Source: Macrostomum lignano (Eukaryota). Taken from it: a DNA stretch of 64,000 nt. The first letter of the stretch is position 1. Each line of letters begins with the position of its first letter. The position numbers and the translations under genes were made by a program. The notes beneath the pieces were generated by a model. The model was not told where the DNA came from. It worked only from the letters and a program-made list of their open reading frames with translations, and ran no database searches. Shown here piece by piece: positions 1 to 64,000 of this stretch. The DNA is taken from positions 62,001 through 126,000 of the forward strand of contig NIVC01001091.1 in NCBI GenBank assembly GCA_002269645.1, in the 5' to 3' direction.

Positions 1-650
1 GACAGGCAAGGGATACAGGCAGGGGCAGACAGGCAAGGGATACAGGTAGGGGCAGACAGGCATGGGGCAGACAGGCAGGGGCAGACAGGCAGGGGCAGAC
101 AGGCAAGGGATACAGGCAGGGGCAGACAGGCAAGGGATACAGGCAGGGGCAGACAGGCAAGGGATACAGGCAGGGGCAGACAGGCAAGGGATACAGGTAG
201 GGGCAGACAGGCATGGGGCAGACAGGCAGGGGCAGACAGGCAGGGGCAGACAGGCAGGGGCAGACAGGCAAGGGATACAGGCAGGGGCAGACAGGCAGTG
301 GCAGACAGGCAAGGGGCAGACAGGCAGGGGCAGACAGGCAGGGGCAGACAGGCAGGGGCAGACAGGCAGGGGCAGACAGGCAAGGGATACAGGCAGGGGC
401 AGACAGGCAGGGGCAGACAGGCAAGGGGCAGACAGGCAGGGGCAGACAGGCAGGGGCAGACAGGCAGGGGCAGACAGGCAGGGGCAGACAGGCAAGGGAT
501 ACAGGCAGGGGCAGACAGGCAGGGGCAGACAGGCAAGGGGCAGACAGGCAGGGGCAGACAGGCAGGGGCAGACAGGCAGGGGCAGACAGGCAAGGGATAC
601 AGGCAGGGGCAGACAGGCATGGGGCAGACAGGCATGGGGCAGACAGGCAC
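1..650. repeat. G-rich minisatellite, 14-bp core GGGGCAGACAGGCA with longer variants (inserted AGGGATACAGGCA)
   Basis: Direct tandem repetition running off the window start; generates the spurious GQTGRGRQA ORFs. Confidence 0.95.
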
Positions 651-1325
651 AGTTCGTTAAGCCTACGCACAGAATGGCAGAGGCAAGGAGAGCAGCGGAA
701 GCGCTACCACTGAATGCAGAGAAGGACCCGAAAGCTCTGTGCATGGCTAAATGACTGGGTTCGAAAATCTCCACAGAGAAGAGAGGAAAAAGGGATGAAG
801 AGAGAGAGAGAGGGACAGAATGCCATTCATCAAAGCTTAATGGTGTCTTAAAGTTTAACTACCACTGAAAACGTGAGCCAATTTGGAGCCGAAGCGGATG
901 AAGGGAAGGGGCAGCTGAGGGCGGGAGAGAGGAATGGCTGGCAGGGCCATTGTGCGCGCAGCAATGCAATCGATCACGGAGGGGAGTCCCCAGCCAGCCT
1001 GCCTGTGCAGATTGGGGAAGGCGAATACGAGCTACTCGCTTCCCGTGGAAAATTATTCGATCATAAGCCCGGTGCTGCCCAGGCCTCGGAGCACACGCAG
1101 TGCTCATTGGGAGCTGGGAGCTTCTGAGTGACTGCCTGCCTGTCTGTCAACCGTTTTCATCTGCCTTCGGCCCAATCAGTCACGTTTCATTCTGCTTGGG
1201 GCAGCGCTGTGCTCGAGGTCCGGCTCGTCCTCCCCTCATTTTGCTCTTTTCCCAGCTCGTTGTCCCGTTTTCTTTTTCTCATTTCCGCGTCCTGAGCGGT
1301 CATTCTCCTCTATATGAACTCTCTA

Positions 1326-2275
1326 GTCTGTCTGTTCTGTCTCGCTGTGATGTATCTGTGTCTGTTCTGTCTCACTGTGATGTATCTGTGTCTGTTCTGT
1401 CTCGCTGTGATGTACCTGTATCTGTTCTGTCTCACTGTGATGTATCTGTGTCTGTTCTGTCTCGCTGTGATGTACCTGTGTCTGTTCTGTCTCGCTGTGA
1501 TGTACCTGTGTCTGTTCTGTCTCGCTGTGATGTACGTGTGTCTGTTCTGTCTCGCTGTAATGTACGTGTGTCTGTTCTGTCTCGCTGTGATGTACATGTG
1601 TCTGTTCTGTCTTGCTGTGATGTATGTGTGTCTGTTCTGTCTCACTGTGATGTACGTGTGTCTGTTCTGTCTCGCTGTGATGTATCTGTGTCTGTTCTGT
1701 CTCGCTGTGATGTACGTGTGTCTGTTCTGTCTCGCTGTGATGTACGTGTGTCTGTTCTGTCTCGCTGTGATGTATGTGTGTCTGTTCTGTCTCGCTGTGA
1801 TGTATGTGTGTCTGTTCTGTCTCGCTGTGATGTACCTGTGTCTGTTCTGTCTCGCTGTGATGTATGTGTGTCTGTTCTGTCTCGCTGTGCTGTATCTGTG
1901 TCTGTTCTGTCTCGCTGTGATGTATCTGTGTCTGTTCTGTCTCGCTGTGCTGTATCTGTGTCTGTTCTGTCTCGCTGTGATGTACGTGTGTCTGTTCTGT
2001 CTCGCTGTGATGTATGTGTGTCTGTTCTGTCTCGCTGTGATGTACATGTGTCTGTTCTGTCTTGCTGTGATGTATGTGTGTCTGTTCTGTCTCACTGTGA
2101 TGTATCTGTGTCTGTTCTGTCTCGCTGTGATGTACGTGTGTCTGTTCTGTCTCGCTGTGATGTATCTGTGTCTGTTCTGTCTCGCTGTGCTGTATCTGTG
2201 TCTGTTCTGTCTTGCTGTGATGTACCTGTGTCTGTTCTGTCTCACTGTGATGTATCTGTGTCTGTTCTGTCTCTG
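1326..2275. repeat. 30-bp minisatellite TCTGTGTCTGTTCTGTCTCGCTGTGATGTA, about 31 copies
   Basis: Seen directly; the 10-aa periodic ORFs on both strands derive from it. Confidence 0.95.
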
Positions 2276-3109
2276 TTCCATCATAATCAACCTCACTCAC
2301 TATTCACAGAAAGTGCAGTAGTCAAGCAGCCTTTCACGGGACATCTCCCGTGTTGTTTATTATCCAGCCCAGCCTCTCGAATGCAGTTCTGTCTTTAGCC
2401 AAGCTTCTTCAACTTTTCCTATCTCTCTCCAAATTCCTTCGCAGCCAGAAGCAGACAGAAGCGCATTGAGAGCAGAGAGAACATGCAGCTGGATGAATAC
2501 CTGTACCTGCGCCCCCCCCTTCTCCTCCGCGTGGCAGCTGCTGCCTCGCGTGCTGCTTGGCATTACAGCTGCTTTGCCTGCCTGCCAGCTTTGTGTCTTG
2601 CCGTCTTTTTTCCCAGCCCGGCGAGCAAGGGCGACACTTGTTGCTCTTCTTTATCCCCTGTGGCAGCCCACACGTTTCTTGGCGTTTTTTTCGCCTTTTT
2701 TCTGTCATAAAAATTCATATTTGGACTGAAATTCCCATTCAAATGATTCCCCAATGCACTCTTGCCGAGCGCAGTATGCTTTGCTTTGCCTTGTTCGACT
2801 CTCTTCCCAGCTGTTGCGTGGGCATTGCTAAATCCGACTCCTTGTTCTCTCTTTCTCTCCTGCCAGTTCTTCCCCTTTTATTTCTTACCCCAAGTCTCTG
2901 CTAGCGGATTCTTTAGCGAACGATAAGAAAGTTCTTAAGAATGGCAAAACTAGTCGATTCTTATAAAGCACGTTTATATTTCTAGGAAACAATAGAAAAA
3001 ACCTGTCAATTTTTTAGAAAAACCGACTAAAACCATGTCTGTTTTTTCGAAGCATGAGCAGATCCGTGTGACTTTCAGAGCAACAGGCCTATTTTTGTGT
3101 TTGTTTGTT

Positions 3110-3680
3110 TCTTAGAAGCATGAGCAAAGTCACGTCGCTTTCTAAGAAAAACAGTTAGATTCACGTCGCTTTCTTAGAAAACGGTTAGATTCACATCGCT
3201 TTCTTAGAAAACGGTTAGATTCACGTCGCTTTCTTAGAAAACGGCTACATTTATGTCGCTTTCTTAAAAACGGTTAGATTTATGTCGCTTTCTTAGAACA
3301 AACGGTTAGATTCACATCACTTTCTTAGAAAAACGGTTAAGATTCGCTTCGCTTTCTTAGAAAAACGGATAAATTCACGTCGCTTTCTTAAAAACGGTTA
3401 AATTTATGTCGCTTTCTTAGAACAAACGGTTAGATTCACATCGCTTTCTTAGAAAAACGGTTAAGATTCGCTTCGCTTTCTTAGAAAAACGGTTAGATTT
3501 ATGTCGCTTTCTTAGAAAAACGGTTAGATTCGCGTCGCTTTCTTAGAAAAAAACGGTTAGATTCACATCGCTTTCTTAGAAAAACGGTTAGATTCACATC
3601 GCTTTCTTAGATAAACGGTTAGATTCGCTTCGCTTTCTTATAAAAACGGTCGTATTCACGTCGATTTCTTAAAAAAACTT
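3110..3680. repeat. Degenerate ~30-bp minisatellite TTAGAAAAACGGTTAGATTCACGTCGCTTTC
   Basis: Seen directly; variable A-run lengths. Confidence 0.9.
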
Positions 3681-4555
3681 TACATTTTCTTGAGAAACAG
3701 GCAAATTTCTTAAAGAATAAACCTGAAAAATACTTTCGTAGCAAGAATTCCGGAAAGTACACGGTTCATTGCTTGTTGTCGAATTTTTCCTGGTGTGTCT
3801 GTTTTGCTAAGCCTCTCTGACACTCACCTTTACTTGAGTCGTTGCTACCAGCATTGAAGTCATGTGCCTACCGTGACAACAGGATTCAGAAAGCCTCACA
3901 AGCCAGCTCCTCCTCCTTGTATCGACCGCCACAGCTGCAGCTGCTATGAGCCAAGGACCCTCATCTTAACTGACAGACTTGTTCTCCGTCACATCGACCT
4001 GCTGAGACGAAGAAGAATGAGGAAAGCTCTTAGCCCAGGTTGGGTTGCCAATTTTGGATCCCAATTGTCAAGTGGCTCCTGGCACACCCGCCTGTCTTCG
4101 TGACTGCAGCGTCTTGCGTTCTCATTTTTCAGCCTCATCGCGTCCGCAGGGAATCGTGTTTTTTGTCTCAGCTGGCCGGAACACAATTTATTCATTTTTC
4201 TTTTTTTATCCACTGTTCCCCTCGAAGGGGTGAGCCGATCAATCAGTCTAAAACAGGTTTTTTTGCGTGTTTATTATCAGATATAAAAGGTATATGGACG
4301 TCAGTATTTTTTTTAAATTGAGAAGCTTAATTATTTTTAACAAATTCACGGCTGATAAAAGCCTGAAATGCTGATTGACGCGATATGACGAATCTGCAGC
4401 TAAACCCCGGAGACCATGCTGGTTGTGCGTTTGTCGCTTATGACTATCGTCTGTTTCTTTGAAAATCTTCTATTGCTGGGCGATAGGCCTCCCTCCCATG
4501 AGGTTTGTGAGATTCGTTTTTGATAGACAGAAAGGAGACTTTGTTACTAGAGAGT

Positions 4556-6172
4556 TTAACTCAATGATTAGATATCGGAGAGAATGACTCACTGATTAGA
4601 TATCGGAGAGATTGACTCAATGGTTAGATATCGGAGAGAGTGACTCAAAGATATCGGAGAGAGTGACTCACTGATTAGATATCGGAGAGATTGACTCAAT
4701 GGTTAGATATCGGAGAGATTGACTCAATGATTAGATATCGGAGAGATTGACTCAATGATTAAATATCGGAGAGAGTGACTCAATGATTAGATATCGGAGA
4801 GAGAGACTCAATGATTAGATATCGGAGAGAGTGACTCAATGATTAGATATCGGAGAGAATGACTCAATGATTAGATATCGGAGAGATTGACTCAATGATT
4901 AGATATCGGAGAGAGAGACTCAATGATTAGATATCGGAGAGAGAGACTCAATGATTAGATATCGGAGAGATTGACTCAATGATTAGGTATCGGAGAGAGT
5001 GACTCAATGATTAGGTATCGGAGAGAGTGACTCAATGATTAGATATCGGAGAGAGAGACTCAATGATTAGATATAGGAGAGATTGACTCAATGATTAGAT
5101 ATCGGAGAGAGAGACTCAATGATTAGATATCGGAGAGAGTGACTCAATGATTAGATATCGGAGAGAGTGACTCAATGATTAGATATCGGAGAGATTGACT
5201 CAATGATTAGGTATCGGAGAGAGAGACTCAATGATTAGATATCGGAGAGAGTGACTCAATGATTAGGTATCGGAGAGAGAGACTCAATGATTAGATATCG
5301 GAGAGAGTGACTCAATGATTAGATATCGGAGAGAGTGACTCAATGATTAAATATCGGAGAGATTGACTCAATGATTAGATATCGGAGAGAGTGACTCAAT
5401 GATTAGATATCGGAGAGAGTGACTCAATGATTAGATATCGGAGAGAGAGACTCAATGATTAGATATCGGAGAGAGACTCAATGATTAGATATCGGAGAGA
5501 TTGACTCAATGATTAGATAATGGAGAGAGGGACTCAATGATTAGATATCGGAGAGAGACTCAATGATTAGATATCGGAGAGAGTGACTCAATGATTAGAT
5601 ATCGGAAACAGTGACTCAATGATTAGATATCGGAGAGAGAGACTCAATGATTAGATATCGGAGAGAGTGACTCAATGATTAGATATCGGAGAGAGTGACT
5701 CAATGATTAGATATCGGAGAGAGACTCAATGATTAGATATCGGAGAGAGTGACTCAATGATTAGATATCGGAGACAGTGACTCAATGATTAGATATCGGA
5801 GAGAGAGACTCAATGATTAGATATCGGAAACAGTGACTCAATGATTAGATATCGGAGAGAGAGACTCAATGATTAGATATCGGAGAGAGTGACTCAATGA
5901 TTAGATATCGGAGAGAGTGACTCAATGATTAGATATCGGAGAGAGACTCAATGATTAGATATCGGAGAGAGTGACTCAATGATTAGATATCGGAGACAGT
6001 GACTCAATGATTAGATATCGGAGAGAGAGACTCAATGATTAGATATCGGAGAGAGAGACTCAATGATTAGATATCGGAGAGAGTGACTCAATGATTAGAT
6101 ATCGGAGAGAGTGATTCAATGATTAGATATCGGAGAGCGTGACTCAATGATTAGATATCGGAGAGAGAGACA
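4556..6172. repeat. 26-28-bp minisatellite GACTCAATGATTAGATATCGGAGAGAGT
   Basis: Seen directly, more than 55 copies. Confidence 0.95.
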
Positions 6173-7205
6173 AAGGCTACACCGATAGGAGAGAGTGGGG
6201 TTAAGCCAGAGACACCGATTCACTCAAGTGAGCCTAGCTAAAGCTGATGACAGTATATTCTGCGTCCTTTGTCTTTCCCAGTCTAATGAGGAGCTAGTCG
6301 TGCCCATGTACTTCTATCACAAAAGCTCCACAACACGCCTGTTGCTGGCTTATCCAGCTTTGCACTTTTGGCACGAAAAGTCCTCACCCTCAATTATCTG
6401 GAGAGAAGCACCTGCCCTGTAGCAGCTCTGTCAGTTTTGAGCATCAGCTGAAGCATCTGGACTAATTAACCAACCTGGTCTTTTGTCCCTCTCTGCCTCG
6501 AGTCACGAAGTGCTTCACGTTCGTTGAGTCAATCTCTTGCTCTCCTCCAACCCCTCTAGAAGTCGGTCTTCCCCACTCAAAATTTTGTCCGTGGGTGGAC
6601 AACTTTATACAAATCAATAATACAATAATATATTTGCGAGATTCACCAGATACTGTACGCAGGCCGGCACTCACACACACACTCACACAGGGTGTATAGG
6701 GCCCGTTGTTGACTTTCTATAAATAGTCAGATATGTCACACTTTCTGTGCCTTAGGGGTTGGTGTAAATCGCTTGACAACCTTATTTCTGTGCACAAGTC
6801 TGATTTTTTGAGTCAGACGCGTTCTACTGCTGAGCTTCGTGGTGGAGAACCCAGCCAGCAACCCGAAAATGGAAAGCTGATCCTTGGGAAGCCAGAGTTG
6901 AAGCAAACTTGATTTCAAACATCTGCCTAAAAAGTTGCCCTATGCGAGAAATTTGACACCCGCACCTCATCGCGGCCAGCCTCACCCAATCTTTTTCTGT
7001 TTCATTTTTCGCCTTTGCTTATCGCTTCCTCGTACAATGCTCGTACTTTTTCATGCTTTTACTTGTGCAAAGGTAAAGAGGAGCTTACTAGGGGGACACC
7101 GGGAGGGGAGAGCTTGGCAACAAAAAGATGAGCTGAAGGGAGATTCAAAAAGTAAAAAATTGTCATTGAATTCCAGACACTGAATTTTAAAGCAATGTCT
7201 TGAGA

Positions 7206-7500
7206 AGTTCCGGTGTGAGATTCAATGCAGTTCCGGTGTGAGATTCAATGCAGTTCTAGTGTGAGATTCAATAAAGTTCCGGTGTGAGATTCAATGCAGT
7301 TCCGGTGTGAGATTCAATGCAGTTCCGGTGTGAGATTCAATGCAGTTCCGGTGTGAGATTCAATGCAGTTCCGGTGTGAGATTCAATGCAGTTCCGGTGT
7401 GAGATTCAGTGCAGTTCCGGTGTGAGATTCAATGCAGTTCCGGTGTGAGATTCAGTGCAGTTCCGGTGTGAGATTCAATGCAGTTCCGGTGTGAGATTCA
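7206..7500. repeat. 23-bp minisatellite AGTTCCGGTGTGAGATTCAATGC, about 13 copies
   Basis: Seen directly; no spacers between units. Confidence 0.95.
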
Positions 7501-8109
7501 AGGTTCTCCATGGCTCAATGTTTTCGAGACTTAAAGAAAGATAATCGCAACAGTGACTATTCGCAGGCAATTAGCAAGCCCTAATCATGCGTTGGTCCTA
7601 ATTAGGCATCAGCGCAGCGTGTCGTGAATCCTGACTCGCAAAATTGTCGAGTCGCATGCAGACTAATCCGGGCAGGCCATGGCTGATCCAGAAGTGAGAA
7701 GTCCAGAAGTGAGACAGGAAACAGGAGAGAAAGGAGACAGATAATAAGGGTGACTGATGCCTCGCATTAGCCCCTCAGCTGCTCCAGCCTGTGGCCCAAA
7801 TATCCGACTTACCGTCTGGCCGAGTTGCCTTCTTTTAAAAAATCCTCTACCATCCCGTAGGTCTGAGCACAGATTAAAAGTACAGACTAGAGCTAATCCC
7901 GTATTAGCCAAACACACGGGTGCAGTGATATTTGACCGGAACTTAATGCGCTGTCATTCTATCTGAATAACAGATGGATATTGTGACACTGGGATGCGTT
8001 GACCCCTGCAGTCTAAGGGATACTGGCCTCTACTCTTTTTCCCTCCTCTTCCCCATGCCCTGTTTCCCTTTTCTCATTGCTGTTCCATGAGGTACCTATC
8101 TCACCAATC

Positions 8110-9150
8110 TCTCTTCTCTTCCCGGATCTCTCTTCCCTCCCCTCTGATCCCGGGATCTCTCTTCTCTCCCCTCTGATCCCGGATCTCTCTTCTCTCCCCT
8201 CTGATCCCGGATCTCACATCTGATCCCGGATCTCTCTTCTCTCCCCTCTGATCCCGGATCTCTCTTCTCTCCCATCTGATCCCGGATCTCTCTTCTCTCC
8301 CCTCTGATCCCGGATCTCACATCTGATCTCGGATCTCTCTTCTCTCCCCTCTGACCCCGGATCTCTCTTCTCTCCCCTCTGACCTCGGATCTCACATCTG
8401 ATCTCGGATCTCTCTTCTCTCCCCTCTGACCCCGGATCTCCTATCTGATCCCGGATCTCCTATCTGATCCCGGATCTCCCATCTGATCCCGGATCTCCCA
8501 TCTGATCCCGGATCTCCCATCTGATCCCGGATCTCCTATCTGATCACGGATCTCCCATCTGATCCCGGATCTCCCATCTGATCCCGGATCTCCCATCTGA
8601 TCCCGGATCTCCCATCTGATCCCGGATCTCCCATCTGATCCCGGATCTTCCATCTGATCCCGGATCTCCCATCTGATCCCGGATCTCCCATCTGATCCCG
8701 GATCTCCCATCTGATCCCGGATCTCCCATCTGATCCCGGATCTCCCATCTGATCCCGGATCTCCCATCCGATCACGGATCTCCCATCTGATCCCGGATCT
8801 CCCATCTGATCCCGGATCTCCCATCCGATCACGGATCTCCCATCTGATCCCGGATCTCCCATCTGATCCCGGATCTCCCATCTGATCCCGGATCTCCCAT
8901 CTGATCCCGGATCTCCCATCTGATCCCGGATCTCCTATCTGATCCCGGATCTCCCATCCGATCACGGATCTCCCATCTGATCCCGGATCTCCCATCTGAT
9001 CCCGGATCTCCCATCTGATCCCGGATCTCCCATCTGATCCCGGATCTCCCATCTGATCCCGGATCTCCTATCTGATCCCGGATCTCCCATCCGATCACGG
9101 ATCTCCCATCTGATCCCGGATCTCCCATCTGATCCCGGATCTCTCTTCTC
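8110..9150. repeat. Compound minisatellite: 28-bp TCTCTTCTCTCCCCTCTGATCCCGGATC switching to 19-bp TCCCATCTGATCCCGGATC
   Basis: Seen directly; both units share TCTGATCCCGGATCTC. Confidence 0.95.
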
Positions 9151-9515
9151 TCCTGTATCTTCCGATCGAACAGATTTTTTTTCACCTGTGCCTTTAGTTG
9201 ATGCTGAACAAGAAAGCACTGCGGCAAAGATGCGGGCAAAGCCGCAAGCCCGATTCCCCGTGTGCATTCCCCATTCCAATTAATTTGTGCACAATGGTTG
9301 TCTAAGGCATAAAAAGGGATTGAAATCCAATCTAATTAATTCAGCTGGGGACCCATCTTGAATCAGGCTCCCACCTGCATCTGATTCTTTGACACTTCAC
9401 ACTTGCAATGTTGTTTTTTGGAAGCAGAGCTGATCCGAAATTGCGTTGCTAACGAAATATCTAACGAAATACCATTCTATTATTCAAAATATCTAAATAC
9501 TCATAAGTAAGTGTG

Positions 9516-10465
9516 TCATAAGTAATGTCACTGATGTGAAAACGGACGAACTTGCAATCGCAGCTGAACAAAACTGTACCACTCAACAACATAGAGTCCC
9601 CCAATATCAATCACCCCCTGGCAGTGCTCATACAGCTTGTCCACCTCAGCCTACAGGTGTTTTTCCTCCAACTGCCGTAACCAGTGCAACGCGGCCTGTT
9701 TGACCTCTTCATGATTTGCGAAACTCTTCTTGGAAAATTCAGCCTTCAGCCATTTGAACAGGAATCTCTTGCACAAGTTGAAGTCCGGGCTGTAGGGACT
9801 CTGTCAGAGCAGATTCACTCGCCATGCAGGCAGAAAATTCGAAAAAGCCTTACAGGTGTGCGGCCGTGCGGTGTCCATCTGCCACAGAACCTCGTCCAGG
9901 TGACATGGATTTGACCGAAGATTACGCCAGAGGTCTCCAGTGTGCCGGATAAAGTCGATAAAATACTGGCCATCGACTTTGGTGTTCGGTGGAGTTGTGC
10001 AGATGGAGACTCGTTCTTTTGGCGTGAAGGCTACCAGCAGCATGGTCTTCTTGTCCAAGATGGACTTCCTGGTCACAGTCGCCCTGGAGTCCCCAGCTCC
10101 CAGCCAGCAGCGATTGTCTGCCTTGCTGCCCTTGCCTTCCAGGTGGAGCCAGCTTTCATCCTCAGCAACCAGGCAGTTTAGGATGTCATTCAAGCCCCGG
10201 CTGCTGAACACCTTGCGGATCTGCTTGGTGCAGGCGTCTTGTCGAGATTCATGGTGATTTTTGTTCGCTGCAAAGACGATTTTTCATCGCGTTGCACTTG
10301 CTAAATCTGCTTGGCGTATTCTTGCGATAGCTTGGGCCATAAACAACCTATGCACGTCTCAAATGCACTGCTATTGCTTCACTAAGTATACTTTGCAGCT
10401 ACGCTACCCACAAGTCCATGTGCCTACATATTTTAGACAGAAGCCTGCAGTGACATTACTTATGA
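9516..10465 (-). mobile_element. Degenerate, internally deleted mariner (DD34D-type) DNA transposon
   Basis: Minus strand reads AEDESW...KTMLLVAF...QMDTARPH...LL*QSPYSPDFNLCKRFLF...CQGVIDIGGLYV, matching mariner TGDEKW / HDNARPH / PYSPDLAPSDF motifs. Stops at 9804-9806 and 9651-9653. Perfect 18-bp inverted repeat TCATAAGTAATGTCACTG at 9516-9533 and 10448-10465. Confidence 0.85.
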
Positions 10466-10814
10466 TCGTACGTGCATACGATCGTAATTTATTAAGTTAT
10501 GCTCGATAGGGATATAAAAGGGTATGTGAACTTAAGGTTCCAGAGGTCGGGTTAACCTCCGCTTCGTCGAGGTCGAAATCGTCTGCCTAAAATTCGTGAT
10601 ACGAACCCCCTTCTTGACGCTAGTTGTGTCCCCATCAAGGCGGGAAAACACAATGAGAGCTGGGGTGGGGGATAGCATAAACATTTTATGCATTTGAAGC
10701 TCCAAATCAGTCGTGGAGAAATCGGGACCCCATAATTCAGGCTCCATTCTGCAGCCTCAAGTTCACTTCCTCAAAGACTTCTCTGTACTTTTCTTGCAAC
10801 ACTTCAGCCAGGCC

Positions 10815-12114
10815 ATGGCCTCCGCAGTCTTCGGCGAGCAAGTGGACAGTCGCCGCCGGCTCCCGGTGCGGCCGATCCTCATCAGCGCTCCCTCTCAGCC
10901 AGCCGAAGGCGAGGAGCCGTCGCAGCCGCCGCAGCCGTCGCAGCTGCTGCAGCGGCAGCACCGCCAGTCGGTGTCCCAGGAGGCGCTGAAAATGGACGAC
11001 TTCGACCTCTACTGTCGCATCGCCAACAGCCCGGCCAGCATGGGCAACAGCAGCCCGCTGCACAGCCCGGCCGGCTCGGCCATCGCCAAGGTGGACGAGT
11101 GGATTCGCAGCCTGGCCGGCCACGAGCTGGAGGCGCCCGACTTGTCCGGAGCCGGCCAGCAGCAGCCGCAGCAGCAGGGAGGCTTCCTGCGCGTGGAGCA
11201 GCCCAGCGGTTGCCGCATCAACAGGTACCGGTCCAAGTCGCACCGGCTGCGCCGGGAGCGCCACACGATGCTGCCAGCCTCGTCTGCGGCTGCCGCAGTT
11301 GCCCCGGCGGCCAGCCTAGGCGACAGCCTTCGCCGGCCGCGGCTGGGCAGCGCGGGGGGCGCAGAGGCTGCAGCAGCGGGCGCAGCAGCGACGGCGCCTG
11401 AGCCTCCGACGGAGACCCTGGTCCGGGTGCGCAGCTTCAGGCGGACCAAGCGCGGCCTGGTGAACCAAGGTGAGAAAATGAAATGAATGTGACAGGGATA
11501 TGATAGGGATATGATAGGGATATGATAGAGAGATTATAGGGATATGATAGGGATATGATAGGGATATGATAGGGATATGATGGGATATGATAGGGATATG
11601 ATAGGGATATGATAGGGATATGATAGGGATATGATGGGATATGATAGGGATATGATAGGGATATGATAGGGATATGATGGGATATGATAGGGATATGATA
11701 GGGATATGATAGGGATATGATGGGATATGATAGGGATATGATAGGGATATGATAGGGATATGATGGGGATATGATGGGATATGATAGGGAGATGATAGGG
11801 ATATGATAGGGAGATGATAGGGATATGATAGGGAGATGATAGGGATATGATAGGGATATGATAGGGATATGATAGGGATATGATAGGGATATGATAGGGA
11901 TATGATAGGGATATGATAGGGATATGATAGGGATATGCGGGCACGGGTTGTCCGCACTGGCTTACGTGTGGAGTGGAAAAAAGACTTACCATTAAAAGTG
12001 CACCTGAACTCCTGTCAATCCGAAGGCGACGCCACGGCCGTCGTCAAGGGCGCCCGCAGCAGCTGCAGCCTGCACAGTTCGGCTGCCAGCAGCGACCCGG
12101 AGCTCCGGCTGCAT

Positions 12115-12159
<45 letters not shown>

Positions 12160-14218
12160 TTTCTGCAACCAGTCGATCCTCGTTTTATCGGACGGCGTCC
12201 CAGCTCAGCTGACCGAGATCACCGGTCCGCCTCGCCGCTGCCGCCACTGCCGCCCACCGGCCCGTCGCCTTCGCACGGGCCCGGCGGCTGCACGCGGCTC
12301 TGCCGGCGCTCCTGCCGGGTGCAGGTGGTCGGCGCGCCGCGCGTCGGCAAAACGTCGCTGTGCGCGCAGTTTCTGTCATCTGAGAGTCACGCGCTGAGTG
12401 CGGCGGGTGAGCTGGCGGGTGCGGGGATCTGAAGGCCTCCTTCGCAACCTGGTCAGAAACAAAAACTTCATAACCCGAAACCTAATCGGAACCCGAAACT
12501 TAACAAGAACCCGAAACCTAATAAGAACCCGAAACCTAATAGGAACCTGAAACCTAACAAGAACCCGAAACCTAATAAGAACCCGAAACCTAATAAGAAC
12601 CCGAAACTTATAAGAACCCGAAACCTAATAAGAACTCGAAATCTAATAAGAACCCGAAACCTAATAAGAACCCGAAACCTAACAAGAACCCGAAACCTAA
12701 TAAGAACCCGAAACCTAATAGGAACCTGAAACCTAATAGGAACCCGAAACCTAATCGGAACCCGAAACCTAACAAGAACCCGAAACCTAATAAGAACCCG
12801 AAACCTAATAAGAACCCGAAACCTAATAAGAACCCGAAACCTAACAAGAACCCGAAACCTAACAAGAACCCGAAACCTAATAGGAACCTGAAACCTAATC
12901 GGAACCCGAAACCTAATCGGAACCCGAAACCTAACAAGAACCCGAAACCTAATAAGAACCCGAAACCTAATCGGAACCCGAAACCTAATCGGAACCCGAA
13001 ACCTAACAAGAACCCGAAACCTAATAAGAACCCGAAACCTAATAGGAACCCGAAACCTAATAGGAACCCGAAACATCGATATAATTCTAAACCAAGTAAA
13101 AACTTAAAGTATAGCTTTAGAGCTTCAAAGCTACAGCTTCAAAGAAAAATGTTTTATAGAAACATTTATAAAATCATTGATTAGCTACTGACAGTAGAAT
13201 TGTGAGTTTTTGCTTTCGCCTCTTCGCAGCCGATATGCATTAATTTTTCTAATAAACCCACAGAAGATGAGCACGCTGACGTTACGGACGGCGAATCCAA
13301 AGAGCGCTACGTTACAGTGCTGCTGGACGGCGACGAGTATCACGTGACTTTCCTGGACACCGAGGGCCCAGAACTGGTAATGTACATTCTAGTACTAGTG
13401 ACTCAGAGTTAAAGTACTTTACAATACCGATGCACTATGGCCTACCATGATTTTGCAGGGCGTGTACATCCTGGACGTTGACGCGTACATGGTAGTCTTT
13501 GCCATAGACAATAGACGCTCCTTCAACGCGGCCAAGCAAGTGCTGAACGAGCTGGTCAGCGAGGCTCGCAAAGCCTCCGCTCTGATTCTGGTGGCTAATA
13601 AAGCCGACCTGGTCAGGAACAAAGAGGTCACGCACGAAGGTGAGTGGTAGAGCTTGTTGATTCAGAAAAAATCTTATATTCTTTACAAACACTCAAGACT
13701 AGTCTCTAAACTGACTCCGGACACCCACCTCACTCCGGACACCCACCTCACTCCAGACACCCACCTCACTCCAGACACCCACCTCACTCCAGACACCCAC
13801 CTCACTCCAGACACCCACCTCACTCCAGACACCCACCTCACTCCAGACACCCACCTCACTCTATACAACCACCTCACTCCAGACGCCCACCTCAAAATCA
13901 AAGATAAAACTCACCCACTATTTGCATCCAACAGAGGCCAAGAACTTGGCCGCAGTGTACGGCGCAATGTTCATGGAGGTGTCAACGGCACTGCACCACC
14001 AGGTGGACGAGCTGTTGGTCGGCACGCTGAGTCAGATTCAAGCCCGGCAGCGCCGTATGCAGAAGGAGAAGGAGAAGCTGCTCTGCTTGGAGCGGGATGG
14101 CGGCCGGGGACTGCGGGCCTCCCTAAGGCTGCGCTCGCCAAGGCGCATGGTTGGCGCCTTCATCAAGAAGCACTTCTCATCTAGGTCGTGCGAGAACCTC
14201 GACAAGGAGACCGCTTAA
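10815..14218 (+). CDS. RGK-family (Rad/Rem/Gem/Kir) small GTPase, about 537 aa; exons 10815-11469, 12026-12406, 13264-13376, 13459-13639, 13935-14218
   Basis: GT-AG phases all consistent (1614 nt). N-terminal RVRSFRRTKRGLVNQGD motif typical of invertebrate RGKs, G1 GAPRVGKT, VTVLLDGDE, G4 NKAD, G5 EVST, C-terminal SRSCENL. The exon 2 acceptor (AAG) is the weakest junction. Confidence 0.9.
11494..11937. repeat. 11-bp minisatellite GGGATATGATA in RGK intron 1
   Basis: Seen directly. Confidence 0.95.
12470..13075. repeat. 18-bp minisatellite AACCCGAAACCTAATAAG in RGK intron 2
   Basis: Seen directly. Confidence 0.95.
13711..13892. repeat. 18-bp minisatellite CTCCAGACACCCACCTCA in RGK intron 4
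   Basis: Seen directly, about 10 copies. Confidence 0.9.
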
Positions 14219-14425
14219 ATTAATTGGCAATTTTTTTAATTCAAAGCTTGTCGCTAAATAGACTTGATCATTGAATTACTATAATTAAAGTGCTTAACAC
14301 GCTGATTTTACTGTACAAAAATGTATGACTGTGTGACTCACAGTGACTGTAGATACTAAGAAACTTGTACAAGGCAAGCAACCTAAATACATTTTATCGA
14401 TTTAAACTTGCCATGCCATCCATTT

Positions 14426-14749
14426 GTAGCCCAAACAGAGACGGGAAACTGTGTACATTTCTAGCCCAAACCGAGACGAGAAACAGTGTACATTTCTAGC
14501 CCAAACCGAGACGGGAAACAGTGTACACTTCTAGCCCAAACAGAGACGGGAAACAGTGTACACTTCTAGCCCAAACAGAGACGAGAAACAGTGTACATTT
14601 CTAGCCCAAACAGAGACGGGAAACAGTGTACATTTCTAGCCCAAACCGAGACGGGAAACAGTGTACATTTCTAGCCCAAACCGAGACGGGAAACAGTGTA
14701 AATTTCTAGCCCAAACAGAGACGGGAAACAGTGTACATTTCTTAGCCCA
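14426..14749. repeat. 35-bp minisatellite CTAGCCCAAACAGAGACGGGAAACAGTGTACATTT, about 9 copies
   Basis: Seen directly, downstream of the RGK stop. Confidence 0.95.
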
Positions 14750-15990
14750 TATTTCCATATTTAGTTTGTGCACATTTCAATCGCATTCAATTTTTTCAAA
14801 AGATCTTTAACCTAAAAATTATTCCTTAATAATAATTATAACGGTTTTTAACCTTCTCTAACAAAATATTCTGTATTTGCTGATCTCACTGAACAGATGA
14901 ACTGCAGAAATTTGCTTTACAACTTTGGCTGTTTTTAATAATATTCCATAGTTCGATAACAATATGATACTGATTGCACCAGAGGCTACCTTTTCTAATG
15001 ATGCGATTATTTGTGGTTGACAAAAAGTTTTAGTTTACGTATTAAATATTAAGTAAAGAAGTAAAGCTATCGTGAAAATTCTACCGTTCGTATTATATTG
15101 CGCACTGTAAATATTCAATTTTGTTGTTTTCTATTGTTCTTGTTTATTCAGAAAAGCAAGACAGTTTTTTTGCAAAAATAAAAACCCGGAAAATTTTGAA
15201 CTATTTGCATTGTCTGCTGATTTTGTTGAAATTAAAAGCTTCTTCAAATGCCTTTACACTGCCCCAAATTGCTCCAAATTATATTAGCGCAGGGCAGTCG
15301 GGCCGCACATCTCTTCCTCCAAATTGCAATTTCATCGACCTTGCTCTCGTGAGCCATCTTTTTTGGGCAATCACTTTTTAATCCACTCTCTTGTTCTCAG
15401 GGCTTTGTCTTCCGGCTTTGTTTCCCCGAGAATCACGAGCCATCCGCGAACAATAGATCCGTGGGTGGGGGGTTGCCGAGCCAACTGGTATCCAAACCTT
15501 TCATTTGATGCTTTTTGTAGCCTAGTCGCTGTTTTGCCTTGGCGTCTTGGTGACCGTTTCCTCTCCAGCCTCTCCCAGCCAGCCTAGGCCGGATCGGGTT
15601 GGTGTAAGAGATTTTTGTGGAGTCGAAAGTGCCTTATTGTAGCTCTGGAATGGTTCGATTGAATCTGTTTGCTAAGGCTGGGGCCACAGGCAGATGCTAA
15701 TCTCCTGCTTCTCAGTGTCCCCGCTGCTGTGGAGGAGGAAAGCGAAAAATCCCGTCCGGAAATATCCCATCTCTCACAGTCGGGAGCTCAATGCAGATAT
15801 TGCAATCCGCTCCCACTGGCTGACTATCCCTGTGTCAGGGACATTTTCAGCTGTCCGTGACATTTTCATTCGGATTCCGCTGCCGCTGATCTGGGAACTG
15901 GATATAGATCAGGGCTGAGTGTTTGCCGAACAAATTACATGCTGTGCTCAATGTATGCTGCTGAGTCTGCAATATGAATGCGGAATTTGC

Positions 15991-16032
15991 CAGTCAGTCA
16001 GTCAGTCAGTCAGTCAGTCAGTCAGTCAGTCA

Positions 16033-16083
<51 letters not shown>

Positions 16084-16946
16084 AGTCAGTCAGTCAGTCA
16101 GTCAGTCAGTCAGTCAGTCAGTCAGTCAGTCAGTCAGTCAGTCAGTCAGTCAGTCAGTCAGTCAGTCAGTCAGTCAGTCAGTCAGTCAGTCAGTCAGTCA
16201 GTCAGTCAGTCAGTCAGTCAGTCAGTCAGTCAGTCAGTCAGTCAGTCAGTCAGTCAGTCAGTCAGTCAGTCAGTCAGTCAGTCAGTCAGTCAGTCAGTCA
16301 GTCAGTCAGTCAGTCAGTCAGTCAGTCAGTCAGTCAGTCAGTCAGTCAGTCAGTCAGTCAGTCAGTCAGTCAGTCAGTCAGTCAGTCAGTCAGTCAGTCA
16401 GTCAGTCAGTCAGTCAGTCAGTCAGTCAGTCAGTCAGTCAGTCAGTCAGTCAGTCAGTCAGTCAGTCAGTCAGTCAGTCAGTCAGTCAGTCAGTCAGTCA
16501 GTCAGTCAGTCAGTCAGTCAGTCAGTCAGTCAGTCAGTCAGTCAGTCAGTCAGTCAGTCAGTCAGTCAGTCAGTCAGTCAGTCAGTCAGTCAGTCAGTCA
16601 GTCAGTCAGTCAGTCAGTCAGTCAGTCAGTCAGTCAGTCAGTCAGTCAGTCAGTCAGTCAGTCAGTCAGTCAGTCAGTCAGTCAGTCAGTCAGTCAGTCA
16701 GTCAGTCAGTCAGTCAGTCAGTCAGTCAGTCAGTCAGTCAGTCAGTCAGTCAGTCAGTCAGTCAGTCAGTCAGTCAGTCAGTCAGTCAGTCAGTCAGTCA
16801 GTCAGTCAGTCAGTCAGTCAGTCAGTCAGTCAGTCAGTCAGTCAGTCAGTCAGTCAGTCAGTCAGTCAGTCAGTCAGTCAGTCAGTCAGTCAGTCAGTCA
16901 GTCAGTCAGTCAGTCAGTCAGTCAGTCAGTCAGTCAGTCAGTCAGT
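15991..16946. repeat. (CAGT)n microsatellite, about 239 units
   Basis: Seen directly; one variant unit (AAGT at 16059). Confidence 0.99.
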
Positions 16947-18110
16947 TTTGAGTATTTAAGCAGTATTTGCTTACAGTAAATTTAACTACCATCTGCGCAC
17001 CCAAAGTTTGCCCACAATTCATTAGTTGTACTTATTTAGCTGGGCTCAATCTGTTTATTTCTGTCCTCTGGGTTTAGTCCCGCTCTCTCAGTGTCTCTGC
17101 CTCAAATCAATACAGTCCCGTGGCAAGCAAGCGCGGAGCTGACAAGCTGAGCACAGCTGAGCTGAGGTCTCGCCAACTCGCCTAAAGCAGCTGAGTCGTG
17201 ATTAGGTAGTGCGAGGCGCGCACATTACAGAAAGGGCCATTAGCGGTCTCGGGTTTCCTTGCGGCTGATGGGATTGGGATTTTAACAGCTCCAAAAGCAG
17301 CAACAATCAACCATTTTCCAGACTCAGAGCCGGCCTGCTAGCTCTCTGGAAACAAGAAGCTATTTTCTCTCCTGCATTCTTTCTTTTAAAGACAACGCCA
17401 GGAAACTGCTGCAGCAGCAGCAGTAGCAATAGAAGCAGCAGTGCGAAAGGTTTCCAGCCAGAAGCAGAGAGTCAGGCAAGCGGAGAGCAGTTGGATACAG
17501 AATTTAGCCAGCTTCCTGACTGCATGTTTCAGTCTGTATAGTGAAACTGCCGGCTTGAGTGGTCATGCATGACACTGGGATGAGGACTCGACCCCCCTGT
17601 AGAACTACTTTATCCTCAGTCGGCACGTGTAACGAGCTCTGTCGTCGGGAAGAGTTCCTCAAAAACTGGTCTTACTATCACTCCCCGCTTCCCGGCTACC
17701 CTGCATCGACTATGCAGGTCCAACCTTCCTTCTCTCTTTCTCCTCTTTCAATAGCTCCTCACCCTTCCGTCCGTCTTCTGCTGTGCGCCCAGTCCCTTCC
17801 AAACTGCCGCACGCTCTTCATCGGGAAAATTCTATTTTTCACCGCGTTTCCCGAACGGCGTCTGGTTTGCCTGGCTGGGGAGGGGGGCGGCGGTGGGGAG
17901 AGGACTGCCGGGGCAAGGTACTTGCAAAAGGCCGAGGTCCGGATCGCGTATTTTGAGCAAGGCGGTCTAGCGACAAATACCAGAAACTTTTCTGTCTGAG
18001 CAGAGGAAATTGGAAAGCAATCAGCGCTACTGAGCACCTTTGAAATTCAGCAGTGGGAGCAGAAGCAGCAGCAGTAGAAGCAGAAGAAGAAGCAGGAGCA
18101 GAAGACCCAA

Positions 18111-19361
18111 ATGCTTCGAATACCCCGGATAAACCGAGTGGTGCCGCGGCCGGTTGTCCGCTTCGTCTGCCTGCTGGCCGCCGCCGCCGCCGTCCGCCTG
18201 CTGCTGGTCGATCGGCTGCCCTGGGCGAAGCTGTTGCCACTGCCGCCAGAGTCGGGCCAAACGCAGCAGCAGCTGTTGAATCTGTCGACGAAGTCATCCC
18301 TGCCGCAGTCAACGCAGCAGCGTCAGCAGCTTGAGCCGCTGCCCCGCCTGATCCACGTGACGGCGCACAACGAGATGCTCCGCGTCGAGTACCGGCCGGT
18401 GCTGCGCCAGTGGATGCTCGCCCAGCCCGAGCTGCAGCTCCGGCTCTGGCGCGACGTCGACGCTGACTGCCTCCTTCGGCTGAGCTACCCGGATCTGCTC
18501 AGCGGCTACCGGACCAGCCTGCAGACTCCGCTGGAGCGCTCCGACCTGATTCGCATCTTGGCCCTGCACAGCATGGGCGGCATGTACCTGGACCTGGACA
18601 CCGAGCCAGTGAGGAACATCAGCCACCTGTTCAGCAGCCCGCTGGCCGGCGCCATGATCGCCCTGGAGCCCGAGGAGCACGCCGTGCTGCTGTACAACCG
18701 GCCCAGCCTGCTGTCAAACGCGGTGATGCTGTCAGCGCCGAGGCATCCGTTTTATCTGTTCTACGCGGGACACATATTTGACAATTTGAGCAAGCAGCAG
18801 CAGCTGCAGCAGGGGCGGCGGCGGCTGGTGAGGCGTCTCAGGCGGAGGAACAATTACGCGGCGCCGCAGATCACTGGCCCGCTGGTGCTGCAGTCTGCCT
18901 ACGAGGCCTACGCGGCCAGGGAGCACTGCAAGGCCGACGAGGATCCGCAGCGCTGCCAGGTGTACCTGTTCGAGCCGGAGGTGTTCAGCCCGCGCTTCGA
19001 CCTCAGCCAGCGGTCCAACTTCCGGAAGACCTGTATGCGCTGGCGTCGGCGCCTTCAACAGCAGCGGCGACGGCGCCAGCAGGTGACCAGCAGCGCCATG
19101 GACGAGCGCAAAACCGCCGTGTGCAAACGGCTGGCCGCTCGCGGCTTCACAGTCGGCTCCAACTCGAATGCCACTCTGGCTGTGCACCTGTTCCGCCACC
19201 TGACAACCTCAGGCGGTGGTGGCAAGCAGTCTCGGGGTCGGCTGAAGAAGCCGAAGCCGCCGGCTCGCCAGCAGGAGACGGTGTTCAACGCCACCGTCGA
19301 GTTTCCCCGGATGCTGATGCTCGCCCGCGAGCTGGGGTCCAAGTGCCGCGGGCCGGCGTAG
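18111..19361 (+). CDS. Intronless type II membrane glycosyltransferase, GT32 / DXD sugar-binding family, 416 aa
   Basis: N-terminal hydrophobic anchor (VVRFVCLLAAAAAVRLLLV), PRLIHVT, RSDLIRILALHSMGGMYLDLD (DXD), SNAVMLSAPRHPF and ITGP motifs; GC-rich coding-like composition. Confidence 0.9.
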   Translation: MLRIPRINRVVPRPVVRFVCLLAAAAAVRLLLVDRLPWAKLLPLPPESGQTQQQLLNLSTKSSLPQSTQQRQQLEPLPRLIHVTAHNEMLRVEYRPVLRQWMLAQPELQLRLWRDVDADCLLRLSYPDLLSGYRTSLQTPLERSDLIRILALHSMGGMYLDLDTEPVRNISHLFSSPLAGAMIALEPEEHAVLLYNRPSLLSNAVMLSAPRHPFYLFYAGHIFDNLSKQQQLQQGRRRLVRRLRRRNNYAAPQITGPLVLQSAYEAYAAREHCKADEDPQRCQVYLFEPEVFSPRFDLSQRSNFRKTCMRWRRRLQQQRRRRQQVTSSAMDERKTAVCKRLAARGFTVGSNSNATLAVHLFRHLTTSGGGGKQSRGRLKKPKPPARQQETVFNATVEFPRMLMLARELGSKCRGPA

Positions 19362-19512
19362 CGGTGACTGGAAAGGATTTTCGAATCCCCTCGGGCCAGT
19401 GTGGCCCGGTTCGTATTGTAAGCGGCCGCAACACGCGACAGTCCCTGCGATTAAATCTAGATAGAAACTCCTCACAGATAATCTGCATATGCTTTCCATC
19501 CCTACCTCTTTC

Positions 19513-19975
19513 TAGCTCTAATCTATCTCTAATCTATCTCTTATCTATCTCTAATCTATCTCTAATCTATCTCTAATCTATCTCTTATCTATCTCTTATC
19601 TATCTCTCATCTATCTCTCATCTATCTCTCATTCATCTCTCATCTATCTCTCATTCATCTCTCATCTATCTCTCATTCATCTCTTATCTATCTCTTATTA
19701 ATCTCTCATCTGTCTCATCCATTTCTAATTTATCTCTAATCTATGTTTTCTATCCCTGTCTTTTTTCTAGCTCTCATCCTCATCTTTTATCTCATCTCTT
19801 ATCACCATCATCCATCTCTCTATCTATCTCTCATCTATCTCTGATCCATCTCTGTCACCTGTCTCTCATCTATCTCTCATCTATCTCTCATTCATCTCTC
19901 ATCTATCTCTAACCTATCTCTAATATCTCTCTTTTCTATCTCTCCTCTATCTCAGTTACCTTATCCATCTCTTAT
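19513..19975. repeat. Degenerate pyrimidine-rich TCTCATCTATC-like array
   Basis: Seen directly. Confidence 0.85.
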
Positions 19976-20774
19976 CTACAGTGTATCTCTCATCCATCTT
20001 TCCTCCATCTCGCCAATGCAGTCGAATTGTTGCACCTTGGCATTATCAAGTCTCGCAAATAAATAATTCTGCCCCAGACACCCGGAGTCTCAAAGTTTCC
20101 ACTCTAACCTGCTTGCCAATGTCTCAGCCTGATCAATACCGTCCACTTCGTAATCTACAAATCTGAACTTCGGTTTCTGTTTGCTGCTCTTTTGGCAGTA
20201 TTTAATTGTGATGACCTCGGCATACAGTAGTACGCTCGTAATAAGCAGGACAACTGCGCTGTGCATTCAAATCAAATACAATGTGTGCTGATAGACTGTA
20301 TTTCACTTTTATCGTCATCTTCTTTATTCGGCATTCCAAATTTGGAAGGTGATCTAAGCCTGCCTGTATAGATAATGACGGGCTGATGGCAACGTTATAT
20401 ATAGCATGCTTCAGTGGGCTTGGCCCGGGAAACTTCAGGGCGTGTATAAGGGATCAAATAATTAATGGGGCTGCAGCAGTCCCGCCTTCCTGCTGCTCGC
20501 ATACGGAGCCGCCCCTGGAAAAGAAATTGCCTAGAAAGACTTGTGATTTACTGACTCTGTGCTCTGCTGCTGATCTGCGATGGCTGTGTCTCAGCTTAGC
20601 GATTCGCGCAGTTTGAGAGTATGAGAAGATTCATTTAATACCTGACACACTTGCTGCATCTTTAACTTTTCTGCACCAGTTTTTTTAGGAATTTGAAACC
20701 TTTTTCAGAATTTACAAGTTCAGAAAATACAAATACTAGCTTGTAATAATAGCATGCTTCAGAACAGACTTTAG

Positions 20775-21224
<450 letters not shown>

Positions 21225-23095
21225 TGGTGTTGTTTAATTTTTGAAAAACACTTTGTAGGCTAACAAACTCGTAAATTAACGTAAATATACCCTACGTAAA
21301 GTAAAGTAACGTTAAGTAACGTTTATTTACCTAAAATCACGTTAATCAACCTTCAGGCTATTAGGTAATTAACCGCCCCAATACTAACCCTCGTTTTCAA
21401 CGGGTTAAAATTAGTCACCAGCTGCTACTCAAAGAATGGAGAAGTCAGGTTTCTATTTCTCCGCATGATAGACTTAGCAAATTAAGGAAATTGGGAAAAT
21501 TAGGAAATTTAGGTGAGTCAATATGCACAGTCAATACTCGGATACGCCATAGCCACTCATGACTATTCATTAGAAGAAATGGAGTTTGCTCTGCTCCGAG
21601 CGGTGTGAAGCTCCAGTTTCTAATAGATTTTAATGAATAGCTGATAGAGTAAACAGATCGTAACTGCGTGAGGCGGCTTTCATTCCCAACAATAATTGTA
21701 CCACCTGATTGTACTCCCTTTATTCTTAGTTCGGCTACTTACAGTAGACGGCAATGCTTCTGACGTGTTTTATTTAATTTCCCCCTTTTATTCGAGCAGT
21801 TTCTTTCGTTAAAAAAAATTAACGCCACTAAGTGGGTTGTTAAGCATTTTGAATGATAATCAGTTGACTGCAGACCGTAGAATTAGTTTTACTGGGAAAA
21901 ATACAGACAGCAGGAGCTCATTGCCAACATGCGGAGCTGACTCTTCACTTCTCGCAAATCTATTTCGCGGAATTTAGGAAATTTAAAACAGTGAAATTAG
22001 CATCAGAAAGTTTAAAGACTACTCAAGTAGAAGGGCGGGGAACTATACGTTGAAGATAGGAAGTTTTCATATTTTCAGCACAAAAATTGTTATTGCTTTC
22101 GATAGGAGGCAGACCCAATGTTCATCCCTTGATACGCTGTGCCTGTCTTATAGCTTTATTGGTATTCATAAAGCTGTTGCTTCAGAAAATTTGGACTCTG
22201 TGTTGATTTTCGATTCTACGCACATTGTCTGTACCTAAAAATCATTAAAATGCATGGCACAGCTCCAATCTTTGGTGTTATGAATCTATTTCATCATCTC
22301 TGTTACACATATTGGTGCACAATCAGCTGAGAATGACAAAATAGATTCTTAAAACCAAGGAGCCGAGCCGTGCCATTTTAATTAAGGGCTTTTAGGCACA
22401 TGACATGTTTAATTGTACATGCATGTAGGAATAGGATAAAAAATTAACATAAAATCCCAATTTTCCAAACAAAAAGCTCGATGAATATCGAGCTATAAGA
22501 AAGGCACAGCATATCAAAAGATGAACAATGGGTCTGCCTCCCATCGAAAGAAATAACATTTGGGCTGAAAAAATGAAAACTTCTTATCTCCGCAGTTCCG
22601 GTAAAACCTGCCTTCTAAAATTTTCCTAGAAACGTTGGTTTCCCGTTCTTCCACTTGAGTAGTTCTTGAGTAGTCACATGAGAAAGTTATGCGACAAAAT
22701 TGTAAAGTAACGTTGCTGGTTGGAAAGCTGAAAGTTCTACTGTAAATTCTACATTGAATTACAAAAAAGTTGAGACAAATAAAAATCAGTTCGTTCTACT
22801 TGTAAGTAGTGCGAGACGACAGTGGAAAAAGAGGTTTTAAGATTTAAAAAATCACACTCCTAACTAACTTTGTAGTTTTAACTTGGCCAATTATATTTAC
22901 CTAACCCCGGATAGCTTAATCTATGTACTTTTATATTACAATGTAAAAGGGCAGCCGAATGTTAATACGAAAATCCCCGTTTATATTAGTGTTAATAATG
23001 TAGTTTTAATTATTAACATTGAATTAATTATTTTGTCAGTCGGAATCGATCGCTTAACCTCTCTGCTCAGTCGAGTCCTGCTTGACGACAAACTC

Positions 23096-25983
23096 TCAAT
23101 CGCAAGGGCAGGTTTTGGCCTCCTCAGCTGCTGGGGCAGCAGCGGAATCTTCAGCAGGCTGCTGGCACCAGCCGCCAGACTTCTGACTGCCACCGGACTG
23201 GCAGGCCTGCGGGGGGGGGAAGATTGTGTAAATGCTGTGAAATTTTTGACGAAACTCTCATAAAACTCTGATTCTGTACTCTGATAACAGCTTTAATATG
23301 TAACCCCCTCAGCTACTGAGCCAACCCCCTCAGCTACTGAGCCAACCCCCTCAGCTACTGAGCCAACTCCCTCAACTACTGAGCCAACTCCCTCAACTAC
23401 TGGGCCAATCCCCTCAGCTACTGAGCCAATCCCCTCAACTACTGAGCCAACCCCCTCAGCTACTGGGCCAACTCCCTCAGCTACTGAGCCAACTCCCTCA
23501 ACTACTGAGCCAACTCCCTCAACTACTGGGCCAATCCCCTCAGCTACTGAGCCAATCCCCTCAACTACTGAGCCAACCCCCTCAGCTACTGAGCCAACCC
23601 CCTCAGCTATTGAGCCAACTCCCTCAACTACTGGGCCAATCCCCTCAGCTACTGAGCCAATCCCCTCAACTACTGAGCCAACCCCCTCAGCTACTGGGCC
23701 AACTCCCTCAGCTACTGAGCCAGCCCCCTCAGCTACTGAGCCAACCCCCTCAGCTACTGAGCCAACCCCCTCAGCTACTGAGCCAGCCCCCTCAGCTACT
23801 GAGCCAACTCCCTCAGCTACTGAGCCAGCCCCCTCAGCTACTGAGCCAACCCCCTCAGCTACTGAGCCAACTCCCTCAACTACTGGGCCAACTCCCTCAA
23901 CTACTGGGCCAACTCCCTCAACTACTGGGCCAACCCCCTCAACTACTGGGCCAACTCCCTCAACTACTGAGCCAACTCCCTCAACTACTGAGCCAACTCC
24001 CTCAACTACTGAGCCAACTCCCTCAACTACTGGGCCAACTCCCTCAACTACTGAGCCAATCCCCTCAGCTATTGAGCCAACTCCCTCAACTACTGAGCCA
24101 ACTCCCTCAACTACTGAGCCAACTCCCTCAACTACTGAGCCAACTCCCTCAACTACTGGGCCAACTCCCTCAACTACTGAGCCAATCCCCTCAGCTATTG
24201 AGCCAACCCCCTCAGCTACTGAGCCAGCCCCCTCAGCTACTGAGCCAATCCCCTCAACTACTGAGCCAACCCCCTCAGACACTGAGCCAACCCCCTCAGA
24301 CACTGAGCCAACCCCCTCAGACACTGAGCCAACTCCCTCAACTACTGAGCCAACTCCCTCAACTACTGGGCCAACTCTCTCAACTACTGAGCCAACCCCC
24401 TCAGTCATTCAGCCCAAGTGGAGAATCCGATTCCAACCAACCCTGCGCTGGCTCGCGGAGTCGCGCCGGCCGCAGTCGGACTTCTTTGCGTTGGTCGGAG
24501 AGCAGGGGGCGGCCTGCTCGGAGGCCTTCTGGTCGGCGTTGGACTGGCAGTTTGCTGGGGCGGTGGCGGCGCACGGCGATTTGCGGCAGCTTTCAGCCGC
24601 TGGTGGCATCTCTGCCTCTGGCTGGGCACGTCGTGCGCACGTGTTGTTCAGGTGGTTGCCAGGCAGACGGTTCGGCAGGTCCCAGGTGCCTTTAAAGTCG
24701 CCCCAGGGCGAGCCCTCCGAGCGTCCGACGCCGGGTAGCAAGTGGCCGAGTTCGTTTGCGATGATCTTAGTGCTGCCGGCCCGGGTGGACGGGTACTGCA
24801 GCGGCGGGAATTGGAACAGCATTGAATTCTGCGATGCTATATTTTGTCCAGGAGTTTCAAAAATGATTAATTTGACATTTGAAAAACTGTAAATCACTTT
24901 TTATCGTTATAGTTTATTTACTCGTGTTTATAGACGTATATATAAAACATACAGGCGTAACGATAACGTTAACAAATGGTAATAATATCATTACTAATAA
25001 ATAGTAACAATAAAAAATAGTAATATTCATTCTTCATAGATAGGTGAATAAATTAGTTGTAAACTATATCAGAAGCAAGAAACTAAATTGAAACACAAAA
25101 GAAATAGGAATAAGCAAGCTTAAAAACTTCTAAAATATGCATGCAAGGTACAATGTGAATGGATATTTTCCAAATATACAATATTTTTTAAATTCAAAAT
25201 ACTGCAGGCACCATCACCTCTTTGAACTGCTTGGGCACAGTGTACTGTTGCAGCCGGCCAGCCCGGAATGCATTGTCGTACTGAAAGTAAAGACAAAAAA
25301 TTGAATTAAAACAAAGCATTGCTGATTAATTCTTTGGCTAGACAACTTTGTAAGAACTGACAAAAATAGGTATGACTCAGAAAAACTCTTAAGTTCTTTT
25401 TTTGATTTACTTTTTTTCACACTATAACCCAAATCCACTCTTACTATATACAATTTCTTACCAAATCATAATTTTTAAAGAATTATTAAATTGCATTAAA
25501 ATCTATAATTTTATTTCATCAATGTGGTCTTCTGATTTTATAAATATATCGAAGGTACTATCGAAAGAAGTTAAAAGATTTGTCAATGAGTATAATCCTA
25601 CTAAAAAATGGGATCGAAAAAGTTTCTGAATTCAATTTGCAATCAGCAGATTCTTCCTTTGAGGGGACTCTGCCTTCTCTACTTCTTAATTTCTGAAAGT
25701 TGCTTATAAGTACGAATAAGCGATAAGTTTATAAAAATTCAGTACGTTCGTGCAATTGCAGTTCTCTTCAGTTTTCATATTTCAGTTTTCCTAGTCTGCT
25801 GTAGTTCAAAACATTATTTTTAAATATCTGAGAACTTTTTGTGGCTAGGGTAGACTTCAAGAAAACGTTTATATACCAAGTGATTTTGAATTAAAGATAT
25901 TATATTTCTAAAAAGTACTGATGACGAAGGGCCTTTTAAGAAGCAAATTAACTTACTTGATTTACAGCAAATCCCGACGACAT
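23096..25983 (-). CDS. CFAP126: Protein Flattop / cilia- and flagella-associated protein 126, about 184 aa; exons 25983-25957, 25280-25218, 24795-24442, 23206-23096
   Basis: Spliced product MSSGFAVNQ|YDNAFRAGRLQQYTVPKQFKE|YPSTRAGSTKIIANELGHLLPGVGRSEGSPWGDFKGTWDLP matches Flattop (MATNYSANQYEKAF...TQIIANDRGHLLPSVPRSKASPWGSFMGTW). All introns are phase 0 GT-AG. The last junction (GTTGGT donor) is less certain. Confidence 0.9.
23303..24403. repeat. 21-bp minisatellite CTACTGAGCCAACTCCCTCAA filling CFAP126 intron 3
   Basis: Seen directly, about 52 copies. Confidence 0.95.
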
Positions 25984-26097
25984 TTTAAAAATATTGCTGA
26001 GACAGTTTTGGCTATAACTGAAAATATACGAGCAAGCAATTAGCGATTGAGAGGTTTAAAAAGAGACTTACTTACGCGTTTGAATTTCTTCACACGC

Positions 26098-26111
26098 ATT
26101 TCCATGACAAC
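26098..26111. promoter_or_regulatory. RFX X-box ATTTCCATGACAAC, 115 bp upstream of the CFAP126 ATG
   Basis: Exact fit to the X-box consensus RTHNYYWTRRNRAC at the expected position for a ciliary gene. Confidence 0.6.
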
Positions 26112-26999
26112 AGTAGCATTGGTCAGACCAATCTTAAGAAGCTGCAAAATTGGCTACAGCGATATTTCAAAGAGCGCCTTTTTCAGCGTCCAATGGCAGA
26201 AAAGCGCACGTGTAAATTAAAACCGTTCTGCTTTTCTTTCCAAGTTTAGCCAAGTTTGAGGCGCATTCATGCCCGACGATACCTGAATTTGATTTGGAAA
26301 GTTTTATATGTGGCATGACAAAAGTATACTTTCTTGTATTCATATTTATTTATAACTTTTTGCTTACTAATTGCTACATAAAAACTACCAAAACTCCGCC
26401 AACTCATGTGAGTTTACTATTGATGTCTGTATTCTGTATAGAATAGAATGTCTATTCTATATGATGTGTGTATTCCCTCTCTGTTTTAACAAAGGTACTA
26501 AATTCAAAACTTTAAAGCTTTAAAACTTTAAATTTATTTAAGTTTATGTTTATAATTATAAAGTTATTGTATACGTACATGGACGCTTAGGGATTCGTGA
26601 AGTGAATAAATCGATTTTAATACTTAGCACTTTAAAGGAAAAAGTGCACACATGCAGTAATGCATCAAGCACTTAAAGACGAGGATTTTGAAAAGTGAAC
26701 CGAAGCACGTGCATATGCACGCACAGTAGCGAGAAAAATTTTTCTAGTTCCTCTGGCCCTACAAAAATAATCAAATTGCTTGGAAGCACACATGGATACC
26801 CAGCGCAGTTTAACAAAATTATAAACTTCACTCACAATTCTAGACCATTGCACATAAGTGTAATTCAGGATCTCTAAAAACAAGTCCATGTCACATTTGA
26901 TCGGGAATAAAACTTTACGACAAACATTTTATGGATTTGCTAACATGCTAATTGCAATCTACCAGAGTAGCTTTGCCCCCAAAACACCTCTATTTCAAG

Positions 27000-29900
27000 C
27001 ACCACCCTCCTACCCTTCCACAAAAGCCTCAGCTCAGCGGTTCAGGCGCCGCAGGACCACCAGGCGACGATGAGGACGTTGGAAGCGGCAGCGGATCTGG
27101 TTTCCCTTCGGGTGGCCGCTTGTCCCCCTACTACCACTTCTCCGCCACCTTTTCGTCAGCCACTACCGTCATTCGCCTGCCTCTGTTCCCTGCAAGTACA
27201 GTCGTCCCAGTTTCAGGCGTCACCCAGGCGCCTCGCCTTGTCAGTAAGATCTGCATTTTCTTGCAGTTTTTCTCATTTTCGGCGTCTAGCAAAACGCGTC
27301 AAGGTTTCAATTAGAAAATTTAGAAATCGATTCATTGATAGCAGGACACAACCAATCCTTTTGGGAAATCGTTTCCCGCTGGCATAGAGGCGCGCTTCAA
27401 CTGGCGTCTACTCCCTAGTTGGACTTTTTCCCCGAGATGTTTTCCTCTCTAGAAATGCAATTTCAAGTCTGGGCACGACCTTGGGGGACTGAGACTTCAA
27501 AACCGAGCAACCAGGAATTGCTGCGAGTCTAAGCGAGAAATAAGGAATCATTCTGAGTCACTAAAAATCTCAAAAGGCAGTGGGGAATCACTGAGTCTCG
27601 GAAAGCAGTGGGGTGTCACTGAGAGTCTCAAAAAGCTGTGGGGAGTCACTGAGAGTCTCAAAAAGCAGTGGGGTGTCACTGAGAGTCTCAGAAAGCAGTG
27701 GGGTGTCATTGAGAGTCTCAAAAAGCAGTGGGGTGTCACTGAGAGTCTCAGAAAGCAGTGGGGAGTCACTGAGAGTCTCAGAAGGCAGTGGGGAGTCGCT
27801 GAGAGTCTCAGAAAGCAGTGAGGAGTCACTGAGAGTCTCGAAAAGCAGTGGGGAGTCGCTGAGAGTCTCAGAAAGCAGTGAGGAGTCACTGAGAGTCTCA
27901 GAAAGCAGTGGGGAGTCACTGAGAGTCTCAGAAGGCAGTGGAAAATGTTTAAAAGCCTCAGTGTACACAGGTGAATAATAGATTATCTAATACCCTTTAA
28001 TTCCAGACCCCAATGATCCTAGCCAGTCTCCCGGATGCTCGGAGTCCTGCGCTATGATGAGATTTGGCGTCAGTCTTGGATTCCAGGCCGTCTGGCGCCA
28101 TGACCTGGCGCGCCCGCAGAGCGGCGCTTTTCGAAAAGCGGCCGCGCCGATAGAAACGGCTCTGGAGGCCGCCTTCAAGGCGTATCCGGGCGAGCAGACC
28201 GCTCGAGTTGTCAGCTTCAGGTTTGAGTCGGCCTCTTCATTGTGATCTGAGGGATGGGACTTGGATAGGCCTGCAGACAACGGAGTGACAGAGCTGAGAC
28301 AGTGGAGTGACAGACAGGACAGTAGAAATTACAGGCCGGAAATAAAAGTGAAATTCAAGACAGTGGAGTAAAATGCAATACATCGGAGTGAAATGCAAGA
28401 CATCAGAGTGAAATGCAAGACAGCGGAGTGAAATGCAAGACAGCGGAGTGAAATGCAAGACAGTGGGGTGAAATGCAAGACATCAGAGTGAAATAGAAGA
28501 CATCGGGGTGAAATGCAAGACAGCGGAGTGAAATGCAAGACAGCGGAGTGAAATGCAAGACAGTGGGTGAAATGCAAGACATCAGAGTGAAATAGAAGAC
28601 ATCGGGGTGAAATGCAAGACATCGGGGTGAAATGCAAGACAGCGGAGTGAAATAGAAGACAGTGGAGTGAAATAGAAGACAGCAAAGGGAAATAGAAGAC
28701 ATCGGAGTGAAATGCCCGACATCGGAGTGAAATGCAATACATCGGAGTGAAATGCAAGACAGTGGAGTGAAATAGAAGACAGCGGAGTGAAATGCAAGAC
28801 AGTGGAGTGAAATGCCCGACAGTGGAGTGAAATGCAAGACATCAGAGTGAATTCAAGACAGCAGAGTGAAATGCAAGACAGTGGAGTGAAATGCAAGACA
28901 TCAGAGTGAAATAGAAGACAGCGGAGTGAAATGCAAGACAGCAGAGTGAAATGCAAGACATCAGAGTGAAATGCAAGACATCAGAGTGAAATGCAAGACA
29001 TCAGAGTGAAATGCAAGACATCAGAGTGAAATGCCCGACAGTGGAGTTAAATGCAAGACATCAGAGTGAAATGCAAGACATCAGAGTGAAATGGAAGAAA
29101 TCAGAGTGAAATGGAAGACAGCGGAATGAAATGCAAGACAGCGGAGTGAAATAGAAGACAGCGGAGTGAAATAGAAGACACCGGAGTGAAATAGAAGACA
29201 TCGGAGTGAAATAGAAGACATCGGAGTGATATCACCGATAGAGATTGAACTCGTGACCTTTGCCAAAATCAGAGGACAAACTGAAAGCCATGAAGTGCTT
29301 ATGGACTCAAAGCTACCTATACAAGAAATGCTCAGGCGTGCTTGAACTAGACAAAAATGTAAAATAGGCATCACTTTTAGACTCCAAGCAAAAGAAGGAG
29401 ATGGCTGAATATAAACTAAATGAGTTTCCAATAAATAATGCAGCCAGACACCAGACTGAATATCGCATGATAAAAGAGACTTATTTCGGCACCCCAGTGT
29501 CGGCTGTCGGCTGCACTTTGAAGTTTGAGTTTGAATATTCATTATCTCTATTTTACCTGCTCCAGCCTGTGAAAGTTTCAGTCTTTGTTCCTGTTTACTG
29601 CGGCCTGCAGCAGCAACTGACCGCTTCTTCTCCGCTTGAAGCAAATAAAAAACAGAAACTAGTTTGCAAAACCTTACTTTGAATGAAGAACACGCATTGG
29701 AGTGCCCCGGAACTTCGAACACGGTTTTCTTACCATATTTTTCTGTTTCTGTGTGTCTCCTGTCACAGCTGGATGAGTTTAAAAAAGAGATTTTTTTCTC
29801 TGGCTTTGTCTGCCTTGCAGCCGAACTTGAAGACTGCACAGTCTTCTATCGGTGAATGCAAGGTTTAAATTAGACATGATACATGTAGTAGCGTCCATTT

Positions 29901-31117
29901 TGTATCATTCAGTGTGCTATTTGATATCTTTGGGTGCCATTTTGAAGCATCAGATTTTTTGTCCCCATTCAGATGCCGGTTTGTAGTATGGCTATATTTT
30001 CTATAGCAAAAGGTGTCACTTTTTTGTTCGGTGCCATTTTGTACCAATTCAGGTGCCATTTTGTCTAATTCAGGTGCCATTTTGCCTAATTCAGGTGCCA
30101 TTTTGTCTAATTCAGGTGCCATTTGGCCCATTTCAGGTGCCATTTTGTCTAATTCAGGTGCCATTTTGCCCAATTCAGGTGCCATTTAGCCCAATTCAGG
30201 TGCCATTTAGCCCAATTCAGGTGCCATTTAGCCCAATTCAGGTGCCATTTTGTCTAATTCAGGTGCCATTTAGCCCAATTCAGGTGCCATTTAGCCCAAT
30301 TCAGGTGCCATTTAGCCCAATTCAGATGCCATTTTGCCCAATTCAGGTGCCATTTAGCCCAATTCAGGTGCCATTTTGCCCAATTCAGGTGCCATTTAGC
30401 CCAATTCAGGTGCCATTTTGCCCAATTCAGGTGCCATTTTGCCCAATTCAGGTGCCATTTTGCCCAATTCAGGTGCCATTTTGTTTAATTCAGGTGCCAT
30501 TTTGCCCAATTCAGGTGCCATTTTGCCCAATTCAGGTGCCATTTTGTCCAATTCAGGTGCCATTTTGCCCAATTCAGGTGCCATTTTGCCCAAGCTAGGC
30601 CCCAGCCTGTGCATAATTAAATTATTAACAAATCGGAGGAGTGAACTTTTTGGCTTACTAGTAAAAAACCGATTTAAGCATTACAATCCTCACCTATCAT
30701 TTATTGCATACTTAATCATTTTTTCGACCATTCATTCGCTGCACTCGATGAATTATGGGGGGGGGAGACATCAAAAGTCGATCGGCTAGCGCCAATTTAG
30801 CTTCAGCTGAGCAAGGCGGGGCCGGGGGCTGCGCAGGGAAGGTGCAGAAGAGAGTTTGACTTGCACAGCCAGGTTTCTGCTGTTTCAACTCTGCTGCGGT
30901 GGCTTGACTCTGGTTGCGCTTTCATTACTGGCTGGAAAATTGAATTGGAGACCCGCTCCGCTAGGCACTCATTTAGCCAGAGTGGCGACGGGGAGGCATT
31001 GGGAGAATTCTCCCCCCCCCCCCAGAACCATCAGAGCCTGTGAAAAGTTGCGCCTCCTCTTAGTAACATTACTTTTACAGTAGATAGCTAGATAAATAAA
31101 TAAATAAATAAATAAAC

Positions 31118-31216
<99 letters not shown>

Positions 31217-31321
31217 CAGATAGACAGATAGATAGATAGATAGATAGACAGATAGATAGATAGACAGATAGACAGATGGATAGATAGATAGATAGACAGA
31301 TAGATAGATAGACAGATAGAC

Positions 31322-31368
<47 letters not shown>

Positions 31369-31369
31369 C

Positions 31370-31429
<60 letters not shown>

Positions 31430-34400
31430 GGATAGATAGATAGATAGACAGATAGACAGATGGATAGATAGATAGATAGACAGATAGATAGATGGACAGA
31501 TGAGTGACTTACTCATTACTAGTTTTCTCACAGCCCAACTCCATCAGGTTGGCTGCCATCCTGACAGCTCCCCTTCTCTCTCATTGAGCCCGGCGTCCAG
31601 CGCTTTTCTAACTCAAGATCCAGGAACTCAGCACCAACCTCTGACTTGACTTGAGTAGGCCCTGAGTAAGGGGGGAGGTGAGCACAGCGAGGAGAGCGGA
31701 GTGATGCGTGGCTGGCAGCCTGAGGAAAATGGTCTGAAGTGGCGGCAGACGCCGGCCCGCCATGCCTGCAGTCATTTCTAATTCGCTCGCTCTCCATCTC
31801 CTGCATTTCCCTTTCCTGCTCAGAGCCAGAGAGTGGAGCCTCATCTAGGCTCTCCCAGAATCTCTCGCTGAGACATCACGCCTCATTAGTGTTCGCTGAG
31901 CACTGCCCGCCTTCACTCCTTCTCCTCCTCTCTCGTCCACCTCTCTCAGTTTTCCATTTCCCCAACAAAAATATATATATTTGGCTGTGAGAGAGGTTGG
32001 GGCATCCGGCCTAGAGAGTAGGAATGATGACGCTTCGCAACGTAGCTGCTCAATGATGCTGGCTGCTGTTTGGTTGTTGGGTCATGATTGATATAATCCA
32101 GTGACTTTTATCAGCGTTGGTGAGACCCGGCATAACCATCTTGTTTTTTTGCTTTAATTAGCTGAAACCAGGTCTGGTAGCGATGGACTGAACTGAGGGT
32201 CTGGTAGCGATGGACTCAACTGAGGGTCTGGTAGCGATGGACTCAAATGAGGGTCTGGTAGCGATGGACTCAAATGAGGGTCTAGTGACGATGGACTCAA
32301 CTGAGGATCTGGTAGACATGGACTCAACTGAGGATCTGGTAGCGATGGATTAAACTGAGGATCTGGTAGCGATGGACTAAGCTGAGGGTCTGGTAGCGAT
32401 GGACTGAACTGAGGGTCTGGTAGCGATGGACTCAACTGAGGGTCTGGTAGCGATGGACTCAACTGAGGGTCTGGTAGCGATGGACTCAACTGAGGGTCTG
32501 GTAGCGATTGTCAAAGCTGAGGGTCTGGTAGCGATTGTCAAAGCTGAGGGTCTGGTAGCGATTGTCAAAGCTGAGGGTCTGGTAGCGATTGTCAAAGCTG
32601 AGGGTCTGGTAGCCGTCTAACGCTCAACTCCTAAATCAGAGGATTAACAAATGCTCAATTTACTGTTGCTCAGTCACTCAGTAGGCGCAGCAATTCCGCA
32701 ATTTACAGGAAAGGCTCCATTGTTGCCGAGGCGTTGGTCATCTCGGTGGGCCATCCGAAGGAGCTGGCGACTGACTATCGGGGCTGAAGCAGGCTCTGGA
32801 TGCTCGTCTGCTGGGCGGCAGCTTTGCTGGCATGCGGCTGCTGCCGGCTCACTACAGATTCTGGCGGCTGGGTGAGCACTGCGGCTGGCATTCGTTGCGA
32901 TGACAACTGGAGCCGTTATAATTTTCAATGGCATTCAGTAGTCTGACTTCATTTTACATCATTAATTCCCGACCTTTGCCTCCTTTTGCTCCTCACTCCA
33001 GTCGCTGAATTCTCCACCCCGGTTTCTCAATTCCCCATCTCGGTTTCTGAATTCCCCATCTCGGTTTCTGAATTCCCCATCTTGGTTTCTCAATTTCTTA
33101 CCTCGGTTTCTGAATTCCCCATTTTTGGTTTCTGAATTCCCAATTCGGTTTCTCGATTCCCCACCTCGGTTTATAAATTCCCCACCTCGGTTTCTGAATT
33201 CCCCATCTCGGTTTCTGAATTCCCACCTCGGTTTATAAATTCCTCATCTCGGTTTCTGAATTCCCCATCTTGGTTTCTGAATTTCCCATCTCGGTTTATA
33301 AATTTCCTATCTCGGTTTCTGAATTCCCCATCTCGGTTTATGAATTCCCCATATCGGTTTCTAAATTCCCCATCTCGGTTTCTCAATTCCCCATTTCGGT
33401 TTCTCAATTTCCCACCCCGGTTTCTCAACTCCCCACCCCAGTTATTCAATTCCCCATCTCGGTTACTCAATTCTCTGCAGAGTTGTTGTTTATTAAAGCA
33501 TCACTCCAGCACTGCAATTTTCCTGTTTCCTTTTCACAGAAACAACAGCTGAGGCGCCACCAGCTGCCAGTTCAGCAACGCCTCTACCGTCTGGGAATCG
33601 CATTTTTGTGAGTGAGAATATTCGAGAGAATGCCTAGCTTATTACTCTGAGTAGAGCGTTGTGTTGCAAATTTAAATTTCTAGTGAGAATTAAAAATCGA
33701 GAATAGTCTATCACTTTCCTAAGATTTCTGCTTTATCAAATTGCATCGTACGCTCTAGCAACTGTACCCTCTCCATAGAAACTGTGCCGTCCTCCCTAGC
33801 AACTGTACCCTCTCCATAGGAACTGTACCGTCCTCCCTAGCAACTGTACCGTCTCCATAGAAACTGTGCCGTCCTCCCTAGCAACTGTACCCTCTCCATA
33901 GAAACTGTGCCGTCCTCCCTAGCAACTGTACCGTCTCCATAGCAACTGTACCGTCTCCATAGAAATTGTGCCGTCCTCCCTAGCAACTGTACCCTCTCCA
34001 TAGAAACTGTGCCGTCCTCCCTAGCAACTGTACCCTCTCCATAGAAACTGTGCCGTCCTCCCTAGCAACTGTACCCTCTCCATAGAAACTGTGCCGTCCT
34101 CCCTAGCAACTGTACCGTCTCCATAGCAACTGTACTGTCTCCATAGCAACTGTACCGTCTCCATAGCAACTGTGCCGTCCTCCCTAGCAACTGTACGGTT
34201 TCCATAGAAACTGTATCGTCCTCCATAGCATCTGTACCCCTCTCTGCAAATTTATTGTTTGCCCTAGCAACTGTACCGTCTTTCTTAGAAACTGTACCTC
34301 CAACCTTAGTAACTGTACTCTCTTTGCACGCCACATGTAGACCCTAGCAACACAGAATCAATTTCTGAAAAATATAGTGCATTGAGGCTGAGGAGCAAAT

Positions 34401-35530
34401 TGCACATCCGGTGAGTAGTGCAAGACAGACAGCTGATGATGATGAGGAAGGGTCGCGGACTCTGGGGAATGCGAGAGCCGGCCGGCGGGATGGCGAGTGG
34501 CAGCTGGTGACGGCCCTGCGGCAACAGTGACAGATCAATAACCCGATCTCTCTCGGTCTCTCGGACGGGATAGACGCGATCGAGAAGAGCGAGAGGAGAG
34601 TGAGGGAGAGAAGAGAGAGCTAGGGTGCGGATAGATAAGCTTTAGGGACAAAAATACGCGACGCGGCCAGGTCCCGTGGGCGGCTAGCAGCTGATTTTGC
34701 CAATCAATTTGCCAAATTGCCATTCCGCTCAGATCTCTGATCTCTCTGTGCCTGCCTCTCTCCCTCTCTCTCGCTTCCTTTTTTGAGTCGCGGGATCCCC
34801 AGAGGATTCTCTCTCACGACCCGGGTCTCCAGAGGAGGTGTGGAAAAGACGGTTATTACTGTTGACGCCAGGAATTATTTGTCATGAATATTGTTCAAAA
34901 CTGTATAGATTAGATGATGGGTTACAAATTTATCAACTGGAGCTGTCGTCACTCCTCATATGGGGAATGGGGGGGGTTTTAGTGCCGAAAATCTGACTTA
35001 CATGTAATTTGGCATCCTGGCATATCGTTTTGGTGCCACTGAACCCAACGTTGTACGAGTATAAAGTAACAGCTTAGCACAGATTTGGCATCTCTTAGAC
35101 CTTAGCCATACCAATTTTGTGTCCCTAGCAACCGTCTTGGCGCCTCTAGGAAAATATTTGGCAAACCTTGGCAACCGATTTTGTGACCCTAGAAACCGAT
35201 TTGGTGGCCCTAGCAACCGATTTTGTGGCCCTAGCAACCGATTTGGTGGCCCTACCAACGGATTTAGTGGACCTAGCAACCGCGGTTTGGAGTCCCTAAC
35301 CAAAGAATTAGGCAACCTTAGCAACCAATTTTGTGACCCTAAGCAACCGATTTGGTGCCCCTAGCAACCGATATGGGAACCTTTTAATTGTTTGCTTAGA
35401 GACGCCTTTTTGGCTGGAACAAAAAGACTGTATAGTACGCAATAAAAATCACTTGCATTCTGAGAGACCGAATGAGTCAACGTCCGGAACAGGATGACTC
35501 CAGCCCAAATTGCTTTTGCATCTTTTAATT

Positions 35531-35629
<99 letters not shown>

Positions 35630-38600
35630 CATCGCTGGTTGCTCAATTTGGTCGACTGAAGAAAAACTTACAGTTCAAGTAATTTCCCTGCAGAGTGAGG
35701 CCTGGCTGAATGAGTCACTGGGCTGCTCAAAATGGGAATGGGAACTCACAGAAGACGTGGGAGGATTGGGATATTGGCAATTGGGAAACAGAAGAGGATT
35801 GGGAGAATGTAAATTGGGGAACAGAAGAGGATTGGGAGAATGGGAATTAGGGAACAGAAGAGGATTGGGAGAATGGCAATTACGGGGAACAGAAGAGGAT
35901 TGGGAGAATGGGAATTCGGGAACAGAAGAGGATTGGGAGAATGGGAATTCGGGAACAGAAGAGGATTGGGAGAATGGGAAATGAGGAACTGGCAGAAAGG
36001 AATCGGGAGAATGGGAATTGGGGAACTGGCAGAAGAGGATCGGGAGAATGGGAAATGAGGAACTGGCAGAAGAGGATCGGGAGAATGGGAATTGGGGAAC
36101 TGGAAGAAGAGAATCGGGAAAATTGGAATTGGGGATCTGGAAGAAGACACGGGAAGATCAAGAGAACCAGAAATGGGAAGGAGAAGGAGAGGATTGGTAT
36201 TAAACAAGGGGAAAGCAATTGAGAAAGAAAACAGCGGAGACCAGGTAGATGAAGGTTGGGTTTAGCGAAAGCTTATAAGAAGATATTTTTCAAAGAACTG
36301 AAAGAGAAAGAGAAGAGAAATTGCTTCTAGGGGCAGAGTATCGCAAATCTGAGAGCTCTGGCGCTCATGTCCCGCAGCAGTGCCTTTATCGCTGTGCCTG
36401 TCAGACTGGCTTTAGATGCAGAATTTGGCCCAGCTTCCCGCCGCATCAGCTTATTGCATAATCTTACAGCTGTAGCGGAGCCCGAGTAAGGCCGGGCAAA
36501 TCTGATTACAGTGAAGAATCCTGCAGCTAAAGCTTTGAGGATAAAGAGGAGAATTTCTGAATTAGCAATCATGCTTTTATTTCGATAATCCCCTATAGAG
36601 CTACATGCTAAACCGATCGGAGCTGGGGGGGGGGTTACTTGGCAGATGGGCTTTCAGAGCATGCAGCGCATTTCTCATCTAAATCGACGCCATCGACACC
36701 CAAAATCGACGCAACCGACACCCAAAATCGACGCCACTGACACCCAAAATCGACGCCACTGACACCCAAAATCGACGCCACCGACACCCAAAATCGATGC
36801 CACCGAAATTCAAAATCGACGCAACCGACACCCAAAATCGACGCCACTGACATCCAAAATCGATGCCACCGACACCCAATATCGACGCCACTGACACCCA
36901 AAATCGACGCCATCGACACCCAAAATCGACGCAACCGACACCCAAAATCGACGCCACTGACACCCAAAATCGACGCCACTGACACCCAAAATCGACGCCA
37001 CCGACACCCAAAATCGATGCCACCGAAATCCAAAATCGACGCCACTGACATCCAAAATCGATGCCACCGACACCCAATATCGACGCCACTGACACCCAAA
37101 ATCGACGCCACTGACCCCCAAAATCGACGCCACTGACATCCAAAATCGACGCCACTGACACCCAAAATCGACGCCACCGACACCCAAAATCGACGTCACC
37201 GAAATTCAAAACCGACGCAACCGACACCCAATATCGACGCCACTGACACCCAAAATCGACGCCACTGACACCCAAAATCGACGCCACCGACACCCAAAAT
37301 CGACGCCACCGACACCCAAAATCGATGCCACCGAAATTCAAAATCGACGCAACCGACACCCAAAATCGACGCCACTGACATCTAAAATCGACGCCACCGA
37401 CACCCAAAATCGATGCCACCGAAATTCAAAATCGACGCAACCGACACCCAAAATCGACGCCACTGACATCTAAAATCGACGCCACCGACACCCAAAATCG
37501 ATGCCACCGAAATTCAAAATCGACGCAACCGACACCCAAAATCGACGCCACTGACATCCAAAATCGACGCCACCGACACCCAATATCGACGCCACTGACA
37601 CCCAAAATCGATGCCACTGACACCCAAAATCGACGCCACCGACACCCAAAATCGACACGCCACTGACATAAAAAACCGACGCCACGTACACCCAGAATCG
37701 ACGCCACCGACAACCAATATCGACGCCACTGACACCCAAAATCGATGCCACTGACACCCAAAATCGACGCCACCGACACCCAAAATCGACACGCCACTGA
37801 CATAAAAAACCGACGCCACGTACACCCAGAATCGACGCCACCGACAACCAATATCGACGCCACCGAGCTCCCATAATCGGCGAGACTGACACCTCGAGGG
37901 TGGAGGCACTTCAAGGAAGCTTTAAAAGATCTGCTACAAGCAAGAGGAGTTTTTGTACAGGGATTTTACTGCAGTAAACAGCCCACAATTCGTGTTGGGG
38001 CCGCCAAGCATTGAATTTATCAATTATTACCAGAGCCTGATGGCCTCATTGAGAAGTCACACAGCTCTCAAAATGCGATTTGACAGCTGGCATTTAGAGC
38101 TGAGGGTTCTCACGCATGGTATTAATACCTCTTCTGCTTAAACGGTGTACTCTTACTGTGAGCTAAATAGGACAGCCGAGAGCTGCGATCGTGTTTGGGT
38201 CAATCTATAAATTACTCTCGTCTTTACTAGACTTTTTAAAAACCACTTCCTGCTTTCTATAGTTTGAGCATTTAAACTCGACAAGGGCTGCTTCTCCTGG
38301 TGTGGGGTGGGGATTACACAAGGCCTCACAGTATTGGCTGATGGAGCCTTTAGATCGATTGCAGTGAGTGAGTATATAATAGCACCCCCTGCACGTCTAT
38401 CATAAAAGGCATATTTTTCTCCAGTTCTCAACAAGGTACTCAAACTTGGCACGAAACAATTTTCAACTTCGCAAACTTCTGACTCTGTTTTTAGACCGAA
38501 AATTCTGCAAGGCTGGTCGGTAGGAGACGAGAGGGTGAGAGAAATTTATAAAAATGTCTGCGTGTTTTTCAAACTACGCGCTGTGAAATTGCGCTAGAAT

Positions 38601-41600
38601 TGAGTTCCATCTTACTCGTACATGTACTGCGAAGTAGATCGAGTCCATCATCCCAAATCCAGTCCCATCATCCCCAAACGAGTCCCATTATCCCAAATCA
38701 AGTCACATCATCCCAAATCCAGTCCCATCATCCCAAATCGAGTCCCATTATCCCAAATCGAGTCACATCATCTCAAATCGAGTCCCATCATCCCAAATCC
38801 AGTCCCATCATCCCAAATCGAGTCCCATTATCCCAAATCAAGTCACATCATCTCAAATCGAGTTCCATCATCCCAAATCGAGTCACATCATCTCAAATCG
38901 AGTTCCATCATCCCAAATCGAGTCACATCATCTCAAATCGAGTCACATCATCTCAAATCGAGTCACATCATCCCAAATCGAGTCCCATCATCCCAAATCG
39001 AGTCCCATCATCCCAAATCGAGTCCCATCATCCCAAATCGAGTCCATCATCCCAAATCGAGTCCCATCATCTCAAATCGAGTCCATCATCCCAAATCGAG
39101 TCCCATCATCCAAAATCGAGTCCATCATCCCAAATCGAGTCCCATCATCTCAAATCGAGTCCCATCATCCCAAATCGAGTCCCATCATCCAAAATCGAGT
39201 CCCATCATCCCAAATCGAGTCCATCATCCCAAATCGAGTCCCATCATCCCAAATCGAGTCCCATCATCACAAATCGAGTCCCATCAACCCAAATCGAGTC
39301 CCATCATCCCAAACCGAGTCCCATCATCTCAAATCGAGTCCCATCATCCCAAATCGAGTCACATCATCCCAAATCGAGTCCCATCATCCCAAATCGAGTC
39401 CATCATCCCAAATCGAGTCCATCATCCCAAATCGAGTCCCATCATCCAAAATCGAGTCCCATCATCCAAAATCGAGTCCCATCATCTCAAATCGAGTCCT
39501 ATCATCCCAAATCGAGTCCCATCATCCCAAATCGAGTCCCATCATCCCAAATCCAGTCCCATCATCCCAAATCGAGTCCATCATCCCAAATCGAGTCCCA
39601 TCATCCCAAATCGAGTCCCATCATCCCAAATCGAGTCCCATCATCCCAAATCGAGTCCCATCATCTCAAATCGAGTCCATCATCCCAAATCGAGTCCCAT
39701 CATCCCAAATCGAGTCCCATCATCCCAAATCCAGTCCCATCATCCCAAATCGAGTCCATCATCCCAAATCGAGTCCCATCATCTCAAATCGAGTCCATCA
39801 TCCCAAATCGAGTCCCATCATCCCAAATCGAGTCCCATCATCCAAAATCGAGTCCCATCATCTCAAATCGAGTCCCATCATCTCAAATCGAGTCCATCAT
39901 CTCAAATCGAGTCCCATCATCCCAAATCCAGTCCCATCATCCCAAATCGAGTCCCATCATCCAAAATCGAGTCCATCATCCCAAATCGAGTCCCATTATC
40001 ACAAATCGAGTCCCATCATCTCAAATCGAGTCCATCATCTCAAATCGAGTCCCATCATCCCAAATCCAGTCCCATCATCTCAAATCGAGTCCCATCATCC
40101 CAAACCGAGTCCCATCATCTCAAATCGAGTCCCATCATCCCAAATCAAGTCACATAATCCCAAATCAAGTCACATCATCCCAAATCAAGTCACATCATCC
40201 CAAATCGAGTCACATCATCCCAAATCAAGTCACATCATCCCAAATCGAGTCCCATCATCACAAATCGAGTCCCATCAACCCAAATCGAGTCCCATCATCC
40301 CAAATCGAGTCCCATCATCCAAAATCGAGTCCCATCATCCAAAATCGAGTCACATAATCCCAAATCAAGTCACATCATCCAAAATCGAGTCACATCATCC
40401 CAAATCGAGTCACATCATCCCAAATCAAGTCACATCATCCCAAATCGAGTCCCATCATCACAAATCGAGTCACATCATCCCAAATCAAGTCACATCATCC
40501 CAAATCAAGTCACATCATCCAAAATCGAGTCACATCATCCCAAATCGAGTCACATCATCCCAAATCAAGTCACATCATCCCAAATCAAGTCACATCATCC
40601 CAAATCGAGTCCCATCATCACAAATCGAGTCCCATCATCCCAAACCGAGTCCCATCATCCAAAATCGAGTCCATCATCCCAAATCGAGTCCATCATCCCA
40701 AATCGAGTCCATCATCCCAAATCGAGTCCCATCATCCAAAATCGAGTCCCATCATCTCAAATCGAGTCCATCATCCCAAATCGAGTCCATCATCCCAAAT
40801 CGAGTCCCATCATCCAAAATCGAGTCACATAATCCCAAATCAAGTCACATCATCCAAAATCGAGTCACATCATCCCAAATCGAGTCACATCATCCCAAAT
40901 CAAGTCACATCATCCCAAATCGAGTCCCATCATCACAAATCGAGTCACATCATCCCAAATCAAGTCACATCATCCCAAATCAAGTCACATCATCCAAAAT
41001 CGAGTCACATCATCCCAAATCGAGTCACATCATCCCAAATCAAGTCACATCATCCCAAATCAAGTCACATCATCCCAAATCGAGTCCCATCATCACAAAT
41101 CGAGTCCCATCAACCCAAATCGAGTCACATCATCCCAAATCAAGTCACATCATCCCAAATCGAGTCCCATCATCACAAATCGAGTCCCATCAACCCAAAT
41201 CGAGTCCCATCATCCCAAATCCAGTCCCATCATCTCAAATCGAGTCACATCATACCAAATCGAGTTCCATCATCCCAAATCGAGTCACATCATCTCAAAT
41301 CGAGTCCATCATCTCAAACCGAGTCCCATCATCCCAATAATCGAGTCCCATCATCCCAAATCGAGTCCCATCATCCCAAATCGAGTCCCATCATCCCAAA
41401 TCCAGTCCCATCATCTCAAATCGAGTCACATCATCCCAAATCGAGTTCCATCATCCCAAATCAAGTCACATCATACCAAATCGAGTTCCATCATCCCAAA
41501 TCGAGTCACATCATCTCAAATCGAGTCACATCATCTCAAATCGAGTCCCATCATCCCAAATCCAGTCCCATCATCCCAAATCGAGTCCCATTATCCCAAA

Positions 41601-42186
41601 TCAAGTCACATCATCTCAAATCGAGTCCCATCATCCCAAATCGAGTCTTATCATCTCAAATCGAGTTCCATCATCCCAAATCGAGTCACATCATCTCAAA
41701 TCGAGTCACATAATCTCAAATCGAGTCACATCATCTCAAATCGAGTCCCATTATCCCAAATGTTTTTGTCAAGGCATCCCAAATAAACTCCGATATGATC
41801 CCAAATCCCCTGGCTCCGCAGGCATGACCTTATCTGACCCCGCCGCCGCCGTGGCCGTCGCTGGCACCGCGGCTCCGGCATTCGCGGCCACCTACTCGTC
41901 AGCGGAAACAGTCAGCAGCGGCTTGCCGCTGAACTCCAACAGCAGCGGGCAGCTGCTGGCTTCGCCAGGCCTCCTGGCAGCCGCGGTAGCCGGAGTTGCC
42001 GGGGCCGCCGTGCTGCTGCTGATCCTGGCGCTGTTCTGCGTCCACCGGATTCGCAAAGCCGACGAGGGCTCCTACGCGCTGGGACCGGCGGCTTCGGCCG
42101 GCAAAAGCTGGGGCGGAGGCGCCGCCTCTGCCGCCGTGCTGCACAACGGGTACAGGCGAGCCCCGACCAGGGAATACTATGCGTAG
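27000..42186 (+). CDS. SDC: Syndecan-type transmembrane proteoglycan with SEA-like ectodomain; exons 27000-27243, 28007-28220, 32709-32871, 33540-33607, 36331-36485, 37961-38118, 41822-42186; signal-peptide exon not found
   Basis: First exon [23 protein letters not shown] (acidic Ser-Gly GAG sites). SEA-like [13 protein letters not shown]...VVSFR|KGSIVAEAL. Intron phases 1,2,1,0,2,1 chain to the TM/cytoplasmic exon if one G is added at 32780-32783. The 36.3 kb and 38.0 kb exons are supported by phase and splice sites only. Confidence 0.7.
27555..27940. repeat. 30-bp minisatellite GAGAGTCTCAGAAAGCAGTGGGGAGTCACT
   Basis: Seen directly, intronic. Confidence 0.95.
28333..29229. repeat. 20-bp minisatellite GACAGCGGAGTGAAATGCAA
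   Basis: Seen directly, intronic. Confidence 0.95.
30030..30590. repeat. 21-bp minisatellite AATTCAGGTGCCATTTTGCCC
   Basis: Seen directly. Confidence 0.95.
31082..31500. repeat. (GATA/GACA)n microsatellite
   Basis: Seen directly. Confidence 0.97.
32170..32615. repeat. 27-bp minisatellite GGTCTGGTAGCGATGGACTCAACTGAG, with a GATTGTCAAAGCTGAG variant block at the 3' end
   Basis: Seen directly. Confidence 0.95.
33015..33470. repeat. 21-bp minisatellite CCCATCTCGGTTTCTGAATTC
   Basis: Seen directly. Confidence 0.9.
33757..34310. repeat. 20/21-bp dimeric (41-bp) minisatellite containing RFX X-box-like 14-mers
   Basis: Units CTAGCAACTGTACCCTCTCC and ATAGAAACTGTGCCGTCCTCC seen directly. Confidence 0.9.
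35120..35370. repeat. Degenerate ~21-bp array GATTTGGTGGCCCTAGCAACC
   Basis: Seen directly. Confidence 0.8.
35531..35627. repeat. (CT)n microsatellite
   Basis: Seen directly. Confidence 0.97.
35750..36140. repeat. Purine-rich ~32-bp minisatellite GGGAACAGAAGAGGATTGGGAGAATGGGAATT
   Basis: Seen directly, degenerate. Confidence 0.85.
36680..37870. repeat. 22-bp minisatellite CAAAATCGACGCCACTGACACC
   Basis: Seen directly. Confidence 0.95.
38635..41760. repeat. 19-20-bp minisatellite CATCATCCCAAATCGAGTCC, about 3.1 kb
   Basis: Seen directly; fills the last syndecan intron. Confidence 0.97.
41822..42186 (+). CDS. SDC: Syndecan terminal exon (transmembrane and cytoplasmic domain)
   Basis: [26 protein letters not shown] followed by C1 [18 protein letters not shown] and the C2 PDZ-binding EYYA* (canonical RMKKKDEGSY...EFYA); CAG acceptor at 41819-41821. 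Confidence 0.92.
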
Positions 42187-43451
42187 CTTTTGATCGGCCG
42201 CCACCTTAGCTATACTGTATAACCATCCGGCATTCAGTTTTTATCGGGCTTTATCCACAACTATAGACAGGCGTACGGCCCCTTCATTTCAGACTGGTAC
42301 ATGTATAAGCAGGCATTTTTAATTAATGGCATATATTGACGTTTTATTTAAATAATCTGTCTGTTTTCCTTCATAAATAGTCATATCATGGCGATTATTA
42401 ATAAGCCGTATAAATGTTTGGCATCTTGGAATAAAGTAATTTATTACTTCATGATGTGTCTGAATCCGCCGAAATTGTCGGATTTATTTCTCACTGAACA
42501 AATACTGAGATTATTCTTTGTAAATGCTCACTATATTCATATGAGTAGTTTTGGAGCCACAGTGAGTTTTTTATAGTAATTCTGAACAATGCAAATCAAA
42601 ATATTTCTTAAATCGAGATTTAATCCGTAATGTCAGAAGCGAAGTACAAGACTCAAAAGATTCGTGAACACAGAAGATTGATCATGATGTTCTAGCTATA
42701 CAGTATATATTATGTATGCATATACGTATGTGGTATATCACGGCATATCGCTCACAGAGCCGAATAAACATACGAGCGCGTAGATGTATGCAGATACATG
42801 TATCTAATCTTGTCACTGAGCCTATAAATATATATATATCTCCGTGCGGTGCTTCATAATCGGTAAGATGTATGCATGTACATTATATGTACATAAGTAC
42901 ATTTTAGGGACCATACGCGACGTATAATTCACTTTACTGTACACTATGAGAATAGTACAACAGTGATCTTTGGTATATAAATAGTGGGTCCTAGGAAGCT
43001 AAAACAAGGACTTCTAGACTAGAAGTTAATCTAGAGTTAGAACTAGAGTTAGTCTAGAAGTCCTTGCTTCTAAACTTATCAAAGTCGTTTCAGCTGGCTT
43101 TATTTTTATAAAATAACTTTTACATCCTTCCTTTCTGCTGAACTGAAGGTAGAAAGCTGTTTTGCTAAGTATATATGCATGAGTGGCTCATCTAGTTATT
43201 TTAGTATCTGTGCATTATCGTCACAAAACATTTCTTTCTAAATGTTTTTGTAACGCTTTTGTAACGACACGAGCAGTTGGATTTGTGCACACTTTTAAAA
43301 CGTAATTCGTCAGCTAAATTTTACACGCAGTCCGGATCCAAATTTTAAAAAGCTTAGTTTCTAATATACTTTTTTCGTCCGTTTGCACAGAAGAGACCTA
43401 CGGGTTTTGCTTTTATTACCAATTTATATTAAATTTGATCGCTAAGCTAAA

Positions 43452-43524
43452 ATGACCATCAACGATCCTTTGTACACACCGTTCTTTGGTGTTATGGGTG
43501 CTTCGGCTGCTATGGTTTTCTGTG
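43452..43524 (+). CDS. ATP6V0C: V-ATPase 16-kDa proteolipid subunit c, exon 1 (MTINDPLYTPFFGVMGASAAMVFC)
   Basis: Matches the conserved PFFGVMGASAAMVF N-terminus; GTAAGC donor, phase 1, joins exon 2 in frame. Confidence 0.93.
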
Positions 43525-43838
43525 GTAAGCCACAATCTTTAATTGTCGAATGTTAGACATGATAATTTGATCATTAGGTATTTTTACACTTAACCTTGTA
43601 AACTTAATAATCATTTTATAAATAGAAACATAAATAACGAGTTTTATTTATTTATTTATAGATATATTTCAGACTTGCATACATTGATTAGGCTATCCTA
43701 CCTAGGCCTAGTTTGTTGTTTTCAAACATACAACTTGTAATCTAAATTGTAAGTATTATAAGTTTCATAAAAACTTTAAGTTGTAGAAACACTTAAAATT
43801 GGTGAAAATTTTGACTCTAGTTGTTAAAAGCCATAGGC

Positions 43839-44553
43839 CAGTGATAGATCAAAATTCAATTTCAATTTTGATATTCTGAATTTCGAAACTAATTTTGCAT
43901 CAAAATAATTTCAATTTCAATTTCGAATTTTGACACCATTCATCAAAAATCATTTCAAAATTTTGGTTATATTTTAACAATTTAGACATTGATGATCATG
44001 TTACACAAGTAAGAAAATCTATAGGAAGTAAAAGGAAGTGTGGTTCAAAGACTCAGTGGGGAGGTGAGAATTGTATTTTCTACAAGAAAAGATTGTGCGG
44101 GGCACATACTGTTCAAGGCCTTTTGCTGCACCCACCTCAACCTCCACAAGCCTACTGGCTGAACTCATCGGTGTGGATTTTAATTGGCTAAAGACTTATA
44201 AAGCCTTAATGAAATGGATATAGGCTACTCGTATCTAGATCTTCAGCTTAAACAGTGTTATAGTATAATACAACTTCTATATTTTTATGTACGAGTCTAT
44301 AATACATGCATTTTCTATTTCATATTTTTAAGTTAAATCTTAAGTATTCTAGTTTAAACATATCAAAGATACTTTTTATAAAACATGTAAGCTCATATAT
44401 GCAAAGGCAAGGTATTAACCTTTTTGCATGATTAGCAAAAAATTAAAAATTTGTTAAGCTCAAAAATTTTGATTTTAATTTCAATTTTGATTCTAAAGAA
44501 CCAAAAATTTCGATTTCAATTTCAATTTGAAAAATAATTTCAATCCACTACTA
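43839..44553. mobile_element. Non-autonomous hAT-like element (MITE), 715 bp
   Basis: Exact 8-bp flanking direct repeat CCATAGGC (43831-43838 and 44554-44561); degenerate TIRs CAGTGATAGATCAAAATT / TAGTAGTGGATTGAAATT; TTTCAATT subterminal repeats at both ends. Confidence 0.65.
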
Positions 44554-45611
44554 CCATAGGCCCTAGTCAGGATCATGGCATGCCTATGCTGAAATGAATC
44601 CTAGGCCTATCAAAAGGTAGCATGACTACTTCTCTATCTACTTCTATATTGGTAGCATCTGTACATGTACTGTACTCTTTGGCCTGAGTGGTCTAATGGC
44701 ACTGTTTACTCTATTTATTCCTATAAGTTTTCTCTTAGTCTTGGGTGTTCCCTTGATCAGAGGGTCATAGCCTTATGCATTTTTCCTGCCCTAAGGCAAT
44801 TCTCACTTTTAGTGGTTTTTGATACTCCTAATGAAGGGTTTAATACTTTAGAAAATGAGTAAGGCCTTTGAATACTGCAATCTAGTGATTTAATATAGGA
44901 ACAAATATATTCAGAGCAAGTTATTTAGCTCGCAGAACTGTAACACAAAGGAAACAAGTTATCACAATTTATTTTTATTGGCCTCTTCTGGGCTCCTATT
45001 TATAATAAGATTTCTTATCATTTCAAACAAAAAATAATTTTATAGCTCATAACATTTAAACAAAGGATAAAAGATTGTTGTTAATGTAGATTTAAAATAG
45101 AGTTTAAACATAAGAAACATAAAAACGAGTAAACTATTAGAACTATTATACAGTATTATACTATATAAAAATTTATACTTTCAGTACTTTATACTTTTAT
45201 CAGTATTATATTGATAAAAAAGAAAATAGAGTTGTCTATCATTCTGTGTGGCACCTATGCCAACAAGATCAATGCTTGTTTTAAGACAAATACAAATTTA
45301 TTCAAGATAAAAAGCAAAGATAAACTAGAAAAGAAAAAATACTTTGTCAAAAAACTTTTAAAATATTTATCTGGTTTTCATTGAAATAATAATAAACTAT
45401 ACCATTTTTTATACAAATGGCTTTTTTGAAAAAAACAGACACTTGCAAAAAATAATAAGTTTCTACATAATAAGTCATAGAATACAAAGCCAATATAATA
45501 AGTTTTTTAATTCTTAACCAATATTTTTATTAATTCATAAAATATACCTAAAATGTTAACAAATTATCATTGTATTTACTTTGTTCAATGCATTCACTTT
45601 GTTGTGCTTAG

Positions 45612-45800
45612 TTTAAAACATGCTTGGGTACAATCTAGGGATTCAACCAGCCATTTCTATTGGCAACACACATACATGTAAGTTGCTATTGGACAGAATA
45701 GTAGTCACATGACTGCTCTCAGCCAATAGCAACTTACATGTGTGTGTTGCCAATAGAAATGGCCAGGTGATTCCCAAGGTTGTGCATGTATGGTTTAAAA
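45612..45800. repeat. Long palindrome (hairpin/MITE-like), core arms 45650-45692 and 45723-45763
   Basis: GCCATTTCTATTGGCAACACAC(AT)ACATGTAAGTTGCTATTGG is inverted on the other side; degenerate symmetry extends out to TTTAAA at both ends; centre GTCACATGAC. Confidence 0.8.
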
Positions 45801-46864
45801 ACAACTTTTAATATGCTACATAATGTTTTAGGCATTGTTACAAATATACATCACACAACCCTCCTGATTTACTCTAGCAAACAAATTTAACTTACCTATT
45901 AAAGAAACCTGAGCAAAATTAACATGATTTTTGGAAAATAGCAGGAGTAACTATATTGTTATATGCAGGGTGTCCACGCAAAATTCAATATCAATTTCCA
46001 GGTTTTTTCTAGGTTTTTCCAGGTTCAAATAAGTAAAGCTCCAGGTTGCTACCTGGTGAAGCTTTATAAAATGAAACGTGAAAAATGAAATGGAAAGTAA
46101 AAAATGGGTAAAATATATAGTCTATTGTCAATGAGCCATCACGGTGCTACCATAGGCAGAAAATTGCTTAAAAAATTCACCAGAAAAGTTATTTGTCACA
46201 GTCGACAATCAAGTTATTAAGGATTCCATGGAAGAAAAAATTAAAATTGTATTTGTTCGTTTTAGCTCAAAAAAACAATTTTCTGTTTTTACCATAGATT
46301 ATATTGTAAATTTACTGCATTGTAATTGAATTCTTTCAAATTGTTGTCGATATGCGTATTAAAGAAGAGTTATTACAATTTAAATTGAAACAAATTCACA
46401 ATTTTTTCAGCAAGTCCATGAATATTGTATTGTATGCACATTTTAAATCTACTTGAAGCTTAGCACATTGTCTTACATGAAGCAAAACAACTCAAAGTAG
46501 CAGCGTTTCACAAACCCCTAATTTTACAACATAAAAATTATTCTTTATATTCTTTCACTTTAATATCTAACCCCAAACCACGTGAATATGTTCTTGATGC
46601 TATGAAATTTTGGGTTTGTGAAAGCACCCCTATTGTACAAGGTTTTGTATTACCTTACAATTCAAATTAGAATTGTTACAATTGCAATTTAATATATAGA
46701 CTTCAAAGGGGACATTTAGCGGGTTGATTTTCCTGGAGGCTTTGACTACAATAACTGAGTGGGTCGAAAAATTGTCCTACTAAATTTTCTGACTTCATAA
46801 CTATCCAATACTTGCGTTGCAGTTCAACTGTTGCAGTTCCAGATTTGCACTTTCCACAAAATGC

Positions 46865-49385
46865 TCACAAATGTCGACTGTTGTAACACCGCACAGCTGC
46901 CAGGAGCCTTTCAGCGAAGAGAGGATGCATGCTCGCCACCTTGTATCTCTCCCAATGCAGGAGGAAGTCCCTGTGCATCGACTCCATGCATTGTTTGTTC
47001 CATGGCCCCAGGCCTGTTTTGTCCTTGGCGCGGCAGAAGTCACCGACGTGGTGGAAAATCGCTGCGTGGATTTTTGGACTGATGGAAATGCCAAGATCGG
47101 CATAACTGGTGCGAAATTCCTGAATCGCCTGCTTGAAATTGGGACGCAGCTCACTCCCAAAGCATGACACCACGACTGAGTTCAACGCTCAAAGGGCGGC
47201 AACAAACGGCAGCGCTGCCATCGGGCACATCGCTTCTAGCAGGTCCACATTGTGCAGCAACTTGCGGCTCGCATTGCCAGTGAAGCTGCCACTGTGATGC
47301 TTGTCACGTTGGACATTGCAAGCTGTAAGCCAAGCTTCGCTCTCGGGCCACACACCATGCAGACCCTTTTACAGCACATGGACTGCACCGGTCAGCAGGT
47401 GCAGCTCCGGGGGAGGGACAATGTGCAACACCGGGACTTCAACTCCAGCGGAAAAGATGCTGGGCTGGACGACGTTATCAAAGTGCTTAGCTAGTTGGCG
47501 TTCACCACCAGCAGCCAGGTAGGCCTGGTATTTCTCACTGAGGCTGCGAAAGGTCCTTGGCTTGCCACTGCTGTCAAGGCTCCCTTTATTGACGTTGCAT
47601 CAGGTGCAGGGATGCAAGCTACTGTGGGCCATCAAGCCGAGCAGGATGTTGGCAAGCTTCAGGTCGCATGCGATGCTGATGTTCACCGACAGAAGCTGCA
47701 GGCGGCAGCTCTCCCAGAGACATTCCAGGTTCCTGTGGTTCTCCTGCGTGTTGGGAGCAATGCCAAGATAACGGCCCGATGCACGCCAGTGTCGAGGAAT
47801 CGGCGATCAGCCCCCTTCTGTTGCTCCTCACCAGCACACACGCACAGGTCAAAAATGGATATTGAGAGCTTCAAGAACCCACCTCCACCATCAATTCCAA
47901 TTCTGACGACTGTGGAAGCAACATCCATCAACGNNNNNNNNNNNNNNNNNNNNNNNNNNNNNNNNNNNNNNNNNNNNNNNNNNNNNNNNNNNNNNNNNNN
48001 NNNNNNNNNNNNNNNNNNNNNNNNNNNNNNNNNNNNNNNNNNNNNNNNNNNNNNNNNNNNNNNNNNNNNNNNNNNNNNNNNNNNNNNNNNNNNNNNNNNN
48101 NNNNNNNNNNNNNNNNNNNNNNNNNNNNNNNNNNNNNNNNNNNNNNNNNNNNNNNNNNNNNNNNNNNNNNNNNNNNNNNNNNNNNNNNNNNNNNNNNNNN
48201 NNNNNNNNNNNNNNNNNNNNNNNNNNNNNNNNNNNNNNNNNNNNNNNNNNNNNNNNNNNNNNNNNNNNNNNNNNNNNNNNNNNNNNNNNNNNNNNNNNNN
48301 NNNNNNNNNNNNNNNNNNNNNNNNNNNNNNNNNNNNNNNNNNNNNNNNNATGGATATTGAGAGCTTCAAGAACCCACCTCCACCATCAATTCCAATTCTG
48401 ACGACTGTGGAAGCAACATCCATCAACCGGCGGTTTGCAATCATGCGGCCCAGGAGCTCGACCACGTCAGTGCAGACAATGGCCCACTGCTCAGCTGGAG
48501 TCTGCCTTCCCCTCTCTTCTCGGATAAACGCCAGCTGCTTCGCTTGGAAAAGGTCATCCAGTTCGTGATCCATCTCCTCAATGTCTGCCGGATGTTGCTC
48601 TGGACAGCTAAGGCGCCAATCAAAGACTGAAGATTTCGAAGTACAACCTCCGTTTTGCGCGAACTGAGGCCCAGCTCACCTTGCAGATGACGTATATTAT
48701 CCGCCATGAAGACCGTTGTTGGCTTCAGAGGTGGCAGATTCACAGCCAGCCTCATTGAGGGTCCAGCGTTGGATGCCAGCACGGTGATGCCCAAGGCTGT
48801 GTCTCCGGAGCCTGAAGTAATAAGTTTCTGCCGCACAATTTTTGTGGTGAGCCACTCTGGGAATTCTAGGGATGCTTCCTGCAACAAGGCATGCGCATTC
48901 TGCAGTCTTGTGGGTCTGTTGCATGTGTGCAGCTTGCCCCTGCCAATAGGACTGATGCAGAAAGAGCAGACCTTGACCATTTCGGGCTTGGGCGTTGTAG
49001 CCTCGTCCGCCGTCAAACTCGGCTGCCCAACAGACCGCTTTGGGACGTTGGCTTCTGGAGGATAGACTCTGCATCTGGTAGTGCTGCAGATCTTACAGTT
49101 GCATCCATCTTGGCCCACTGATCGGGTCACCGGCAGTAACTGCACGTCCCTGAAGTCATACATCGGTGGCACATCAGCCCGTTGGCCCTTCTCCAGCTGC
49201 TGCAGAGCGAATCTGCATGTGCCACAAATTGCCTTGGGAACGCGATTATCGTGCAAATTGTAGAGCCAGCCACTGTGCCGATTGATGATGGCCAGCATCC
49301 AGGGCGTAACGGATCACAACTCTTTTGCCTTCGAAAAGCACAAAATGCAGATCCAATTGGGGCAACCTTTGTGTGACAGTGGCAT
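46865..49385 (-). pseudogene. Disrupted Chapaev transposase
   Basis: N-terminal Cys/His region (HKGCPNWICILC...PKAICGTC...CNCKIC...CSFC...GKLHTC), VRIGIDGGGGFLK, DTGVHRAVIL, KLANILLGLMAHSSLHPC, SPKIHA, ESMHRDF, YNSRHL*. Stop at 49314-49316, frameshifts near 48580 and 47750, and an N gap. Confidence 0.85.
47934..48349. other. Assembly gap (416 N) flanked by an exact 78-bp duplication
   Basis: 47855-47932 is identical to 48350-48427. Confidence 0.97.
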
Positions 49386-50934
49386 GACAAAAACTGTGTA
49401 CACGCAAGCACAATCGTTGCAACTAAATTTTTAAATGAAACACTTTTAGACAGAGTTGAACAACAAAACCTCTTCAAAAGGGACCTCCTTATGTTTGAGG
49501 TTTGACGTTTATATTGATGAAAAACATAAATGAGCACAATGGCATTACAAGACTGAGGGTGGTTCGGCAAGTGCTTGGTGCAAAGAGCGCACACCAATGT
49601 ACAATATCATACTTTGTATGTACAGCTCAGGAAGAGAGAGAGCAAGCCACAGTGTACAAGTGCTTACCTATGTATGTAGAATGGTGGAGGGATTGGCTGA
49701 GGGTAAAGCTTTGGGTCTGGGCGGGCTGGGTGGATCTGAACTAGTGACTCATCTGAACAAAGTGAGTACGAGTATAAAGGCTCATTCACAACGCCATCAA
49801 ACAAGCAACCAACTCACATGACTTACGTACAAAAGGATAAAAAACTATGCACATGTGTGATCACTTGAAATTTGGTCTCGTTTGAAAGCGGTATGAATAG
49901 GCCTTAAGACTCTCTTGTGGTAGGCCCATCCAAGTCAAATGTGTAGCTTTTAGGCATCAACCAATCATTGATGAATATCAGTAACATGTTTTTTAATGCT
50001 TGCCTTTAATCCTGAACTCAATCGAATTGATTTCTAAACAGTACGGTGATACTTTGCTTTTTTATTAATTCGTCTATGGTAAAAACTGAAAATAGCACTT
50101 TTTGAGCTAAAACAAACAAATACAATTTTTATTTTTTCTTCTAAGGAATCCTTACTAATTCAAGTATCAATTGTGACAAATAACTTTTCCAGTGAATTTT
50201 TTTAGCAATTTTCCAACTATGGTAGCACCGTGCCGTCCATTAAAACTATAAGACTAACATTGAATGAAACTGAAACTTGTAAAATAGAACATAAAATGGG
50301 ACATTTATGGAAGTGAAAATAAAGCAAAATCTGCATGACAGTAAACGCTCTGCCAATGTTCAGCAAATAATTATGAGCTTTTAAGTACTTGTAACTAACT
50401 GTCGTCAGTTGCCAAATGTACTTAGGCAAGCCTTGTGTGCAACTCCTCGACATAAGCAAGCGCCTCTGTCAGTGTTGCCACTCTTGGCGTTTTTTAACAC
50501 TGGCGTTTTTTGGCGTTTTGTGTTTTTATTTGCTGAATTCCTTTTTCCTACATTTTTTCAATGAATAATTCTGACCGTAAAAAGAGAAGTTCAGCTAGCG
50601 ATTGAGAGGTTGCGCAAGGCGCAAGGGAAAGACCAGGACATTGCCATGCGCCTGACACAATTTGCATAGGATTGGCTGGTAATCAAACAGCATGCCATGG
50701 ACAATGTCATCCAACGCAAAGCCGAGGAAGCTGCCAGATTGAAAGGACAGGCGGAGCATGCTTCGCTTGTTCGTCTCCCGAATGTTCCGAAAAAGAAAAA
50801 AAAATTGACTACTCACTACGCTCATACTATGACTGCTACGCTATTGAACATCAAAAAGGAGTTGTCATTCCAATTGTTATTCAGTCTCTTTACTGGTTAA
50901 TTATCACTTTGGTATTTCTAGGTGAGGTTGGTCT

Positions 50935-53510
50935 TCAACTGTTATTGTTGTTGTTAATCATTGTGTTAAGCCCTGTGTTATTTTTTTCTGTCAGCGTTTT
51001 TTTCGTCACAATGCTCAGTGGCAACACTGGCCTCTGTCTCTTCAGCCAAAGAGCACGTCGCTTAGCTTCGAGCTCCTATTTGATTTGGAAAATCTCGTCA
51101 GTCGCTTTTCTATTCTGGGATACGGTGACCACTGTGCTCGATTTTTCCTCATCTCATTTTTCCTCCAAGGCATCACGGTAACGCTGCCTGGCCATTCTGA
51201 CACTAGATAGGAAATTTTTGGAGAGTAAGATGTTCTTGCAGCCAGCAGCTACTGTTATAGCATCCTGGACTTGGCGCAGGGACACCAAAGAATCCTGCAG
51301 GAGGTTAGGCACTAGCAAGTCCTTGTTCACAGAAAATCCACTTTCAATAATGGCATTGCCATGCTTATTGGCTTCCAGAGCACATCCCTGGCTGCTAGCT
51401 GCAAGCCGTGAAGCACACTTGCAGTGGCTTCTGCACCAGCAAGCAGGTTCCAGTAGAGCATGTCTACTTGCTCACTCATGGCATTAATGCGGCCATTGTT
51501 CTCTGAACAGTCCATAACAGTCCATAGGTCCATAAGTAGCATCCGAAAGCACTGTTGGCTGACTTCTGGAGAGCTGCAAATGAGTGTTGGCGAGAGAGAG
51601 CTAGCTCTGCGAACAATTGGATATCGAAGAGGCGACTTCTCTAGAAGTTTTTCAATCAATTTGCAGTAGAACTGCTTGCATTCCAAAAGGAATTTCAGTT
51701 TGTCCTGCTCTGAAATTGTCTTCTCAGCGAGAGCGACACCCAATTCTTTTCGTGCGGCGAATCCAATGTCAATTAACTTTGCTGGCAAAGCAGCCTTATC
51801 CAGTTCCAAATTCGCCAGATCCAACATGGAAGCCTTAGTGACAATCTGTTGTGTAAAATAATAAGACAATATATATACTATGGAACTACAGTTGAAGTCA
51901 GTTGGCTGCATTGAATTACCTACTTACCTCAGGCTTAAAAAAAGTGACCAACAGTAAGAACGATAACGCTCAGCTTCTCATAGAGAAAGACAAACATTGG
52001 CTTCTTTGTCTGAAATTCAAGTAAGAATGGCTCAAGAAGCAGCAAAACACTGCGGAAGAATTGGAGCTTAGTTGAAAGAAGCGGATCCTTGCACGCATCG
52101 CAAATCTCGCCCATCAGTTGACTTCCTTCACCTTTGACCTTAAATTTAAAGCGTTTTGACAGCTCCAATTCTGTTTAAACATACATATGTTTTGGCTACT
52201 GTAGATAATTAAGATATTACAATAAATGCTTTTCTCACCGTTGCTTTCCGGAGCCACATCTTAAGGTTAGGCAGAATGGCAATTGCTCGTGAAGCCACAG
52301 GAGAATTCTCTAGCCAGCAGACAAGGCAAAACTTCAGTGGAAATCGGGTGTCGTTAGCTTTCGTGAGAGAAATGTACTCAGCTCGACATGCTGGACAGTC
52401 CTTAAGAAGCGGGTATAAGCTCTGCAAAAATCTGTTGAGCTCCCATGAAGTTGAAGCATGGCCACACTGAAAAGCTCGGCTGAGGGTATGCAAGCTGCAT
52501 GTCCCAGCTTTGACAGGAACCAGGCTTTCAGGAATAGCAGAAATTTTGCCTTTCAGCAGTCGTAGAGTCTTTAAATTTACATTTGGACTGTCCATTGATA
52601 CTTGTAGTATGGATAAAAGTGGCAGGTTTTTTAAGATGGACTCAAGTGCTTCAAGCAGGTTTTCCACCTTGGTTGAGCCTAAAAAAGCAGATCCAAGATA
52701 CTGGGATTGAACCTGATGGCGTTTGTTATCCCAGAATCGAACATGAATGTCCATCTGACTCTTTTGTGTAATCTTGTTTAGAGCCTCATCATAGCAAACT
52801 ACGATGTCAGTATAGGCAGCCAGGTTCTAGCGCAGCTCTTGCTTGAAGAATGGAATGAGTCCAAATTTCAGCATGTAGCCAATCTGTTAGAATGGATGTA
52901 GAGTAGGGTTTTTAACTTTAATTTTGCATTAATTTTTAACTAGGTTAAAAATGATTACACAAAATACATAACAATTACATACCTTGTCTCGGCCCAATGA
53001 AAAGTGCTTAGCAATTTCACTATCAGGAAACATATCTTGAAATGTTTCTAGCAGCCCATTAGCCAAATGCATGCTGTAGTTTTTTTCAGCACAAAACAAT
53101 GCCCACGTGACTTCAGCCTTTAGGACAGCCTCCCTAGTGAAGTAGTTCAACTTAAGGACAGTAGATTGCTGTGGTTGCTGAAGTGCTACTAGTTGTTCTT
53201 GAACTGTAACTGTTGCTGTAGATGGCTCCACAGTGTCGCTGATACCATCCTTGGGCTTCTGTGACTGCTGCTGAGATGATGACAGCATTGTACAAACACT
53301 GTACTGGGAACTCACAGCAGTGGCATTCTTTACATGTGTTGACTGGCGCATGTGGCTATCAATTGCAGCTTTGCCCATGTTTCTCAGCTTGAATTTTTTG
53401 TTGCAGACAGCACAAAAAGCAGCAGCTGAATCCCCTGGTGCCTTCTTTAAAAAGGTTACATATTGTGGAAAACAGTTGGCATTCAGCCAAGCATCCAAGA
53501 ACCTTGACAT
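50935..53510 (-). pseudogene. Intron-containing hAT transposase with premature stops
   Basis: BED-like finger (FCAVCNKKF...HMRQSTH), FPDSEIAKHFSLGRDK|IGYML (GT-AG intron 52884-52982), catalytic YDEALN, MDSPNVN, CSLH, CWLEN and HGNAIIESGFS motifs. In-frame TAG shortly after the exon 2 start. The 3' boundary is approximate. Confidence 0.85.
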
Positions 53511-54816
53511 GATCGGGACTGTGATAGCGCAGTGCTCAGTGCTAGAAGAAAAATTCAGGAAAGCTAGTAGATCGTAGAATACCAGGTTCAAGTAAACCTC
53601 ATACAATTCTCTACACTATATAAAACAAACTGTCTTCATTACATAATATGAACTGCTTCTACTAAATTCATCTATCTGAAGAAATGTCAAGACATTACAA
53701 TTATAGGGTCTTGTAGATTGATTAAATCTAGATTATTTATTTCTTGTATTATACTAACTGAAGAACAAAATTAAAAGTATAAAATAAAAGACTTTTGCTA
53801 TAAATATACAACTTAATAAGAATATAACTATACAGGAGAGGTTGTATTTGTAACATACTATGACATGGTAGCAGCATTTTTAACACCAAAGTTTCTATTA
53901 CATCATATAGCATAATGGCATGCATTACTAAATTATAGTCTATTTCCAGTTTCACATTACACAGATCATAGGAAGAATGATAAATTCCAGGTTTCCCCTC
54001 CCACATTGGTGTATTTCCAGGTTTTTTCTTCTGTTTTGGGGCGTTTCCAGGTTTTTCCAGGTTTCTTTGCATTTCCAGGTTTTTCCAGGTTGCGGAGACC
54101 CTGTATATGTTGTTAAGTGAGGTGGGTTGTCTAGGGGACTATATTATTAAGGCTAAATGTTTTGTTATCTAATTAGTTTTATATCTATTTTTAGGTGGGC
54201 ATTTTTTTGACTTACATTGGCTGGGCCCCTTGCCAGTTATATTGTTTTGTCTTTAGTTTTATTTATTATTTCTGTGGTTGAATAGATAATTATTTCTTAT
54301 AATTAGATACCCTAATAGGTTTTTAAGTTGCTCACTTCAGATAGTTCTTTTAGTTGGTCATTTCTATATGATTAGTTGATTCCCAAATGCTACATGTATA
54401 TGTCATGCCTTAGTGCTTATCAATATTACCAGACGATCAGAACATACTATTTACCACTGATGTAAAAAGTTACATACAAGCCACATTATTTAAGCTGCAG
54501 AATCACAGTGCCTGAGTAGGATGCCAAATTGAGAGCTTGAATACTAGCTTTCATCAGTCAAAAAAATCTAAATCAAATGGAATAACAAAATCTTTGCCCT
54601 ACCTTTTATATTGCTAGGCATAGAAGTTTTGAAAACTCAAGAATTCCAATAAATCTGAAATGATTGATGCTTATTATCAAATATAAATTGCAAAAAAATA
54701 TTTATAGCTAATCCAATTAGGTTACAGTAAAATTTCACATTTTAAGCCAACTCAGGTATGCGTTTCTAACTGACTTGCATTGCTCACTCAATCCCCCACA
54801 CTCGCACGTTGTGCAG

Positions 54817-55202
54817 CTCTGGGCGCCGCCTATGGCACAGCCAAGTCTGGCACTGGCATCGCTAACATGGCGGTGCTGCGACCCGAGCTCATCATGAAGT
54901 CCGTGGTGCCAGTTGTCATGGCCGGTATCATCGCCATCTATGGCTTAGTAGTTGCTGTGCTCATCTCACAGAACATGACGCCTGATTACACCGTTGAGAA
55001 GTCGCTCCGTCACCTCGGCGCCGGCCTGGCCGTCGGCCTCAGTGGTTTGGCCTCCGGCTACGCCATCGGCATTGTTGGCGATGCCGGGGTTCGCGGCACC
55101 GCCCAGCAGCCGCGCCTGTTCGTCGGCATGATCCTCATCCTGATCTTTGCCGAGGTGCTGGGCCTGTACGGCTTCATTGTGGCTCTCATTCTGTCCGTTT
55201 AA
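54817..55202 (+). CDS. ATP6V0C: V-ATPase 16-kDa proteolipid subunit c, exon 2 (total 152 aa)
   Basis: [12 protein letters not shown]...[19 protein letters not shown]...[23 protein letters not shown] with the catalytic Glu intact; CAG acceptor at 54814-54816. Confidence 0.97.
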
Positions 55203-55460
55203 ACATTCTATCCTGAGTTTGATTGAGTAGAACGGATAAGAGAGAGTCGACGAAAGAGAGAATGAGCACATTTAAATTGGCTTTTTGAGTTTTTGTTGGT
55301 GGGCTTTTAGTTTCAGCTTGATGAAGTGTTTTAATTACTGCTCGGAAATTTTGCTTGCAATATGCACGTAGTCTACTTAGTCTATTTTTGGGTATACAAG
55401 TGCGCATGGAGTTGGAAATCAGCTAGATGTACATTGGCTAGCGCCGCTAGGAATGTACAT

Positions 55461-55712
55461 GGCTGAGGAAGGCAATAAAACGAGGTAGAGGGGCGGGTGG
55501 TGTTTAGATAGCGATCGATAAATGAGCCAATTAGAATTCTAGCCATGGGAAAGAGAAGATCCAGTATTGCACACAGCCTAAGCTTAGGGCTGAGGAAGGC
55601 AATAAAATGGGGTAGAGGGGCGGGGGTAATGTTTAGATAGCGATCGATAAATGAGCCAATTAGAATTCTAGCCATGGGAAAGAGAAGATAGCATTGCACA
55701 CAGCCTAAGCTT
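55461..55712. repeat. Tandem duplication of about 125 bp (55461-55585 and 55588-55712) downstream of ATP6V0C
   Basis: Both copies run GGCTGAGGAAGGCAATAAAA...GCACACAGCCTAAGCTT. Confidence 0.9.
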
Positions 55713-57699
55713 AAACTTATCATCATCTAGTTACTGTGCGCAAGAGGGTGAATCGGTCTCGCGTTTTGTGTCAGTTTTTGCTTTGTGTTTCGTCTCCGTA
55801 ATCGCATAATGCGCCCGCTGGCGCCCCCACAATTCATATATTTTATTATATTATTTATCATTACACTGTGTTGTCCGAGTAATATAATTTTATAATTAAA
55901 ATACCCATTACTATCCGATTCTATAATGTTATCCTGATTATTTATTTATTTCATGGCTTGATCTAATTTTTTGTTTGTAGTTCGCAGTGTCGCGCATTAT
56001 AACAAAATATAATTATCATTTATTATTGTTGTTTATTAAAACATGCAATTCTTATTCTGAGCTAATAGCGTCAATATGCCCTATTGATGTTTTATGTTAT
56101 GTTGTCATTTTTCCTGGAATCCTATTATCGAGGTGACAAAGTTTGTTCCTATTAAAATAATGCATAGCTAGTTTATCATTATCAATCAATCTACCATTCT
56201 CTATCTAAGAATTTACTGAAATTGTTTTGGATTTCTTAAAAAATGCCTATTATTGATTTTATTATTGATAAAGAAGTCCAACTAATGAACTAGAAAATAA
56301 AAGTACAGAGCATAAAGATATGATGTAGCTTCATAATTGTAATTTTACTACCTTAATCGTTGTACTGTGGCTAACAATTATATATTAGTACTGTGCATTA
56401 ATCAGTAGCCGTTTTCCTTGTGTTCAATTTAACTGGTAGCTACGCGCTGAACACACATTCTCTATCTGCTGTCCCGGGTTGCCTAGGTTAGTGCTATCTA
56501 TCTATTTAGCAGCAAGCAGTTCACTGAATTCACTGCTTCATAGTAATCAAAATTAGCGCGTTTAAACTAATTTTTGTTTATTCTAAACCCAAGACAAAAA
56601 TAAACGCGGATTCAAACTCTCATGATAACAAAATTATTAACAATTCCTTGCACAATTTCGTTCGTCCCAACCGTACATATTTAATTGTGTGTTATTTTGT
56701 TAATTTCATTTAGAAATATTCTGCACGGATGCTTTTTTTCTGGATTTTATTGGCTATCAGATCTCTATAGTGAAAATAGAGTCAGCAAGAAATGCACCGA
56801 CTTGGAGAAGTCAGTTCAGTGGACACCTGAGCAGATAAGGGAGAAGCTGAAGCAGAGCAACTGTTTTGTGGAGACGCCAAAGCCAAGGAGGCTAGAGATC
56901 GCGAGCTAGAAAAGTTGAGACAACACCAGGAGAATCTGAAGAAGACCCAGTTGGAAGCCAAGAAAGTCGCGATAACCGTGCTCTATACAGTAATCGCACG
57001 CTAGCACACTGTCGGCGCCATTGACTGCAAGCGTTTAAGACTCAAATATTGTTTAGTTTTGAGCCGGCAAAAAACTTTCCCATACAATTACTCAATTTTC
57101 AAAACCTGAAAATTAAAGAATTTGCATCGATAATTACAAGTCTTTTTTAAAATAAGTGCGGCCCGAAAAAAAACGGCTACTCCTCGCTCCCACCACTGGT
57201 CTTAATTGTCCTTTTCGGCATTAGAAATTGCACAAAATCGGTGGCGTAAGCTGCCTGTACAGTTCTTAAAGCATATACATTAGTACTGTATTGATCTCAA
57301 ATCGTCAATCAATAGTATCAGTGCGTTAATATTTCATTCCCGAAAGTGGAAGCGTCTACGAGATAAGCCTATGGGGTATTATAGGGGGCCGCGACCATCT
57401 GTTGGCTAGGGAATTAAAGTAAGTTGCTCTAACAACTGCTGCCTGAACGTAAGCTTCAACCTGAAGTCGCGATTGCTTGCCTCGGCGCACAAGATCCGGG
57501 ACAGCTGCCTACAGGCAGACTACGCTCGTTCGTTTGACACGAAATACATGTAGATAATAATATTGGCTTCAATTACACTGTAATAGGCTTACTTTGCAAA
57601 TCTCCTCTGCCATTGATTGTCTATTATCATCACTTCAAATTGAAACACTTGAATTGCCAAGCTGGATTGGAACACTAGAGCTTTCAGTTTAGCGAAGTT

Positions 57700-58585
57700 G
57701 TCATTGTGTAACACCGGTTCATTACTAAGCTGTCATTGTGTAACACCGGTTCATTACTGAGCTGTCATTGTGTAACACGTCATTACTGAGCTGTCATTGT
57801 GTAACACCGGTTCATTACTGAGCTGTCATTGTGTAACACCGGTTCATTACTGAGCTGTCATTGTGTAACACGTCATTACTGAGCTGTCATTGTGTAACAC
57901 CGGTTCATTACTGAGCTGTCATTGTGTAACACGTCATTACTGAGCTTCATTGTGTAACACCGGTTCATTACTGAGCTGTCATTGTGTAACACGTCATTAC
58001 TGAGCTTCATTGTGTAACACCGGTTCATTACTGAGCTGTCATTGTGTAACACCGGTTCATTACTGAGCTGTCAGTGTGTAACACCGGTTCATTACTGAGC
58101 TGTCAGTGTGTAACACCGGTTCATTACTGAGCTGTCAGTGTGTAACACCGGTTCATTACTGAGCTGTCAGTGTGTAACACCGGTTCATTACTAAGCTGTC
58201 AGTGTGTAACACCGGTTTATTACTGAGCTGTCAGTGTGTAACACCGGTTCATTACTGAGCTGTCATTGTGTAACACTGTGTACACTGAGCTGTCATTGTG
58301 TAACACCGGTTCATTAGTAATCATTACTGAGCTGTCAGTGTGTAACACCGGTTCATTACTGAGCTGTCAGTGTGTAACACCGGTTCATTACTGAGCTGTC
58401 ATTGTGTAACACCGGTTCATTACTGAGCTGTCATTGTGTAACACCGGTTCATTACTGAGCTGTCAGTGTGTAACACCGGTTCATTACTGAGCTGTCATTG
58501 TGTAACACCGGTTCACTACTGATACTGAGCTGTCAGTGTATAACACCGGTTCATGAATGAGCTGTCAGTGTGTAACACCGGTTCA
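57700..58585. repeat. 32-bp minisatellite GTCATTGTGTAACACCGGTTCATTACTGAGCT
   Basis: Seen directly, with 28-bp deletion variants. Confidence 0.95.
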
Positions 58586-59207
58586 ATAATTTATCACTGG
58601 GCGGGCGATCATTTTGTCTCAATCTCATCCTTCTCCTTATAGTGAAAAATCACGAGTAAAAGAAACTGTCTGAGAGAGACGAACATTTGACACTCTTCCC
58701 GAAAACTGTGAACCAGAAGTAACAGCTATTGTTTGCTATCCAGAAGTCCTAAAAACGGTCATATAAGATTTTATAATGTAATATAGACTCTAATGACAAA
58801 GCAAACAAGATATACATAGCTATCTACAGCAATTGTCTGATGGATAAACCAAAGGCCGTTCGTATAGAGTAGGCAATACATAACAGGCAGACAACCTACT
58901 CTAGTTTCTTGATGCACCGCACAACTAATTAACTACACTGCACAGTTCACATATCCAAATTTCCGATAGCTCATATACGCTACTGACAGTAGAGCAGTTT
59001 GCATGTGGCGATGCAGAGAGAAAAATTGTGGAACATGAAAACTGAGAGAATCGGTGCAAACGATAAATGAAACTTATTGGATATTAAAAGACACAGACGG
59101 AGATACAATGCAATTTCAATCCCAAGCTTAAAAACCAACTATTATCCGTAAAAATAAGAGAAAAATAACACAATCACAAGATCAGGCGACACGTGTTAAA
59201 CCAGCAG

Positions 59208-60725
<1,518 letters not shown>

Positions 60726-63355
60726 CTGCTGTTTTAAGTGTGATAGGGGGGATGTCGAGTTTGTTAAGTAGATTTGCTTTTACGCTACTTGTAGTAGTTA
60801 AGGCTCAGGGTATGCTAGTAGTTTAAATAAGAATGGGTTTGCAGCTTTCTGGGAAAGGTCCAAAACTTTGACTTTGACCAAAAATACTTGCATCAGACCT
60901 GACTATAGATTCCTAGTGACTATGAGGCTAAGAAAAGCAGACTTTCTTATTAGTTTTACTGTATTGCATATAGTTTCATTTCACCTTCAGATTTGTTTTA
61001 CTTGCTCAATTACTTTGCAGTTGCTCTTTTACACCTTTATCTTAATTTTTCGTTTCTCAATATTTTCCTTTTTTATTAACTCTTCCAAATATGGATAACT
61101 GTCTAATCTATATTTTACTAAACTTTGTAATCATAACAATAGCTATTACCTTGCAATCCAACACAAACAATAAAATATATAATATTTATGCAAGAGTACA
61201 GCAAAGTCTGATATGCTTTACACATACTAAATGAAATGAAAAATCTAAAGAAAGCTGAAGTTAAGGCCAAAAAACTTAATGACAAGAGTGAAGTGAAGAG
61301 ATTATACAAACTTTTAATATGCTTTTGAATAAAACATTTTGGATCATCTTTGTCCTTAAATCTATACACTAGGATTAGGGAACACTAGTAACCTAGTGGC
61401 AATGAAACCAAATCAACCAGCAAACTAATTACAATAAAATAAAGAAATAAACTAATAAGAAATACAAAATTAAGCATTAGCCTAGATTAGAAGCCAACTA
61501 CTTTTCATATATAGGTATAATCATCATTTTATCGAGATTGAAAGATTGAAATAGACCAAAAAACTAATTATACTGGATCAGGCAGTCTTTATCCCACTTT
61601 CATTATTGCTCTCCCTGTCTCTCAGCCCTATAGCCTATATTAAAATGGCTACAGACTTAAACAGTCTACAAGGTCACTAGGTCAGGTGCTGAAATAAGCA
61701 AGTAATGATAACTTTAATATTTTGATTTTGAATCTTGAATTAGTTAAAAAGTTATAGACACTAAGTTACTACAAACTAAAGGAAAGTATTAAAGCTGACT
61801 TTTGGAATAGGCCTGGGGACTAAGAAGGCCTATCTAAGCAAAAATCAGCACTAAAGACCCAATGAAGGAATAAGATACAAAAGCAGATATCCCTCTTAGG
61901 CCATAGTTTGGATAGCCAGATGTTACCCAAAAAGATGTGTGTGCTAAAATGCATTAGTGCACTGAGTGTAACAATGTTGAGTCTAAAATCTCATAGCCTC
62001 TAGCCACAAACACTAACATAAATTTAAAGAAATATGTTTTTTTAATAAATCTATTATCCTTTATGATATTTACATTTGCAATATATTTGCAATATAATTT
62101 TTAAACTATGTATTTACAACTTTATGCTACATAAATTTTCTTTTTAATTTTTTTAAATAGTTCAATTTTCATAAATTAAATATGATTTCTGTGCTTAGTA
62201 CAAACAATAATCAAGGTGGTGGAGTCTAATATTTTAGTGGGACACTAGACATGGGCACAGGTGTCTTGATAAGCTGCTAATTAGGGTTTAAAACCAAAAA
62301 AAGCATTCAAAATTACTAATATTAGCTATTACTAAGCACTCAAATATCATATTCTTAAAACTGCAGGGGCACACAATGCATTGTGTCACATGGGCTCATT
62401 TTCTAGGGGGGAGGGGCATATGCTTCCATTCATTGCTGCAAACTCCTGTTGCCCATGACAATAATGGCATGGTGTAGCTCTTATAGGTTCAGAATTAATG
62501 TATATACACGGTTATTTCCACCAAAATGGAACACAAAAGTGTCCACCTTAAAATAAAGAAAAAAATATATAAGTACTACAAAACTTTATTAGACTAATAA
62601 AAATATATGATAGCAATATGACACTCCAAAAGCACAAAAAATGCTTTATAGTGAAGCACTAAATTGTTGACTAGTTATAAATATTTTAAAATGATGTTTA
62701 ATATTGTACAACTTAAAAAATAGTAAGTGTATCTAAAAAAAGAAGGTGTTTATTCAACAAAGAACTTAATACTTTTTTCTTATTAGACCTTTTTTACCTT
62801 TACTTTTTGTTTACTCACTTTATTTGATATAACTATTTAAAATGTTCATACATTTTTTGACTTTCATTTTTGCGACAGTCTATAGTAAGTGTGGCAAAGG
62901 CAATAGCAGTATTATAGGCTTTGATCAACTTTTACAATTACAAATGCATATGTAGTTTAGATTTTTCATGAATTTTGACAAAAAACTGATTAATTTAAAA
63001 GACAAAAAAAGTATAGAAAGGTCTATGTGACTGTTTAACATTTTTTGATATGAAAACTGTCTTAGATATATTATTGACTTTGATGTTTATTGTCAGGCAA
63101 ATTTCTCAGCAATGCAATACACTTGAAAAGCAACAAATGGCTTATTAGAAAGTTCAGGCTGAGTAGATTCATTTAATAAAAAATTGGTTCTCTACACATT
63201 GTATGTTGAATACTCTAAGGTTTCATAGAAATAGTCAATTGTGATATAGTTGTTTCAGTTACAAATTGATTAATTTCTCTGCAATGAAATATATTTGAAA
63301 AGCAACCAAACATCTATTACAAAGCTTGGAGTGTCTAGATTAATGTAATAAAATA

Positions 63356-63749
63356 CGAAGAGCTTGCGTGCACGGCAGCCGTTCACGTAAGCTCAGAATT
63401 GCGTGCACGGCGGCTATCTACCTAGTGCTTTATTTGCATGTATGCAGCCGTACACCTAGTGTTGTAATTGCGTGCACGGCAGCCGGCAATTGGCCGGGAC
63501 TGGGGCCCTTAAATCCACGCATTGGCATTGGCAAACCTAATTAAAAAATATTTTTACTATATTGTTTTATAATGCTTTATCCCCCGTACACCATGGACTG
63601 CAAATGTAATCTTAATTCATTGTTTTTTTGTTAACTTGAATATTAATTCGAATAGTATATGACTTACTGTATAAGCCTATAAGATATAGCTCTGCCGTGC
63701 ACGCAATTCTGAGCTTACGTGAACGGCGGCCGTGCACGCAAGCTCTTCG
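63356..63749. mobile_element. Non-autonomous Mutator-like MITE, 394 bp
   Basis: About 56-bp near-perfect TIRs CGAAGAGCTTGCGTGCACGGC...GAATTGCGTGCACGGC; exact 9-bp TSD AATAAAATA (63347-63355 and 63750-63758). Confidence 0.85.
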
Positions 63750-64000
63750 AATAAAATATTGGCTCTCTATATTCTATATGTTAGGTACTTTTGGCTTTTG
63801 CAGATATTTGTTATTGTGCTATCCTAGTTTGACTTGGCAATAAAAAATTAATTCATGTTTTAACTATATGATTTAGACATAGAAACAAACATTTATAAAA
63901 ACCACAATGTGTTTTTTGCTTAAAATAAACTTTAACTTTAAAATTAATTTCAACTTTGAGAAATAAAGAAATTTAGTCAGAAAACAATGCAAAACATACT

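Follow-up and report, generated by a model that had tools for sequence, protein, structure and literature searches.

Canonical syndecan ectodomains have been described without folded domains. Does the flatworm Macrostomum lignano nevertheless possess a syndecan with a folded, and possibly self-cleaving, SEA module in its ectodomain? The stretch of DNA that we analysed (the window; 64,000 nucleotides of contig NIVC01001091.1) contains a series of plus-strand exons that are best explained overall as an M. lignano syndecan gene with a GAG region, a SEA module and a syndecan transmembrane (TM) segment and tail, the ectodomain of which would cleave itself. We put the probability of this reading at about three in four.

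Exon structure and syndecan identity

The gene follows the usual five-exon syndecan layout, i.e. (signal peptide), GAG sites, spacer, membrane-proximal part, and TM plus tail. It has this five-exon logic, the TM, the C1 and C2 motifs and the N-terminal Ser-Gly sites in common with vertebrate, Drosophila and C. elegans syndecans. The two middle exons, however, together encode a SEA domain of ~110 residues in place of a disordered spacer. The GAG-attachment exon (27000..27195, +) was recognized by direct reading and by tblastn to P0003, a full-length M. lignano paralogue, in which it aligned with the GSGSGSG..DDEDLG region. It lies between an acceptor (...ttcaag/) and a donor (CAA/gtacag), and its exit phase of 1 is compatible with the next exon. 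The original prediction had placed GAG sites in this exon, and a Ser-Gly cluster with an acidic patch is indeed present (about 27036-27113); these putative attachment sites adjoin acidic residues, as expected for a distal syndecan ectodomain. Further upstream, between exon 27000 and the CFAP126 gene on the minus strand, the sole hydrophobic ORF that begins with ATG is a weak candidate for the first coding exon (26315..26407, +; MTKVYFLVFIFIYNFLLTNCYIKTTKTPPTH). It is signal-peptide-like and ends in a phase-0 donor (CAT/gtgagt) compatible with the acceptor at 27000; its GC content is only 27%, and it does not resemble exon 1 of the paralogue.

The last exon (41822..42186, +) encodes an Ala/Ser-rich linker, the TM helix (about 41968-42042), the C1 motif (42043-42075), a long V region, the C2 motif (EYYA, 42172-42183) and the stop codon. 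As predicted, it carries a syndecan tail: Pfam Syndecan (PF01034) matched it with 40.0 bits, above the cut-off of 25.2, and it contains the conserved TM and a cytoplasmic C1 motif of the R-[MI]-[KR]-K-x-D-E-G-S-Y type. The C-terminus reads REYYA-stop, a conservative Phe-to-Tyr variant of the PDZ-binding C2 motif E-F-Y-A. The same EYYA ending was found in Dimorphilus (P0004), and a Ciona sequence in a published supplementary alignment also ends in this way (PMC10381214). A HMMER scan with the last exon gave 76 matches; when these and 4 cluster members were scanned, 79 of the 80 matched Pfam Syndecan.

A 9-kb intron filled with repeats separates the TM exon from the exon encoding the C-terminal half of the SEA domain (32709..32871, +), and the entry phase of the former equals the exit phase of the latter (phase 1). 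This intron, together with the lack of transcripts directly covering exons 27000 and 28007, could be taken to mean that the SEA exons are part of one gene and the TM exon part of its neighbour. We regard this as scarcely credible. P0077 (UniRef A0A1I8FZ97, an M. lignano fragment) matches exon 32709 and the last exon with 100% identity, P0001, also from M. lignano, is 99% identical to the same two exons with the frame intact, and in both ...RFWRLG continues straight into MTLSDP..., so that the SEA exon is joined to the TM exon. Moreover, P0003 and independent trematode and cestode models hold the GAG, TY (thyroglobulin type-1), SEA-like, TM and tail parts in one protein. Among these models, P0006 and P0087 are each encoded on a Logan contig so short (about 2 kb) that their coding sequence must be essentially free of introns. 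The expectation that SEA and TM parts would share a transcript was thus borne out for exon 32709, while exons 27000 and 28007 are tied to exons 32709 and 41822 by their order, their phase and their homology to P0003, which suggests a single gene.

Our exon model (A+B+C+F) matched P0003 from the SEA domain through the tail (E 2e-39). M. lignano has at least two syndecan genes, including the window gene. The four real exons of the window gene (27000, 28007, 32709 and 41822) have a GC content of 62-70%. Counted from exon 27000, the product has ~312 residues, or ~343 with the weak candidate first exon, and not the ~455 of the model proposed earlier.

The SEA domain and its coding exons

The N-terminal half of the SEA domain (beta1-alpha1-beta2) is encoded by exon 28007..28220 (+), which was supported by Pfam SEA, by phmmer against the PDB and by 39% identity to P0003 residues 220-278. 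This exon cannot extend further upstream because a TAA at 27988 closes the reading frame. It ends with ...TARVVSF followed by the AG of an Arg codon, which is completed by the first base of exon 32709 (G, then AAAGGCTCC). The split codon (AG/G) therefore specifies an Arg just ahead of K-G-S-I-V, as anticipated from the original join of the two exons. The resulting motif, FRKG-SIVAE, is encoded at 32710-32727, with the putative scissile Gly-Ser at 32713-32718.

Pfam SEA (PF01390) scored 22.5 bits on the window (E 1.3e-4), which is significant but below the gathering score of 26.4; the half encoded by exon 28007 covers profile positions 14-72. On P0003 the score was 24.1 bits (E 4.1e-5, profile positions 11-103), likewise below 26.4. 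Judged by sequence, the matches of the window model to the paralogue and to Pfam SEA are beyond chance. The HMMER check proposed earlier thus gave a clear answer for Syndecan and a sub-threshold one for SEA. The best PDB sequence match was the SEA domain of ADGRF1, with FRNGSIVA aligned to FRKGSIVA; in GPR110/ADGRF1 this domain comprises residues about 148-256 (PMC7060178).

The fold was modelled for the paralogue domain, which is roughly 45% identical to that of the window over the SEA domain. The AlphaFold (AF2) model (pLDDT 82.8, pTM 0.75) had the order beta-alpha-beta-beta-alpha-beta, with RRG-SIL in the beta2-beta3 loop, between strands 56-65 and 70-79. When this model was used in Foldseek, ranks 1-5 of the top ten were SEA structures of MUC16 or TMPRSS6, the top matches being MUC16 SEA5 and TMPRSS6 SEA, and the SEA domain of a mouse transmembrane protease (2e7v) appeared at rank 10; below the SEA structures came generic ferredoxin-like folds with similar E-values. 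The SEA fold expected by the original prediction was thus obtained for the paralogue, and this model supports an SEA-type fold in the window protein as well. Taken with the sequence, profile and homologue evidence, it supports the presence in this syndecan ectodomain of an SEA domain with a motif of the FRxG/S[IV]V type.

The C-terminal half could be read only with one base restored. Three-frame translation of the plus strand showed that the frame is broken by one base (GGGG^C) and then meets a TGA (32780..32787): the break falls at a G-run (32780-32783), the TGA occupies 32785-32787, and the downstream SEA residues sit in another frame. The assembled ORF is thus interrupted at 32785, a feature that the original prediction had missed. 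Compared with the public P0077 and P0001, the assembly is one base short at 32780-32784 (CGGGG^CTG), and both proteins read DYRGLKQ across this site. Since the otherwise identical public protein reads through, the break most probably reflects an indel introduced in assembly or a lesion confined to this copy.

We also considered two segments in the 9-kb intron, 36331..36485 (+) and 37961..38118 (+), that had been proposed as exons adding a second folded unit. Each is an open segment with minisatellite arrays on both sides, and we rejected both as exons. The first would need an entry phase of 0, as opposed to the exit phase of 1 of the SEA exon, and the second is out of phase with the true frame of exon 32709. 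Both are missing from P0077 and P0001, and homologues were found neither in Pfam nor in the paralogue locus nor in databases. Their GC content is 55% and 46%, respectively, the latter being at intron level and the former close to it. It could still be argued that they are alternatively spliced exons forming a folded unit between SEA and TM, as their splice signals are reasonable (ttctag/G and GA/gtaagg; tgtacag/G and ATG/gtatta) and they are in phase with each other and with the last exon. This is very improbable given their clash with the frame that codes for the C-terminal half of the SEA domain, and open segments of 50-60 codons are commonplace in this 9-kb intron.

SEA modules in related syndecans

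The paralogue P0003 is BOX15_Mlig001759g1 (PAA65095.1), entered in UniRef as 'Thyroglobulin type-1 domain-containing protein'. From the SEA domain to the C-terminus the window gene shares 39% identity with it; the exon order is the same, the C1-type tail motif is common to both, and so is the phase-2 intron in the Arg codon that precedes xGS. P0003 differs in that it ends in EFYA, extends over 89 kb and apparently has one more exon, a micro-exon of 9 residues, ahead of the TM exon. It also contains a thyroglobulin type-1 module, encoded together with the N-terminal half of the SEA domain in a single exon; the window gene does not have this module. A TY HMM built from flatworm syndecans and run on all six frames of the whole window gave a best E of 0.23, outside the gene, and tblastn of P0003 residues 120-220 against the window gave no match. 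The window gene thus departs from the TY-domain syndecans of spiralians (flatworms, oyster), which carry a TY repeat in the ectodomain.

The missing thyroglobulin type-1 part, together with the frame break and TGA at 32785, the want of a convincing first exon and the fact that public models of the gene are 3' fragments only, raises the question of whether the locus is a pseudogene, a duplicate of the intact syndecan gene Mlig001759 that is decaying in a genome of recent duplication. We consider this unlikely. The identical P0077 continues across the break, P0001 is intact at 99% identity, and the four exons have kept a coding-type GC content, good splice sites, the SEA core residues and a full C1/C2 tail. 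Furthermore, the identity of 39% to the paralogue points to a duplication that is old and has been maintained, and not to a copy that died recently.

Syndecans of parasitic flatworms (Schistosoma mekongi, Fasciola, Paragonimus, Taenia) have, like Macrostomum, a homologous module, placed after the TY domain, and a syndecan tail. In this module a hydrophobic-S-x-G-H strand is conserved and the predicted order is beta-alpha-beta-beta-alpha-beta, which was also that of the model made of their module (pLDDT 80.7). Pfam SEA was not detected in these syndecans, and the fold search with their module was less specific, the extracellular region of zebrafish Gpr126 coming first and MUC16 SEA lower. Unlike the Macrostomum genes, these neodermatan syndecans lack the G-S motif and have a 20-40-residue insert in the beta2-beta3 hairpin.

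Syndecans with an SEA domain have already been published for a brittle star in 2015 (PMC4336488) and for holothurians, sea stars and a crinoid in 2023 (PMC10381214). We compared those of Ophiocoma wendtii (contig 358), Eupentacta fraudatrix, Apostichopus japonicus, Patiria miniata, Asterias rubens and Anneissia japonica. They resemble the Macrostomum protein in having a signal peptide (only a weak candidate in Macrostomum), a Ser-Gly/acidic GAG region, a mid-ectodomain SEA, a TM and a C1...C2 tail, and G-S[IVL] occurs at the equal SEA position (FYEG/SIIAK, ITSG/SLVVK and FSPG/SVKVD in echinoderms, FRKG/SIVAE in Macrostomum). With hhalign, the similarity to the echinoderm SEA domains had a probability of 93.8% (E 1.7e-7), and hmmsearch gave 17.8 and 17.6 bits in the two directions, as compared with a maximum in shuffled controls of 0.8 bits over 400 sequences (17.8-bit direction) and 5.2 bits over both. 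By its exon order and SEA similarity the window gene is of the echinoderm type, although it belongs to another phylum (Platyhelminthes, a spiralian), its SEA identity is only about 21%, its tail ends in EYYA rather than EFYA, and its V region is longer and Ala/Gly-rich.

The architecture, which the original prediction had contrasted with canonical syndecans, was thus partly on record already, in the echinoderm papers and in the GenBank entry of the paralogue. We found no description of an SEA module in a flatworm or other spiralian syndecan in the literature, and a 2021 review of the syndecan family does not mention SEA. The SEA-syndecan is accordingly a known kind, to which the flatworm case adds a member.

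Predicted processing of the ectodomain

The product would be a type I membrane proteoglycan with, in order, a GAG region, a folded SEA module, a short linker, the syndecan TM helix and a cytoplasmic tail. Its N-terminal Ser-Gly/acidic cluster would carry heparan or chondroitin sulfate chains. FRKG-SIVAE sits at the beta2-beta3 hairpin; both in position and in motif this is where cleavable SEA domains of the MUC1 type cut themselves during folding. MUC1-type mucins and ADGRF1/ADGRF5 have the same fold class with G/S[VI][VI] at the hairpin tip, and here too a type I protein with heavy glycosylation would carry the module close to the membrane, on its outer face; the carrier differs, being a syndecan tail in Macrostomum and a mucin or 7TM receptor in the others. 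In the most likely mechanism, self-cleavage in the ER would yield an outer piece with the GAG chains and a second piece anchored in the membrane, the two staying associated non-covalently; force or denaturation could afterwards detach the sugar-bearing ectodomain, with no sheddase needed. Such self-cleavage, like the mechanosensing suggested by the original prediction, is an inference.

Many SEA domains stay uncleaved despite similar loops. A possible, though less probable, interpretation is that the SEA module is real but non-cleaving and acts as a rigid spacer beside the GAG sites, tuning the addition or presentation of glycosaminoglycans. Such a role has been suggested for the SEA modules of perlecan domain I and agrin, which also come after GAG sites, and the arrangement of a Ser-Gly cluster followed by SEA resembles perlecan domain I. 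The parasitic orthologues, in addition, keep the module but lack the G-S motif, and a function conserved across flatworms cannot therefore depend on cleavage. Against this, both M. lignano genes keep FR[KR]G-SI[VL]AE, and echinoderms keep G-S[IVL][IVK]V at the equal site. In addition, the closest solved sequence relative is the SEA domain of ADGRF1, of which PDB chain 8hc0_B stops exactly at ...FRNG and appears to have been cleaved. We favour a self-cleaving ectodomain for the Macrostomum protein.

A tentative and rather doubtful evolutionary scenario is that an SEA domain with a G/S site, possibly with a thyroglobulin type-1 module, belonged to the ancestral bilaterian syndecan. It would have been kept in echinoderms and in the early-branching Macrostomum, have degenerated in parasitic flatworms, and have been lost in vertebrates, insects, nematodes and sea urchins. 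If this were true, a built-in autoproteolytic, force-sensitive release of the ectodomain would predate the sheddase-dependent shedding of vertebrate syndecans.

Exon structure of the syndecan gene

This is eukaryotic DNA in which short exons rich in GC (62-70%) alternate with introns full of minisatellite arrays. Four exons on its forward strand have standard splice signals and compatible phases. Exon 27000 (27000-27195) encodes a Ser-Gly/acidic cluster, typical of a GAG-attachment region, and exits in phase 1. Exon 28007 (28007-28220) encodes the N-half of the SEA domain and exits in phase 2, while exon 32709 (32709-32871) begins with the rest of a split Arg codon, encodes the C-half and exits in phase 1. 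The last exon (41822-42186), entered in phase 1, encodes a linker, the transmembrane (TM) segment, the C1 motif and ...REYYA, followed by the stop. A candidate signal-peptide exon on the same strand (26315-26407) is phase compatible, AT-rich and unsupported. The last exon matched Pfam Syndecan (PF01034) with 40 bits (cut-off 25.2), and its C-terminus, EYYA, is a Phe-to-Tyr variant of EFYA. The gene is a syndecan, as the original prediction had proposed from the GAG-site exon and the tail.

When the last exon was run by HMMER against 1.84 billion representative proteins, 76 matched; with 4 cluster members added, 79 of the 80 proteins scanned matched Pfam Syndecan. The top match, P0001, and its cluster-mate P0077 (A0A1I8FZ97) are UniRef 'Syndecan domain-containing protein' entries from Macrostomum lignano. 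P0077 consists of the translation of exon 32709, with one base restored, followed directly by MTLSDP...REYYA of the last exon, and is identical to these two exons of the window; P0001 differs at two residues. This indicated that the window is from M. lignano and that the SEA C-half and the syndecan tail belong to one gene model. In both proteins, exon 32709 (phase 1 out) is spliced straight onto exon 41822 (phase 1 in).

Two further exons, at 36331-36485 and 37961-38118, had been suggested to add a second folded unit, a suggestion that is not supported. These segments are phase-compatible with each other and with the last exon. They must be entered in phase 0, which is not the phase offered by the SEA-encoding frame, and both are absent from P0077 and P0001. 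Neither matched a Pfam family, and nothing corresponding to them was found in the paralogue locus or in the rest of the window. They are unique islands between satellite arrays, with a GC content of 55% and 46%, respectively, against 62-70% for the real exons. Because both were rejected, the product is about 312 aa counted from exon 27000 onward. Homologue searches with the spliced model, whole or with its low-complexity parts masked, gave no matches, probably because the word candidates were crowded out. Those with P0003, the full-length M. lignano paralogue (PAA65095.1, BOX15_Mlig001759g1), did give matches, none of which was the full-length product of the window's gene. A search for contigs encoding two of the window's ORFs found no record.

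The SEA exons had been read as continuous. Their sequence is real, and the ellipsis in that reading concealed a one-base frame break in exon 32709. The frame giving KGSIV...ATDYRG meets a TGA at 32785-32787, inside the exon, and the remaining SEA-like sequence continues in the next frame. The switch was placed within CGGGG^CTG (32779-32786), and one base is therefore missing. The source of the P0077 and P0001 models does not have the break. Three ways round the frame change were considered: a mini-intron of 44 nt at 32746-32789, splicing of a short exon (32709-32745) to 36331, and use of another acceptor at 36356. None of them stands, because P0077 and P0001 read through DYRGLKQ and join the TM exon. 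This copy of the gene could be a pseudogene, given the frame break and the loss of a thyroglobulin type-1 (TY) part, but an identical protein that reads through the break and the intact coding features argue against that. A run of N (an assembly gap) at about 47.9-48.3 kb has the same MDIESFKNPPPPSIPILTTVEATSIN-encoding sequence on both sides. It is a scaffolding artefact or a collapsed duplicate, and bears on the trust to be placed in the assembly's single-base accuracy.

The SEA-type domain

The join of exons 28007 and 32709 reads VVSFR|KGSIV, with the Arg codon divided AG|G, as originally described. Pfam SEA (PF01390) was found on the two exons with an E-value of 1.3e-4 (22.5 bits) and on P0003 with 4.1e-5 (24.1 bits, over positions 11-103 of the 106-position profile), both below the curated 26.4 bits. 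The sole meaningful PDB sequence match was the SEA domain of ADGRF1/GPR110 (residues about 148-256; PMC7060178), which has FRNGSIVA where the window has FRKGSIVA. For the fold, we modelled the domain's homologue in P0003, which shares roughly 45% identity with it, from an alignment of 11 rows that included the window's exon translations. The model (pLDDT 82.8, pTM 0.75) showed a beta-alpha-beta-beta-alpha-beta fold, with R-G-S-I as the beta2/beta3 loop. In a Foldseek search of the PDB, MUC16 SEA5, TMPRSS6 (TMq 0.67) and another MUC16 SEA structure were within ranks 1-5, and a mouse transmembrane-protease SEA domain (2e7v, rmsd 3.0) was at rank 10, with generic ferredoxin-like folds thereafter. 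A profile of all the flatworm SEA-like regions, dominated by divergent parasite sequences, found no SEA match among PDB sequences. Several independent lines (Pfam, PDB sequence, fold model and Foldseek) agree, and SEA is accepted as the best description of the middle domain, with the Pfam gathering score not reached. The proposal of a syndecan with a SEA domain is supported.

Reviews describe syndecan ectodomains as devoid of folded domains and shed by external proteases, and SEA goes unmentioned in a syndecan review of 2021. In 2015, 'Syndecan/SEA' domains were reported in a skeletal protein of a brittle star, which was termed novel at the time (PMC4336488), and a 2023 review places SEA in the central region of syndecans from several echinoderms (PMC10381214). 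The supplementary alignment of the latter shows FYEG-SIIAK in a crinoid, ITSG-SLVVK in a sea star and FSPG-SVKVD in a holothurian, and also holds an oyster syndecan with two TY repeats. An echinoderm SEA profile scored 17.8 bits against the window's SEA domain and at most 0.8 bits against 400 shuffled sequences, while hhalign of the window and echinoderm syndecan SEA domains gave a probability of 93.8% (E 1.7e-7, 96 columns). Our literature search turned up no paper describing SEA domains in flatworm syndecans and nothing relevant on Macrostomum or on thyroglobulin-bearing flatworm syndecans. The SEA-syndecan architecture is already known to science, though it appears unreported for flatworms and spiralians.

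Paralogue and neighbouring genes

At least two syndecan genes exist in M. lignano, divergent and sharing 39% identity: one at 26315-42186 of the window, the other at 10001-99198 of the paralogue locus (NIVC01001685.1). According to a 2021 review, a single syndecan core protein is expressed in bilaterian invertebrates. The paralogue's exons encode, in order, the signal peptide, the GAG region, TY plus the SEA N-half, the SEA C-half, an apparent 9-residue micro-exon and the TM/tail. In this gene a phase-2 intron splits the Arg codon preceding RGSIL, at the same position and in the same phase as in the window. Unlike P0003, the window gene is without the thyroglobulin type-1 module, and a search of the window found no coding sequence or exon for it. 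A minisatellite array adjoins the acceptor of exon 28007.

Minisatellites are unusually dense (20-41-nt units, up to 157 copies at 38638-41761). They lie in the syndecan introns (27555-41761) and at 62-2400, 8100-9280, 11300-13100, 15900-17000, 23300-24700 and 59500-60100, occupy most intron and intergenic space, and generate many long spurious ORFs in all frames. Upstream, a reverse-strand ORF (24409-24897) encodes the ciliary protein CFAP126/Flattop (PF22611, 77.9 bits); this gene is head-to-head with the syndecan gene and bounds the possible location of its first exon. A single-exon ORF of 416 aa (18111-19361, forward) matched the DXD glycosyltransferase sugar-binding region (PF04488, 34.6 bits, above cut-off), weakly resembled, below threshold, the glycosyltransferase fold family PF12919, and had no identical gene product on record. 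GC-rich exon-like ORFs at 10713-14218 (forward), with a P-loop VVGAPRVGKTSL and a C-terminal segment ...STALHHQVDELL..., resemble by eye an RGK-type (Rad/Gem) small GTPase; searched separately, the pieces had no Pfam match. Long reverse-strand ORFs at 9804-10211 and 48441-53606 also had no Pfam matches. By eye, the former is reminiscent of the C-terminal region in transposases of the mariner/Tc1 type, and those at 48441-53606 may be transposon-derived. A reverse-strand ORF at 60184-60720, with a sub-threshold Yip1 domain (23.8 bits versus a cut-off of 28.6), probably represents an exon from a gene of the YIPF family. A forward-strand exon at 54780-55202, downstream of the syndecan gene, codes for the proteolipid subunit c of V-ATPase (PF00137, 119 bits). 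An ATP-synt_C gene also adjoins the paralogous syndecan locus, but upstream (2-385), which suggests an old duplicated block, since rearranged.

Possible cleavage, rival roles and significance

The window protein has a syndecan-type anchor and tail, a distal Ser-Gly cluster and, between them, a SEA-type domain with a G-S[IV][VL]A motif at its hairpin tip. MUC1-type SEA domains undergo autoproteolysis at G|S via an N-to-O acyl shift. In the window protein the Ser-Gly cluster would be GAG-substituted, and the domain may cleave itself at G|S during folding through such a shift. The product would be a non-covalent two-piece receptor, whose GAG-bearing piece could be released under force or without a sheddase.

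The same module can be aligned in the syndecans of trematodes and cestodes (Paragonimus, Fasciola, Schistosoma mekongi and Taenia), with a hydrophobic-S-x-G-H strand in common, but these proteins have a long insert in place of G-S, and Pfam SEA is undetected in them. A model of the Taenia-type module (pLDDT 80.7) showed the same beta-alpha-beta-beta-alpha-beta order, with less specific fold-search matches. Because these parasites have lost the G-S loop, cleavage cannot be what the module is conserved for in them. The main rival to self-cleavage is a SEA domain that does not cleave and instead assists or adjusts the addition of GAG chains, the role suggested for perlecan domain I.

The advance is incremental, and the protein is not a new kind of molecule. 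A SEA domain with a self-cleavage-type motif is now found in syndecans from echinoderms (published) and flatworms (here), which are distant phyla, and Schistosoma, Fasciola and Taenia retain the module in an altered form. Such a distribution suggests an older, autonomous way to release or mechanically uncouple the heparan-sulfate-bearing part of syndecans. As M. lignano is transgenic and amenable to RNAi, the idea of release is testable there.
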